Notes: generated from the sequence alone by a model not told the origin. DNA of 64,000 bases from Octopus bimaculoides (GCF_001194135.2 NC_068981.1:120520843-120584842), one strand, 5' to 3'; positions 1-64,000 are shown, counted from the first letter of the stretch. Translations and numbers: made by a program.

Positions 1-36
1 ATATATAGTGGCGTACGTACTCTTTGGTCTCATATA

Positions 37-74
<38 letters not shown>

Positions 75-156
75 CACACACACACATATAAAATCATGAT
101 ATATATATATACATATGTGTTTTGGAATTGATTTGACACTGATCATTATATTTTAG

Positions 157-191
157 TTTGCAGAAGCTTGTTATTTAGCTATTGTTGATGC
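157..191 (+). CDS. Possible internal micro-exon (FAEACYLAIVD+)
   Basis: ttatattttag acceptor, 35 nt open in phase 0, followed by gtaatc; reading through gives an immediate stop. No homology recognised and no phase link to other exons. Confidence 0.2.
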
Positions 192-920
192 GTAATCCCT
201 ATTCACCTATTACAGAGCAGACTTATGGCACATAGGCAGTTGGACGAACAACAAGGCATGACACATAGATCTGTTGTCCTAGATAAACCATCTCCATATC
301 TAACTAAGAAACTATACAGCACACATTAATGTTCAGTAACTCATTGTATGAGGTGCAATCAGTATTGCAGTGAGACAGAGACTGATGTGTAGTTTAATAA
401 TTGATTGTACAGTTAATGGATTGTAATGGGTTTGAAGTAAGAAACAAAAAAAAAACAACAGAAAAGTAGATGCAAAGGAAGAGAGGAATGAGTGTTTACT
501 GAGAGTAACACTGATGAAAAATGAATTCTTAATGGATTCAAGCTAACAAGGGAGTTTCTGCATGGTCAGCTGACTTGCTAGAAATAGCAGCCATTATTCC
601 TTCAAACCTAACTACAACACCTTAGAAAGGAAGGAAACATTGAATAGCACTAACCTAGATAAATTACTCCAGTAAAAAAAACAAAAAAACAAATAAAAAG
701 GTTGGATGGTCATAATAGGAATACTTTTCAACAAGGTCTACTTGACCTGGGATGATCTGGGGCCCAAACAACAATAATAATGAATTCCTAAACTAAATAT
801 GAAATACAAAAATAACAACACAATCCTCAGTGGTTAAAAACATTTCTACCTTAGAAATTTGGGGTTTTCTCTGTTTTCAGCAAGATGTTTGACTATAATT
901 TCAAGTACATTTTTTTTCAT

Positions 921-1350
921 GCTGGTGTGGCTGTGTGGTAAGAAGCTTGCTTCCCAAACTACAAGGTTTCAGGTTCAGTCCCACTGCATGGTACCTTGAG
1001 CAAGTGTCTTCTACTATAGCCTTGGGCTGACCAAAGCCTTATGAATGAATTTGGTAGACAGAAACTGAAAGAAGCCTGTCACATATCATCATCATTCATC
1101 ATCCTCTTGTATGTATATGTTTATGTGCATATGTGATTTGTGCCTGTTTGTCCTCCACCACTGCTTGACAACCAGTGTTGGTATGTTTACATCCCTATAA
1201 CCTAGCAGTCTGGCAAAAAAGATCGATAGAATTAGTACCAGGCTTACAAAATAAGAAAAAAATGTACAGTGGTCGATTTATTCAACTAAGATTCTTCAAG
1301 GTGGTGCACCATATTGGTTCCAGTCTAATGAATGAAACAAGTAAAAGATA
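921..1350 (+). mobile_element. tRNA-derived SINE, family A (resembles octopus OR/OK-type SINEs)
   Basis: A-box-like tggctgtgtgg, B-box-like ggttcagtccc, body gcaagtgtcttctactatagcc..., tail gaaacaagtaaaag; about 20 related copies in the window. Confidence 0.85.
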
Positions 1351-1419
1351 GAAGATACAATAATCAAAGGATGTAGGACAATGATATTGACCTTCACAGC
1401 CCTCTGACCCCACCCAAAC

Positions 1420-1997
1420 TGGTGAGATTGATGTTAGACAGGAATGAAGCTAGTATGCTCTGCTGGATGTGTAATGTAAGTATACATGTTTGATAGAGTG
1501 CTAGTGTTCTGAGAGAAAAGTTAGGCTTAAGAGGAATTAATTGTTGTGTGCAAGAAAGAAGACTACACTGGTTTGGTCACGTGATGTGGATGGATGACAA
1601 CAGCACCATAAAGAAGTGCTGATCTCTCAAAGTAGATGAAACACGTGAAGTGGGAGACCCAAGAGGACATGGTATGAACTACTGAAGAACGATCTCAAGA
1701 CACTGAACCTTTCAGATGAGATGACAAAGGACTGAGATGCCTGGCACCTTGCTGTACTCAAGAAGACCTGTACTCCATAGCAGAAGTGAAAAGTTCTTGT
1801 AGAGGTGTCACATAAAAACACTCATGCAGTGCCACCTAAAAGTACCCAGCATGCTCTGTAAAGCGGCTGGTGTTAGAAAGGGCATCTAGCCATAGAAACC
1901 AAGCCAAATCAGACTTGAGTCTGGTGCAGCTCCCCAGCTCTGGTCAAACTGTCCAACCCATGCCAGCATAGACAACAGATGTTAAATGATGATGATG
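1420..1997 (+). mobile_element. RTE-clade LINE 3' fragment (ORF C-terminus plus 3'UTR), decayed
   Basis: Translates with stops/frameshifts to RNEASMLCWMCNVS...ERRLHWFGHVM...GRPKRTW; ends ccatgccagcata...ttaaatgatgatgatg. Confidence 0.85.
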
Positions 1998-2194
1998 AAA
2001 AGGATGCCCCAAAATGAGTGTCCAAAGGAAATTCTGAAGGTTTGTATACTTGGAAATTGAGCAAAGTAATCAAGTATTTAATGAGATGTCTGGACAGGAA
2101 ATATAACAGGAGATGAGTGAAAGGGTTAGCATGGGTTAGAGATAGGATGTAGGTAGTTAGTTCAGAGGGGCAAATACCATCATTAACAGTAGTA

Positions 2195-2825
2195 AAGGTG
2201 GTGAGCTGGCAGAATTGTTAGCATGCTGGACAAATCAGACAGCAGCATTTTGTCCATCTTTACATTCTGAGGTCAACTTTACCTTTCATCCTGGCAGGGG
2301 TCAATAAAATTGAGTACTGGGGTTGATGTAATTGACCAGTCCCCTCCCTAAAAACTTCAGGCCTTGTGCCTTCAATAGAAAGGATTGTCGTTATTATCAT
2401 TATCATCATCATCATCATTATTATTATTGGTTTCAAATTTTGACAAAGGGCCAGCAAGTTCGGGGGAGGGGTTAAGTTGATTACTTCGACCCCAGTGTTC
2501 GACTGGTACTTATGCTATCGACCCTGAAAGGACGAAAGGTAAAGATGGATGAAGTACTGCTAAGTATTTCACCTGATGTAGTAATGATTCTGCCAGCTTG
2601 CCTATCATTAAGGGGGCGAGTTGGCAGAATCATTAGCACACTGGACAAAATACTTAGTGACATTTTGTCTGTCTTTACGTTCTGAGTTCAAATTTTGCCG
2701 AGGTCGACTTTACCTTTAATCTTTTTAGGGGTCAATAAAATAAGTATGTTGAGTGTTGGGATCGATGTAATTGACTTACCCACTCCTCTGAAATTGCTGG
2801 CCTTGTGTCAAAATTTGAAGCTATT
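2195..2825. mobile_element. Cluster of three family-B SINEs (+,-,+)
   Basis: Head ggtgagctggcagaattgttagca; core ctgagttcaaat...gtcgactttgcctttcatcct...aagtaccag; (ATT/ATC)n tails. Confidence 0.75.
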
Positions 2826-3029
2826 ATTAACAGTGATAGGAGTAAATGATTACCATATTTGATGGCATATAACATGCCCTTTTTTTTTTCAGCAAAAAAA
2901 AGTGTCTCAAAACATCATCCTGGGTCCTATACATGAAGTTTGGTCTCCCATAAACTTTACTGCACTAAAAATATTTTCCTTGAATATACACTGCTGAAAG
3001 TGGGATGCATCAAATATGCATGTGCAACT

Positions 3030-3430
3030 TTTATGCTTATTTGATATCAATGAAGAGTTGTAGTGGCAGAGTAGATTAGGCTTTGGATATTTGATTGTAA
3101 GGTTGTAAGTTTGTAACCTGATGATTACTTAGGCCTGGGTCAACCCTGATAGAATGAAGGATGTGTGGCTTAGTGGTTAGGATGTTGAGCTCATGCTTGT
3201 AATGTTGTGGGTTTGACAACTGGACTGAGTAGAGCATTGTGCCCTTGAGCAAGGCATTTCATTTCATATTGCTTAAGTTCAATTAGCTGAAAATGAGTAT
3301 CACAACAATAACACCTGGAGGATGATATCCTTACAAGAGGCTCTCATCTCAATCAGAAGGGTGGGTACTCTTGGTTATTTAATGTCTTAAATACTGAGGT
3401 AAGCTCCAGTCCGCTGAGCCTAAAGGCTCT
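3030..3430 (+). mobile_element. Degenerate family-C tRNA-headed SINE(s)
   Basis: tggcttagtggttaggatgttg...gtttgac...cccttgagcaaggcatttcatttc, similar to 8831-9150. Confidence 0.55.
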
Positions 3431-4672
3431 ACAAATCTGATTAAACATTTCACCTATATTCGCTTCATCCTACTCTTGGACACTACATATCATGGATTAC
3501 ATTGTTCAATATGTCCATTGTTCAAAACAGTAGGATGTAATTTCAGAAAGATTTGATTGCTATTTCTAGCAGTTTGAGTGACTATGTAGATACTATTAAC
3601 CTATGGTACTGTGTTGTGCTGTATTGTGTATTAGGCTACATTCTGAAATCTTCCTTTAGTGAATTACAAGGAAGCAAAGTAAATATGAAAACAGAGAGAG
3701 TATGACTAGAGATCAAAATGCTGAATGAACAGGGATCTAGTTCACAGTATTGATATGTAGACTGGTGTGTCTGTCTTTATGTGTGTATGGGACATAGAGA
3801 CATGATTGAATATTGTGTAGTGGAGTTGTGGTTTGAGGGAGTGATTGAGATATGGAGGAGAAAGATGTGACTGAGCTTCTGTGTGTGTGTGTGTGTGTGT
3901 GTGCATTAGGCATAGGGATAATGTAAGATGTATGAGAGTAAAACAAACAAAAATAGAGAGAGAAGAAGCAAGAGAGAAAGACAGAGAGGGAGGAGGGGTG
4001 AGAAAGAGAGAAGGAAGAGTGAGAGTAAGGAGAAATAGGGAGGGTGAGAGAGAGGGAGGGAGGTGAGAGAGAGAGAATGAATGCAAGGCAGTTTAATTAA
4101 ACTAACTTAACCCCACCGACAACATTCAAATTGGCATAATAATTACAGAGTAGCAGAACCAACAGAAGGCTAGGAAAATATGCTTCAGTCGTTAGCATTG
4201 TCTGTGTAATGAATTAAAATTCTGTTGGGTGTTGACTCTCTCTTGGGTTCATAAAATTAGTATAAAGGCATGTACTGAGCTTCGTTGAATTGGATTTGCT
4301 TCCACTTGATACATTCTTCTAGCCTTTTCCCCAAGTTAAAAATCATAATTAAGCAAAGAGTTAAGAACCAATCTTCAAAATGGGACACATCTCCTGAGGA
4401 AGGGAAGACTATTTCTTGTAACTATTATATCAACTTCATCTAATAGCTTGGACACCACATTATAAAAACAGTGTATTTGGTGTTGGCATTGCATTAACTG
4501 TAGGGTGTCTAATTAGATCTTGTATAAATATATATATATACAGATATATGTGCATGAGTGTGTATGTTTGTATATTTGCACGCACATGCAAGTGCGTGTC
4601 AATTTGTATGTATGTATGCATTTATGATACATCATTTGTTTTCCCCTGCCAGCATGGGCTAAATGACTATAT

Positions 4673-4709
<37 letters not shown>

Positions 4710-4825
4710 TCGCCATTTTTCAAGCTGATAGCAAGACAGTTTATCAGTTACTTTTTAAAGCGGATGACATTTAAACAAGGGACACTGATAGGGAAGAAGA
4801 CAAAAAAGAAAAGGGCAAGGGATAT

Positions 4826-6246
4826 ATCATCATCATCATTTAACATCCGTTTTCCATGTTGGCATGGGTTGGACGGTTTGACTAAAACCTGGTAAGCTGG
4901 GGAGCTGCATCAGGTTCTAATCTGATTAGGCAAGGTTTCAACAGCTGGGTGCCCTTCCTAACACCAACCATTCTGAGAGTGTAGTGGGTGTTTTTTATGT
5001 GCCACTGTCACAGGTGCCATTGACCTGACACTGACAATGGCTACGACTATAGTCTTACTTGCCTTGACAGGTCTACACAGCATGGTATATCGCCAAAGGT
5101 CTCACCCACCTGTCCCTGTCTCCATGAGGCCCAACACTCGAATGGTGCTTTTTATGTGCCACTGTCACGGGTGCCAGTCAGACAGCACTGGCATTGGCCA
5201 TGATTATGATTTCATTTCGCTTGACAGGTCTTCACAAGCACAGCATAGTGCCCAACATCTGAAGGGTGCTTTTAACAAGCTAGTTACGCGACACTGGCAT
5301 CAGCCATGATTACGATCTCACTTGGCTTGACAGGTCTTCGCAAGCACGGCATATTGTGAAAGGCCTTGGTCACTTGTCATTGCCTCTGTGAGGCCCAACA
5401 TTTGGAGATTGTGCTTCACCACCTCGTCCCATGTCTTCATGGGTCTACCTCTTCCACAGGTTCCCCCCACCATAAGAGTGCGACACTTCTTCCCACTGCT
5501 GTCCTTGTCGATATGACCATACCAGTGTGGTTATCTCCCTTGCACATCATATCTGATGCCTCTTATGCCCACCTTTTCTCTCATAATGCTTACACTCTGT
5601 TGTGCATGCGCACTGACATTACACATCCAGCAAAGTATACTAGCTTCATCTCTTACAAGCCAATGCATGTCCTCGGCTTTCACAGCCCATGTTTCATCAT
5701 ACAGTCTGCCTTTCACTTTGAGCGAGAGGCTCTTTGTTACCAGTAGAGGTGGGAGCTCTCTGAACTTTGCCTAGCCTATTCATAATCTAGCAACTACGAT
5801 CTTGGAGCATCCACCTTTGCTACTGACCTGGGCACCTAGGTAATGGAAGCTATTGACTACGTCTAGTTGGCATGTGATGGAATCTAATTGTACCTGTGCA
5901 CCTTCCACACACAATAACTATTTTCCCTGTTAACCTTCCTCTGATATTATTGCACTAATTGTGTCCATAGCTTGCACTGAGTACATCTTATAAAGTTTCT
6001 ACCTGTGCCTTTTCTACAGATTGAGCAGGGCCATCTACCTGAAAGGATTTGTGATTTGCCTGCTTTCCTACTTACTAAGACTTTGGTTTTTGCTAGGTTA
6101 ACTCTAAGGCCCTTTGATTCTAGACCTTGCTTACACACCTGAAACTTCTCTAGTTCTAGTAGTGATTCAGCTATAAGAGCAAGGTCATCAGCATAGAGGA
6201 GCTCCCAGGGGCAGCCTACTTTGAACTGCTCTGTTATTGCCTGGAG
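4826..6246 (-). mobile_element. RTE-clade LINE, 5'-truncated older copy
   Basis: Minus strand LQAITEQFKVGCPWELLYADDL (YADD 6185-6196), Cys-rich WPCSICRKG..RCTQC segment, MKGRLYDETWAVKAED, then 3'UTR and (GAT)n tail ending near 4826. Confidence 0.9.
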
Positions 6247-7592
6247 TCACTATCAGAACTAGAGGAGAAGTTTCAGGTGTGGAAGCAGGGTCTAGAATTG
6301 AAGGGCCTTAGAGTCAACCTAGCTAAAACCAAAATCCTAATAAGTAGGAAGGTAGATAAAACACAAATCCCTTCAGGTAGATGGCCCTGCTCAGTATGTA
6401 GAAAAGGAGTAGGTAGTAACTCTATAAGATGTACCCGGTGCAAGCTATGGACACATCAGAGGTGCAGCAACATCAAAGGCAGGTTAACTAGGAAGTTAGT
6501 TTTTGTATGTGGCAGATGTTCAGGTGCAATAAACACAGTAAACAAACAGGAAACAACTTCGATCTCATTCCNNNNNNNNNNNNNNNNNNNNNNNNNNNNN
6601 NNNNNNNNNNNNNNNNNNNNNNNNNNNNNNNNNNNNNNNNNNNNNNNNNNNNNNNNNNNNNNNNNNNNNNNNNNNNNNNNNNNNNNNNNNNNNNNNNNNN
6701 NNNNNNNNNNNNNNNNNNNNNNNNNNNNNNNNNNNNNNNNNNNNNNNNNNNNNNNNNNNNNNNNNNNNNNNNNNNNNNNNNNNNNNNNNNNNNNNNNNNN
6801 NNNNNNNNNNNNNNNNNNNNNNNNNNNNNNNNNNNNNNNNNNNNNNNNNNNNNNNNNNNNNNNNNNNNNNNNNNNNNNNNNNNNNNNNNNNNNNNNNNNN
6901 NNNNNNNNNNNNNNNNNNNNNNNNNNNNNNNNNNNNNNNNNNNNNNNNNNNNNNNNNNNNNNNNNNNNNNNNNNNNNNNNNNNNNNNNNNNNNNNNNNNN
7001 NNNNNNNNNNNNNNNNNNNNNNNNNNNNNNNNNNNNNNNNNNNNNNNNNNNNNNNNNNNNNNNNNNNNNNNNNNNNNNNNNNNNNNNNNNNNNNNNNNNN
7101 NNNNNNNNNNNNNNNNNNNNNNNNNNNNNNNNNNNNNNNNNNNNNNNNNNNNNNNNNNNNNNNNNNNNNNNNNNNNNNNNNNNNNNNNNNNNNNNNNNNN
7201 NNNNNNNNNNNNNNNNNNNNNNNNNNNNNNNNNNNNNNNNNNNNNNNNNNNNNNNNNNNNNNNNNNNNNNNNNNNNNNNNNNNNNNNNNNNNNNNNNNNN
7301 NNNNNNNNNNNNNNNNNNNNNNNNNNNNNNNNNNNNNNNNNNNNNNNNNNNNNNNNNNNNNNNNNNNNNNNNNNNNNNNNNNNNNNNNNNNNNNNNNNNN
7401 NNNNNNNNNNNNNGACACGTAAAAGCATCTACTACACTCTCTGAGTGGTTGGCATTAGGAAGGGCATCCTGCTGTAGAAACTCTGCCAAATTTAGATTGG
7501 AGCCTGGTGTTGCCATCCGGTTTCACCAGTCCTCAGTCAAATCGTCCAACTCATGCTAGCATGGAAAGCGGACGTTAAACGATGATGATGAT
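6244..7592 (+). mobile_element. RTE-clade LINE, 5'-truncated younger copy spanning gap 6572-7413
   Basis: Open frame ESLSELEEKFQVWKQGLELKGLRVNLAKTK...WPCSVCRKG...RCTRCKLWTHQRC...VCGRC (PHD-like Cys/His); 3' tail with (GAT)n after the gap. Continuity across the Ns is assumed; the gap length is compatible. Confidence 0.8.
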
Positions 7593-8454
7593 TTTGACAT
7601 CCGTATTTCCATGTTAGCACGGGTCAGACAAAATTCATTGAGACATACAGGTTTTCTTTGGCTAGATGCTGCTCAGCTTGTCCTGCAACCCATGCCAGCA
7701 CGGAAGGCAGATATGAAATGAAGAGATGATGATGATTATGACTAGAATTATAGACTGAAAGAATTGTTAGAATATCAAATGAAATGACTAGATATTTCTT
7801 TCAGCTCTCTATGTTCTGAGTTCAAATGCTGCTAAAGTCAAGTTTGCCTTTCATACTGTTGGGGGCTGATGGTATTGACTAAATCCTTTCCTTCAAAATT
7901 GCTGGCTCTGTGCTAAAGTTAGAAACACTATTGTTATTGCTATTAATTGGGTGGTGGATTGGCAGAATTGTTAAATCATTGAACAAAAATGACTTGTATT
8001 TGTTCTGGCTATTTACACGCTGAGTTCAATTCCAGCTGAAGTCAACTTTGCCTTTTCATCCTTCTGGGTTTTTTATAATTAACTGATCCTTGCCACCAAA
8101 TGTCTAAGTAAGAAGCTGTTGCTGTCATTGTCATCATAATCATCATCAGTAATAGTTAAAACAGCTGCAGTTATGATTTTTTTCTGTAACCCATGTTATT
8201 AAACTAAATACTGCTGTAAAATTTTTCCAATTAGACCTAATTTTCCATTTCAGATTTTCTCCAAATGAGAAAATGAAATTTAGACAATACACATATTCTA
8301 AACATATTTAATATGGAAGAAATCTCAGAATTGATTAAACTGAAAGAAATGAAGAAGGAAAGAAAGAATGAAGGGAATATAAGAGAGTGAATATAAATCA
8401 TTGAATACACAGTTTTCAATTAATCCATGAATAGATGCAAATGTTTCTACTTAG

Positions 8455-8504
8455 GAATTCTTGATCCACATGAAAAATGGATTATCCGAGTTGGATTAAA
8501 GCAA
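8455..8504 (+). CDS. Host-gene micro-exon (phase 1 to 0): (G)ILDPHEKWIIRVGLKQ
   Basis: tttctacttag acceptor, gtagga donor, only one open phase, phase-compatible with the next exon across an 83-nt AT-rich intron. Confidence 0.6.
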
Positions 8505-8587
8505 GTAGGATTTATGTTTTGCGTTTTAATACTGGAGACAAATCCATTTTTAGAATTCATTCCTTATTAAAATCAGTTTACTTTTAG

Positions 8588-8618
8588 CTGATGGAGAAGA
8601 GAGAAATAACTCAAAGAG
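8588..8618 (+). CDS. Host-gene micro-exon (phase 0 to 1): LMEKREITQR
   Basis: tttacttttag acceptor and consensus AG|gtgagt donor; joins in frame to 8455-8504. Confidence 0.6.
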
Positions 8619-8830
8619 GTGAGTGGCATTGGTATTAATTTAGAGTATCACTCTTGGAAGAGTGAATTGAGAGGGTGACAGCATACTAGTTGATGGTTCA
8701 TGTACAACTGACACAGCAATATTCTGTCACTGTAAACTCATTTTTGTAACATTAATTATAAAGAAATACAATGAAGAATTACTTAGTCCAAAATGGAAGG
8801 ACATCAACCATGACTTTACATAGCACCAAG

Positions 8831-9150
8831 TGAAGGCCCATGGCTTAGTGGTTAGGGTATTTGACTCACGATTGCAAGGTCATGAGTTTGATTCCTGGCA
8901 GTGTATTGTGTTCTTGAGCAAGATACTTTATTTAACATTACTCCAGTCCACTCAACTGGCAAAAGTTAATTGTAACTGTATTTCAAAGGGCTTGCCATGT
9001 CACATTGTGTCATGCTGAATCTCCCTAAAAATTATGTTAAGGGAATACATGTCTGTGGAGTGACCAGCCACTTGCATGTTAATTTCATGAGCAAGCTATT
9101 CCGTTCATCGGATGAACCAGAACTCTCCTTGTTGTAACCGAAGGAATGCC
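8831..9150 (+). mobile_element. Family-C tRNA-headed SINE
   Basis: tggcttagtggttagggtatttgactc...gagtttgattcc (A/B boxes) then gtgttcttgagcaagatacttt...ctccagtccactcaactggc. Confidence 0.75.
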
Positions 9151-9989
9151 AGGTTAACATACCGCCAAGAGTAATGGGAGGAAGACATCCTTACACCAGA
9201 GGCCTGGACTAAAAATTGCAACAGAGTGGATTCTATTGAAGGAAGCCATGGAACAAGTGGTTGTATCAAAATGAGTGATGGAGTATATCTACTACCCATG
9301 ACAGGATATGAACTCAGACAGCAAAGATCAGGTACAAATATTCTGTCCACTATTATTATTATGTCCACTACCTTTCTCTTACTTATTTCAGCTATTAGAC
9401 TGCAGCCACGCTGGGGTACCACCCTGAAGAATTTTTAGTCAAATGAATTCACTCCAATGCTTTGTTTTTTGGTTTTAAGTTTGAAAAATTAAGTTGAACT
9501 TGGTGGGATTTGAACTTAAAATACATGAAAAGAGATAAACACACTGAATAATGTAGTCCTAGGTACACTAAGTGCAAGAGAAAAATTAGGCTGGTATGGC
9601 TGAAATGCCACTGATCATAGATTTCCTTGATTACAGTTGGCTTGGAGTTAAACAACAATATTGCAGTAGAGAAAGGATAAATTATAAAGATGATTATGAT
9701 GATGATGACTATGATGATCAGGATGTTGTTTAATATGTACATAGGTTAATACTGTTATAGTATTTATATATGTACATAGGTTAATACCTTTACATAACCC
9801 TTTAGCACTGATGCTAACCAAACATTTCTTTTCTGCACCACCAAGCTAACCAACAACCCTTGGTGACATGTTTGATAATAAATATCATGGGTTTCCCCTC
9901 GATGGGATTTGAACTCAGAATGAAAAGCGACATAACTAAATACCATAAGGCATTTATTGTGAAGCTTGAATGATTCAACCACCACACAT

Positions 9990-10389
9990 TTACTCTTTTA
10001 CTTGTTTCAGTCATTTGATTGCGGCCATGCTGGAGCACTGCCTTTAGTCGAGCAAATCGACCCCAGGACTTATTCTTTGTAAGCCTAGTACTTATTCTAT
10101 CGGTCTCTTTTTGCCGAACTGGGGACGTAAACACACCAACATCGGTTGTCAAGTGATGGTGGTGGTGGTGGTGGGGGGGACAAACACAGACACACAAACA
10201 CACATACATATATATACATATATTCGACAGGCTTCTTTCAGTTTCCGTCTACCAAATCCACTCACAAGGCTTTGGTCGGCCCGAGGCTATAGTAGAAGAC
10301 ACTTGCCCAAGGTGCCACGCAGTGGGACTGAACCCGGAACCATGTGGTTGGTAAGCAAGCTACTTACCACATAGCCACTCCTGTGCCTA
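9990..10389 (-). mobile_element. Family-A SINE, full length, young
   Basis: Complete head, internal (TA/TG) tract and tail, with many CpGs retained. Confidence 0.9.
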
Positions 10390-10439
10390 TTGACTCCTGT
10401 GCCTATTGACTCCTGTGCCTATTGACTCCTGTGCCTATT
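10377..10439. repeat. 4 x 16-bp tandem repeat actcctgtgcctattg
   Basis: Directly visible; the unit is the SINE 5' terminus plus flank. Confidence 0.95.
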
Positions 10440-10440
10440 T

Positions 10441-10729
10441 AAAGTAATAACGATGGATTCTCCAGTCAAAGACAATGTATGAATGTTCAGCTTTTGCCAA
10501 ACGACCTGTACAAATGATTTGTTTAGAGATCAAATGTATGTGCTGTACATTAGCTCACTCCCTCCATCAAACTGACATTGCCTGTACAGATGCATGGTGT
10601 GCTACATGTTGGGTGGTGTCAAAGCAATGTGAAATGATGTGTTTTGCTCAAAAACACAATGCACCACCAGGTCTTGGAATTGAAATCACGATCTCACAAT
10701 CGTGAGTGCAACATCCTAACCACTAGGCC
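10441..10729 (-). mobile_element. Family-C SINE
   Basis: Ends ...ttgctcaaaaacacaatgc...tcacaatcgtgagtgcaacatcctaaccactaggcca, the reverse complement of the family-C head. Confidence 0.75.
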
Positions 10730-10754
10730 ATGTGTAATAGTAAATAATAATAAT

Positions 10755-10965
10755 AGTGGTTTCAAATTTTGGCACAACTCCAGCAATTTTAGGGAAAGTG
10801 GGTAAGTCTAAATCACTGATGCCAGTGCTAGACTGATACTTATGTCATTGACCCTGAAAGGATGAAAGGCAAAGTCAACCTTGGCAGCCTTTGAACTCAG
10901 AATATAAAGCTAGACAAAATGTTGCTAAGCATTTTGTCTGGTGTGCTAATGATTCTACCAGCTCT
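10755..10965 (-). mobile_element. Family-B SINE
   Basis: ggtttcaaattttggcacaa...ggatgaaaggcaaagtcaacc...tttgaactcag...attctaccagctc. Confidence 0.75.
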
Positions 10966-11795
10966 CCTCCCACTACTACTACTACAATAATAATGATGAA
11001 GGTCACTCTCATTGATCTTGATGCATGTTTGAAGGAAAGGATGAAAAAAAAAAAGATTAAAAAAGAAGCTACAGCTATTTGTGATGGATGTATGAATATA
11101 ATTTGGGTCCAGATATGGATTTTGCCATAATAATATTAATAACAAATGGCTTGCAGTTTCTACTTCATTTTTCTTCTGTAATGCTGTTGCTGAGCTCCAA
11201 TATCGGTAGCTTAGATTGTGAAGGCCTTTGGTCAAAAGCATTCAAGCTGTGACCATATCTTATTATCAGACATGTTTTATTTAGTATATTTGTAGGAATT
11301 GATTTGAAGTAGATTTAGCTGCCATATCTAGTAATTGAAGTCAGTTTCAGTATTCTTTAGTGTTCTTCCAGGAGTTAAAAATACTACTCATGAAAATTTT
11401 GCTAGTGAAGCAAACCTATGAATATTGAACTGTAAAGTTTAATGTGTAATGAATTTTGTTACAAAAATCTGCTTGTGATGGCTCCATTTCAAACAACCAT
11501 TTAGACAAAAATTTATGTTAGATTTGCAACTATTTATCGATCTTTTAACAAAACTACGTGATAAGAGCTGTTTCTGTTTCAACAATTTCTTATCCTTTCT
11601 TCTCAGCTTTTTTCTATTTTAATTTTTTTTTTACTGATTTGTACTTACAGAAACTATTGAAGCAATCTGATTTTTTAAGAAATGGAATTTGTTGTTGTTT
11701 AGCCTCCAGATTAGCCTTGACCAAACTTATAATGAAAAGCATTCCAGCCATGACCATCTCATCATTTTGTAGATCTAGGACTATATTGTTTAATG

Positions 11796-12008
11796 CAGTG
11801 GTTCTCAGTCATTTTTTGTCTATGGACCTCTTTGATCCCTATTTTACTCAAGTGGACCAATACAGCCATTGGATGTTTAAAAAAAATTCTATTGATATTT
11901 GGTGTATTGAAGAAGTATAAGCAATTTATTGCACATTAATTTAAAAAAAAAAAAAAGACATCTTATATTCATCCCTAGGGTCATATGAACTCAGGCTGAG
12001 AATTTCTG
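11796..12008. mobile_element. hAT (Charlie/Buster-like) MITE
   Basis: Ends cagtggttctcag / ctgagaatttctg; perfect 8-bp TSD GTTTAATG. Confidence 0.85.
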
Positions 12009-12750
12009 GTTTAATGTTACCTTTTTTTTTCAAACTTACTGGGTCAGGAGGAAGAAGTGGTGACCATGGTCTTCACATGTTCTCTTAGACCAGTGAGTTT
12101 GATACCATTAATATTCCACTTGAATTTTTGTAAGTAAATACTTGCAGCAAACATACAAACAGGGAAGGAATTCCAAAGGGCCTATCCATGTTCTAGGAAG
12201 GAAAGACTGGGTACAGTGACCAGAATGCAGCCTGGAAAATTGAACACAATGAGGAAGACTAGAGCGAAGGAGACAACTAGCTTGGGAGTGTTTGAATGGA
12301 GGTGGTACAAGCCTAGCCAGCTCTAAGAAGAGGCCATTATGGTAGTATGGTAGTAGTAAAAAAGGTAGAGTCAGGATACAGCACACTTGTGAGCCAAGGG
12401 CTGGGACATGTCTGTTAGTGGCTTAGTGCCAAACAATCAGGTGGCACATTTCTGCATGTGACCAAGAATATCAGAGTGTGCAGTAGCAGCACCATCCCAC
12501 ATCTGAGATCACTACTTCATTGTGGACATCATATGAAACTTTTTTTTACGACAACTGGATTTGAGAGAGAGAGAGAGAGAGAGATTTGGTTGCTTTTTCT
12601 AGCAAGTTGTGTAACTTTATACTGATACATTTGTTTAAAATGGTGCCTGATTGTTAGACGGATGTACTCTGACAAGCAGTATTAATGCTAATTTATCCAC
12701 AAACACAACCAAAAATTGACATTGTCAAACCATTAAGAGAGGATCTATAT

Positions 12751-13081
12751 CAGAGGTTCTCAGCCATTTCTTATCTATGGACCCCCTTGATTCCTATTTT
12801 ATTCTGGAGGATCCCCATAGCCATTTGATGTTTAAAAACTGGTTTTATAGAAATTTCTTTCAAAATTCCTATTTTGTTTATGATTGGTTAACTTGTGTAG
12901 GTTGAACTATGTAAAATGTTAGAGAAAGAAACCTAGATGTTTCTTGCAATACATACCAATACATACATCTAAAGAGAAATTTTTTTCAGGGGCCCTTAAA
13001 ATACTATTGTGGATCCCCAATTTACTATTTTGTTTCGTGGAACCTCAAAAATCTCATAAGGACCCCAGTTAAGAACCTCTG
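12751..13081. mobile_element. hAT MITE
   Basis: TIR cagaggttctcagc / gttaagaacctctg; perfect 8-bp TSD ATCTATAT. Confidence 0.9.
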
Positions 13082-13530
13082 ATCTATATTGTCACTCAAG
13101 TTGCTAGAAATAGGAGCAGAATTTTCTTTAACTCATACCTAAATGCTTTTGAAAGCAATAGTATTAGGTACAAAATACCAGAATTTTTTAAAGAAATTAC
13201 AAGATACTCAATAGTTGTAATGCATTTGATCCATCATATCTATTCAACCAAGGCTAGACTCAGGATAAACAACAATATTGCAGTTCAATATTGTTTTACC
13301 TTTTTATCATATACTTGTTCCAGTCATTAGACTGCAGCCATGCTAAGGCACTGCCTGGAAGAATTTGAATGAATTAACCCCAGTATTTATATATATTGTT
13401 TTCAAAGCCTGATACTTATTTTATTGGTCTCTGTTGCCAAACTGCTAACTCACAGGAATGTAAACACACGAACACCAGTATTCAAGTGGTAGTGGGGGGA
13501 AAAACACAAGCACGCACACACACACATATA

Positions 13531-13928
13531 TAAGTCAGTAACATGGAAAAATAATAGGAACATAAAAAATAATAATAAGGCAGAATGCTAAACTGAAAGC
13601 ATATTTTAATATAGATGTGTATAAGGAGGACTAAAAATGATTTCTAACCGGCTTTCATTGTATGGCAAATTTTCAAGAAGAGGGAGAATGAAAATGTTTT
13701 TTACAAAAAAGTAAAAAATAATATATGAAAAAATAAATATACCAATACATTATATTGTCTTTGAGCTTTTAAAGTTCAATGGTAATCCATGTAGATAATT
13801 GTTAGGAAGATTAGGATGCATGGAATAAAGAGTTGTGTTTAAAAAAAGAGGGCTGAAAGTTTATGTGTTAAGCAGGAAGTGTGGTGTCAAAACAGGAAGT
13901 GTGTGTAAGGGAAGACAATTCTGTAAAC
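13531..13928 (+). repeat. Unclassified interspersed repeat (same family as the 59.3-60.3 kb arms)
   Basis: aataaggcagaatgctaaactgaaagc...caggaagtgtggtgtcaaaacaggaagt aligns by eye to 59375-59715 and, inverted, to 59925-60270. Confidence 0.85.
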
Positions 13929-14090
13929 CCAGAAGAGTTGCAGGAGATTCTGAAGTTGTCTGAAGGCCATGGTTGAAGTCAATGGTGATTTCATTGAATA
14001 AATTTAGTCTTTAGTATTTCAAGATATTTTTATGTAATTTTGGTAAATATATCTGTTAAAATGAGATGTCAGTGTTATTTTCATTGCACC

Positions 14091-14093
<3 letters not shown>
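13929..14093 (+). mobile_element. maT (DD37D) transposon 3'-end fragment
   Basis: Matches the reverse complement of about 40756-40950; ends ttgcaccctg|TA. Confidence 0.75.
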
Positions 14094-14132
<39 letters not shown>

Positions 14133-14318
14133 NNNNNNNNNNNNNNNNNNNNNNNNNNNNNNNNNNNNNNNNNNNNNNNNNNNNNNNNNNNNNNNNNNNN
14201 NNNNNNNNNNNNNNNNNNNNNNNNNNNNNNNNNNNNNNNNNNNNNNNNNNNNNNNNNNNNNNNNNNNNNNNNNNNNNNNNNNNNNNNNNNNNNNNNNNNN
14301 NNNNNNNNNNNNNNNNNN

Positions 14319-14351
<33 letters not shown>

Positions 14352-15257
14352 ATTATATCTTTTGAAGTCAGAAGTTTGGCTGATTGAGCAAAATTTCAAG
14401 AATTTGAATAAAACAGGTGACACAAACTAGTCTTGTATTTTTAACTTCTTTTCAAAAACTATCGATTTTCCATATATTGATGATGATTTTTTCTTAATGG
14501 CCTTTACGAGTTAGTGGCACTTAATTGAATAAAAAGTAAATTGTTTTAACACAGAATATGTCCTCATTTACTCTGCCTTAATATGTGAGTGCTTGTTTGT
14601 TTGTGTGTCCATACATACATATATACATATTTCCTCTTCCTTTTCCCATTGTCATTTTAATGTCCACTTTTTGATATTTACATGAGTAAGATGGACTTTA
14701 TTGAGGAAGATTTTCTACAGCTGGAGGCCCTTCCTGTCACCACTCCTTACATGTTTCTATAGAGGGTAATACTTCCCCATGGCCAGACATATTTTCACAG
14801 AACATTGGAAATAAATGACATTCATTTACAACACTCTAGCAATGTCAAGAGAAGGAGACACATGGACACACACACCATCATCATTGTTCTAACGTCTACT
14901 TTTCCATGCTCGCATAGGTTCGATGAAGATATTACAGATTTGTTGCATAGACAACTGTTGCTCTGCAATAATACTTTGCCTAGATCTGTGTCCTGGAGAG
15001 GAACTTTTGAGATGGAAATATTAGTCCAACCAGACTGACAAAGACGTTAGTAAATGTATTTACATATTGATATAGATATTTTATTTCAATATATTTCAAT
15101 ATAAAATATATATTTTGATATAAAAATGAAAGACATTGGCTGACTAACGAACTCACTCTATGAATCAGGGTGAAATACTCATGTGCTTAAAAAAGTGATG
15201 TCAACATCAAAGTATCACTAAGTCAAAGGTTTTGAACTGCAGAAAAAAAAAAAAATT

Positions 15258-15660
15258 ATGTGTGGCTGTGTGGTAAGAAGTTTGCTTCCTAACTGCATAG
15301 TTCTGGTTCCAGTCCCACTGCATGGCACCTAGGGCAAGTGTCTTCTTTTATAGCTTGGGGCTGACCAAAGTCTTGTGAGTAGATTTGGTAGACGGAAACT
15401 GAAAGAGACCCTGTCATATATATGTATATGTATATCTGTGTGTGCGTGTCTTTGTGGTGAGGGTTTGTACTACCCACCACCACTTGACAACCAATGTTGG
15501 TGTGTTTATGTCCCTGTAGCTAAGCGGTTTGACAAAAGAGACCAATAGAATAAGTATCAGGCTTTACAAAAAATGAGTATAGGGGTTGATAAGTTCAACT
15601 AAAATTCTTCAGGGCAGTGCCCCAACATGGCCACAGTCTAATGACAGAAAGGAGTAACAG
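15258..15660 (+). mobile_element. Family-A SINE
   Basis: Head, body and tail as in 921-1350. Confidence 0.85.
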
Positions 15661-16419
15661 AGAAAGAGAGAGAGAGGGAGGGAGAGTGAGAGAGGNNNNN
15701 NNNNNNNNNNNNNNNNNNNNNNNNNNNNNNNNNNNNNNNNNNNNNNNNNNNNNNNNNNNNNNNNNNNNNNNNNNNNNNNNNNNNNNNNNNNNNNNNNNNN
15801 NNNNNNNNNNNNNNNNNNNNNNNNNNNNNNNNNNNNNNNNNNNNNNNNNNNNNNNNNNNNNNNNNNNNNNNNNNNNNNNNNNNNNNNNNNNNNNNNNNNN
15901 NNNNNNNNNNNNNNNNNNNNNNNNNNNNNNNNNNNNNNNNNNNNNNNNNNNNNNNNNNNNNNNNNNNNNNNNNNNNNNNNNNNNNNNNNNNNNNNNNNNN
16001 NNNNNNNNNNNNNNNNNNNNNNNNNNNNNNNNNNNNNNNNNNNNNNNNNNNNNNNNNNNNNNNNNNNNNNNNNNNNNNNNNNNNNNNNNNNNNNNNNNNN
16101 NNNNNNNNNNNNNNNNNNNNNNNNNNNNNNNNNNNNNNNNNNNNNNNNNNNNNNNNNNNNNNNNNNNNNNNNNNNNNNNNNNNNNNNNNNNNNNNNNNNN
16201 NNNNNNNNNNNNNNNNNNNNNNNNNNNNNNNNNNNNNNNNNNNNNNNNNNNNNNNNNNNNNNNNNNNNNNNNNNNNNNNNNNNNNNNNNNNNNNNNNNNN
16301 NNNNNNNNNNNNNNNNNNNNNNNNNNNNNNNNNNNNNNNNNNNNNNNNNNNNNNNNNNNNNNNNNNNNNNNNNNNNNNNNNNNNNNNNNNNNNNNNNNNN
16401 NNNNNNNNNNNNNNNNNNG

Positions 16420-16655
16420 GCACATAAAAGACACCATTTCGAGCGTGGCCGTTTTCGTGCGGGTGACACGTAAAAGCACCCACTACACTCTCTGAGTGGT
16501 TGGCGTTAGGAAGGGCATCCAGCTGTAGAAACTCTGCCAAATCAGACTGGAGCCTGGTGTTGCCATCCGGTTTCACCAGTCCTCAGTCAAATCGTCCAAC
16601 CCATGCTAGCATGGAAAGCGGACGTTAAACGATGATGATGATGATGATGATGATG
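16420..16655 (+). mobile_element. Young RTE 3' tail adjoining a gap
   Basis: Near-identical to 7414-7592, 37198-37540 and 49325-49575; CCATGCTAGCATGG palindrome then (GAT)n. Confidence 0.85.
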
Positions 16656-17344
16656 TGTATGTTTATCCTTGTCTTGACATCATGTAATGGTTGTAACTGA
16701 GCATCACCATGATACAAGTGATGCACTTTGTTTGCAGACTTCCATGGGAAAATATGGGGAAATATTGTCTTGCTTGGAAACAGGTGGGGTTGGTGCTGGG
16801 AAGGGTGTCTGGCCATAGAAAATCTACTTTAACAAATTCCATCTAACTTGTGCAAGCAAGGACAAATGGACATTAAACAATCACAAATACAAATACACAC
16901 ACAAAGATACATACACATATGCACACACAAAGATACATACACATATGCACACACAAAAGCTAAGGACAATCTTTATGGTTCAAGAGGTCACCATAATGAA
17001 TGGAGTGGAATTACTCATGAAAAAGTAATGAAGAACTATTTGGTTTGGCCAGAGTGGATAGGGGCTATGAGAGGAGATAAGGAGTATAATTATATAAGGG
17101 ATGATTACACAATGGCCAACCCATTCTAAATTATCTATACTTAAAATCAAATTCCATTTAACCTTTAATACTGACCTCTTCAGTCTTTAATATGTCTAAT
17201 GTCTCTCTATATGAAACGATTATATTTTCACTGCAATTTGAAAAACCTTACTTCTCAACACTTCAAAGTTATTGTCTATTATTTAATGTAACACCATACA
17301 CCTTCGTCTGTGAATATACATACATATATATATATACATATATT

Positions 17345-17447
17345 TAGATTGGAGCCTGGTGTAGCCATCCGGTTTCACCAGTCCTCAGTCAAATCGTCCA
17401 ACCCATGCTAGCATGGAAAGCAGACGTTAAACGATGATGATGATGAT
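17345..17447 (+). mobile_element. Short young RTE 3' tail (heavily 5'-truncated)
   Basis: gattggagcctggtgtagcc...catgctagcatggaaagcagacgttaaacgatgatg. Confidence 0.85.
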
Positions 17448-17454
17448 ATATATA

Positions 17455-17528
<74 letters not shown>

Positions 17529-18619
17529 CATATATATATATATAGTGAAAGAGAGAGAGAGGGAGTGAGAGAGAACTGAACATATACACATATGAATGTG
17601 AGTGCATCAGTACATGAGTGTATATCTATTTATGTAAATATTTATGTATGCATGCATGTACATACACACACACACACATTTGCACAAACCAAAAATATGC
17701 ACAATTATGAAGAAATTTAATTATGAAAATAGTTGTGTGCATGTGTGTATGTATGTATGCATATATATTTATACAGTTAACTATTTATATATTTGTGTAT
17801 GTGTGTGCGTGTGTGTATTGTGCATGAGCACACATAGAGTGAACCATTTATAGTTTGTTGCAATTCCATGAAAAAGAATGACTTTATTGTAAGACTACAC
17901 AATATTGACTAAACATAATTTGGTCTTCTTCTGCTATGCAGCCACAGTTCTAAGTCAGTGGCACTGACTTAATGGTCCTGCAGCCTGTCTGACTATAATG
18001 AACCTAGCCATTCTCTTCATACGCTTAAAGAAATCAATACCTATTTCAGAAGCGACAGTAATGAACAAGATAAAACAACAGCACAGCCTTTATCAAATGT
18101 TTCCCTTGAGTTAATTTTTCAATCTGGCAGATGAGGTAAGGTGGTGGTGGTGTGTGTGTGTGGCTAAGATGATGAAGAGAAAGTGTAGGAGGGCTGATGT
18201 AGAAGATATATCTACTACTACTACTTCTACTACTACTTTTTTTCTGCTATATTAGCCACATAAATGAGAGTGTTTACTTAGTCTTTGCACATAATAACTT
18301 AGAGCAGTGTCTTTATACAAATAATATTTTATAAAACTTGGTTTCCTCTAAACATCCACATCCAATATTCCACTCACTGAACATTAGCTCACAAGGTTTT
18401 GGTTGGCCCAAGGATATAATAGAAGACACTAACTCAAGGTGCTATGCAGTGGGACTGAACCTAGAACCATGTGATTGGGAAGCAAACTTCTTACCACATA
18501 GAAATACCTACACCTGCATTGCTTGAATATAAAATTAGCTTCCTATACATACATATACACATACATACATATCCTAACCACTAAGACATGAGCCTTCACA
18601 AACATGCATGAATATATAT

Positions 18620-18668
<49 letters not shown>

Positions 18669-18714
18669 GCATATATATATATGTTCATATATAAACATAC
18701 ATACATGTGTGTGT

Positions 18715-18905
18715 CTTGTAACTACAAGTGGATTGTTGGCAATTTTTTCCCTCTGTCTTCCTTTTCTTGGTCTCCTGTTTCTAAAGAAGAGCTTTGTTCG
18801 AAATGTAAAACACCTTTTCTTTCCCTCCCTGAGCGTTTTTTAATACTTTGCATGTACCATGTCCTCGCGTTGTTGTTTTTTTCTTTGTTGTTTTTTTTTG
18901 GGATT
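18715..18905 (+). mobile_element. Putative Penelope-like pseudo-LTR remnant
   Basis: Pyrimidine-rich tail sequence surrounding a hammerhead-like motif; related to 35790-35995. The class assignment is inference. Confidence 0.45.
18777..18811 (+). ncRNA. Degenerate minimal type-I hammerhead ribozyme motif (probably inactive)
   Basis: GUUU-CUaAAGA-A-GAGC(UUU)GUUC-GAAA-UGUA-AAAC: stem I GUUU/AAAC, 4-bp stem II, G5A core change. Confidence 0.5.
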
Positions 18906-19534
18906 AACTATGTATGTATATATCATCATCATCATCATCATCATCATTATTTAACATTCGCTTTTCACGGTTTGACAGGATCTGGCCAGGCAGAAGATGG
19001 CATGGTTTTTACAGCTGGATGCTCTTTACAGTGTGGACTTTTTACGTGGCACCAGCACTGGCAGGGTCATCAAGTAACTTGCAAGATAAAGATCCTTTGA
19101 GAGGGGAGGGGATATTGGAGGAGGTGATCTATTGCTAGATGATGAAAGATTAGAATGTGACAGAGAGACAGAAACAGGTTACCTGGAGAGAGAGAGAAAG
19201 GTATGCTAACCTATGCCAGCATGGACAACGAATGTTAAATGATGATGATGATGATGATAGCATACCTTTAGTTTTAAAACTCAAACTTTAGCAGGTTGGG
19301 TTATGGCTTCTATTTATTAGAGACGTTACAAACAACCCTAAGGATATAACTGAAATAAACTAAGAAGTATTATAAAAAGGAATCAGAAAATCTTTGTTTA
19401 CCAGTTCATAAATGTAAGTACATTAGGATTAAATCTAAAAGATTAAACACCTTAAGTAACATAACAAATGACCATTTTAAAAGAAATAAACTCAAATAGA
19501 TACATAACCCTTTGCTTTTGAGATTAAAGCATTC

Positions 19535-19853
19535 TTCTTTTGTCTTTTACTTGCTTCAGTCATTACACTGTGGCCACACTGGGGCACTACCTTGAATGAG
19601 TCAACCCCAGTACATATTTGTTTAAACCTGGTACTTATACTATTGGTCTCTTTTGCTGAACTAAGTTACAATGACATAAACACGCCAACACTGATTATCA
19701 AGCATCAGTGTGGGACAAACACTAACACACACACGACAGGCTTCTTTCAGTTTTTCATCTACGATGCTTATCCAAACTGCCATGCAATGGGACTGAACCC
19801 AGAACCATGAGATTAGGAAGCAAACTTCTTGCCCCATAGCCACACCTGTGCCT
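19535..19853 (-). mobile_element. Family-A SINE with internal deletion
   Basis: Tail cttttacttgcttcagtc to head gccacacctgtgcct. Confidence 0.8.
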
Positions 19854-20544
19854 GCATTGTGTGAATATAAAATTAAAGTAAATGTAGAATGAAAGATTAT
19901 GTTAAATGAAATAAAAATTATATTTTATAGGAATGAAATGTCTGTCCTTACAAAATTTATTAAAGAAATGTTATATTTATAGAATAGGGGACCAACTTGC
20001 CTGAGATTGCAATTGATTCTCTGAAACAAACTTCCTGTTTAAAAGAGGCAAAGTTGACCTTGGCAGAATTTGAACTCAGAATGTAAGGACAGATGAAATG
20101 CCACTAAGCATTTTGTCTGGCATGCTAATAATTCTGCCAGCTCACTGCCTTATTTTAATGTAGTATATAACAATTTATGAAGGTATATAGGCTAGTGGTT
20201 AGAGAATGGTATTCAGAATCTCAGAATTGTGATTTCAATTCCCAGACTGGCTGTGCAGTGTGTTCTTGAGCAAAACACTTCATTTTATCTTGCTCCAGCT
20301 GACTCAGCTATAAATCGATAACCTTGTAAAGAAGTGTATCATGATCAGTGGTGTATAACAATATCTGACAGTCTGGTGAATACGGTGATATTACAGTTTA
20401 CATTTTGTAAGATTTGGAGTTGGCACATTTTTATCAACTCTGATCCCATAATCCAACAGTTGTTTTCAATCTTGACTCTACAGCCCTGATCTATAAGATC
20501 AACTATGTTCAAATCACAAACTCTTCTAACTCTAGTTTGTCTCA

Positions 20545-21230
20545 TCATCATCATCTTTTAATGTCTGTTTTCCATGCTAGCATGGGTTGGACATTTCAAC
20601 AGGAGCTGGCTCTCTTTGTCTGTTTTGGTATGGTTTCTATGGCTGGATGCCTTTCTGAATGCCAACCACTTTGTAAGTAGAACTAGCAGGGTTGCCAAGC
20701 TGAGAGAGGGATTGGAACTGAGGGAAGTGGTTGTGAGCCAGGTTGAGAGGTTTGGGTATAATAGAGGGGCAGAAATTGTTGTCATACTATAGAGGAGATA
20801 CTTGGCTACCCCAGTAGGACAAGAAAGGAGAGGAAGGGGAGAGAGAGTTAGGGAGGCAGTTAGATTGAAAGAGTGAGAGAAATAGGTGTTGGAGATGTAT
20901 TGGAGCCTATCAATAGGGAACAGTGGGGGGGTGTGAGTAAAAGAGGTACAGAGGGGGATAAAGATGGATGTTCAAGAAGAGTGTGGAGGGAGATGTTGAG
21001 AGATGGGAAAGACATGGTTGTAGTGAGTGATGGTGAGAGAAAATGGAGTGGCTGGGAGGTGGTTATGGTAGATCTGTTAGAACAGGGAGAGAGTGCTGAT
21101 AGACACATGAGGGAAAGTGGAGGGGGCCTGTAGTAGGTGGTGATTATAGGTCGTGGGATGGGGTATGTTGGGAAGGTGGGTCATAGTAGTGTTTTAATAG
21201 AGGAAAGATTATGTGTGTGTGTGTGTGTGT
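20545..21230 (-). mobile_element. RTE-tail-bearing retroposon with a purine-rich (plus strand) body
   Basis: catcatcatc...tttccatgctagcatgggttgga tail followed by about 500 bp of G/A-rich sequence; no clear protein. Confidence 0.45.
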
Positions 21231-21254
21231 GGGGGGGGCTATGGTCGTAAATGA

Positions 21255-22252
21255 TATGCTTGTATGCATGGATGGCCACAATTTTACATAGCTCAACATG
21301 TCTCCTCAAGTACAATAAATCACTAGAAAACTTGGTCCCTTGTCACCTCTGTGGGGTTCAGCATCTGAAGATCATTTCTCACCATTATGTCCTACATCTT
21401 CCTAGGTTTACCCCTTCCACAGCTTCTCTCCACAATTAAAGATTGACCTCATCCATATGCATTACATGACCACACCACCGCTGTCTTCTTTCTTGCACAC
21501 TGCATATACCCAATTTTTCTCCTAAATCATTTACACTTAGAACATACATACACAGTGACATTATCCATCTAGTGGAACATGCTGGCTTCATTTCTTGTAA
21601 GTCTTTGCATGTCTTCTATAGTCACAGCCCATGTGTTACTGCCATGTAGCATAGCTGTTCATACAGAGGCATCATACTATCTACCATTCACTCTTAGGGA
21701 GAAGGCCTTTGATACCAACAAAGAAGTAGCTCTCTGAACTTTGCCCAACTTGTTCTTGTTCTAGCAACTACACTTTCAGAGCATCTGCCTCCATTGCTAT
21801 CTTGGTCAGCTAAGTGGTGGTAACTATCTACTACTTATAAGGATCCTCCCAGACATCAGAGGAAATCTATTTTCTGTACATTCTTAGTGTTTATTGTACC
21901 TGCACATCTGCCACACACAAGACTACTTTTTCAGTTAACCTTCCTGTGATATTGCTGCACCTCTTATATGTCCATAGCATGCACTGGATATACCATACAG
22001 AATTTCTACTTACACAGTTTTCGCATATTGAGTGGGGCTATCTCCTTGAAGGGATTAGTAATTTGTCTGTTTTCTTACTTACTAGGATTTGGCCTTCACT
22101 AAATTAACTCTAAGGCACTCTGATGCTAGATCTTGCTTCCACATCTGAAATTTCTTCTCTAGTTTTGGTAGTGATTCAGCAACAACAACATGAGAACAAG
22201 GTCATCAGTGTAGAGGAAGTCTCAAGAAACAGATAGTCTTAAATCCCTCTGT
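21255..22252 (-). mobile_element. RTE-clade LINE, decayed 5'-truncated copy
   Basis: Minus strand LYTDDL (22201-22212)...ESLPKLEKKFQMWKQDL..LRVNL; colinear with about 5330-6234. Confidence 0.85.
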
Positions 22253-22533
22253 CTGACAAACAAAAAACAGGTTTCTCTCTCTGCATTAGTGGTTAGTACA
22301 AGGAATTTAACAGAAGCTCCAAAACAATCCAGCTGAACTATGAAAGCATGGAAAATGCTTTGTAAAACAATAAAAGGAAACAGGTCAGCTTCATGAAGTA
22401 GTAATCAGGTGACCAGCCAGTTCATATTCACCTTGTTTCTCGCTTTTCCAGCCTTAAATACTGTTTTTAATGATGTTTCTGTATTTAGGTAGGTACAACA
22501 ATATACATGTGATTGTATGAGTCAGTCTTTATG

Positions 22534-22540
<7 letters not shown>

Positions 22541-22630
<90 letters not shown>
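22541..22630. repeat. Long perfect (TG)n microsatellite
   Basis: About 45 units visible. Confidence 0.95.
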
Positions 22631-22631
<1 letters not shown>

Positions 22632-23194
22632 TGTGTGCGTGCATGTGTGTGTTTGTGTGAGTTTGTGCATGAAGTGTTTAATCTTCTTTATTCCTTGATA
22701 ATTCTCCAAGTAATTATCTCCGTTTGTCAAATCATGATTGGCATGTAAGTACATAGTAATGACCTCTGATCCTGGTTGAAAAATAGCTTTCCATTTAAAC
22801 CTCCAGTGCACAACTTTTCATCGCTGCTGACTGCTGCCATCATTGTCATGATCATGACCATGATGAAGATCATCATCACTGTTGCTATCATCATCATCAT
22901 CATCATTAAATTAATGAAATTGCTATTGTCTCACTAACAGCCCATCACTATAAGTTCTCCAGCATTGTTTTTATCAAAATTCACCACCAATATCCACAAA
23001 TTTGCTTCCTTTTCCATCCCACATTACATAAATTAATTAAACAAATCAATATCCAAGCTACTGAAAGGCAGCATGTAATTAGTTGCTGAACTTGTTAGAC
23101 ATAGCAGCCAAATGTCTGTAAATCACATTCTTAAATCAATACAGATCCATTTGACAAAATAATCTTATACATATATAGTTGAGAAATTTGTGAT

Positions 23195-23885
23195 TTTGTG
23201 ATCATGTGTCTGCTGTAGTCTTGTCATGGGCAGGAAGTCGGAACAAAGAGCCAACATGAAATTTTGCATTAAACTTGGGAAGTCTGCTACAGAGACATTG
23301 AGCATGGTTTGGCAAGGTTATGGTGATGAGGCAATGGGTTGTACACAATGTTTTGAGTGGCATAGGCACTTCAAAAGTAGAAGAACATCTCTGGAAGGCG
23401 AAGAGCAATCTGGAAGACCTGCCATGAGTGTCAGCTCCAGAAATTGTGGAGAAAATCCATCAACTTGTGCATGAGGATCATTGAAGGACAATCTATGACA
23501 TTTTGAAGCGTTTGAGGGAGGACGCTTGGTGAAAGTGACTGGATCTGTTGGGTGCAAAGGATTGGATTCTTTATGACAACAATGCACCCTATCACCAAGC
23601 ACTCATCACTTGTGAGTTTCTCACCAAAAACAACATGGTATTGCTTCCACACTCACTCTATTTACCAGATGTAGCACCTGTGGACTTTTATCTCTTCCCC
23701 AAGATGAAAATGCAGCTGGAAGGTTGCTAGTGAATTGCAGAAAGTCCTTGACTCACTTATGGAAAATGACTTCCAGACCAGATTCCAAAAGTGGCAGGAA
23801 CACTGGAACCAGTATATTGTTGTGCAAGGTAACTATTTCAAAGAAGATGATGTTAAAAATTAGGTGAACCTTTTGATACTACCTG
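23195..23885 (+). pseudogene. Internally deleted mariner (DD34D-type) transposase fossil
   Basis: N-terminus EQRANMKFCIKLGKSATET...FEWHRHFK...SGRP fused to C-terminus WILYDNNAPYH...LPDVAPVDFYLFPKMK; TIR-like end ttttgatactacctg|TA. The TGDET region is missing. Confidence 0.85.
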
Positions 23886-23923
<38 letters not shown>

Positions 23924-24153
23924 TGTGTGTGTGTCTTTATGTCTGTGTTTGTCCCTCAGCATTGCTTGACGAGTGTTGGTGTGTTTACATCCCTGTAACT
24001 TAGTGGTTCAACAAAAGATCAATAGAATAAGTACAAGGTCTAAAAAATAAATATAAGTACTGGGTTTGATTCATTCAACTAAAAATTCTTCAAGATGGTG
24101 CCCCAGCATGATCACAGTCTAATGACCAAAACAAGTAAAAGCTATCTGTCCCT

Positions 24154-24251
<98 letters not shown>

Positions 24252-25050
24252 NNNNNNNNNNNNNNNNNNNNNNNNNNNNNNNNNNNNNNNNNNNNNNNNN
24301 NNNNNNNNNNNNNNNNNNNNNNNNNNNNNNNNNNNNNNNNNNNNNNNNNNNNNNNNNNNNNNNNNNNNNNNNNNNNNNNNNNNNNNNNNNNNNNNNNNNN
24401 NNNNNNNNNNNNNNNNNNNNNNNNNNNNNNNNNNNNNNNNNNNNNNNNNNNNNNNNNNNNNNNNNNNNNNNNNNNNNNNNNNNNNNNNNNNNNNNNNNNN
24501 NNNNNNNNNNNNNNNNNNNNNNNNNNNNNNNNNNNNNNNNNNNNNNNNNNNNNNNNNNNNNNNNNNNNNNNNNNNNNNNNNNNNNNNNNNNNNNNNNNNN
24601 NNNNNNNNNNNNNNNNNNNNNNNNNNNNNNNNNNNNNNNNNNNNNNNNNNNNNNNNNNNNNNNNNNNNNNNNNNNNNNNNNNNNNNNNNNNNNNNNNNNN
24701 NNNNNNNNNNNNNNNNNNNNNNNNNNNNNNNNNNNNNNNNNNNNNNNNNNNNNNNNNNNNNNNNNNNNNNNNNNNNNNNNNNNNNNNNNNNNNNNNNNNN
24801 NNNNNNNNNNNNNNNNNNNNNNNNNNNNNNNNNNNNNNNNNNNNNNNNNNNNNNNNNNNNNNNNNNNNNNNNNNNNNNNNNNNNNNNNNNNNNNNNNNNN
24901 NNNNNNNNNNNNNNNNNNNNNNNNNNNNNNNNNNNNNNNNNNNNNNNNNNNNNNNNNNNNNNNNNNNNNNNNNNNNNNNNNNNNNNNNNNNNNNNNNNNN
25001 NNNNNNNNNNNNNNNNNNNNNNNNNNNNNNNNNNNNNNNNNNNNNNNNNA

Positions 25051-25514
25051 AGAATCAAGGCCCTGGCATCGACGCCAAAACACAACTAGTGATAAGCTCT
25101 GCCACACTCAGCCTTTCCTCACTTTCACATACAGAACTTTTCCTATAGTGTACTAACGATCTGGTATAATTGCTCACGTGTTATTGACTCTCTTTCTATC
25201 TGCTGTAAACACTCATACACACATGTATCACTCACATACACACTTTTCTTTGTATGACGGCCTGTCTTTGATTATGTTCTTATATGTCGCATTCACACTC
25301 TCACACAGACATACATCTTTAACACTACAATAAATATATCTGTTATTCATCTAATACGGTTGTGGTCTTTCATTACTGGTCATCTATGTTATCGTCACAT
25401 AACATATTCTATATATCATCATTGATATATCTATTGTATGTTCGACCGTGTGACACGTTTAAATAAAAGGAGTCCTCTGTTTTTCCATTCGTCACCATTT
25501 CTCCTCTTATGAGT
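25051..25514 (+). mobile_element. Possible LTR 3' portion (solo LTR)
   Basis: Non-repetitive CpG-retaining segment with AATAAA near 25462, ending ...gtcccttaCA before (TA)n; 5' end lost in the gap. Confidence 0.35.
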
Positions 25515-25710
25515 TCGCACGGTCGTCCCTTACATATATATATATTGTGCAGGTGTGGCTGTGTGGTACGAAGCTTGCTTCTCAACTACATGGTTCCAGG
25601 TTCAGTCTCACTGTGTGGAACCTAGGGTAAGTGTCTTTTACCATAGCCTTGGGCCAACCAAAGCCTTGTGAGTGGATCTGGCAGATGGAAATGGAAAGAA
25701 GCTCGTACAC

Positions 25711-25761
<51 letters not shown>

Positions 25762-25829
25762 TATGTATAAAAACAATATATAAGTATATGCATATATATG
25801 TACATGTATGTACATACCTTCATCTACAT

Positions 25830-26520
25830 GTACATATAGATACAAAACTGGGTACATGACGTGGCAAAAGAACATGGACAAAATGATAAACAAGGTACAA
25901 CAAACAAGCAAGCCACATAGAAACATCTCCTTCATCAGTTGCCACCATTAAAACACCGGCGTTTCGAAGAATTAAGGCAGTACACATCGTTGAAATGGTT
26001 CTTCCCACGAACACAAATTAAATTATTTTCGTGGAGCGTAGTGGCGGACGGAAAACAAAACAGGAAAACGAAACGGTGAATAAACAAACAAGCAAATAGG
26101 CTGTACAGCCAGACATGAAGTGTGTATATATTGAACGCTGTGAAGCACGAACAGGAGGGGAAAAGAAGTACGTGCCAGCTTGGGGAGTCCAAGAACGAAA
26201 AGAAATAGCAGCCGGACACACGTGACCAGCGCTGTGTAAAGCGAAAGAGTAGCAGAGGAAGTAGAATAAAAGTGAGCAACGAGAGGTAGAGAGGGAGAGA
26301 GATAGTAGTAGTAACGGTGAGAGGCGAAGGACGAGCAACAAGAGATAGAGAGAGAGAGAGAGATAGTAGTGACAGGGAGGGGCAAAGAACAGTAGAGGAA
26401 AGAATGAGAGGGGGAGATAGATATAGAGATAGAGAGAGCCGCGTTAGAAAAATAGTTAAAACTTGTGTACCATGAATGAGTGTTCCTAAATCAAGCATCC
26501 CTTTTCAGCGCTCCAAACCA
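25830..26520 (-). mobile_element. CpG-rich unclassified repeat, possibly a Penelope-like 3' region
   Basis: CpG-rich relative to background, CT-rich on the minus strand, carries CGAAAC and CTGATGA motifs, inserted after a SINE-internal (TA)n. Confidence 0.35.
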
Positions 26521-26528
26521 AACGCAAC

Positions 26529-26594
<66 letters not shown>

Positions 26595-26748
26595 ACGAAC
26601 TAGACTGGTACTTCATAAATTGACACCCTGAATGAAAGAGGAAAGAAAAGTTGATCATTCAAGATTTGAACTCAGAGTGTAAAGAACTGGAAAGAATATA
26701 GAAAAGCCTTTCTATCTTGTTTTAATGATGGTCAATTCACCACCTTAA

Positions 26749-27027
26749 CCCTTTTGATACCAACCTACCTGGGACTGCCCTTTGTTCTATGACATAAACT
26801 TCCTGTTTTAAAGTGATTTAACCCCAAATTATTCTATCAAATGTAACAATTATTTATTCACATTGTTTTGAATTTATCCTGCATTATCTTGTAGCCTTAT
26901 TTTGATTATGTAACTGTATACTTTTTAGACTAACGTTATAGGGTAGGTGTGACAGGTTGGACCTGGCTAATTTAAACATAAAACAAGAATATTTTGGTCA
27001 GATATGGCTGATTTGAATATTAAAGTG
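26749..27027. mobile_element. TTAA/CCCTTT-ended MITE (piggyBac-like), degenerate
   Basis: Starts ttaa|cccttttg and ends aaagtgtta; related pieces at about 30884-31090 and 38258-38310. Confidence 0.45.
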
Positions 27028-27320
27028 TTACATTAAAACCTTCCACTAAAATTTCATGCTATTGGTTCAAACAGCTGGCTTAATAGTGACAAAGCTATTT
27101 TGATAAATTCTACGATATTTTCCAGAATACAAGTTTATGTAGTATATAGTGTAAACATGTAGAGTAAATATTCAAACATTGCCACAGTCTTTCAAAATTC
27201 TGCTGCATTTCACAGGAAATTTTTTGTCCTCTGAAGTTGTCTTGGTGTACAAGTCGACCTAATTTCTTTGGCAGCAAATTTTTGGTCTGAAAAATTTGAT
27301 TTGTATGCTGGAAAATATAC

Positions 27321-27543
27321 CTTTTATCTTTTACCTATTTCAGTCATTTGACTGTGGCCATGCTATAGTACCGCCTTGAAGGGTTTAGTTGAATAAACTG
27401 CCCCCCCTCCCAGGACTTGCTTTTTTAAGCCTGGTACTTATTCCATTGGTCATTTTTGCCAAACAGCTAATTTACAGGAATGTAAACAGACTAACAACGG
27501 TTGTCAAGCAGTGGTGGGGATAAACACAGACACAAAGACACAT

Positions 27544-27574
<31 letters not shown>

Positions 27575-27719
27575 CAACAGGCTTCTTTACAGTTTCCATC
27601 TGTCAAATCCACTCACAAGGCTTTGGTCGGCCTGAGGCTATAGTAGAAGACACTTGCCCAAGGTGCTACACATGCGGTTGGGAAGCAAAAGTTCTTACCA
27701 CACAGCCATGTCTGCGCCT
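27321..27719 (-). mobile_element. Family-A SINE
   Basis: Tail, internal (CA/TA) tract and head all present. Confidence 0.85.
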
Positions 27720-28804
27720 GGTGCATTATTTTCAGAATCAATTAACACAAAGTGTATCTCAATAGAAATATGGTAACAAAAGAATGAAGAGAGTAAGGTC
27801 GCAATTGGAAAATCTTTGTTCATTAGGGCTGATCTGAGACCAAACAACAACAATTCACACACAAAAGCTTTTAATTGCCCACCACGCTCATACTATCTTT
27901 ATTAATATATCCCCTTCATTTAAAGTATACTTCTTCTTCTCACATGCTCTCTCTCACTTGTCCATCTTTCAGATGCTTCCTTCCCCTCCACCCTCATACT
28001 ATATCTAATTAACAGTTTCACTGTCTCAATTAAAATGATCTATTACTGATTGATACTTCTACCCTGTCCATCCAACACACAGACATTTTATTTTTCATCT
28101 TTGCTTTTTTCTCCAAAATATTTACATGGTTTAATTTATTTTTTAATTGTTTTCATCGTCTGTTGTTATTGCTGATGGGTGTTAAGTGTTATAATTGTGA
28201 TCAAACATATTCCAGATATGACCATCTCATCTTTTATTCAGATATGAGACTATATTATCCAATGTAACTGTTTTTTTCAAGAGAATACGGTGTGATTTGA
28301 GGATGACTTGGTCACTATTTGTGGCAAGCAGAGCAGCTACATTGAAATTCCTTTTATTATTTTCAGTTATGATGCCCCTAAGCACGTAAACCCCCCCACC
28401 CCACCCAACAACAACAACGACAATAACAACATTACGAATGAACTGGCTGTAAAGAATACAGCGAAAAATTCTATCTGATGTTTTAATAACTCAGCTAATC
28501 CACCACCATAAGACAGGGTGGTCATAGTTGAAACGTCTTTGATCATAAGGTCTGTTTGATCAGGGTTGATCAGTGATTGAACAACGACTCACATACCAAA
28601 ACTCTTATTCTCCCTACCATACATACACACTACCTTTATCAATGTGTTCGTTTCATTTATATATTTCTTTTCTGTACATGGTGGCTTGAACTGCAAGAAA
28701 TAGCAGCTAAAATCTCCCTTCAATCATATCACATTCACTGTCACGAATAAGGGAAGAACACTTTAGATAATGTTGATTTTTGTCCTTGGGTAGCAACTAT
28801 TATT

Positions 28805-29239
28805 ACCTATTTGCTTACCCTTAGAAAGTATGAAAACTGGCTAATATTTCTTTCAAACTTTGCTTTTGTTACATTTATTCAAACCCCAAAGAATCCTTCT
28901 AAACACATGGCTATGATGCTACCCCCACTACTCCTGTTCATGCTTAGAGATGCACATATTGTCAGCCCCTAAGGGACATGTTCAAATGGTTAAGGTCAAG
29001 CAAATGACAAGCAAATCTGTGATAATGAGCAGAATATTTGCTACAATGATATTTCTGCTTCAGCAATTCAGTGCTGAATCTGTATGAAATGTAATGGAAA
29101 ATAGGTCAGTTTGAAAACATTGATGTCTCGGTCATAAAAGCAAGGTTTGAAGGGAATACTAGTCATTTGCTTTGATTTCAAGAGAGAAGCAAATAGGAAA
29201 TAACAATGACCAAAGATAAAAAAAAATTGTTATACAGTG
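28805..29239. mobile_element. Long-TIR non-autonomous DNA element (Tc1/mariner-like ends), one end truncated
   Basis: Colinear with 49879-50307; ends ttgttatacagtg. Confidence 0.7.
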
Positions 29240-30108
29240 TTAAACACAGTTTAGGGCAATAAAGTGTAATACAAAGGAGATTAAGCTGATATTTCTGGCA
29301 GGTTGAGTGACTGTAATCCCCACTCCTGTTGGCTTGTTTTTCATATTATTACAGGTGTCTTTATTTTCTTAAGCATTATCTTTTTTCATGGATTCTGCTT
29401 TTAAGAGAAAGTGTGTGCATTTTGTATGAGCAATGTATTGGCAGTAATATAGGATGTTGGTTGATAATGTTAATTTCAAATTTTGGTGCAAGGCCAGCAA
29501 GTTAAGGAGAGTGGGGGGAGTTGATTACATCAACTCCAGTCCTCAACTGGTATTTAGTTTGACTCTGAAAAAAATGAAAGGCGAAGTCAACCTCTGCAGA
29601 ATTTGAACTCAGATCATAAAGACAGATGAAATGCTGCTAAGCATTTTGCCCAGCATGCTAATGCTTCTGCCAGATCACTGCCTTATGTTAGCTAATAATA
29701 TTGATGTGATGGTTATTCCATATGATGTCTCACTTCAACTGTCATTGTAGTTCTGTATGCTGGTCATGGGATTTTTACAGAAGAACACAAAAATGGTTTT
29801 CTGTTGCCTTCTTCAGGCTATTCTTTTTTAACAACATACCATTCAGTTGGCTAGATATGGATAAGTTTACCACATCTACCCGGGAAGTCAGAACAAATAC
29901 TGAAAAGCTTTTTATGCATTTCATTAATCACAGAAGGATAACGATGAAAAGCAAAGATGACCTTGAACTAAGAACATAAAGCATCAGAGCAAATACCACA
30001 AAACACTATATTCCCATAATAAAACTGATATTCCAATAATTCTACCAATTAATAATACTTGATGTATGATATGGATGTGAATATTGCTAAAACGAGTAAG
30101 ATTTACAG

Positions 30109-30759
30109 CAGTGTTTAACAACCATTTTTTGCCTGTGGATCCTTTGATTACCATTTTACTCAGATGGACACTCATGTTGAAAAAAAGTCCTATTATATTT
30201 TGATAATTAAATATTATTAGGAATTGTAGAAGAAAATTGTTGAAATATTTTGTGTATTGTAAAAGTGTAACCAAGGTGCAGGAGTGGCTGTGTGGTAAGT
30301 AGCTTGCTTACCAACCACATGGTTCTGGGTTCATTCTCACTGCGTGGCACCTTGGGCAAGTGTCTACTCTTATAGTCTCGGGCCGACCAAAGCCTTGTGA
30401 GTGGATTTTGTAGATGGAAACTGAAAGAAGCCTGTCGTATATATGTATATATATAGTGTGTGTATATGTTTGTGTGTCTGTGTTTGACCCCCCCCCCCCC
30501 CCCCCCCACCAACATCGCTTGACAACCGATGGTGGTGTGTTTATGTCCCCATAACTTAGCGGTTCGGCAAAAGAGGCCGATAGAATAAGTACTAGGCTTC
30601 CAAAGAATAAGTCCTGGGGTCAATTTGCTCAACTAAAAGGCAGTGCTCCAGCATGGCTGCAGTCAAATGACTGAAACAAGTAAAAGAATAAAAGAATAAT
30701 TTATTGCAGGTAAATTTTAACAACAAAAACCTTATATGGACCCCGGTTGAGAACAACTA
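30109..30759. mobile_element. hAT MITE interrupted by a SINE
   Basis: Ends cagtgtttaacaacc / ggttgagaacaacta; diverged TSD ATTTACAG/GTTTATAG. Confidence 0.7.
30274..30698 (+). mobile_element. Family-A SINE, full length, young
   Basis: aggtgcaggagtggctgtgtggtaag...gaaacaagtaaaagaataaaagaata. Confidence 0.9.
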
Positions 30760-31221
30760 GTTTATAGTATATTCTATGATTATACTACATGTCATTGTGT
30801 GTTAAATGTTGTTCTCAACTGGTGTACTGTGGCACACTGAGGATATCTAGAAGTGTTGGGTTTTTTTTTTAATATAACACAATCCTTTAGCATTGAGATT
30901 ACTTTGTCAAATGTAAATGCTTATTTATTCATGTTGTTTTGAATTAATCATGCATTATCTTACGGCTTTGAAATTTTGGTGATGTGATTGCTTATCTTTA
31001 GAATAACAGTGAAGAGTAGGTATGAGAGGCTGGATCTGACCAACTTGTACATAAACAGGTAGAATGTTTGGGCTGGAAATGGCTGGTTTAAATCCCATAC
31101 TAATACTCAAGTGTCTCTAAAAATTTGTGATTCATAATTATGTTATACATTAAGTATGAGCAACAAAATAATGCAAATAATAGTTTTCTGTATATTTATT
31201 TTTAAATATTTTACTTTAAAA

Positions 31222-31478
31222 CAATGATTCTCAACCAGCGTCCATATAAGATTTTGTTGTTAAAATTTATCTGCCATAAATTTGTTATACTTTTACAATA
31301 CACAAAATATTGTAACAATATTTTTTTAATAGAATTCCTGATAATATTTAATTATAAAAATATAATATGATTTGGCTACAAAGGTCCAGTTGGTGTGAGA
31401 CACCAAATGGCCAGGAGGGTCCATTCGAGTAAAACAAGTGAAAGGGGTTCATAGATAAAAAATGGTTGAAAAACACTG
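31222..31478. mobile_element. hAT MITE
   Basis: Ends caatgattctcaacc / ggttgaaaaacactg; perfect TSD CTTTAAAA. Confidence 0.85.
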
Positions 31479-32137
31479 CTTTAAAACAGTATTTTTCTAA
31501 CTTTTCATGTGAAATTTGTTAATTCAATGAGTTGGTAAGCTCAGTTAATTGAACAATTGAATACTCATCATTAAAACTGACAGAGATCTATTATATTTGA
31601 GAATATAAATGTAAATAATATGCAAAGGTAAGTACTTAACCCTGTTGATGTTTAACCCCAAGTTAATCTTAACTGAACAAACATAGTATCAAAAGTATTC
31701 CAGGTATGATTATACCAACCTTTTACTAGTATCTAAAACATATAGCATCATATCTTTCCTGCTTGAGATAGTGGGGATGGATTTGATAAAGATTTGGTTT
31801 CTATTTCTCGCAAGGCAAACAACCATATAAAGGCTTCCACATTTGTTCTGTTTTTATAGGTTGAAGTAGATGATAGATAAATTCCTTCCTGGATGTGATA
31901 CCTATCCTTGATAGTTAGGAGAATGTTCTACCCAGAAACAATGAAATGGCTATGGTACATTTGAACTCATAAACTATAAACAATAATACTTATATGCACT
32001 AAATGCCCTTGTGAGAGCTTTTCTCTTAATAACTATTGCAGTACCCCGTATTCTAACACAACATCCACTTATATTAGCTTTTGGTATTCATACTGCTTTG
32101 GTTGCTAATAATTATTTTTTAATAAGCCCTCTGATTA

Positions 32138-32338
32138 AGGCGGTGAGCTGGCAGAAGTGTTAGCACGCTGGGAAAAATGCTTAGAGGTATTTCGTTTGTC
32201 TTTAGGTTCTGAGTTCAAATTCCGAGGTCGACTTTGCCTTTTGGGGTTGATAAATTAAGTACCAGTTGCATACTGGTCGATCTAATTGACTAAGCCCACT
32301 CTCCAAAAATTTCGGGCCTTATGCCTTAGAAAAGAATA
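32138..32338 (+). mobile_element. Family-B SINE, young
   Basis: aggcggtgagctggcagaagtgttagcacg...gtcgactttgcc...aagtaccagttgc. Confidence 0.85.
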
Positions 32339-32977
32339 AGCCCTGTGATTATTCACGGCACCAGTGCCTAAACAGGCACAGATTCTATGTATACTGCTAG
32401 TAGAGATATTGCTGCTATTTTCAGCAGATGAGCATCTACCATTGACAAGGCCAAGAAAGGACGAAATTGGCAATGGTGGAGTTATCTCCTGCTAGTGATG
32501 TAAACAAGAATGCTTATATAGACCAAAAACCCATGAGAGGTTCTCTCAAGGTAACTATCACAATATTCTGTGTTCTAACACAACATCCACTTTTAAGTCA
32601 TAATAATCATTTAATGTCCGTTTTCCATGCTGGCCAGCAGGGTTGCTGTCTGGACTCCAATTGTCTGTTGTGGCATGGTTTCTATGGCTGGATGCTCACG
32701 AGAAATATAGATAAAGAGGGAATGAAAGCATCACATGATAAAGAGCACCAAATCAGCCTTGATTGTGCAGACTTTTAATCAAAGACATTCTAACCACAAC
32801 CAACCTGTCTCCTTAGAGAATATGTAAGACTACATCATCTGTGTTCTCTCCTTATTTATATGACAAGGTATGATTTGAGTGGGATCTGGTTGTTAGTAGG
32901 TTGAATGAGAAAACAAATGAGTTCTTTAACACATACTTCCCACCTCATAAATGTAATTATTACATGTTGTTTTAGAG

Positions 32978-33219
32978 CAGCGGTTCTCAACTGTTTTTTG
33001 CTTATGGACCCTTTTGATTCCTATTTTACTCATGTGTGTGTGTGTGAGGGGAATACCCTCCTAGCCATTTCATGCTAAATTCTCCAGTATTTTTAGATTA
33101 AGAGTTGTATAAAAAATGCTTAAATATTTTGGGTATTGTAGAAGTATAACCAATTTATTGCACATACAAAATCTTATGTGGACCCCAAGGGCCATAGAGA
33201 CCCCACTTGAGGACCACTG
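32978..33219. mobile_element. hAT MITE
   Basis: Ends cagcggttctcaac / cttgaggaccactg; perfect TSD TTTTAGAG. Confidence 0.85.
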
Positions 33220-33409
33220 TTTTAGAGTGTATGCCTGTGTGAGACAAAGAGAGAGAGAAAGAAAGAGAAGGAGGGAGGACGGGAGAGATGGAGAAAGATA
33301 GAGGAAAAGAGAGAGGGTGAGAGTAAAGAATGGAGTGGATTGCTGATGGCCATAAAGAGGAAATTCTTCCAAGACATTCCCCACTTCTGTCAACAGATGA
33401 AGAGCAAAT

Positions 33410-33658
33410 CTTTATTCTTTCACTTGTTTCAGTCATTTGACTGCTGCCATGCTGGGGCACTGCCTTGAAGGATCTTAGTCAAACAAATCGACCCCAGGAC
33501 TTATTTTTTAAGCTTAGAACTTATTCTGTCAGTTCCTGGTGCTGAACTGCTAAGTTACAGGGACATAAACACACCAACACCAGTTGTCAAGTGGTGAGAT
33601 GGGAGACAAAGACACACACATACAGATACATACATATATACATACATATATATATATG

Positions 33659-33721
<63 letters not shown>

Positions 33722-34163
33722 CAATAAGAAAATGGAGGGGAATATGTGGTACTCATCAACTTGCAGACATTGTATTATGTCAATTTGCCTGTTTATTTTT
33801 CAACTAAGAGGACAGGACAATAAAAACAATATACATACACATGACATATTATGTCATATCAGTAATAAAAATGACATAATATGTCATATGTGTTTGTATA
33901 TTGTTTTTATTGTCCTGTCCTCTTAGTTGAAAAATAAACAGGCAAATTGACATAATACAATGTCTGCAAGTTGATGAGTACCACATATTCCCCTCCACTT
34001 TCTTAGTGCTATATAAATTAAGGGTAAAATTTCCTTTTACCCGCACCCATTTATTGCACTCGGTAAAAACACTAGTACAATAGTAACTGGGAATCCTTCC
34101 GGCAGTATATTGGCTAGATATTATCTCTTAGTGGGTTGGATTCACAACCCCTAACTTTCTTGG

Positions 34164-34199
<36 letters not shown>

Positions 34200-34362
34200 A
34201 GATGGGCTTCTTTTAGTTTCTGTCTATCTAATTCACTCACAAGGCTTTGGTTGGCGTGAGGCTATAGCAGAAGACACTAACACAAGGTGCCATGCAGTGA
34301 GACTGAACCTGGAACACATGGTTGGGAAGCAAGCTTCTTACTACACAGCCATACCTGCACCT
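33410..34362 (-). mobile_element. Family-A SINE split by an insertion into its internal (TA)n
   Basis: 3' half about 33410-33640 and 5' half about 34195-34362, same orientation, with (TA)n on both sides of the insert. Confidence 0.8.
33721..34168. mobile_element. Asymmetric fold-back element, copy A (unclassified)
   Basis: Arms 33721-33857 and 33871-34009 (3 mismatches plus a 2-nt indel), 13-nt loop, about 155-bp one-sided extension; (TA)n on both flanks. Confidence 0.85.
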
Positions 34363-35789
34363 GTGGTGGGTATCCCAATAAACCAAAAGGATTATAGGAC
34401 TAATCCCAAATATTTAACAGAATACCAATGCAGTAGCGGCTAGGAATAAATAAATAAAGGTCCATGTGGTTCTGTCTTCCGTTTCACTAAATGGTACAAA
34501 ATGGATCTTGTAATGTAACTTCCAACAACCAATGCCTTGTGAATAGAAATGGTAGAAGGAATTGTATGCATAGAAGGCTCATTGTGTGTGTGCGTGCATT
34601 CATGTGTGTGTATGCGCTCCTTTGTGCATGTATGTGTGTGTGTTTATGTTTTGTGCTTTTGCATCAAAAGCATCTGATAAAAAAAAGATGACATCCGACT
34701 GTAAATACCATACCAAAACTGACCTTGCCTATGCCACATAAAAAGCACTCTGTCCACCCTGCTGGGTGGTTGGTATTAGTAAGGACATCAAGCTGTAAAA
34801 ACCATGCCAAAACAGACACAAGTCTGGTGCAGACTCCTGCCTGGTCAGCACCTGTCAAACCGTCCAACCCATGCCAGCAAGGAAGGTAGACATTAAATGA
34901 TAATGATGATGATGATGAAAACTTCCTATTGCACTGTAATTTCAAAGACAAGTGAAATATAAAAAAAAAAGCATTACTTCACTTGTAAAAATAAGTATGT
35001 GTTAGTGACAAGAAGGACATTTGGATGTAAAATAACACCTCAACAAGTATTCAACCCACCTATGCTGGGAAGGAAAAAAATGGATGTAAAGCAAATGAAT
35101 GAATGGATTGACTCATGTACAAATGTATTTTGCTTGGCTGTAAAAATTAGTCACATAATGGCTTTTGAAACAGTTTGGGATGTAGATGGAGCTGAGTGGC
35201 TTCAATTGTTACTGAATACTTCATCAGAATTTGCTCACCTCTACCTGGATGCTGGTATAAAGGATATTCATTAAAAATGTAGGCAAGATTGTGCCGGGCA
35301 CAACTTGCATAATGTTAACGATCCGATAATAATTATATATATTAGAGTATCAATGTAGCATAGTTATGAATAAATAAATATGTTTACAGAGTTATGGATA
35401 TCCACATGTATTTAGTGTTATTGTAAAATAAGATCCACGAGGGTTCTTAACAGCAGCTCAGGATGACGATAAGTGTGAATGTGCATGTGTGTGTGCCTGT
35501 TTGAAGGTGAATATGTATGTGTGTGTGTGTGTATGCATACATGTACATACATCATCATCATCATCTAACATCTGTTTTCCATGCTGGCAAAGGCTGGACA
35601 GTTTGACAGAGGATGGTAAACTGGAAGGCTGCACCAGGCCTCAGTCATCTGTCTTGGCATCGCTTCTATGGCTGAATGTCCTTCCTAATGCCAACCACTT
35701 TACAGAGTGTACTGGGCACTTGTTATGTGGTGCTGGCACAGGTGCTCTAACATATATATACATATATACATATATATATATTTCATCAT

Positions 35790-35995
35790 GTTGAACTGTT
35801 GATCCCTGTACAGTGTTTTCTCCCTCTGTTTTTTTTGGGTTCTCTCTCCATTTATTTTCCCTCTCAATCCTTTCTGTTGAAGAGCATAGGCTCGGAAAGT
35901 CAAAAACTTTTCCATTCTTGCTGAACGTTAAACTAATACACCTGCTTGTTGTTCCCTCACCTGTCTTCGTCTTTTGTTTTCTGTAAATATGAACT
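35790..35995 (+). mobile_element. Putative Penelope-like pseudo-LTR remnant with a degenerate hammerhead motif (35871-35906)
   Basis: UUU-CUGuUGA-A-GAGC(AUAG)GCUC-gGAAAGUC-AAA; flanks related to 18715-18905. Confidence 0.45.
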
Positions 35996-36863
35996 ACACA
36001 CACACACACACACATACATACATACATGCACGTACACACATACATATAGATAACAATGTATTGAACCCATTACTCAGTACACTTGGGAGCTTACTATTAC
36101 TATATAGAATAGTGTTTGGACAAAGATCAAAACACAAAAATAATTGGAAAATATAAATAAATAAATAAATATAATAAAAACAATACAATTTAAGACAGAA
36201 AAAAATACAATATAATATATTCCTTAGATAAATGAAAACATCAATTTTAATAACTGCATAGTTTAGTTTGGTATTTCAAGTGTTAAGTATTGATGAAAAA
36301 CATCACAGTTTATAGAAATTTGATTCACACAAATTTATCAGTTATTCCAACAACAGGGGAATAGACATAAATCGAAGAGAATGAAACAGTTGATTTCTTG
36401 TCAGTGTCAATTGATATAAGATTTCTGTCTCACTTGTTGTGTTTTCCACTCTCTTGCTAACAAATAATAAATAGTGAAACAATTCGTCTTAATTTAGTTC
36501 AACAATTAAACAAATTACATCATTTTTGTTAGTTTTTTATGATAATAGTAATTATTAAAAAAGAAAAAAAAAATTTTTTGAGGAGTGTGTATGTGTATAT
36601 GTGTGTGTGTGTGTAGTATGTTGTGGGCATAATAGAAGACTATGAGTACAATAATAACCATTCTGAGGTGGTGATATTACGTTGTTCATTTCTTGTGATT
36701 CCAATAAAACAAGTAGTGTCTGTGTTATAAGACAGACAGGATGAATACTATTGTTGTTTAGCTAAATGTGACTCCTGATCAAGCAAACCTAATGATTAAA
36801 GATATTCCAGCCATGACTATCCCGTTTTTTAATTTCTAAATATAATATATCTTAAGTCTACAT

Positions 36864-38216
36864 CAGTGGTCCTCAGTCAGGGTTCATATGAGATTTTGTT
36901 GTTAACATTTAGATGCAATAAATTGGTTATATTTCTACAATTCTTTTATTCTTTTACTTGCTTCAGTCGTTTGACTGCAGTCATGCTGGAGTACCACTTT
37001 CATGGGTTTTAGTTGAACAAATCGATCTCTGAACATATTTTTTATAAAATTGCCTAGTACTTATTCTACCAGTATCTTTTGCTGAACCACTAAGTTACAG
37101 GAACATAAATACACCAACACTTGTCAAGTAGTGATGGGGGGTGGGCAAACACAAACACAAGTACATATATACATACATACATACATACATATTATATATC
37201 ATCATCATCATCGTTTAACGTCAGCTTTCCATGCTAGCATGGGTTGGACGATTTGACTGAGGACTGGTGAAACCGGATGGCAACACCAGGCTCCAATCTA
37301 AATTTGGCAGAGTTTCTACAGCTGGATGCCCTTCCTAACGCCAACCACTCAGAGAGTGTAGTAGGTGCTTTTACGTGTCACCTGCACGAAGGCCAGTCAG
37401 GCGATACTGGCAACGGCCATGCTCAAAATGGTGTCTTTTATGTGCCACTCGCACAAGCCAGTCCAGGGGCACTGGCAACGATCTCACTCGAAAATCCTAC
37501 GGAGGCCAGTCAGGTGGTACTGGCAACGGCCACGCTCAAAATATATATATATATATATATATATANNNNNNNNNNNNNNNNNNNNNNNNNNNNNNNNNNN
37601 NNNNNNNNNNNNNNNNNNNNNNNNNNNNNNNNNNNNNNNNNNNNNNNNNNNNNNNNNNNNNNNNNNNNNNNNNNNNNNNNNNNNNNNNNNNNNNNNNNNN
37701 NNNNNNNNNNNNNNNNNNNNNNNNNNNNNNNNNNNNNNNNNNNNNNNNNNNNNNNNNNNNNNNNNNNNNNNNNNNNNNNNNNNNNNNNNNNNNNNNNNGT
37801 GTGTGGATTAGGTAGATGGATACTGAAAGAAGCCTGTTGTATATGTATATATATTGATGTGTGTCCTTGTGTTCATGTTTGTCACCTCCTCCACTTGATA
37901 ACTAGTGTTGGTGTATTCACATCCCCGTAACTTATTGGTTCACCAAAAGGGACTGATAGAATAAGTACAAGGCGAAGAAAAAAAGTACTAGGGTCAATTA
38001 ATTTGATTAAAATTCCACATCCTCATGGTGGTGCCCCAGCATGGCCATAGTCTAATGACTGAAGAAAGCAAAAGATAAAAGTTAAATTCTTAGTAGAATT
38101 TGATTGTAAAAATATAACAAGATTTTTTTTTATATACAGCAAATGGCTATGGAGGTCCAGTAGTGTAAAACAGGAAACAAAAGGATCCATAGCTAAAAAG
38201 GGGCTAAGAACTACTG
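36864..38216. mobile_element. hAT MITE expanded by nested SINE and RTE-tail insertions
   Basis: Ends cagtggtcctcag / ctaagaactactg; TSD GTCTACAT/GACTACAT (7/8); contains a SINE (-), an RTE tail (-), a gap and a SINE (+). Confidence 0.7.
37198..37540 (-). mobile_element. Young RTE 3'UTR with tandem hairpin subrepeats
   Basis: (ATC)n tail, CCATGCTAGCATGG, three GCCAGT-8nt-ACTGGC units. Confidence 0.85.
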
Positions 38217-40166
38217 GACTACATCATGTATTTTGTCCACTCCCACTTTATTTTTTTAACCCTTTAGCATTCAGATTATTCTATCAAATGTAACATAAAA
38301 CATGAAGAATATTTTGACAAGAAAGCTATTTAGCTTCAAGTGAGGCTTGATTGAACACATCTATGATAGCAGGGTATTATTTGAGGGAGAATTGTCTGCT
38401 ATTTGTAGCTAGTCAATTGTTTGATGATATATAAGAACTTTCTCATTGTTGTGTGAATGTTGGAACAGAATATCAGAGCAGAGAAAGCCTAATGTAATCT
38501 ATATATTTCATATACAACATCATATAATGTTGCCTAACATGATGTACCTTGATGGATGGCCTGTATATTAAACAGTTGTTTAGCCCAAGGGAAACTCTGC
38601 ATGAGCAGACCTATGATCAAGAATACACCAGCCACGACCATCCCATTGTTTTTGAAGTTACAAGGAATCAAGGATAACATTATTTAATGCAGTTTTCTGA
38701 GATGGTAGAATGAAATTTGAGGGAAATATGGCTGCTATTTCTAGCAGGTCACACTGTCATATAGTGACTCCTTGTAACTCCATCATGTCCTTGAGTTTGG
38801 GCACCATGTATTCTGGACTACTTAAGATGGTGAGGTGTTTATTTGAAAAAGAGTTGACTGGTATGTCTTTTATAAACCCACAGAATTTTTTCCTTTTCCC
38901 CTGCTCTTTGCTATAATCTGCCATACTCTCCTTCAACTACAGTGGCCACTTTAGGTCTTCAACCTTGCATATTATAAAGTAATCAAAATTAGAGTTGGTA
39001 CCACAAAAAGTATCTAGTACACTTTGTGAGTGGTAGACATTAGGAATGGCATCCAGCTGTAGAAACTAAGCCAAAGTAGATATTGGTGCATGATGTAGTC
39101 ATCAGACTTGTCAGACCATTCAACCCATGCTGACATGGAAACTGGATATTAAATGACGATGATGGTGATGATGATAGAGTTAAAATGGAACTCCAGTGGA
39201 ATGTGAATTTACAAAACAAAAGCTACATTCAATTATGCATAGTAAAACAGAAAACCCCACCCCAAAACTGAGGACATTAGTGTTGTTCTGTGTTAGCAAA
39301 AGGTAAAACAAATAATTTGGTTTCAAATTTTGGCACAAGGCCAGGAAGTTTGAGGGAGTGGGTAAGTGAATTACATTGACCCCAGTCATCAACTGGTACT
39401 TATTTTATTAGCCATGGAAGGATGAAAAGCAAGGTTGGCCTTGGCGGAATTTGAATTCGGAATGTAAAGACGGATCAATATAAATAATTTAAACAGTGTA
39501 ATAACTTTAATGCAGTAAAGAAAAAGAGAAATCTAATGTTTTGGGTAAAATCTTTATCAGAGAGATCACTCACTGCACATATCAAGGAAACCTCAGTCAC
39601 ACCCTGCACCTAAACAGTACTGAACTAGAATCCTTAAAGCTGCTACAAATACCAGCTCTAATTTCCAGTGAGAATCACTTGTGGTAATAGCACCTCTTCA
39701 ACATAGCAAAGGCTGTATCTCAAAAACTGGCTATCTTATTCAAAGAAAGAAAGCAATTCAGCCACTAAAATCTTTTAACCCCCAACAAAGTTCAGGTGAA
39801 ACCCACAATGAAGTAATGCTCTCACACCTGGGACAGTATTGCAGCTACATATACAGACATACTAGACTACATTCAAAGAAAAGCCACACAGATGATTGTC
39901 AGGAAGTCACTCAACACACTCCAACCTCTGGCCCAAAGATGTGCTGATTCTTATCTGTCTTTTTTACCACTTTTATAGTAGCCTCTGGTCCTCTGTGAAG
40001 GCTAGTCTCATGTCATCTACATTCAGACACTTTCAGGCCATTCATCTCTTTTTCTCTTGTCTTCCATATTGTGTTCTCATTCAGGCCTTTTCCTAAATAT
40101 GACAACCAGTCCTTACCCTCCAGAACATTAATCCTTTGCACATATTTTCCCATAGTTATCAACATA

Positions 40167-40511
40167 CAAAGGTTGGCCAAAAAGTTCATAGGCTAACCAT
40201 AGAATGTGACTTTCAACATTGTCCCTCTTGTAATTCACACACTTCTTCCATCAGTGTGCAGAGCTTGGCACCCATTGGTGGAGAAGCTTTCATCCTGTTG
40301 CGCAAAAAAGTTATCAACAGTGGATATGATGTCATCCTAACTGTGACACTGGTTCCCAGTCAAGCGCTTTTTCATGTTGGGGAACAGGTGATAGACACAT
40401 GGGGCCAAATCAAGAGAGCAGGGAGGGTGATTAACCAGTTCAAAATCACAATAATGTACAGTAGCCGTTGAAAGCAAGGACTTGTGCGCTGAAGCATTGT
40501 CTTGGTCAACC
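40167..40511 (-). pseudogene. mariner transposase C-terminal fragment with a TIR
   Basis: Minus strand QDNASAHKS...NHPPCSLDLAPCVYHLFPNMKK; TA|caaaggttggccaaaaagttc end. Confidence 0.8.
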
Positions 40512-40755
40512 AGGGTTTATGTCAAGTGTATTAAAAACAATGACAGCAAAATCAACAAAATGGCTCATTTGTGATATTGCATTTTGTTCATGAAAACTTT
40601 TGTGCTTCAATTATTAAAATGCCAAAAATATTTTGCTTTACAATCATAAATGTAAACAAATGAACAGTCTTTACATCAATAAAAATGAAAACAGACAAAA
40701 AGAAAACAAACCACACACATTCATACAGATGCATGTGTGTGTGTGCATATATATA

Positions 40756-41995
40756 CTGGGTGCGGTGAATAAATTGTCATCTAAATTATGCAAAAATGAA
40801 AACAACACTGACATCTCATTTTAACAGATACATTTACCAAAATTACATAAAAATATCTTGAAATATTAAAGAGTAAATTTATTCAATAGAATTGCCATTG
40901 GCTTCAACTGCGATCTTCAGATGACTTCGGAATCTTCTGCAACTCTCCAGGACAGTCTCCTTGTTTAAGTTGGTGAACGCTGCCATTATCCTTGCCTTCA
41001 GTTCATCTTTGGAGTTTTGTTGGTCTCTCACACAACTGCGCCCCACACATAATAATCAAGGAGGTTGCAGTCTGGGGAGTTGGGTGGCCAGATGTTAGGG
41101 ATGATGTGGTCGTAGAAACTGTCTGACATCCATGACTGGGTCCTCCTGCTTGTGTGGCATGGTGCAGAGTCCTGTTACCAGACACAGGGTCTTCCAACAG
41201 CCACCATTTTGACCCAGGGCAGCACTACTTCCTCCAGGCACTTGATGTAGGCTTCCGTGTTGAGTTGGAGGCCGTGTGGGAAGATGAATGGAGGCATAAC
41301 ATTGCCATCACTAGTGATCACTCCAAACACCATGATGTTGACTAGATGTTTGATTTTTATCACTCTCAGTACATGTTTTGGGGACAAAGCAAGCTAACAG
41401 TTGTTCTGTGTGTTCATCATCTGATCCTGGCAAAAATGTTTCTCATTTGAGAAAAACCAAAGCATGTTTGGCTGGAGGGGATGCTTGTCCTTTATGGCTT
41501 GGGATAAAAATTGGCCCTTTCTCATCCTGTACGAAGTGTGCAGAATGTCTCTGCTAAGAAACTCAGACACTCCCATGTCTTTGGCGATGGACCTGATTGA
41601 CTTGTAGGGATTGATGTCAATCATGGCCTGGATATCCCCAACAAATTCAGAAGATCTTTTCTCATCAGAAAGATCAGAGTGAGTTTTCAGAACTTCTACA
41701 TCTTCATAATCACCATTAGACTCATCCAACTCTTTCTGAATCCTTTGCACTGTCTTCAGATTGACACCCAAACACTCTGAAATGGTCATATTGAAGCTTC
41801 CGTTGCAAATGCCAAGCAGTACAACATGTCGTCTCCAAATTTCTGGCAGAGTGAATTGTGTCATGGTGATTTTTCTCACAGATGGTGCCCAACTGACCCT
41901 ACTATAATGCGTAGTCGACAAAATCAAAAACAAATAATGTACTTGCACGAAATTAAAAATATAAAATGGTGACAAAATTTACCCATCGCACCCTG
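40756..41995 (-). mobile_element. Full-length maT/DD37D Tc1-mariner transposon (1240 bp), transposase pseudogenised
   Basis: About 26-bp imperfect TIRs (CAGGGTGCGATGGGTAAATT / CTGGGTGCGGTGAATAAATT), TA on both sides; WFFSNEK (first D mutated to N), W*QDSAPCH...PNSPDCNLLDY with 37 residues between D2 and D3. Confidence 0.92.
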
Positions 41996-42002
41996 TATAT
42001 TG

Positions 42003-42237
42003 TGAAGGCATGTGGCCAGATTATGAATTTCATTCCCTGACTGGGCAGCACATTGTGTTCTTGAGCAAAACTCTTCATTTCACATTGGTCCAGTTCCCCT
42101 TCGATCAGTGGGGGATCGTTGGCCTGCTCACCTATACAGCAGGGTGGTGTCATTTGAAGGCTAAAACAATGCAAAAGCGCATTGTGACTAGCGATGTGTA
42201 ACAACATCTGATAGCCTGGTTGGTCACGTGTGATCAT
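42003..42237 (+). mobile_element. Family-C SINE
   Basis: cattgtgttcttgagcaaaactcttcatttcac core; tail ggtcacgtgtgatcatgta. Confidence 0.7.
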
Positions 42238-42238
42238 G

Positions 42239-42268
<30 letters not shown>

Positions 42269-42273
<5 letters not shown>

Positions 42274-42736
42274 CCAAGAGAGTTAGGGGTTGAGGATCCA
42301 ACCCACTAAGGGATAATATCTATCCAATATACCGCTGGGAGGGTACCCAATTATTGTTACACTAGTGTTATACCAAGTGCAATAAGTGGGTGCGGGTAAA
42401 AGGGAGTTTTTACTCTAAATTTATATAGCAATAAGAAAATGGAGTGGAATATGAGGTACTCATCAACTTGCAGACACTGTACTCTGTTGATTAATCTGTT
42501 TATTTTATAACCAAAAGAACAATAAAGACAATATACAGCTGTAAGATTTTGTCCCTTCTCCGATTGCTAGATGTCCTTTAAATTTGTAATCTTAATTGTT
42601 GCTATGACATAGTATGTCATAAGTGTCTGTATATTGTCTTTATTGTCATTTTGGTTATAAAATAAACAGATTAATCAACAGAGTACAGTGTCTGCAAGTT
42701 GATGAGTACCTCATATTCCCCTCCATTTTCTTATTG

Positions 42737-42737
<1 letters not shown>
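42269..42737. mobile_element. Asymmetric fold-back element, copy B (opposite orientation to copy A)
   Basis: Extension 42269-42427, arms 42428-42538 and 42628-42737 (about 3 mismatches), about 89-nt spacer; (TA)n on both flanks. Confidence 0.85.
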
Positions 42738-42785
<48 letters not shown>

Positions 42786-43149
42786 CGCACATACATATAT
42801 ATTATTCTCATACAAGAATGTTAATAGTGACTTTGAAGCTTTGGCCAACTAAGTCAAACTCAGAGTTACCCATCAGATTAATGTAAAATTGCTCTTATTA
42901 TAACTAAGCATAAAAACAAACATTAATATATAAGAGTGTGTGTGTGTGTGTGTATACAGAAATATGGCAATGCAATAAAAGATGTAATAACAAATCTAGG
43001 TAAGACATTCTGGCGAAAGAGAAACATGGAATAGAAAAAGAAAAAAGGGGAAAAATGAATGGAAAATTCTCCTCAAAGTATAAAGAAATTATATCTAGGC
43101 TAAATATTTGAATGTTAATCACATCCAATTTGATTGATTGAATGCGACT

Positions 43150-43478
43150 ATCTTTTCGAAAAAAGAGAGAAGGAAGATAGAAATTAGAAAGAAAGTGAAA
43201 GAGAAGGAAAACAGAGAGAAGGTGGGAGCAGAAAGAGAGAGGGTATAGGATTGGGAAGAAGGTGTGAGAGAGAAGGAGAGAAAAGGAGGGGTATTGAGAA
43301 GAGGATAGAAACTAGAAAGAAGCATAGATAGACAGATAGATAAATAAATAAATAGATAGATAGATAAAGAGAGAGATTGGGAAGAAGATGTGAGAGGGAA
43401 GGAGGTCAGAAACTAGAAAGAAGTAATGATAGACAGACAGAGAGATCGATAGTTAAATAGATAGATAGACAAAGATAG

Positions 43479-43573
<95 letters not shown>

Positions 43574-43760
43574 AGATAGAGATCAGAAATAAAGAAGAAA
43601 GAAGGCTGGTGGTGATAGAGGTAGATGGTGTTTAGACAGAAAGAGAAACAGAGAGAAAGAAAAGGAGATGAGTGGGGTGGGGGATGATGTCTGGAGGAAA
43701 AGAAAGAACAAAAAGAAGATAAAAAAAACAAACTAATAAAACAGACAAAAAGAAAACAGG
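43150..43760. repeat. Purine-rich low-complexity region with (GATA)n and (GA)n
   Basis: Directly visible. Confidence 0.9.
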
Positions 43761-43980
43761 CCCCAGACAATTTTTGGATGTCAAGAATGGCTATGTCACA
43801 TAATTTAATGAATTTTAATTACCCTTTAATGACAAACATGATGTTTGTAGATTAATATTTTTCAACTTGTGGTTTTACAGCACTGTGAAGTCGATCAGTC
43901 CATCTAATTACATTCTGACAAATGAATCACTTTTATCTCTAACAACCGATCAATTTCTTTGAAAGAACAAATAAATAAAT

Positions 43981-44198
43981 AATCCTTTCTGCTATAGGCA
44001 CAAGGCCTGAAATTTTTGGGGAAGGGGCAAGTCGATTAGATTGACCCTAGTACATAACTGGTACTTAATTTATCAACCCCAAAAGGATGAAAGACAAAGT
44101 CGATCTTGGTGGAATTTGAACTCAGAACTTGGTGGCAGATGAAATACCACTAAGCATTTTATCCAGTGTGCAAACAATTTTGCCAGCTTGCTGCTTTA

Positions 44199-44244
<46 letters not shown>

Positions 44245-44440
44245 GTAACAATAATCCTTTCTGTTATAGGCACAAGGCCTGAACTTTATGGGAGGAGAAT
44301 AGTCAATTACATTGGTCCCAGTGCTCAACTGGTACCTATTTTATTGAGCCCAAAAGGATGAAAGGCAGAACGTAAACACAGATGAAATGTCGCTAAGCAT
44401 TTTGCCAGGTGGACTACTGATTCTGCCAACTCACTGTCTT
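43981..44440 (-). mobile_element. Two tandem family-B SINEs separated by (AAT)n
   Basis: Two ataggcacaaggcctgaa...gccagct units. Confidence 0.8.
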
Positions 44441-44510
44441 AATAATAAGTACCATATATATATATATATATATATATACATACACACACACACACACATA
44501 TATATGTATA

Positions 44511-45765
44511 TTAGGTCAGCCTATAAATAATGTGATTTTTTTCAATTGCATGAACTAAAAATCGGAGGGGGACAAGATAAACTACTTGCATCAACTTGCT
44601 ATAAAAGCAGGTAGTAATTTTACCTTGTTCTTTTTCTTAGTGCAAGTTTTGAAGAGTGCAGTTCGAATTTAACAGTTAATTTTTCAAAGCTATAATAGAA
44701 GTGACAAAGGAGCATATTTGGCATATTTTGCTTTATGAGTTCAATAAATGCAACAATGAAACAAAAAGTGTGAGGAATATTAATGCAGTATATGGGGATC
44801 AGACAATAAGCGTAAGCCAGTGTCAATGGTGGTTCTAGAAATTCCGAGCTGGAAATGACAGCCTAAAAGATGAGTCTCATCCTAGAAGGTCTGTAGAGCT
44901 TGATGAGGACATCCTGCAAACCCTGGTGGAAAAAAATTCCATAGTAACTGTTGCGGAACTAGCAGAAAAGCTTGGATTTGGTCATTCAACCATTCATTGA
45001 CACCTGTGTGCCATTGCAAATTGGCCCAATGGGTCTAATCGCATACAGAGAGTGAATGTGTGCTCTTCTTTGCTGTCACATATCATGGACGAACCATTTT
45101 GAACTGAATAGTGACTGGTGATGAGAAAGGGGTTCTCTATAAAAATGTGAAGCACTGAAGACAGTGGGTAGGGAAAGGGGGAACAACGGCACCCCAGGCT
45201 AAAGAAAGTCTTCATCCATGTAATGTGTTATCTGTTCAGTGGAATATGAAAGGTTTAGTCCACTTTGAACTTTTAAACACAAACCAAACAATAACAAAGG
45301 AAATTGACTGCGAGCAGCATCAGCGACTTATGTCAGTGCTTGAAGTAAAACGACCATCTTTGGTTTCGAGACGAAAGGTGTTCTTCCATCAGGATAATGC
45401 TTGGCCACATACAGTGAGGATGACATTCCAAAGGCTGGAGCAGTTTGAATGGGAAACGATGCCACACCCACCATATTCACCAGACATTGCCCCATCTGAT
45501 TACCATTTATTCCAGACTTCAAAATCATTTGGACAGAAAAAATATGAATTCTGTAAATGAGGTCAGAACAGTCATGAAGCTGTATTTTTAGTCAAGGACA
45601 AGTGAATTTTGGAAGTGAGGCCTTGCAAGTCTACCAGATAGATGGAAGAACATTATAGAAAATGAAGGAGAGTTTATTTTAGATTAAAAAAAAAAAACTT
45701 TGTTTATCTTAATTTTGAAAAATAAAAGAAGTATAAAAAAGCCGCATTATTTATTGAATGACCCA

Positions 45766-45766
<1 letters not shown>
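44511..45766 (+). mobile_element. Full-length mariner (DD34D) transposon (1256 bp), transposase pseudogenised
   Basis: Imperfect TIRs TTAGGTCAGCCTATAAATAATG / CTGGGTCATTCAATAAATAATG flanked by TA; VTGDEK, HQDNAWPH, HPPYSPDIAPSDYHLF with 34-residue spacing; several stops and frameshifts. Confidence 0.92.
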
Positions 45767-45818
<52 letters not shown>

Positions 45819-46032
45819 TATAGAAACATACAAATATGTATATAAAGCAAAAAACCATGAGGATGTCTTGGTCATTGACTGAGAAGGAAATCTACTGTGA
45901 ATTTTTTGTGTCTCATGTTTTTGTCTAATTTTCCGTTTGTTATGTTTCTGTCTAGTTTTCTGTTTGCTGTGCTTTCGTCTAATTTTTCTTTTTGTTGTGT
46001 TCTTTCTGTTCAACCCTTGAAATATATACACA

Positions 46033-46343
46033 CATGGCACCTTGGGCAAGTGTCTTCTACTATAGCCTTGAGCCAACCAAAGCCTTGTGAGTGGAATTGG
46101 TAGATTGAAACTGAAAGAAGCCCGTCGTATATGTGCGTGTTTGTCCCCCAACATTGCTTGACAACCTATTTGCTGTGTTTATGTCCCCGTAACTTAGCGG
46201 TTCGACAAGAGAGACCGATAGAATAAGCACTAGGCTTACAAGGAATACGTCTTGGGGTCGATTTGCTCAACTAAAGGCGGTGCTCCAGCAGGGCTGCAGT
46301 CAAATGACTTAAGCAAGTAAATAAATAAATAAAATAAAAGAAT
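46033..46343 (+). mobile_element. Family-A SINE lacking its 5' head
   Basis: Starts at tggcaccttgggcaagtg; tail aagcaagtaa. Confidence 0.85.
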
Positions 46344-49324
46344 ACATATGTGTGTGTGTGTGTTTATGTGTATGTGTGTTAGTGTGTCATGTCAAGACAA
46401 GGATACAAAACATCATGAGATAGTTGCAAACAACATTATTTGATAGTTGCAAATGAGCACCACTGCTGTTCAAATAATATCTTTCATTTCCAATGTTCTA
46501 TGTCCAGCTATGGAGAATATATCACTTTATTTGGAAACAAGATAGCAACAAGAAGGGTATCTAGCCACAGAAAACCTGCTTCACTGAATTCGATCTGATC
46601 CATACGAGCATGGAAAAGTGGACATTAAAAGAATGACGATGAGGACAATATTATTTCAGCAGTGATTAATCATTTCTAAGATTACATTTTTCACCGGATC
46701 TATCCTTTTATTTTAAGCTAATTGAGTGTGAATTGATGGCTGCAACTTTGAAAAAGCTGAATGACCACATAGAATAATGATTAGTTGGTTGTTTGTTTAT
46801 TTCCAAATAAACCCTGATTAAACATTCCTGCTATGTCCATCTCATCTTTTTCTTCTTTTTTTTTTCAAGACTTTGATTACATTATTCAATATATCTTCTT
46901 TTAAAATTAATTAAAATGTGATTTGAAGGAAAGATTTAGCTGTTATATCTAGCAAGACAAGCAACCATGCTTCTTGGTTCATGATTCTGAGACTGACAGC
47001 TATAGATAAAGTACAGTCCATTGGTTAAGAAGTTCACTTTGTGATCATGAGGCTCCAGGTTTGATCCTAGCAATGATATCTAAAGCAAGTGGTTTAGGTT
47101 AACCCAAGTCTTCCTTGGGAATGAAATTGGGCACCATGGAAGTTAGATGGATGGCAGCTGAATTCAAACATCCAGCTTTGACACATAGCATGCCATGCTT
47201 ACTCTGTGTGAAGACTGTGTTAAGAATAGACATGCCTATTGAATACTTACATGCTTATTCAATGAGCAAGTAATTCAGTTCACCAAACAACTGGAAACTC
47301 GTGGGTGGAAATCCTGTTTGAGCAGTGGTATGCTGTGTGGGGATGGACATATCAAAGGATAGATTCAATGTTTCCTCTGTGTGTTGTAAAAGGTGACTAA
47401 AAGAGATTGAGGTAAAATTTGCCCTTTGACCTCGTAAAACCCTCAGCAGCAACGACTACTTAAAAAGACCCATGGGTCAGAGGGTTGTTGCCTGAGTGGT
47501 GCAAAAGTGTCATCTGCCAAGAGCAGGGTATCACCAACAAATGTTGGATGCAGTGAATGTGCTGTCACAGCACATGCCCCACCACCTCATACAACTACTA
47601 CCATTAGTGGTGGCAGATTTCTTTTCCACAGGTAAAGATCAATACATAGCTATTTAGCAGTGTAACTTATGAGTGATTAATAAATTTTAATATAGAATAG
47701 ACTCTCATATTCTGGACAGCACACACAGCTCATAACAAGTAACAAGGGCTCAAGGCAGAGATGAATGGATAATCTAAGTTTGATAATGAGTAATGGAGAG
47801 ATTCTTACTCAATGCTTTCTTTGTAGGTCTATAATAGAATGTAAACACCCTACTGACAGCTAAGGAAAAATCCAATTTTGTTTTGTTCTTTTTTCATGCT
47901 AAAAAAGAAATCCTAATAACAATTTGAAAACAGTGAATACCAGTCTCTTAAAATAAATTATTATTAAATTTTATTAAAAGGCACCTTAACTTAGGGAACT
48001 TCAGAAATTCCAAGGAAACAAGAAGTTTTCATGGAACTTGGGGAGCACTTTGGAACCGTCTTCAGTTCAATTCTCATCCAAAGTTGTCAAAAAGGCCCTC
48101 ACGAGGCCTAATTACTCAATGAAACTAAATATGTTTTTCTTTACTGTTTCTTTTAAATCATTTGTTAATATGTAGGGTATAACTTTGTAAATTTCAATTC
48201 TGAAAATTCTTTTCTTGTCAAGGCAAATGTTTTGATGTGAACTTGGCAAGAACATGCAGTGGCAATACACCAGCATGGTGATGACACTGTAGTTGAAGCT
48301 AGAGAAAAATACTTCTTGTCCTTTTTTTCAGTCAATCATTCTGCTGTGAAATAGGTGTCACATCTATTGTGTGTTTGAGGAAATCAAAATACTCATAAAC
48401 TGTTTGGATCAGAAGTAATTAAACTGTAGGCTTCTTAACTGTTAAGTCTAGCAGGAAGTTTGTAGACAGCCTGTTGAATTATGCTAACAGCAGGTTGCTG
48501 CACATTAAAGATATGAGTTAGGTGACTGTATTTAATTATGAAGAGAAAGACTTAAATGAGAATGTGGTATAATGTCTTACAATTGAAGAAACAAAGAGGT
48601 AAATGTCTTCCAGGTAAGTAAGTGAGCTTCTCTGCTGTATGGCATTGCCTTAAGGAGAAATCATAAAACTCATACAGATCATGTTACTGGGCCCACTCAA
48701 CTGTCTTGCCTGTGATGCTAACAATGTTAACAACAACAAAATACCATACTTTCTATCACAAATAATAATACAGATATCACTATATATATTTGATAGCATG
48801 GAAATTTGGTTGATGGATGTAACCAAAAATACGGTTCCATTATCTGTATTAGAAACCATATAGGCATAATTTCACCATATCCATTTATTGATGTAGACTC
48901 ATCATCATCATTTAATGTCTGTTTTCCATGCTGATAGAAGCTGGCCAGCTGAAGAGCTGCCCAGGCTCCATGTCTGCTTTGGCATGGTTTCTATAGATGG
49001 ATGCCCTTCCTAATGTCAACCACTTTACAGAGTCTACTGGGTGCTTTTACACAGCTCTGGCATGGGTGCCTTTATGTGGTACAGGTATGGGTGTTTTTTA
49101 TATGACACAAACACCTACGAGCCAAGATTAGGATTGCTCAGGCTTGTGGCTGCTGGAATATGTATGGAAATGACTTACAAAAGTAAAGTTGTACTCCTTA
49201 ACATCAATGTTAATAAATAGAGTTTTTCTCCTATCTCTGGCAAGTAGTAAGGAATACTTAACCAAGAATAACCTGGAGAGACATCCAGTCCAACTTAACC
49301 AAGACCAGTTATGATTTCCCACTA

Positions 49325-49575
49325 TCATCATCATCATCGTCATTTAACGTCCGCTTTCCATGCTAGCATGGGTTGGACGATTTGACTGAGAACTGGTGAA
49401 ACCAGATGGCTACACCAGGCTCCAATCTGATTTGGCAGAGTTTCTACAGCTGGATGCCCTTCCTAACGCCAACCACTCAGAGAGTGTAGTGGGTGCTTTT
49501 ACGTGTCACCCGCACGAAGGCCAGTCAGGCGGTACTGGCAACGGCCACGCTCAAAATGGTGTATTTTATGTGCCG
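49325..49575 (-). mobile_element. Young RTE 3' tail
   Basis: Near-identical to the reverse complement of 16420-16655; one GCCAGT-ACTGGC unit. Confidence 0.85.
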
Positions 49576-49878
49576 ATTACTGATATTAATAAGTCACAGC
49601 TAATGAATACTGGCTTTGTTAGATTAAACTAATTTAGCTCCCTTCAGATAATAGCAAAAGAATCATGATTATGCATGCAGTTAAAGTCCAGTCTCAAAGT
49701 TACTTTAAAAAGAAAACAAAAAAAAAAAGAATTGGCAGATAATTTTAAAAAACAGATGAAAGGCAGTGTGAATGGAATCAGAATTGCTGGACAATGTTGT
49801 CAACTTTTTTATTGTGTGTTTGTATAGGTGGAGCAGGGTGGGAGTAGAAGCAGACAAAATTAGCCACTTATTAGATAA

Positions 49879-50307
49879 CACTGTGTAACACGATTTTTGT
49901 TATTTCCCATTTGCTTGCTCCTAGAAAGTATGAAAACGGCTAATATTTCCTTCAAACTTTGCTTTTGTTACATTTATTCAAACCCCTAAGAATCCCTCCC
50001 ACCACATGGCTATGATGCTATCCCACTACTCCTGCTCATGATCAACTGGTTAAGGTCAAGCAAATGCCAAGCAAGTCTGTGATATGGAGCAGAATATTTG
50101 CTATAACGATATTTCTGCTTCAACAACTCAATGTTGAATCTGTCTGAAATGTAATGGAAAATAGGTCAGTTTGAAAACATTGATGTCCAGGTCACAAAAG
50201 CAAAATTTGAAGGGAATAGTAGTCATTTCCTTTGATTTCTGGACAAGGAAATAGGAAATAACACCTACTGACCAAAGACAAAAAAATAAAAAATTTGTTA
50301 CACAGTA
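49879..50307. mobile_element. Long-TIR MITE (Tc1/mariner-like CACTGTGTAAC ends)
   Basis: cactgtgtaac...ttcaaactttgcttttgt / caaaagcaaaatttgaagg...gttacacagt imperfect inverted ends. Confidence 0.7.
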
Positions 50308-50562
50308 TAATTGTATCACTGCATTCTCATCGTGTTGATGACATTAGTCTTGGAATTATAATATCCTCATACTAACAGTCAAAGGGATGAAGAATGTACT
50401 ACATATACAACACAAAGAAATTTCCATCAACAACAGTATCAAAATCATTATTGACAATTCCTTCAGACATCCTAAAAGGAGAGTAAATAAACTACAAGAT
50501 ACTGTGTTATGGAGAGAAAACATAACCACTAATGGTAAATCAAAACTTTGCATACTCTACAT

Positions 50563-50841
50563 CAGGGGTTTTCAAACTGTGGTCCGCAAGGACAAGAAAG
50601 GGGGTCCTTGGACAGCAAATACTTTTTATGGGCAATTTGATTTTATACATGTTTTTTAATTGAAATCTTTTAATTGACAATAAACCTATTTGTTAAATAC
50701 TGTTAAATAAATAAATGTAAAAATATATGTTATTTTAAGCAAATATTTATGTATACATTTCATAAGCGTTTATAAGGGGGTCTCTAAGGTAAAGCCTGAA
50801 ATATAAAGGGGTCCGCAAGTCAAAAAGTTTGAAAACCCCTG
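50563..50841. mobile_element. hAT MITE, young
   Basis: Perfect 16-bp TIR CAGGGGTTTTCAAACT; perfect TSD CTCTACAT. Confidence 0.93.
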
Positions 50842-50894
50842 CTCTACATGCATTATAGAAAATCTGTGGCAAACCAATGATGATAATAATAATA

Positions 50895-51578
50895 ATGATT
50901 TCGTATTTTGGCACAAGGCCAGCAATTTCAGGGGAGGGGATAAGACAATTACATTGACCCGTGTTCAAGTAGTACTTATTTTATTGACCCTGAAAGGATT
51001 TAAAGACAAAGATGACCTCAGCGAAATTTGAACATAAAACATGAAAGAGGATGAAATGCCGCTAAGCATTTTGCCCAACATGCTAATGATTCTGCTAGCT
51101 TGTCACCTTAACAATAATAATACTAATCCTTTCTGCTAAAGGCACAAGGCCTGAAATTTTGGGGAAGGGGACAAGTCATTTGTATCAACCTCATTGTTTC
51201 ACTGGTATTTAATTTAGCAACCCTGAAAAGATGAAAGGCAATGTTGACCTTGGTGGAATTTGAACCCAGGACATAGATGTGCAAAATGCTGCTAAGCATT
51301 TTGCCTGGCAAGCTAATGACTGAGACAGTTTGCTGCCTTAACAACAACAATAATAATGGTTTCAAATTTTGCCACAAGGGCAATAATTTTTGAGGAGGGT
51401 ATGAGTCGATTACATTGGCCCCAGTGTTCAACTGGTACTTATTTTATCGACCCCGAAAAGATAAAAGTCAAAGTTGATTTCAGTGGGATTTGAACTCAGA
51501 ACATAGCAATAGTTCATAGTAAAATACTGCTTAGCATTTCGTCCAGCATGCTAACAATTCTGCCAGCTCATCAACTTA
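50895..51578 (-). mobile_element. Three tandem family-B SINEs
   Basis: Three same-orientation units of about 215 bp separated by (AAT/AAC)n. Confidence 0.85.
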
Positions 51579-52001
51579 ATAATAATAATAACAATAATAA
51601 TAATACTAATAATAATAGTAATATGATGATGATAATGATGAATTGTCTCTTATAAAATAAATAATATATAATGATGATGATGATGATAAAAATTGATATG
51701 TTTGAAATACTGCCAAACTAGACATCTTAATGGCAGATGTCATAAAAGTAATGAGGAACGTGTCACAAATGTGCAGCCTTGTGTTCTTTTATCTTTGAAT
51801 GCAGTTATCTGTTATACACAAAGATATAGACTCAAGATATATAAAGGAGCCAAGAAAAGGTTTGGAAATATAAAAAAAGTCATGCAGATGATTTATTTCA
51901 CTGTATGCTCTTTATATTATAACAAATTCTGGAATAGGAAATTCAGGGAAAATAATACAATAGTTAAGATTAGTATATAGTATGATAATAAGATTCATAA
52001 T

Positions 52002-52174
52002 AGGAGCAGGCATGGCTGTGTGGTAAGAAGTTTGCTTCACAACCATATGGTTCAGGGTTCAGTCCAACTGCATGATGACTTGGGCAAGTGTCATTCACAT
52101 AGTCTTAGGAGTACCAAAGCCTTGTGAGAGAATTTGGTGGACTGAAACACTGAAATTGAAAGAAGCCTGTCATT

Positions 52175-52222
<48 letters not shown>

Positions 52223-52440
52223 ATTAAGGATAAAATCTTTATAAGATTTTATGAAGTAGCTAGCATGTAATGAACCATATAATAAATTATTACACACACA
52301 CACACACACACACATCCAGTTCAGCAAAAGAGACTTTACAAACAAATAAGTACTGGGGTCGATTTGTTCAACTAAAACTAAAATTCTTCAAGGTGGTGCC
52401 TCAGCATGGCCACAGTCTAATGACTGAAACAAGTGAAAGA
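52002..52440 (+). mobile_element. Family-A SINE
   Basis: Head aggagcaggcatggctgtgtgg, long internal (TA)n, tail gaaacaagtgaaag. Confidence 0.8.
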
Positions 52441-53967
52441 CAATGTAAAGTTTGTGTATGTCACATCCAATGGTGAAATAGCTAAACAGATTTCGGGAAA
52501 TCCCCTGAGAATCGAATTACAGTATTAAAGTCATGGCAAAAAACCATGTAAATTCATCAAGTTAATCATTCATAAGACTTATCCTTTTGATAAGTATATC
52601 AGGAAAAATAATCATAAGGTGTATGCTACAAAGCCACATATCAGTGCCAAAAAATATAGAATGAAACAATTGGGTACAGCTATTTGGATGCAAGGCTGAC
52701 TGGACACTGAGCCTGTTTTGGCAGAGGAGGCCACACACACACACAAATGTACATGTGTGCACAGAAATATACACATACAGTTGGAGAGAGTAAAAGAGAA
52801 AGAAAGAGACATTACAATTTATTAATCAAACGCAATGGACATAAACACTTTCCCTCTTGTCATACACATAAAGAGAATTATGTTCACACATATAAACAGA
52901 GAGAGGGTAAGGAAGGAGAGAATGTGAGAAACATTAAAACATCTGATGTCAAATGAGTCTGCACTGAATGAGTGACACCAAAATGACTGTGCCAGAAAGT
53001 GTCACACCTAAAAATATAGCATTCTGTATAAGATGCCAAGAAGAATCATGATCATGTGCAAACTTCCCTGAAACTTATAAAGGAGAAACAGCTTGGAGTG
53101 TAAGTAAAAGGTTCAGTGGACATTGGAACAATAATACAGTAAAAAAGTGCACCTCCGCACTTTACTAATATGCACTAGGTAAAACAAGTGCAGATATATA
53201 AATTTAGCTTTATAATGAAATAAGAAGACATGCAACCAGATCAGGTCTAAATGAGGTAGCATCAGTGTCCTAAGGACAAGTATGCATATCTTCTCTCCAA
53301 AACATTAGTTTTAATGCAAATATAGAAATGTGTGTGCATGAGTGGGCACATAAGTGTGTGTGAGTGTATGAATATGTAAATACATACATTATCATTGTTT
53401 TTATGTCAGTTTTTTTTTTGCATGTTAGCATGGGCTGAATGAGACTTGAAACAGCATTCTTTCTGTAATCAATCCTTTCTTGTAATTAAGGTACTTTAAC
53501 TCATGTTTTCCACATTGAACTACTGAACTAGTAAACATTTTGTTTATGTGAGACACAATTAACATCATAGCTTCTAAAGCAGTGTCAATGTGAAGATATG
53601 CAAAAACCAAAACCAAAACAAAAATAACATACACACACATAAATGAAAACCCGTTATATATATATATATATNNNNNNNNNNNNNNNNNNNNNNNNNNNNN
53701 NNNNNNNNNNNNNNNNNNNNNNNNNNNNNNNNNNNNNNNNNNNNNNNNNNNNNNNNNNNNNNNNNNNNNNNNNNNNNNNNNNNNNNNNNNNNNNNNNNNN
53801 NNNNNNNNNNNNNNNNNNNNNNNNNNTAGAAATATGCTTCATAACCATGTAGTTTGGAGTTCAGTCTCACTGCATGACACCTTAGACAAATACCTTTTAT
53901 TATAGCCGTGGGCTGTAATTGAAGAGTTGAGAGTGAATTTAGGGGACAGAAACTGGAAAGCAGCCTG

Positions 53968-54003
<36 letters not shown>

Positions 54004-54205
54004 CACCCTACTTTTAGATCCTGTGTAAATTAACAAATTTAATTGGCATACAAGTGTCACCACTTCTATGGCATACAAATGTCAATCTTCTATGGAAATA
54101 GGTGAGGATTAGCAAAAAGAAGGGCATCCAGCAGGAGAGAATCTGTCTCAATGAATTCTGAAGAAAAAGTAGATGTTAAAATGATGGTATTTGTGTGTAG
54201 GTACA

Positions 54206-54608
54206 TACTCTTTACTCTTTTACTTGTTTCAGTCATTTGACTGTGGCCATGCTAGAGCACCACCTTTAGTCGAGCAAATCGACCCCAGGACTTATTCTTT
54301 GGATGCCTAGTACTTATTCTATCGGTCTCTTTTGCCGAACCGCTAAGTTACGGGGACGTAAACTCACCAGCATCGGTTGTCAAAGTGATGTTGAGGGGAC
54401 AAACACAGACACACACACATACATATACATATATATACATATATACGACAGGCTTCTTTCAGTTTCCGTCTACCAAATCCACTCACAAGGCTTTGGTCGA
54501 CCTGAGGCTATAGTAGAAGATACTTGCCCAAGTTGCCACGCAGTGGGAATGAACCCAGAACCATGTGGTTGGTAAGCAAGCTACTTACCACACAGCCACT
54601 CCTGCACT
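54206..54608 (-). mobile_element. Family-A SINE, full length, young
   Basis: Very similar to 9990-10389. Confidence 0.9.
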
Positions 54609-55938
54609 ATGTATACAAATCTACATAATTTTGTGTAATATACCATTTTTTAATTAAAACTATGCTTTTACTTTGTACCATAATTGTTAAATAGATCAAC
54701 TTTGCAAGAATCTAAAGTAAAATAGACTTAAATTACCAGCAGATATTCTAAACATGCTTTCATCATAGGTTTGTTCATTCAGAGTCCATCTCAGACTAAA
54801 CAATACCAACAAAGGAGCTTCTTGATCACTCTGAGACAATTTGTAAACAGAGAATGACTGATGTTCCCAAAAGTTTGACACTAACTCACAGGGGGGGAAC
54901 AAATACTCTTGAAAGTACTATTTACTGAAGAAAAAGAAGGAATAATGATCAAAATATAATGAGTATATATACAATACAACTGGAGAAAGAAATTATAGAA
55001 AAGAATTTGAAAGTGACTAAAGACTCATGTGTCAAAAGTTCAAATAACAACAGCCGCTTCAGGTTCAAAATTTTTTTTGAAAAGTGGATAGAAGTCACAA
55101 TTTTCAGGTTCATAAAATCAGATTGGTAACTGACATTCAACAGAACATTTTGACATATCAAGAAACAAATAGAAAATGAAAAGAATTAAAAATGTGAAAT
55201 TCTCTACATCTCTTTTCCTTACAATTCCTTCATTTCAGATTCAAATTTCCAATCCCACCAAATATCATGATGAAAGGGTGATCTCCCTTGCTATAAATGC
55301 AACTGCTAAAGGAAAATATGTAAATATAACAGCATCTTTTGCATGATCCTAAAAGACTAAAATCATTTTTTCATGATGTAATTATTTCAGTTTTAACTCA
55401 TGGTCACAGATCAAGTCATTTGCCAATAAAATATCGCTCTGAAACCTAAACAAATGATTAGTGGCTTAATCAAAGAAGGAAAGGCAGTGTCCATGACCTT
55501 TTACAAGACCTCCAACATTGGTAAAAAGAAGGGAGGAAATTATCTCAATCTAGAGACTGGCCTGAATGCTTGCAATGAAGAAGACCCTGTTAAAGGAACA
55601 ATAAGGGCTGCTGGTAGTAGGAATCTGAGTTGCAGATTAAGCCTACCAACCAAGAACAAAAGCAGTTCCTATGATGGGCTTCCATGCAGTTTCCATAATC
55701 CAAATGTCACCACAAGGCTATGGCTGTCCTGAAGTTATGGTAGAAACTTGTGTAAGGTTCCATGTAGTGGAACTGAACTAAAAAACTACATACTTGCAAA
55801 ATGAACATCTTAACCACACTGCTATGTTTTGTTCATTCAGAGTCCATCTAAGGCTAAACAATAACAATGAAGGAGCTTCTTGATCACTCAACTTGCTAGA
55901 AATAGCAGGCACATCTGAAATCATACCTGCATCTAAAC

Positions 55939-56197
55939 TAGTGGTTCTCAATTGAGGTCCATATGGCCCTTGGGAGTCTATATAGGATTTTGTTATTAAA
56001 GTTTATGTACAATAAATTGGTTATACTTCTACAATACTCCAAATATTTTAACAGCTTTTTAAATATAATTCCTAGTAAAATTTAATTATGAAAATATAAC
56101 AGAATTGTTTTTTAAACATTGGAGGAGTATGAGGGTCTATCTGAGTAAAATAGGTATCAAAGGGCTCCATAGGTAAAAAATGCTTGAGAAAACGCTG
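55939..56197. mobile_element. hAT MITE
   Basis: Ends tagtggttctcaa / ttgagaaaacgctg; perfect TSD ATCTAAAC. Confidence 0.85.
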
Positions 56198-56590
56198 ATC
56201 TAAACAAACAACAATTAACTGCACCTCCATAGTGGACAGCTGAATCGGTGGAGTATCATTAAAATGCCTTGTGATATTTTGTTATGTCCTTTTATATCCT
56301 GCATGCAATTTTTACCTTTCACCCTTTCAGTAATTGATAAAACGAGTACCAGTTATATAATGGTGGTGATTAAATTGAGTAAATTCAGTCTTTAAAATTT
56401 GTGATCTTTTGATTATGTGATAAATAATTAAAACTGAGAGAACAGTACCAATTTAAGATATTAATCTATTGATTTAGAAGAGTAGTTCTGTAACAAAATA
56501 TGACTTTAATACGGTTCATTAAGTTTACCTTTAATGGATAAAATATGTTGTATGTCTCTGTATGTAGTATGTGTATGGTTGTTTATAAAT

Positions 56591-56647
<57 letters not shown>

Positions 56648-56687
56648 TGTGTTTATATATGACATAGAGAGAGAGAGAGAAAGGCAG

Positions 56688-56731
<44 letters not shown>

Positions 56732-56910
56732 ACTGTGTTCATATATGACTCAAAAATAGAGAGAGGGAGAAAGAAATCCTGTGTGTTCATGTATGTCTGA
56801 GAGAGAGAGAAGACAGAGAGAGAAGACAGAGAGAGGAGTGAGAGAGACAGAGACCAAGAGTATGTGTTAATGTTTGCATCTATGAAAAAGGGAAACAGAG
56901 ACAGACATAG

Positions 56911-56947
<37 letters not shown>

Positions 56948-57735
56948 TACAGAGCAGGAGAGAAAAGAGAAAAGAGAACATGAGTAGGAGTATATGCATG
57001 TGTATGTGTGCGTGTGTGAGTATCTGTAATTATAAATCTAATTATATAACCATTAAATTACAATGATGTTGATGATTAACAGTAATGAAGATAGCACATT
57101 TTGATTAAAGTCACCCAGAGATCATGTTTAGTATTTTATAGGTACATTTATATTTTCATTTAATAGCAATTTATATAAAGGTAGAAATGTGAGACAAAGT
57201 ACAGCTGAACTACATGTAAACCATTTGGTCAACAGTTCAAACCTTGGTAGGGCAATTGTGCTCTTGTTGTTGTTTAACCAAGGTTAGCCCTGATTGAGTA
57301 GATCTATGATTAACAATGAACCAAGCATGACCTCTCCATTTTTTATTCATGAAGTGTTTCAAAGGATGATATATTATTCAATGTAAATTTGACCCAACAT
57401 AGCTTTAAAGATAGTAAGTTTGTAATGGGGTAGAGATTAGGTTGCTATTTCTAGCAGGTTGAATGACCACATAGATGTTGGCTTGTAGTGTTGTGTAGAC
57501 GAGAAGACATTTGTCTGCTTGTTTCAGCTTCCTTGGCTCCTCACCAGAGTTGAGTTGTTAGCTGTAGAAAGAGCACTCATCTATGAAAATCCTTGCTTCG
57601 ATAACTTGAAAATGTCCAAATGCAACATTGAATTATCAAAAGTTTCAAAAAATATTAAAAAATAAAAATATTGAATAAAATAAATAATAAAAAAATTTCT
57701 TTACCAGAAAGAGCAAGTTTTCAGAGAAAAGCAGC

Positions 57736-57738
<3 letters not shown>

Positions 57739-57811
<73 letters not shown>

Positions 57812-57910
57812 ATGTGTATATCTATGTATGTGTATACATGTATGTATATATATCTATGTCTATATATATGTATATTTGTATGTATGTGTATATATGTATG
57901 TGTGTATGTA

Positions 57911-57981
<71 letters not shown>

Positions 57982-58030
57982 GTGTATATGTGTATGTATA
58001 GATGTGTGTGTGCATATATATACATACACA
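57739..58030. repeat. Compound (TA)n/(TG)n/(CA)n microsatellite
   Basis: Directly visible; source of the spurious YI/CV ORFs. Confidence 0.95.
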
Positions 58031-58528
58031 TACACATGTATATTATATGATGTGAGTTGCAAAAATAATAGAGTTCCATAATCAATGTTGTAGGCTTGGT
58101 AAGTAGATACACAATGTTTTGATGTTAACTGAGATGCAGCAATTGTGCAACTGCATCGGCTGTGCGTGTGGGTGGGGTGGAGTGGGAAAGAGAACAAATA
58201 ATTGTTAGGAAAAGTGCCTAACATTTTTATGGCTGTGGGCATGGATGGTTGTGTGCTTAAGAAGTTCTCTTTGCAATCATGTGGTCTTAGGTTTGATTCC
58301 ACTGTGTGGCACAAGTTCTATTATAAGCCTTTCAATGACCAACGGTATGCAAATAAAAATGGTAGATAGGAAGATGTGCGGAATCCACTGTGTATGTATA
58401 CGCACACACACATGATAATGATGATATTTATATACTTATATTAGGTGCAGGTGTGGCTGTGTGATAACAAGCTTGTTTCCCAACCACATGGTTCTGGGTT
58501 CACTCCCAGTGCATGGTACCTGGGGTGT

Positions 58529-59050
58529 GTATGTGCATCTTGGTCAAGTAGTGACTATGAGGCGAGAGATTAAGAATGAAATCCCGTGAAGGGTAAGAGG
58601 AGGATGGTGAGTGTTCAACCTGGTGAAGGATGTGCTGAAGTCGAACCTAGACAAGGCAACTCGCACCAGTCTCCTCAACAGCACAGTCTTGCTTGCAATG
58701 CTATACACATGTGAAACTTGGGCTTTGATGAAGAGGCAACAACATCTGCTTATGGCGCAGAGGGCCATGGAAAGGTTGATGCTGGAAATCTTGCTAAGAG
58801 GTCATATCCAGAATGAGATTAGGGATAGAACTGGAGTGAAGGACATGGTCACAGAATACCACCGCACAAAGCTATGATGGGCCAGTCTCATGTAGTGAGG
58901 TTCATAGGCAATCGATGGACCTGTGCAGTTGTCAAGTGGTACCTGCATGAGCAGAAGAGACCAGTTGAAAGACTTCCAATCAGGTGAAAAGATGATTTAA
59001 GAAAGATGTTTTAAGCATGATGTGAACATGAGGGGAATGGAGAAAATGCT
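58529..59050 (+). mobile_element. RTE-clade LINE fragment of a second lineage (RTE-1-like C-terminus)
   Basis: YVHLGQ...LNSTVLLAMLYTCETWAL...AQRAMERLML...KL*WA..HVV..RWT...KRP..R; divergent from the other RTE copies. Confidence 0.8.
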
Positions 59051-59331
59051 GAGAATGTGCTATCTTCATTACTGTTAATCATCAACATCATTGTAATTTA
59101 ATGGTTATATAATTAGATTTATAATTACAGATACTCACAGTCATACACGCACACATACACATGCATATACTCCTACTCATGTTCTCTTTTCTCTCCTGCT
59201 CTGTCGTACATATATATATATATATATGTTTTCTACAATAGCCCTAGGCAGACCAAAGCCTTTTGAGTGGATTTGGTAGACAGAAACTTAAAGAAGTCTA
59301 TTGTGCATATATATATATATATATATATATG

Positions 59332-60268
59332 AATCAGTAAATGGTGGGGTTGTGTTAACCGCACGTGGAGAAATAATAGGAAAATAAAAAATAATAATAA
59401 TAAGGCAGAATGCTAAACTGAAAGCATATTTTAATATAGATGTGCATAAGTAGGATTAAAAAGGATTTCTAACGGCTTTCATTGCATGGCAAATTTTCAA
59501 GAAGAGGGAAAATGAAAATAATGTTTTTTACAAAAATGTATAAAAAAATAAATATACCAATACATTATATTGTCTTTGAGTTTTCAAAGTTCAATGGTAA
59601 TCCATGTAGATAATTGTTAGATAGATTAGGATGCATGGAATTAAGAACGGTGTTGTGTTTAAAAAAAGCTGAGAGTTTGTGTTAAACAGGAAGTGTAGTG
59701 TCAAAACAGGAAGTTTCATTGAATACATATAAATTTACTTCTTGATTCTCTAAGAACAGACATAAACTTCCTGTTGACAAAGAGTCCAGAACTCCAACTA
59801 AAGAGTATAAAACCCACAGAATTGTCTTCCCTTACACACACTTCCTGTTTAACACATAAACTTATTGTTTTTGTATCAATCTGTGTATATAGATCCATAG
59901 TGATCATAATAAAAATTTTATACACTTCCTGTTTTGACACCACACTTCCTGCTTAACACAAACTTTCAGCCCTCTTTTTTTAAACACAACTCTTTATTCC
60001 ATGCATCCTAATCTTCCTAACAATTATCTACATGGATTACAATTGAACTTTAAAAGCTCAAAGACAATATAATGTATTGGTATATTTATGTTTTTATATA
60101 TTTTTAATATTTTTGTAAAAAACATTATTTTCATTTCCCTCTTCTTGAAAATTTGCCATGCAATGAAAGTTGGTTAGAAATCCTATTTAATTCTCCTTAT
60201 GCACATCTGTAATAAAATATGCTTTCAGTTTAGCATTCTGCCTTATTATTATTATTATTTTTTATTTT

Positions 60269-60270
<2 letters not shown>
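59332..60270. repeat. Long fold-back of an unclassified repeat (about 340-bp arms, about 210-bp spacer)
   Basis: 59375-59715 vs reverse complement of 59925-60270, roughly 88-90% identical by eye; (TA)n on both flanks. Confidence 0.85.
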
Positions 60271-60356
<86 letters not shown>

Positions 60357-60628
60357 CATGCTAAGGGCCTATAATCCTTTAAGGGATGTTTGTATCCTAG
60401 TTCTCCGGTCTATACCAGTGTTCAGTGTTCTATAATGTGGCACCCGGCAAAGCTGGGTATAAACAAAAATTGAAGTATTATCCTAAAAATATGCACATCA
60501 GTATCTCTAACAACATGGATACCAGGAATAGGAATAAGGATAGGGTAGGTAAGTTTAAATGTCCAAATAAGAATAGTTATTGACCATAACTATTGTGCAC
60601 AAACATGGATGATGTGATACTATACTAT

Positions 60629-60756
60629 GATATTGTTGTATTTGGGGATGGTCATGTTGCCAGTTTAGCCAATTGCTTAGTTCCTTATAGATCTTATTCT
60701 TTATATTCACCATTGGCTAAACTGGCAACATGACCATCCCCAAATACAACAATATC
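60629..60756. repeat. Perfect 45-bp inverted repeat with a 38-nt loop
   Basis: gatattgttgtatttggggatggtcatgttgccagtttagccaat and its exact reverse complement. Confidence 0.95.
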
Positions 60757-61584
60757 TGTTTCAATACAAGATTTCAGATCAAGAATCTTGCAAAACAAAT
60801 ATATAAAAAATATAATATGATAATTAATAAGCAGATTTTGATGTCATATTTTTTTTGTTGGGTTTCATATTTTAACAAATGCACACACAATTACATGATT
60901 GTTACCGCTCTCTCTCTCACTCTCTATAACACCTAGTTCACCTTAACTGCATCACCACCACCAATAACAACTATGTATTACAAACACATGCACACAACTA
61001 TATCATACATATTTGTTTATATGTATATATACTAATAATGGTGTCTTTAATATATACATTACCAAAATGCACACATTTGAGTCTGTCAAGGGTTGACCAA
61101 CACGGAATGTAGCTCCTTTCTGGAAATTCTCCCCTGATGAAATACCCATTAACCAGTTTCAATACGAAAATTTTAAATTAATTTAATTTAAGTTCTTTAA
61201 TTGAATGAATTAAACATGGAAATAGCTGTAGGGATAAGAATTTCATATTACATTGATTTGAATAAACTGATGTCTATATGTCAATTTCTCTATTTTCTTC
61301 TTTTTCTCATATATATATATATATATATGATGTACGGTGAATTTATGGAAATAAGTCCCATAAAACTCATCAATTTAATGAGACTTCTTTCTACAAATTC
61401 ACCACACATCATATGCAAGTATTACTTTCATATCTTCGCAAATGTACACCTGTAAACAACCAGCAAAATATGAAGAATCAACATTAGAAATCTTTTTTAG
61501 AAACCGCCAAATTAAAAGACGAATATACGTTCAACCTTTTTAGCAAGGGCATCTACCCATAAAAACCTTTCCAAAGCAGACAGT

Positions 61585-63357
61585 AAGCAAATTTTTCACA
61601 CCAGAGCCAAATGAGCAGAAAGAAAGAAAGAAAAGAAAACAACAAGATGGTCATGGCTAGACAGCTTTTGATCATAGGTCTACTTGATAAGAATTGACAT
61701 GAGGTTAAACAACAACAATATCATCAACATCTTATCAACTTAACCAGCTGAAATTTTAGAAAGAGTATCAACTGTTAAGTTTGTTTTATTCTAACAATTT
61801 ATAAATGTCCAAAATTAACATTACTAAACAGCCATCTTGGAAGGTTTTGGAATAGTATTAACTGTGGCAGAAAATATCAATGCCAAAGATGCAATGTCTG
61901 CTACACACCATGCAGATAAATAGCGTGTTTGATACATCTGACTGGAACCAGACTTTCCTTAGAAGTCATTATATCACTGTTTCTTTCATCAAGTTCTTTA
62001 CACAAGAAAGTTCTCTTTTCAAATTTGTCTCTATCTGAAGCAACTATTTTAAAACACTTGTTAAGTATCAGAATGGTCCTGCTGATTAGACCAGTAAATT
62101 TGATCTAATCACAGTGGTTACTTCCAGCTGAGTGGATTGTACTATTTAAGAATTAAGTGTCTTGGTCATAAACAACATAGTACTGATGATGAGTTATCAA
62201 CACTTTACCAATGTAGGAGTCAATGAAGGGTACCTGACCTGCTAGAAACAGCAGCTGGCTACACATCACACCTTATCATCTCAAAAAAAAGGAAGGTAAC
62301 ATTGGACGATGTAGTCTTATCTTTTATTGGTTTCAGTCATCGGGTTGTGGCCATGTTGGGGCACCATCTGGAAGGGTTTAGTTGAACAAATTGCCTTCAG
62401 TACAATATTTTTTTGCAAAACCAAGTACTTATTCTATTGGTCTATGTGTGATGAACTGCCAATGCACAGGGATGTAAACAAACTAACACTGATTGTCAAG
62501 TGGTGGTGGGTGATAAACAAAGACACACATATATGTACACACACATACCTGTATATATATATATATATATATACATCCCTCTGCTAAGTGCCTCTGGTTC
62601 TTCTATACTGCTTTTGGCCTGAACAGCCATTCAGGCACAAGGACCCATCAAGATGAAGAGGCTTAATCACTTGCTACAGATTAACTACTTGGGAAACAAG
62701 TTAATGCTGATGATATATGAGACACACACACTCACATACATATGGTGCGATGGGTAAATTGTCACCATTTAGAATTTTTAATTTTGTTTTTGATTTTGTT
62801 GACTACACAGTATAGTAGGGTCAGCTTGGGCACTGTCTGTGAGAAAAACACCACCATGATGCAATTCACTCTGCCAGAAATTTGGAAACGACATGCTGTG
62901 CTACCTGGCATTCATGCCGGAAGCTCCAGTATGAAGATTTCAGAGTGTCTAGGTGTCAATATGAGGACACACATACACACAAAAGACAGGCTTCTTTCAG
63001 TTTCCATCTATCAAATCCATGGCAAGTGTGGAGGGTAACTCTCTAGTAGATGACACTTGCCCAAAGTTCCATGTAATGGGACTGAACCTAGAACCATGCG
63101 ATTAGAAAGCAAATTTTTCACACCAGAGCCAAATGAGCAGAAAGAAAGAAAGAAAAGAAAACAACAAGATGGTCATGGCTAGACAGCTTTTGATCATAGG
63201 TCTACTTGATAAGAATTGACATGAGGTTAAACAACAACAATATCATCAACATCTTATCAACTTAACCAGCTGAAATTTTAGAAAGAGTATCAACTGTTAA
63301 GTTTGTTTTATTCTAACAATTTATAAATGTCCAAAATTAACATTACTAAACAGCCAT
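61585..63357 (+). repeat. 251-bp identical direct duplication (61585-61835 / 63107-63357)
   Basis: No difference seen by eye. Confidence 0.9.
62743..62968 (+). mobile_element. maT (DD37D) 5'-end fragment
   Basis: TIR ggtgcgatgggtaaattgtcacc; MMQFTLPEIWKRHAVL...SECLGVN matches the N-terminus of 40756-41995. Confidence 0.85.
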
Positions 63358-63579
63358 AAACATATCAAAGTATCAATCAATAAACACATTTTACTGTTGC
63401 CTTCAACTGGAAACTTTTAGAAATGAAGGAAGTCTGAGCTATAAAATCATCATTGCTTTAGCATACACTTTTCCATGCTTGCCTGGGTCAGACAGAGTTC
63501 ATTGAGGCAAATGTTTTTACCAAGGCCAGATGACTTTTTTGTCATCATAACCAAGGTAATATTACCCCATGATTAGGGC

Positions 63580-63760
63580 AGCAAGCTGGCATGAATGCTT
63601 AGCAGCATTTTCTCCATCTTTATGTTCAGAGTTCAAATGCTGTGAGGTAAACTTTGCCTTTCATCCTTTTAGGGTTGATCAAATAAGTACCAGTTGAGCA
63701 CTGGGTCAATGTAATCGACTAGCCCACTTCCCACAAAATTTCAGGTTTTATGCCTAAAGA
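63580..63760 (+). mobile_element. Family-B SINE
   Basis: caagctggca...gagttcaaatgc...actttgcctttcatcctttt...aagtaccagttg. Confidence 0.75.
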
Positions 63761-64000
63761 AAAATTGGGCAGGCAAGACAGTTTTCCTTTGCCTGATGGC
63801 TGTGGCGAAAGAAGTTGTCATTCTTCTTAGGTAGAGGTCTCATTGACTACTTCAAGTTTCACTTGAAAAGGAAATTGAGGGTCGAAAGGGAAGTGCTGTC
63901 CTTAAGTGAGTCTAATGAAAGGTGAGTGAAAGTTGTGAAAATGGCAAGTGTGGATAGTAACTCTCTAAGTGTAGACCAGTGAGTCAGAGAAAGGGAATTG

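What the first reader, a model, noticed from the sequence alone, without database searches (positions are those of the whole stretch)
33721..42737. Asymmetric fold-back element whose inverted arms are copy-specific (33.7 kb vs 42.3 kb)
Seen: two copies (33721-34168; 42269-42737, opposite orientation) with the layout arm-spacer-inverted arm-about 155 bp one-sided extension. Within each copy the arms differ at only about 3 positions, yet between copies more than 15 differences are mirrored in both arms (e.g. acattgtattatgtcaatttgcc in A vs acactgtactctgttgattaatc in B). The spacer is 13 nt in A and about 89 nt in B. Established: ordinary TIR MITEs have no one-sided extension, whereas Penelope-like elements make inverted partial pseudo-LTRs with a tail extension and Helentron/HINE elements have asymmetric sub-terminal repeats. 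Inference: one arm is regenerated from the other at each insertion (hairpin priming or template switch), or the arms are homogenised to keep pairing. This is the best candidate here for an undescribed element or mechanism.
Basis: partly seen in the sequence, partly recalled or inferred. Interest (0 to 1): 0.75.

Follow-up and report, generated by a model that had tools for sequence, protein, structure and literature searches.

The report
TA-microsatellite-targeting hairpin-plus-tail mobile element
Two diverged copies of a small non-coding mobile element in an octopus-like genome each carry a long hairpin whose two arms match each other far better than they match the other copy, which looks most like the known insertion pattern of Penelope-like retroelements, not a new mechanism.

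Summary
Copy A (33721-34168, +) and copy B (42269-42737, -) share the layout outer arm, spacer, inverted inner arm, 159-nt one-sided extension. Arms differ by 2.6-2.7% within a copy and by 14-17% plus a 5-nt indel between copies. 15 of 16 outer-arm differences recur in the inner arm (p=4e-14). All four ends abut pure (TA)n.

Copy A interrupts the internal TA/CA microsatellite of an abundant SINE that has intact paralogs, so it is a real insertion. The mobile unit has no terminal inverted repeat, hammerhead or tRNA head, and the window holds no further copy. The inverted junction differs between copies. In A it falls on an 8-nt self-complementary motif of the unit.

Best reading (about 0.45): a short non-autonomous retroelement inserted by target-primed reverse transcription into (TA)n, Penelope-like (Naiad/Neptune type). 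This gives two head-to-head copies of one template, with a tail at one end. Rivals are a Helentron-like rolling-circle element, a foldback DNA transposon with arm homogenisation, and a LINE-dependent retroposon.

The host genome could not be searched, so no partner was tested. The gap at 37566-37798 lies between the copies and touches neither. The family is probably undescribed but of a known kind. Interest is moderate.

The parts
33659..33720 (.). Pure (TA)n flank on the arm side of copy A. It is part of the TA/CA microsatellite array at 33626-33720.
33721..33858 (+). Copy A outer arm. It ends in the 17-nt palindrome ATGACATATTATGTCAT (33841-33857). The boundary with (TA)n is ambiguous by 1-2 nt.
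33859..33871 (+). Copy A 13-nt loop. Together with the next 9-10 nt it is homologous to the continuation of B's outer copy (15/23 identical, P=2e-4). Homology ends abruptly at 33881.
33872..34009 (+). Copy A inner arm, the inverted copy of the outer arm. There are 3 mismatches in 116 aligned nt.
34010..34168 (+). Copy A one-sided extension ('tail'). It starts with TATATAAATT and contains two small stem-loops shared with B: 34022-34042, and 34128-34154 which lies 14 nt from the end.
34166..34195 (.). Pure (TA)15 flank on the extension side of copy A.
33409..33657 (-). Host SINE of copy A, 3' half. The SINE reads on the minus strand. Intact paralogs lie at 54209-54625 and 30258-30692.
34196..34367 (-). 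Host SINE of copy A, tRNA-like head half. With 33409-33657 it defines the filled site. Paralogs carry only a short impure CA/TA run where A sits.
42241..42271 (.). Pure (TA)15.5 flank on the extension side of copy B.
42269..42427 (-). Copy B extension, 13.9% diverged from A's. Its stem-loops are at 42283-42309 and 42394-42415.
42428..42538 (-). Copy B inner arm. It stops 27 nt short of the point reached by A's arms and by B's own outer copy.
42539..42626 (-). Copy B spacer (88 nt), a one-sided continuation of the outer copy. 42581-42626 is homologous to A (arm end, palindrome at 42604-42620, loop). 42539-42580 is unique sequence with no similarity to the rest of the element.
42627..42737 (-). 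Copy B outer arm. There are 3 mismatches in 111 nt against the inner arm.
42738..42785 (.). (TA)24 flank on the arm side of copy B.
37566..37798 (.). Assembly gap between the two copies. It is not part of the element.

Best explanation
A and B are two insertions of a short, non-coding mobile element that targets (TA)n microsatellites. The two copies come from different subfamilies.

The most likely mode of insertion is target-primed reverse transcription of the Penelope-like (PLE) type, as in Naiad or Neptune elements. The template is an RNA that reads upstream region, arm, UAUAUA, 159-nt extension. Both strands of the cut (TA)n target prime cDNA synthesis. One strand starts at the distal end of the template and so includes the extension. 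The other starts at the internal UAUAUA just after the arm and so has no extension.

Alternatively, a single cDNA snaps back on a short self-complementary motif and copies itself. Either way the two copies meet head to head at a point that differs from one insertion to the next. That makes a hairpin whose arms are identical at birth and carry whatever variants the source template had.

Shown here: mobility, the (TA)n target, asymmetry without terminal inverted repeats, arm-to-arm copying, different junctions in A and B, and uneven conservation between copies.

Inferred: the RNA intermediate, dual priming or self-priming, and a PLE reverse transcriptase/GIY-YIG endonuclease partner.
For: 1. Mobility and target. 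All four ends abut pure (TA)n, although (TA)n arrays cover only about 1.7% of the window. A splits the internal TA/CA microsatellite of a SINE that has intact paralogs.
2. Arm copying. 14 mirrored substitutions and a mirrored 5-nt indel give p=4e-14, against 2.6-2.7% within-copy arm divergence.
3. Junctions differ between copies. In A the junction lies where the unit's ATGACATA can pair with TATGTCAT. Arkhipova 2013 reports palindromes at inverted PLE junctions and reads them as self-priming.
4. No inverted repeat joins the two true ends of the unit, so a symmetric cut-and-paste mechanism is unlikely.
5. Both ends on the tail side (GC|TATATAAATT after the inner arm and GGATTA|(TA)n at the extension end) are followed by TA repeats. 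That would give two TA-microhomology start sites.
6. Published PLE features match:
   - Naiads prefer (TA)n targets, are heavily 5'-truncated, often carry an adjacent inverted truncated copy and a tail at one end, and lack hammerheads. Octopus spp. carry Naiad families.
   - A purified PLE protein cuts and extends both target strands and starts reverse transcription at two template sites. The tail is the sequence between those sites.
7. Divergence between A and B is uneven. The outer 49 nt of the arm show 1/49 differences against 20/67 further in (p=5.5e-5), and the extension has conserved blocks (p=0.002). This points to selection in active source lineages, not decay after insertion.
8. The window is from Octopus or a close relative.
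Against: - No reverse transcriptase, GIY-YIG endonuclease or pLTR homology could be tested, and none was seen among the window ORFs examined.
- The tail is 159 nt, against the 30-40 nt described for PLEs.
- Both copies have the tail on the same side and arms of similar length. That fits a fixed short unit better than random 5' truncation of a long element.
- Neither copy has a partial tandem (pLTR).
- No hammerhead ribozyme was found.
- Craig et al. describe cephalopod Naiads as anciently inactivated remnants, whereas the arms here are 97% alike.
- There are only two copies. No further copy was found in 40 kb of O. vulgaris.
- Arm-to-arm gene conversion after insertion would give the same mirrored pattern.
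Confidence: 0.45

Rival explanations
1. A Helentron/HINE-like or Helitron-like rolling-circle element. The outer arm would be a greatly enlarged 5' subterminal repeat and the inner arm its 3' partner. The extension would be the 3' tail with its terminal stem-loop. The single-stranded intermediate folds into the hairpin, and mismatch repair homogenises the arms at each cycle.
For: - The layout is the same in outline: an inverted repeat at the 5' end, its partner subterminal at the 3' side, and a 10-bp stem-loop shared by both copies 14 nt from the 3' terminus. HINE palindromes lie 8-35 bp from the 3' end.
- The element is asymmetric, with no true terminal inverted repeat.
- The variable body between the repeats resembles HINEs.
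- (TA)n offers many A|T sites, the canonical Helitron target.
Against: - The Helentron TT target and the T-runs at the boundaries are absent.
- The repeats are 111-138 nt, not 11-13 nt, and lie 159 nt from the 3' end, not 38-60 nt.
- The canonical 5'-TC / CTRR-3' termini do not fit in either orientation.
- No Rep/helicase partner could be tested.
Confidence: 0.15
2. A foldback-type or long-TIR non-autonomous DNA transposon, for example a TA-targeting Tc1/mariner relative. It would have captured a 159-nt flank as a fixed part of the unit. The arms stay alike through intramolecular gene conversion or hairpin mismatch repair in genomic copies.
For: - Long inverted repeats that are more alike within a copy than between copies are documented for Galileo: 98-100% within a copy against about 80-97% between copies.
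- TA is the Tc1/mariner target, and Tc1/mariner remnants lie in the window (41394-42237, 45225-45560).
- Other long-inverted-repeat elements occur in this window and in O. vulgaris loci.
Against: - The unit that moved includes the extension in both copies, yet its two ends share no significant inverted repeat (p=0.28 and 0.9).
- The extension is not part of any other repeat in about 104 kb of Octopus-type sequence (the window plus two O. vulgaris loci).
- B's inner arm is shortened and B carries about 41 nt of unique extra spacer, which would need a complex rearrangement.
- The uneven divergence between copies argues for subfamilies, not old copies kept alike by conversion.
Confidence: 0.15
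3. A LINE-dependent, SINE-like retroposon with a 3' stem-loop and a (TA)n tail. It would be inserted by target-primed reverse transcription into (TA)n. The 5' inverted arm would be made by twin priming or snap-back, with a non-PLE reverse transcriptase as partner.
For: - A shared stem-loop lies 14 nt upstream of a (TA)n run that is 15.0 and 15.5 pure units long in the two copies. This is the arrangement used by LINE/SINE pairs whose reverse transcriptase recognises a specific 3' stem-loop and repeat tail (from my own knowledge of such pairs, not checked here).
- The junction in A shows microhomology.
Against: - No tRNA, 5S or 7SL head and no pol III boxes were detected.
- Classical twin priming gives an inversion, not an inverted duplication.
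- A (TA)n-specific LINE is not known to me in cephalopods (not tested).
Confidence: 0.12
4. Not a mobile element. The two loci would be an old inverted segmental duplication, or an assembly artefact, with the palindrome arms kept alike by gene conversion.
For: There are only two copies, in opposite orientation, 8 kb apart, with a scaffold gap between them.
Against: - Similarity stops exactly at the (TA)n on both sides of both copies.
- A interrupts a SINE at its microsatellite, and intact paralogs of that SINE exist.
- The termini are conserved while the interior is diverged.
- Two different sequences share one architecture, each with 2.6-2.7% arm mismatches, which an artefact would not produce.
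Confidence: 0.03

Closest known systems
Penelope-like element insertions, especially Naiad/Neptune-type (Craig et al. 2021, PMC8557442; Arkhipova et al. 2013, PMC3846280; Frangieh et al. 2024, PMC11167929)
   Same: - (TA)n microsatellite target.
- Head-to-head inverted truncated copies whose junction varies.
- A palindrome at the inverted junction.
- An extension at one end only.
- No hammerhead, as in Naiads.
- No terminal inverted repeat spanning the unit.
- Naiad families are reported in Octopus spp.
   Different: - The tail is 159 nt, against 30-40 nt.
- No pLTR tandem is present.
- The element has no coding sequence and no demonstrated sequence link to any PLE.
- Both copies show the same overall configuration.
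- Cephalopod Naiads are reported to be old remnants.
Helentron-associated interspersed elements (HINE / DINE-1; Thomas et al. 2014, PMC4067079)
   Same: - Asymmetric ends: an inverted repeat at the 5' end, with its partner set back from the 3' end.
- A small palindrome close to the 3' terminus.
- A variable central part.
- Non-coding.
   Different: - HINE subterminal repeats are 11-13 bp and lie 38-60 bp from the 3' end. Here they are 111-138 nt and lie 159 nt from the end.
- The HINE target is TT with T-runs at the boundaries. Here the target is (TA)n.
Foldback-like DNA transposons with long TIRs (Galileo, P superfamily; Marzo et al. 2013, PMC3573991)
   Same: Long inverted arms that are nearly identical within a copy but diverged between copies and subfamilies. 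Arm length is variable.
   Different: Galileo is symmetric, has 7-bp target-site duplications and a transposase partner. Here there is a conserved one-sided 159-nt extension and no inverted repeat between the true ends.
Animal non-LTR retrozymes (non-autonomous PLE derivatives; bioRxiv 10.64898/2026.07.22.740005)
   Same: Short non-coding elements proposed to depend on PLE machinery.
   Different: Retrozymes are tandem units that carry hammerhead ribozymes. Here there is no tandem arrangement and no hammerhead.

Membership tests
Penelope-like element (PLE) insertion | PLE-type reverse transcriptase plus GIY-YIG endonuclease, encoded by the element or by a partner that shares its 3' sequence | not testable with these tools
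   The host genome could not be searched. DNA pattern scans of the metagenome, viral and prokaryote collections gave 0 hits. No such ORF was seen among the window ORFs checked.
Penelope-like element (PLE) insertion | An adjacent inverted 5'-truncated copy forming head-to-head inverted repeats, with a junction that differs between insertions | tested here: met
   Arms are 97% and 96% complementary. The junction lies at about 33880 in A and at 42538/42539 in B, with about 41 nt of extra one-sided sequence in B.
Penelope-like element (PLE) insertion | An optional short extension ('tail', 30-40 bp) at one end only | tested here: inconclusive
   A one-sided extension is present in both copies, but it is 159 nt long. 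Published tails are 30-40 bp.
Penelope-like element (PLE) insertion | Insertion bias for AT-rich or (TA)n microsatellite targets (Naiads) | tested here: met
   All four ends lie in pure (TA)n. A lies in the TA/CA microsatellite of a SINE that has intact paralogs.
Penelope-like element (PLE) insertion | Partial tandem organisation giving pseudo-LTRs | tested here: not met
   Neither copy contains a direct repeat of element sequence. Short truncated insertions need not show one.
Penelope-like element (PLE) insertion | Hammerhead ribozyme in the pLTR (canonical clades; absent from Naiads) | tested here: not met
   Rfam gave no hammerhead match even at E up to 10. Only a TTGATGAG box is present, one base away from CUGAUGAG. 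Its ATG opens a 12-codon frame that runs to the arm end in 3 of 4 arms. This is a weak lead.
Helentron / HINE | 11-13-bp subterminal inverted repeats, 2-4 nt from the 5' end and 38-60 bp from the 3' end | tested here: not met
   The repeats are 111-138 nt long, start 0-2 nt from the 5' end, and lie 159 nt from the 3' end.
Helentron / HINE | A palindrome 8-35 bp from the 3' terminus | tested here: met
   The stem-loop TTAGTGGGTTG...CAACCCCTAA ends 14 nt from the terminus. The stem is identical in both copies and the loop differs.
Helentron / HINE | Insertion within TT, with T-runs at the boundaries | tested here: not met
   The boundaries are (TA)n|GCAAT and GGATTA|(TA)n.
Canonical Helitron | 5'-TC and CTRR-3' termini, with insertion between A and T | tested here: not met
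   A 5'-TC start is possible only in the B(+) orientation, and the 3' end would then be GCTA. In the other orientation neither terminus fits. The A|T target is compatible with (TA)n but cannot be resolved.
TIR DNA transposon / MITE / Foldback | Terminal inverted repeats at both ends of the unit that moves | tested here: not met
   The outer-arm terminus compared with the reverse complement of the extension terminus gave p=0.28 (A) and p=0.9 (B) against shuffles. An earlier weaker test gave p=0.012 for A only.
TIR DNA transposon / MITE / Foldback | A target-site duplication of fixed length | tested here: inconclusive
   Both flanks are (TA)n, so any even-length TA duplication, or none, is compatible.
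SINE (LINE-dependent retroposon) | A pol III promoter head (tRNA, 5S or 7SL derived) | tested here: not met
   ARAGORN found no tRNA, and Rfam gave no tRNA, 5S or 7SL match at E up to 10.

The most novel reading that the evidence does not exclude
This could be an undescribed class of non-autonomous element whose inverted arm is rebuilt from a single-arm template at every insertion. Priming would occur at two TA-anchored start sites 159 nt apart in a (TA)n target. The partner could be an unrecognised enzyme, or a PLE behaving in a way not yet described (a very long tail and a fixed short unit). If so, each genomic copy would be a fossil record of the dual-strand priming step that has so far been seen only in vitro.
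Probability: 0.15. Interest if true: 0.7.

Novelty: new member of a known kind. Interest (0 to 1): 0.38.

Why it matters
If the PLE reading holds, these copies are compact natural products of the least understood step of Penelope-like retrotransposition. That step is cleavage and extension of both target strands, with reverse transcription starting at two sites in the template. Here the products sit in a microsatellite target where the junctions can be read base by base.

A genome-wide set of such copies would give three things:
- the distribution of junctions and start sites;
- a test of whether palindromes guide the joining of the two copies;
- a clock, from arm-to-arm divergence, for dating insertions.

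The element also bears on how (TA)n arrays and hairpins break short-read assemblies of cephalopod genomes. In addition, it provides roughly 130-bp perfect hairpins that could feed small-RNA or RNA-editing pathways if transcribed.

If it is instead an ordinary foldback or Helentron-type element, it is just one more unannotated repeat family.

Tried and rejected
- Rfam at gathering threshold on the whole window, and at E up to 10 on both copies. Only generic long-hairpin microRNA-precursor models matched, all below threshold. No hammerhead and no tRNA. ARAGORN found nothing.
- Exact-pattern scans with one arm motif and two extension motifs gave 0 hits: the arm motif in all three collections, one extension motif in metagenome and viral contigs, the other in prokaryote genome contigs. 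No collection of eukaryotic genomes was available.
- Searching the protein database with a 65-aa ORF that spans the arm/extension junction, hoping to find spurious ORF calls on other copies: no candidates.
- Full-text search of papers for six sequence strings from the element: 0 papers. No supplements are held for Craig et al..
- Reaching Octopus DNA through repeat-encoded ORFs. A SINE-derived ORF hit two 'Octopus vulgaris' hypothetical proteins, which gave two 20-kb loci (L002, L003) that share more than 130 repeat matches with the window but hold no copy of this family. A Tc1-like ORF led to an ENA contig from a different organism (L001), also without a copy.
- Profile (nhmmer) searches for degenerate copies in the window: none found.
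- The idea that the extension is a third, degenerate arm copy, or that the unit has short terminal inverted repeats: not significant.
- The idea that B's extra spacer is a nested fragment of the same element: not significant.
- B's neighbouring Tc1-type transposase remnant as a possible partner: a (TA)15 run separates them and A has no such neighbour, so this was rejected.

Full report
**1. What is there**

Copy A spans 33721-34168 on the + strand and copy B spans 42269-42737 in reverse orientation. Both read: outer arm, spacer, inverted inner arm, then a 159-nt extension present on one side only.

The repeat finder gives A arms 33712-33842 / 33888-34018 at 97% complementarity and B arms 42416-42538 / 42627-42749 at 96%. 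As single strands the two copies fold at -168 and -145 kcal/mol, with z = -31 and -29 against shuffles. A has a 13-nt loop and B an 88-nt spacer.

BLASTN and profile searches find only these two copies in the 64 kb.

**2. The gap**

The N run at 37566-37798 lies between the copies, 3.4 kb from A and 4.5 kb from B, and inside neither. Nothing here is coding, so reading frame is not an issue.

The left edge of the gap is (TA)12. The right edge begins 139 nt into a SINE copy, so the missing SINE head fits within the 233 N. Continuity cannot be tested without reads. Only the relative orientation and spacing of A and B depend on it.

**3. The copy-specific arms are real and far beyond chance**

In a four-arm alignment the arms differ at 3/116 (A) and 3/111 (B) positions within a copy. 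Between copies they differ at 16-19/111 positions plus a 5-nt indel.

Fifteen of the 16 outer-arm differences fall on the same columns as inner-arm differences, 14 of them with the same bases (Fisher p = 4e-14). No column groups the two outer arms against the two inner arms.

The mirrored indel shows that one arm is copied from the other. Paired point mutations selected to keep base pairing would not produce it.

The extension differs by 13.9% between copies, about as much as the arms do. So A and B separated long before the arms of each copy were last made alike.

**4. It is a mobile element that lands in (TA)n**

All four ends abut pure (TA)n runs of 31 and 15 units for A and 15.5 and 24 units for B. 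The roughly 19 (TA)n arrays cover only about 1.7% of the window.

A's flanks are the two halves of one copy of an abundant tRNA-derived SINE. Intact paralogs (54209-54625, 30258-30692) carry only a short impure CA/TA run at the point where A sits. Similarity between the A and B loci ends at the (TA)n.

**5. Asymmetry is intrinsic**

The two true ends of the unit share no significant inverted repeat (p = 0.28 and 0.9; an earlier looser test gave p = 0.012 for A only). The extension is not a third arm copy and is not part of another repeat.

The extension contains two small stem-loops present in both copies. One is a 10-bp stem that ends 14 nt from the terminus. Its stem is identical in A and B while its loop differs.

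**6. The junctions differ**

Anchored on the shared 17-nt palindrome, A's loop and the next 10 nt are homologous to the continuation of B's outer copy (15/23 identical, P = 2e-4). After that, homology stops dead (0/20).

So in A the unit's own sequence runs to about 33880. It turns back where ATGACATA can pair with TATGTCAT, a pre-existing 8-bp stem with a 13-nt loop.

In B the outer copy continues about 41 nt further into unique sequence. B's inner arm stops 27 nt short of the point that A's arms and B's own outer copy reach.

**7. Divergence between A and B is uneven**

The outer 49 nt of the arm show 1/49 differences, against 20/67 further in (p = 5.5e-5). The extension has conserved blocks (columns 27-52 and 98-160) around a variable middle (p = 0.002).

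I chose the window boundaries after seeing the data. Even so, the contrast is strong. It suggests that most of the divergence arose under selection in transposition-competent lineages. On that view A and B belong to two subfamilies.

**8. What it is not**

- There is no hammerhead, tRNA or other Rfam family.
- The element contains no protein-coding ORF of note.
- The Helentron TT target and 11-13-bp subterminal repeats are not met, and canonical Helitron termini do not fit.
- It has no pol III head.

**9. Comparison with the literature**

- Craig et al. 2021 report that Naiad PLEs prefer (TA)n, are heavily 5'-truncated, often have an adjacent inverted truncated copy and a 30-40-bp tail at one end, and lack hammerheads. 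They also report that Octopus spp. carry Naiad families, described as old remnants.
- Arkhipova et al. [quoted passage not shown] They also describe palindromes at inverted junctions and interpret them as self-priming.
- Frangieh et al. 2024 show that a purified PLE protein cleaves and extends both target strands. Reverse transcription starts at two template sites, and the tail is the stretch between them.

The element here has the same topology and target. The inner-arm end (GC|TATATAAATT) and the extension end (GGATTA|(TA)n) are both followed by TA repeats. That would let a (TA)n target prime at either site.

The differences are the 159-nt tail, the absence of a tandem pLTR, and the same configuration in both copies. 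No sequence link to any RT could be tested.

A weak lead: the conserved arm end contains TTGATGAG, one base away from the hammerhead CUGAUGAG box. Its ATG opens a 12-codon frame that runs to the arm terminus in 3 of 4 arms. In PAc the ORF start sits at the hammerhead, beginning at the start of stem II. [quoted passage not shown]

**10. Rivals**

- Long inverted repeats that are near-identical within a copy but diverged between copies are known for the foldback-like transposon Galileo. The mirrored pattern alone is therefore not new, and gene conversion after insertion cannot be excluded.
- A Helentron-like reading fits the outline and the 3' stem-loop, but fails on the target and on scale.
- A LINE-dependent reading fits the stem-loop followed by an equal-length (TA)15 tail, but there is no SINE head.

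**11. Organism**

A SINE-derived ORF from the window matches only 'Octopus vulgaris' hypothetical proteins. Two O. vulgaris loci share more than 130 repeat matches with the window. The window is therefore from Octopus or a close relative. Those 40 kb contain no copy of this family.

**12. Verdict**

The best explanation is a short non-autonomous retroelement inserted PLE-style into (TA)n (confidence about 0.45). The family is probably undescribed but of a known kind. The decisive step is a genome-wide census of copies and a search for the partner, which these tools could not do.

Noticed in passing
window 33409-33657 + 34196-34367; paralogs at 54209-54625 and 30258-30692: Copy A sits inside the internal TA/CA microsatellite of an abundant tRNA-derived SINE. 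Intact paralogs serve as empty sites. The filled site has about 46 TA units in total, against roughly 10 in the paralogs.
   Followed up: yes
window 34166-34195 and 42241-42271: The (TA)n run on the extension side has almost the same length in both copies (15.0 and 15.5 pure units). The arm-side runs differ (31 and 24 units). The extension-side run might therefore come in with the element as a tail.
   Followed up: partly
window gaps 14133-14318, 24252-25049, 37566-37798: Several assembly gaps abut (TA)n arrays. The gap at 14133-14318 has them on both sides. The assembler appears to break at TA microsatellites. Whether hairpin elements are hidden in these gaps is unknown.
   Followed up: partly
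window 59440-60215 (related half-copy at 13606-13902): An unrelated symmetric element of about 775 bp with long terminal inverted repeats. Its arms are 87-91% alike and it has no one-sided extension.
   Followed up: partly
window 60629-60756: A perfect 45-nt inverted repeat with a 38-nt spacer (100% complementary). One flank has a weak match in O. vulgaris locus L003. Its nature is unknown.
   Followed up: partly
window 5900-6570; L002 6933-7198: A head-to-head inverted repeat of a retroelement fragment whose ORF carries a PHD-type zinc finger, next to a gap. The same family also lies in inverted arrangement in an O. vulgaris locus.
   Followed up: partly
window 41394-42237 (-), 62732-63038 (+), 45225-45560 (+): Tc1-type transposase N-terminal remnants (homologues carry PF01498 and PF13384) and a mariner Transposase_1 fragment. 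The first lies directly beside copy B but is separated from it by (TA)15.
   Followed up: yes
L002 15134-15418; L003 20008-20270: O. vulgaris loci hold other hairpin structures. One is a head-to-head palindrome of a SINE 5' part that includes unique flanks. The other is a symmetric 263-bp MITE-like insertion (arms 97% alike) inside a SINE. Neither is related to this family.
   Followed up: partly
window 33930-33975 and 42690-42737 (all four arms): The conserved arm end contains TTGATGAG, one base away from the hammerhead CUGAUGAG box. Its ATG opens a 12-codon frame that runs to the arm terminus in 3 of 4 arms. No hammerhead fold was detectable.
   Followed up: partly
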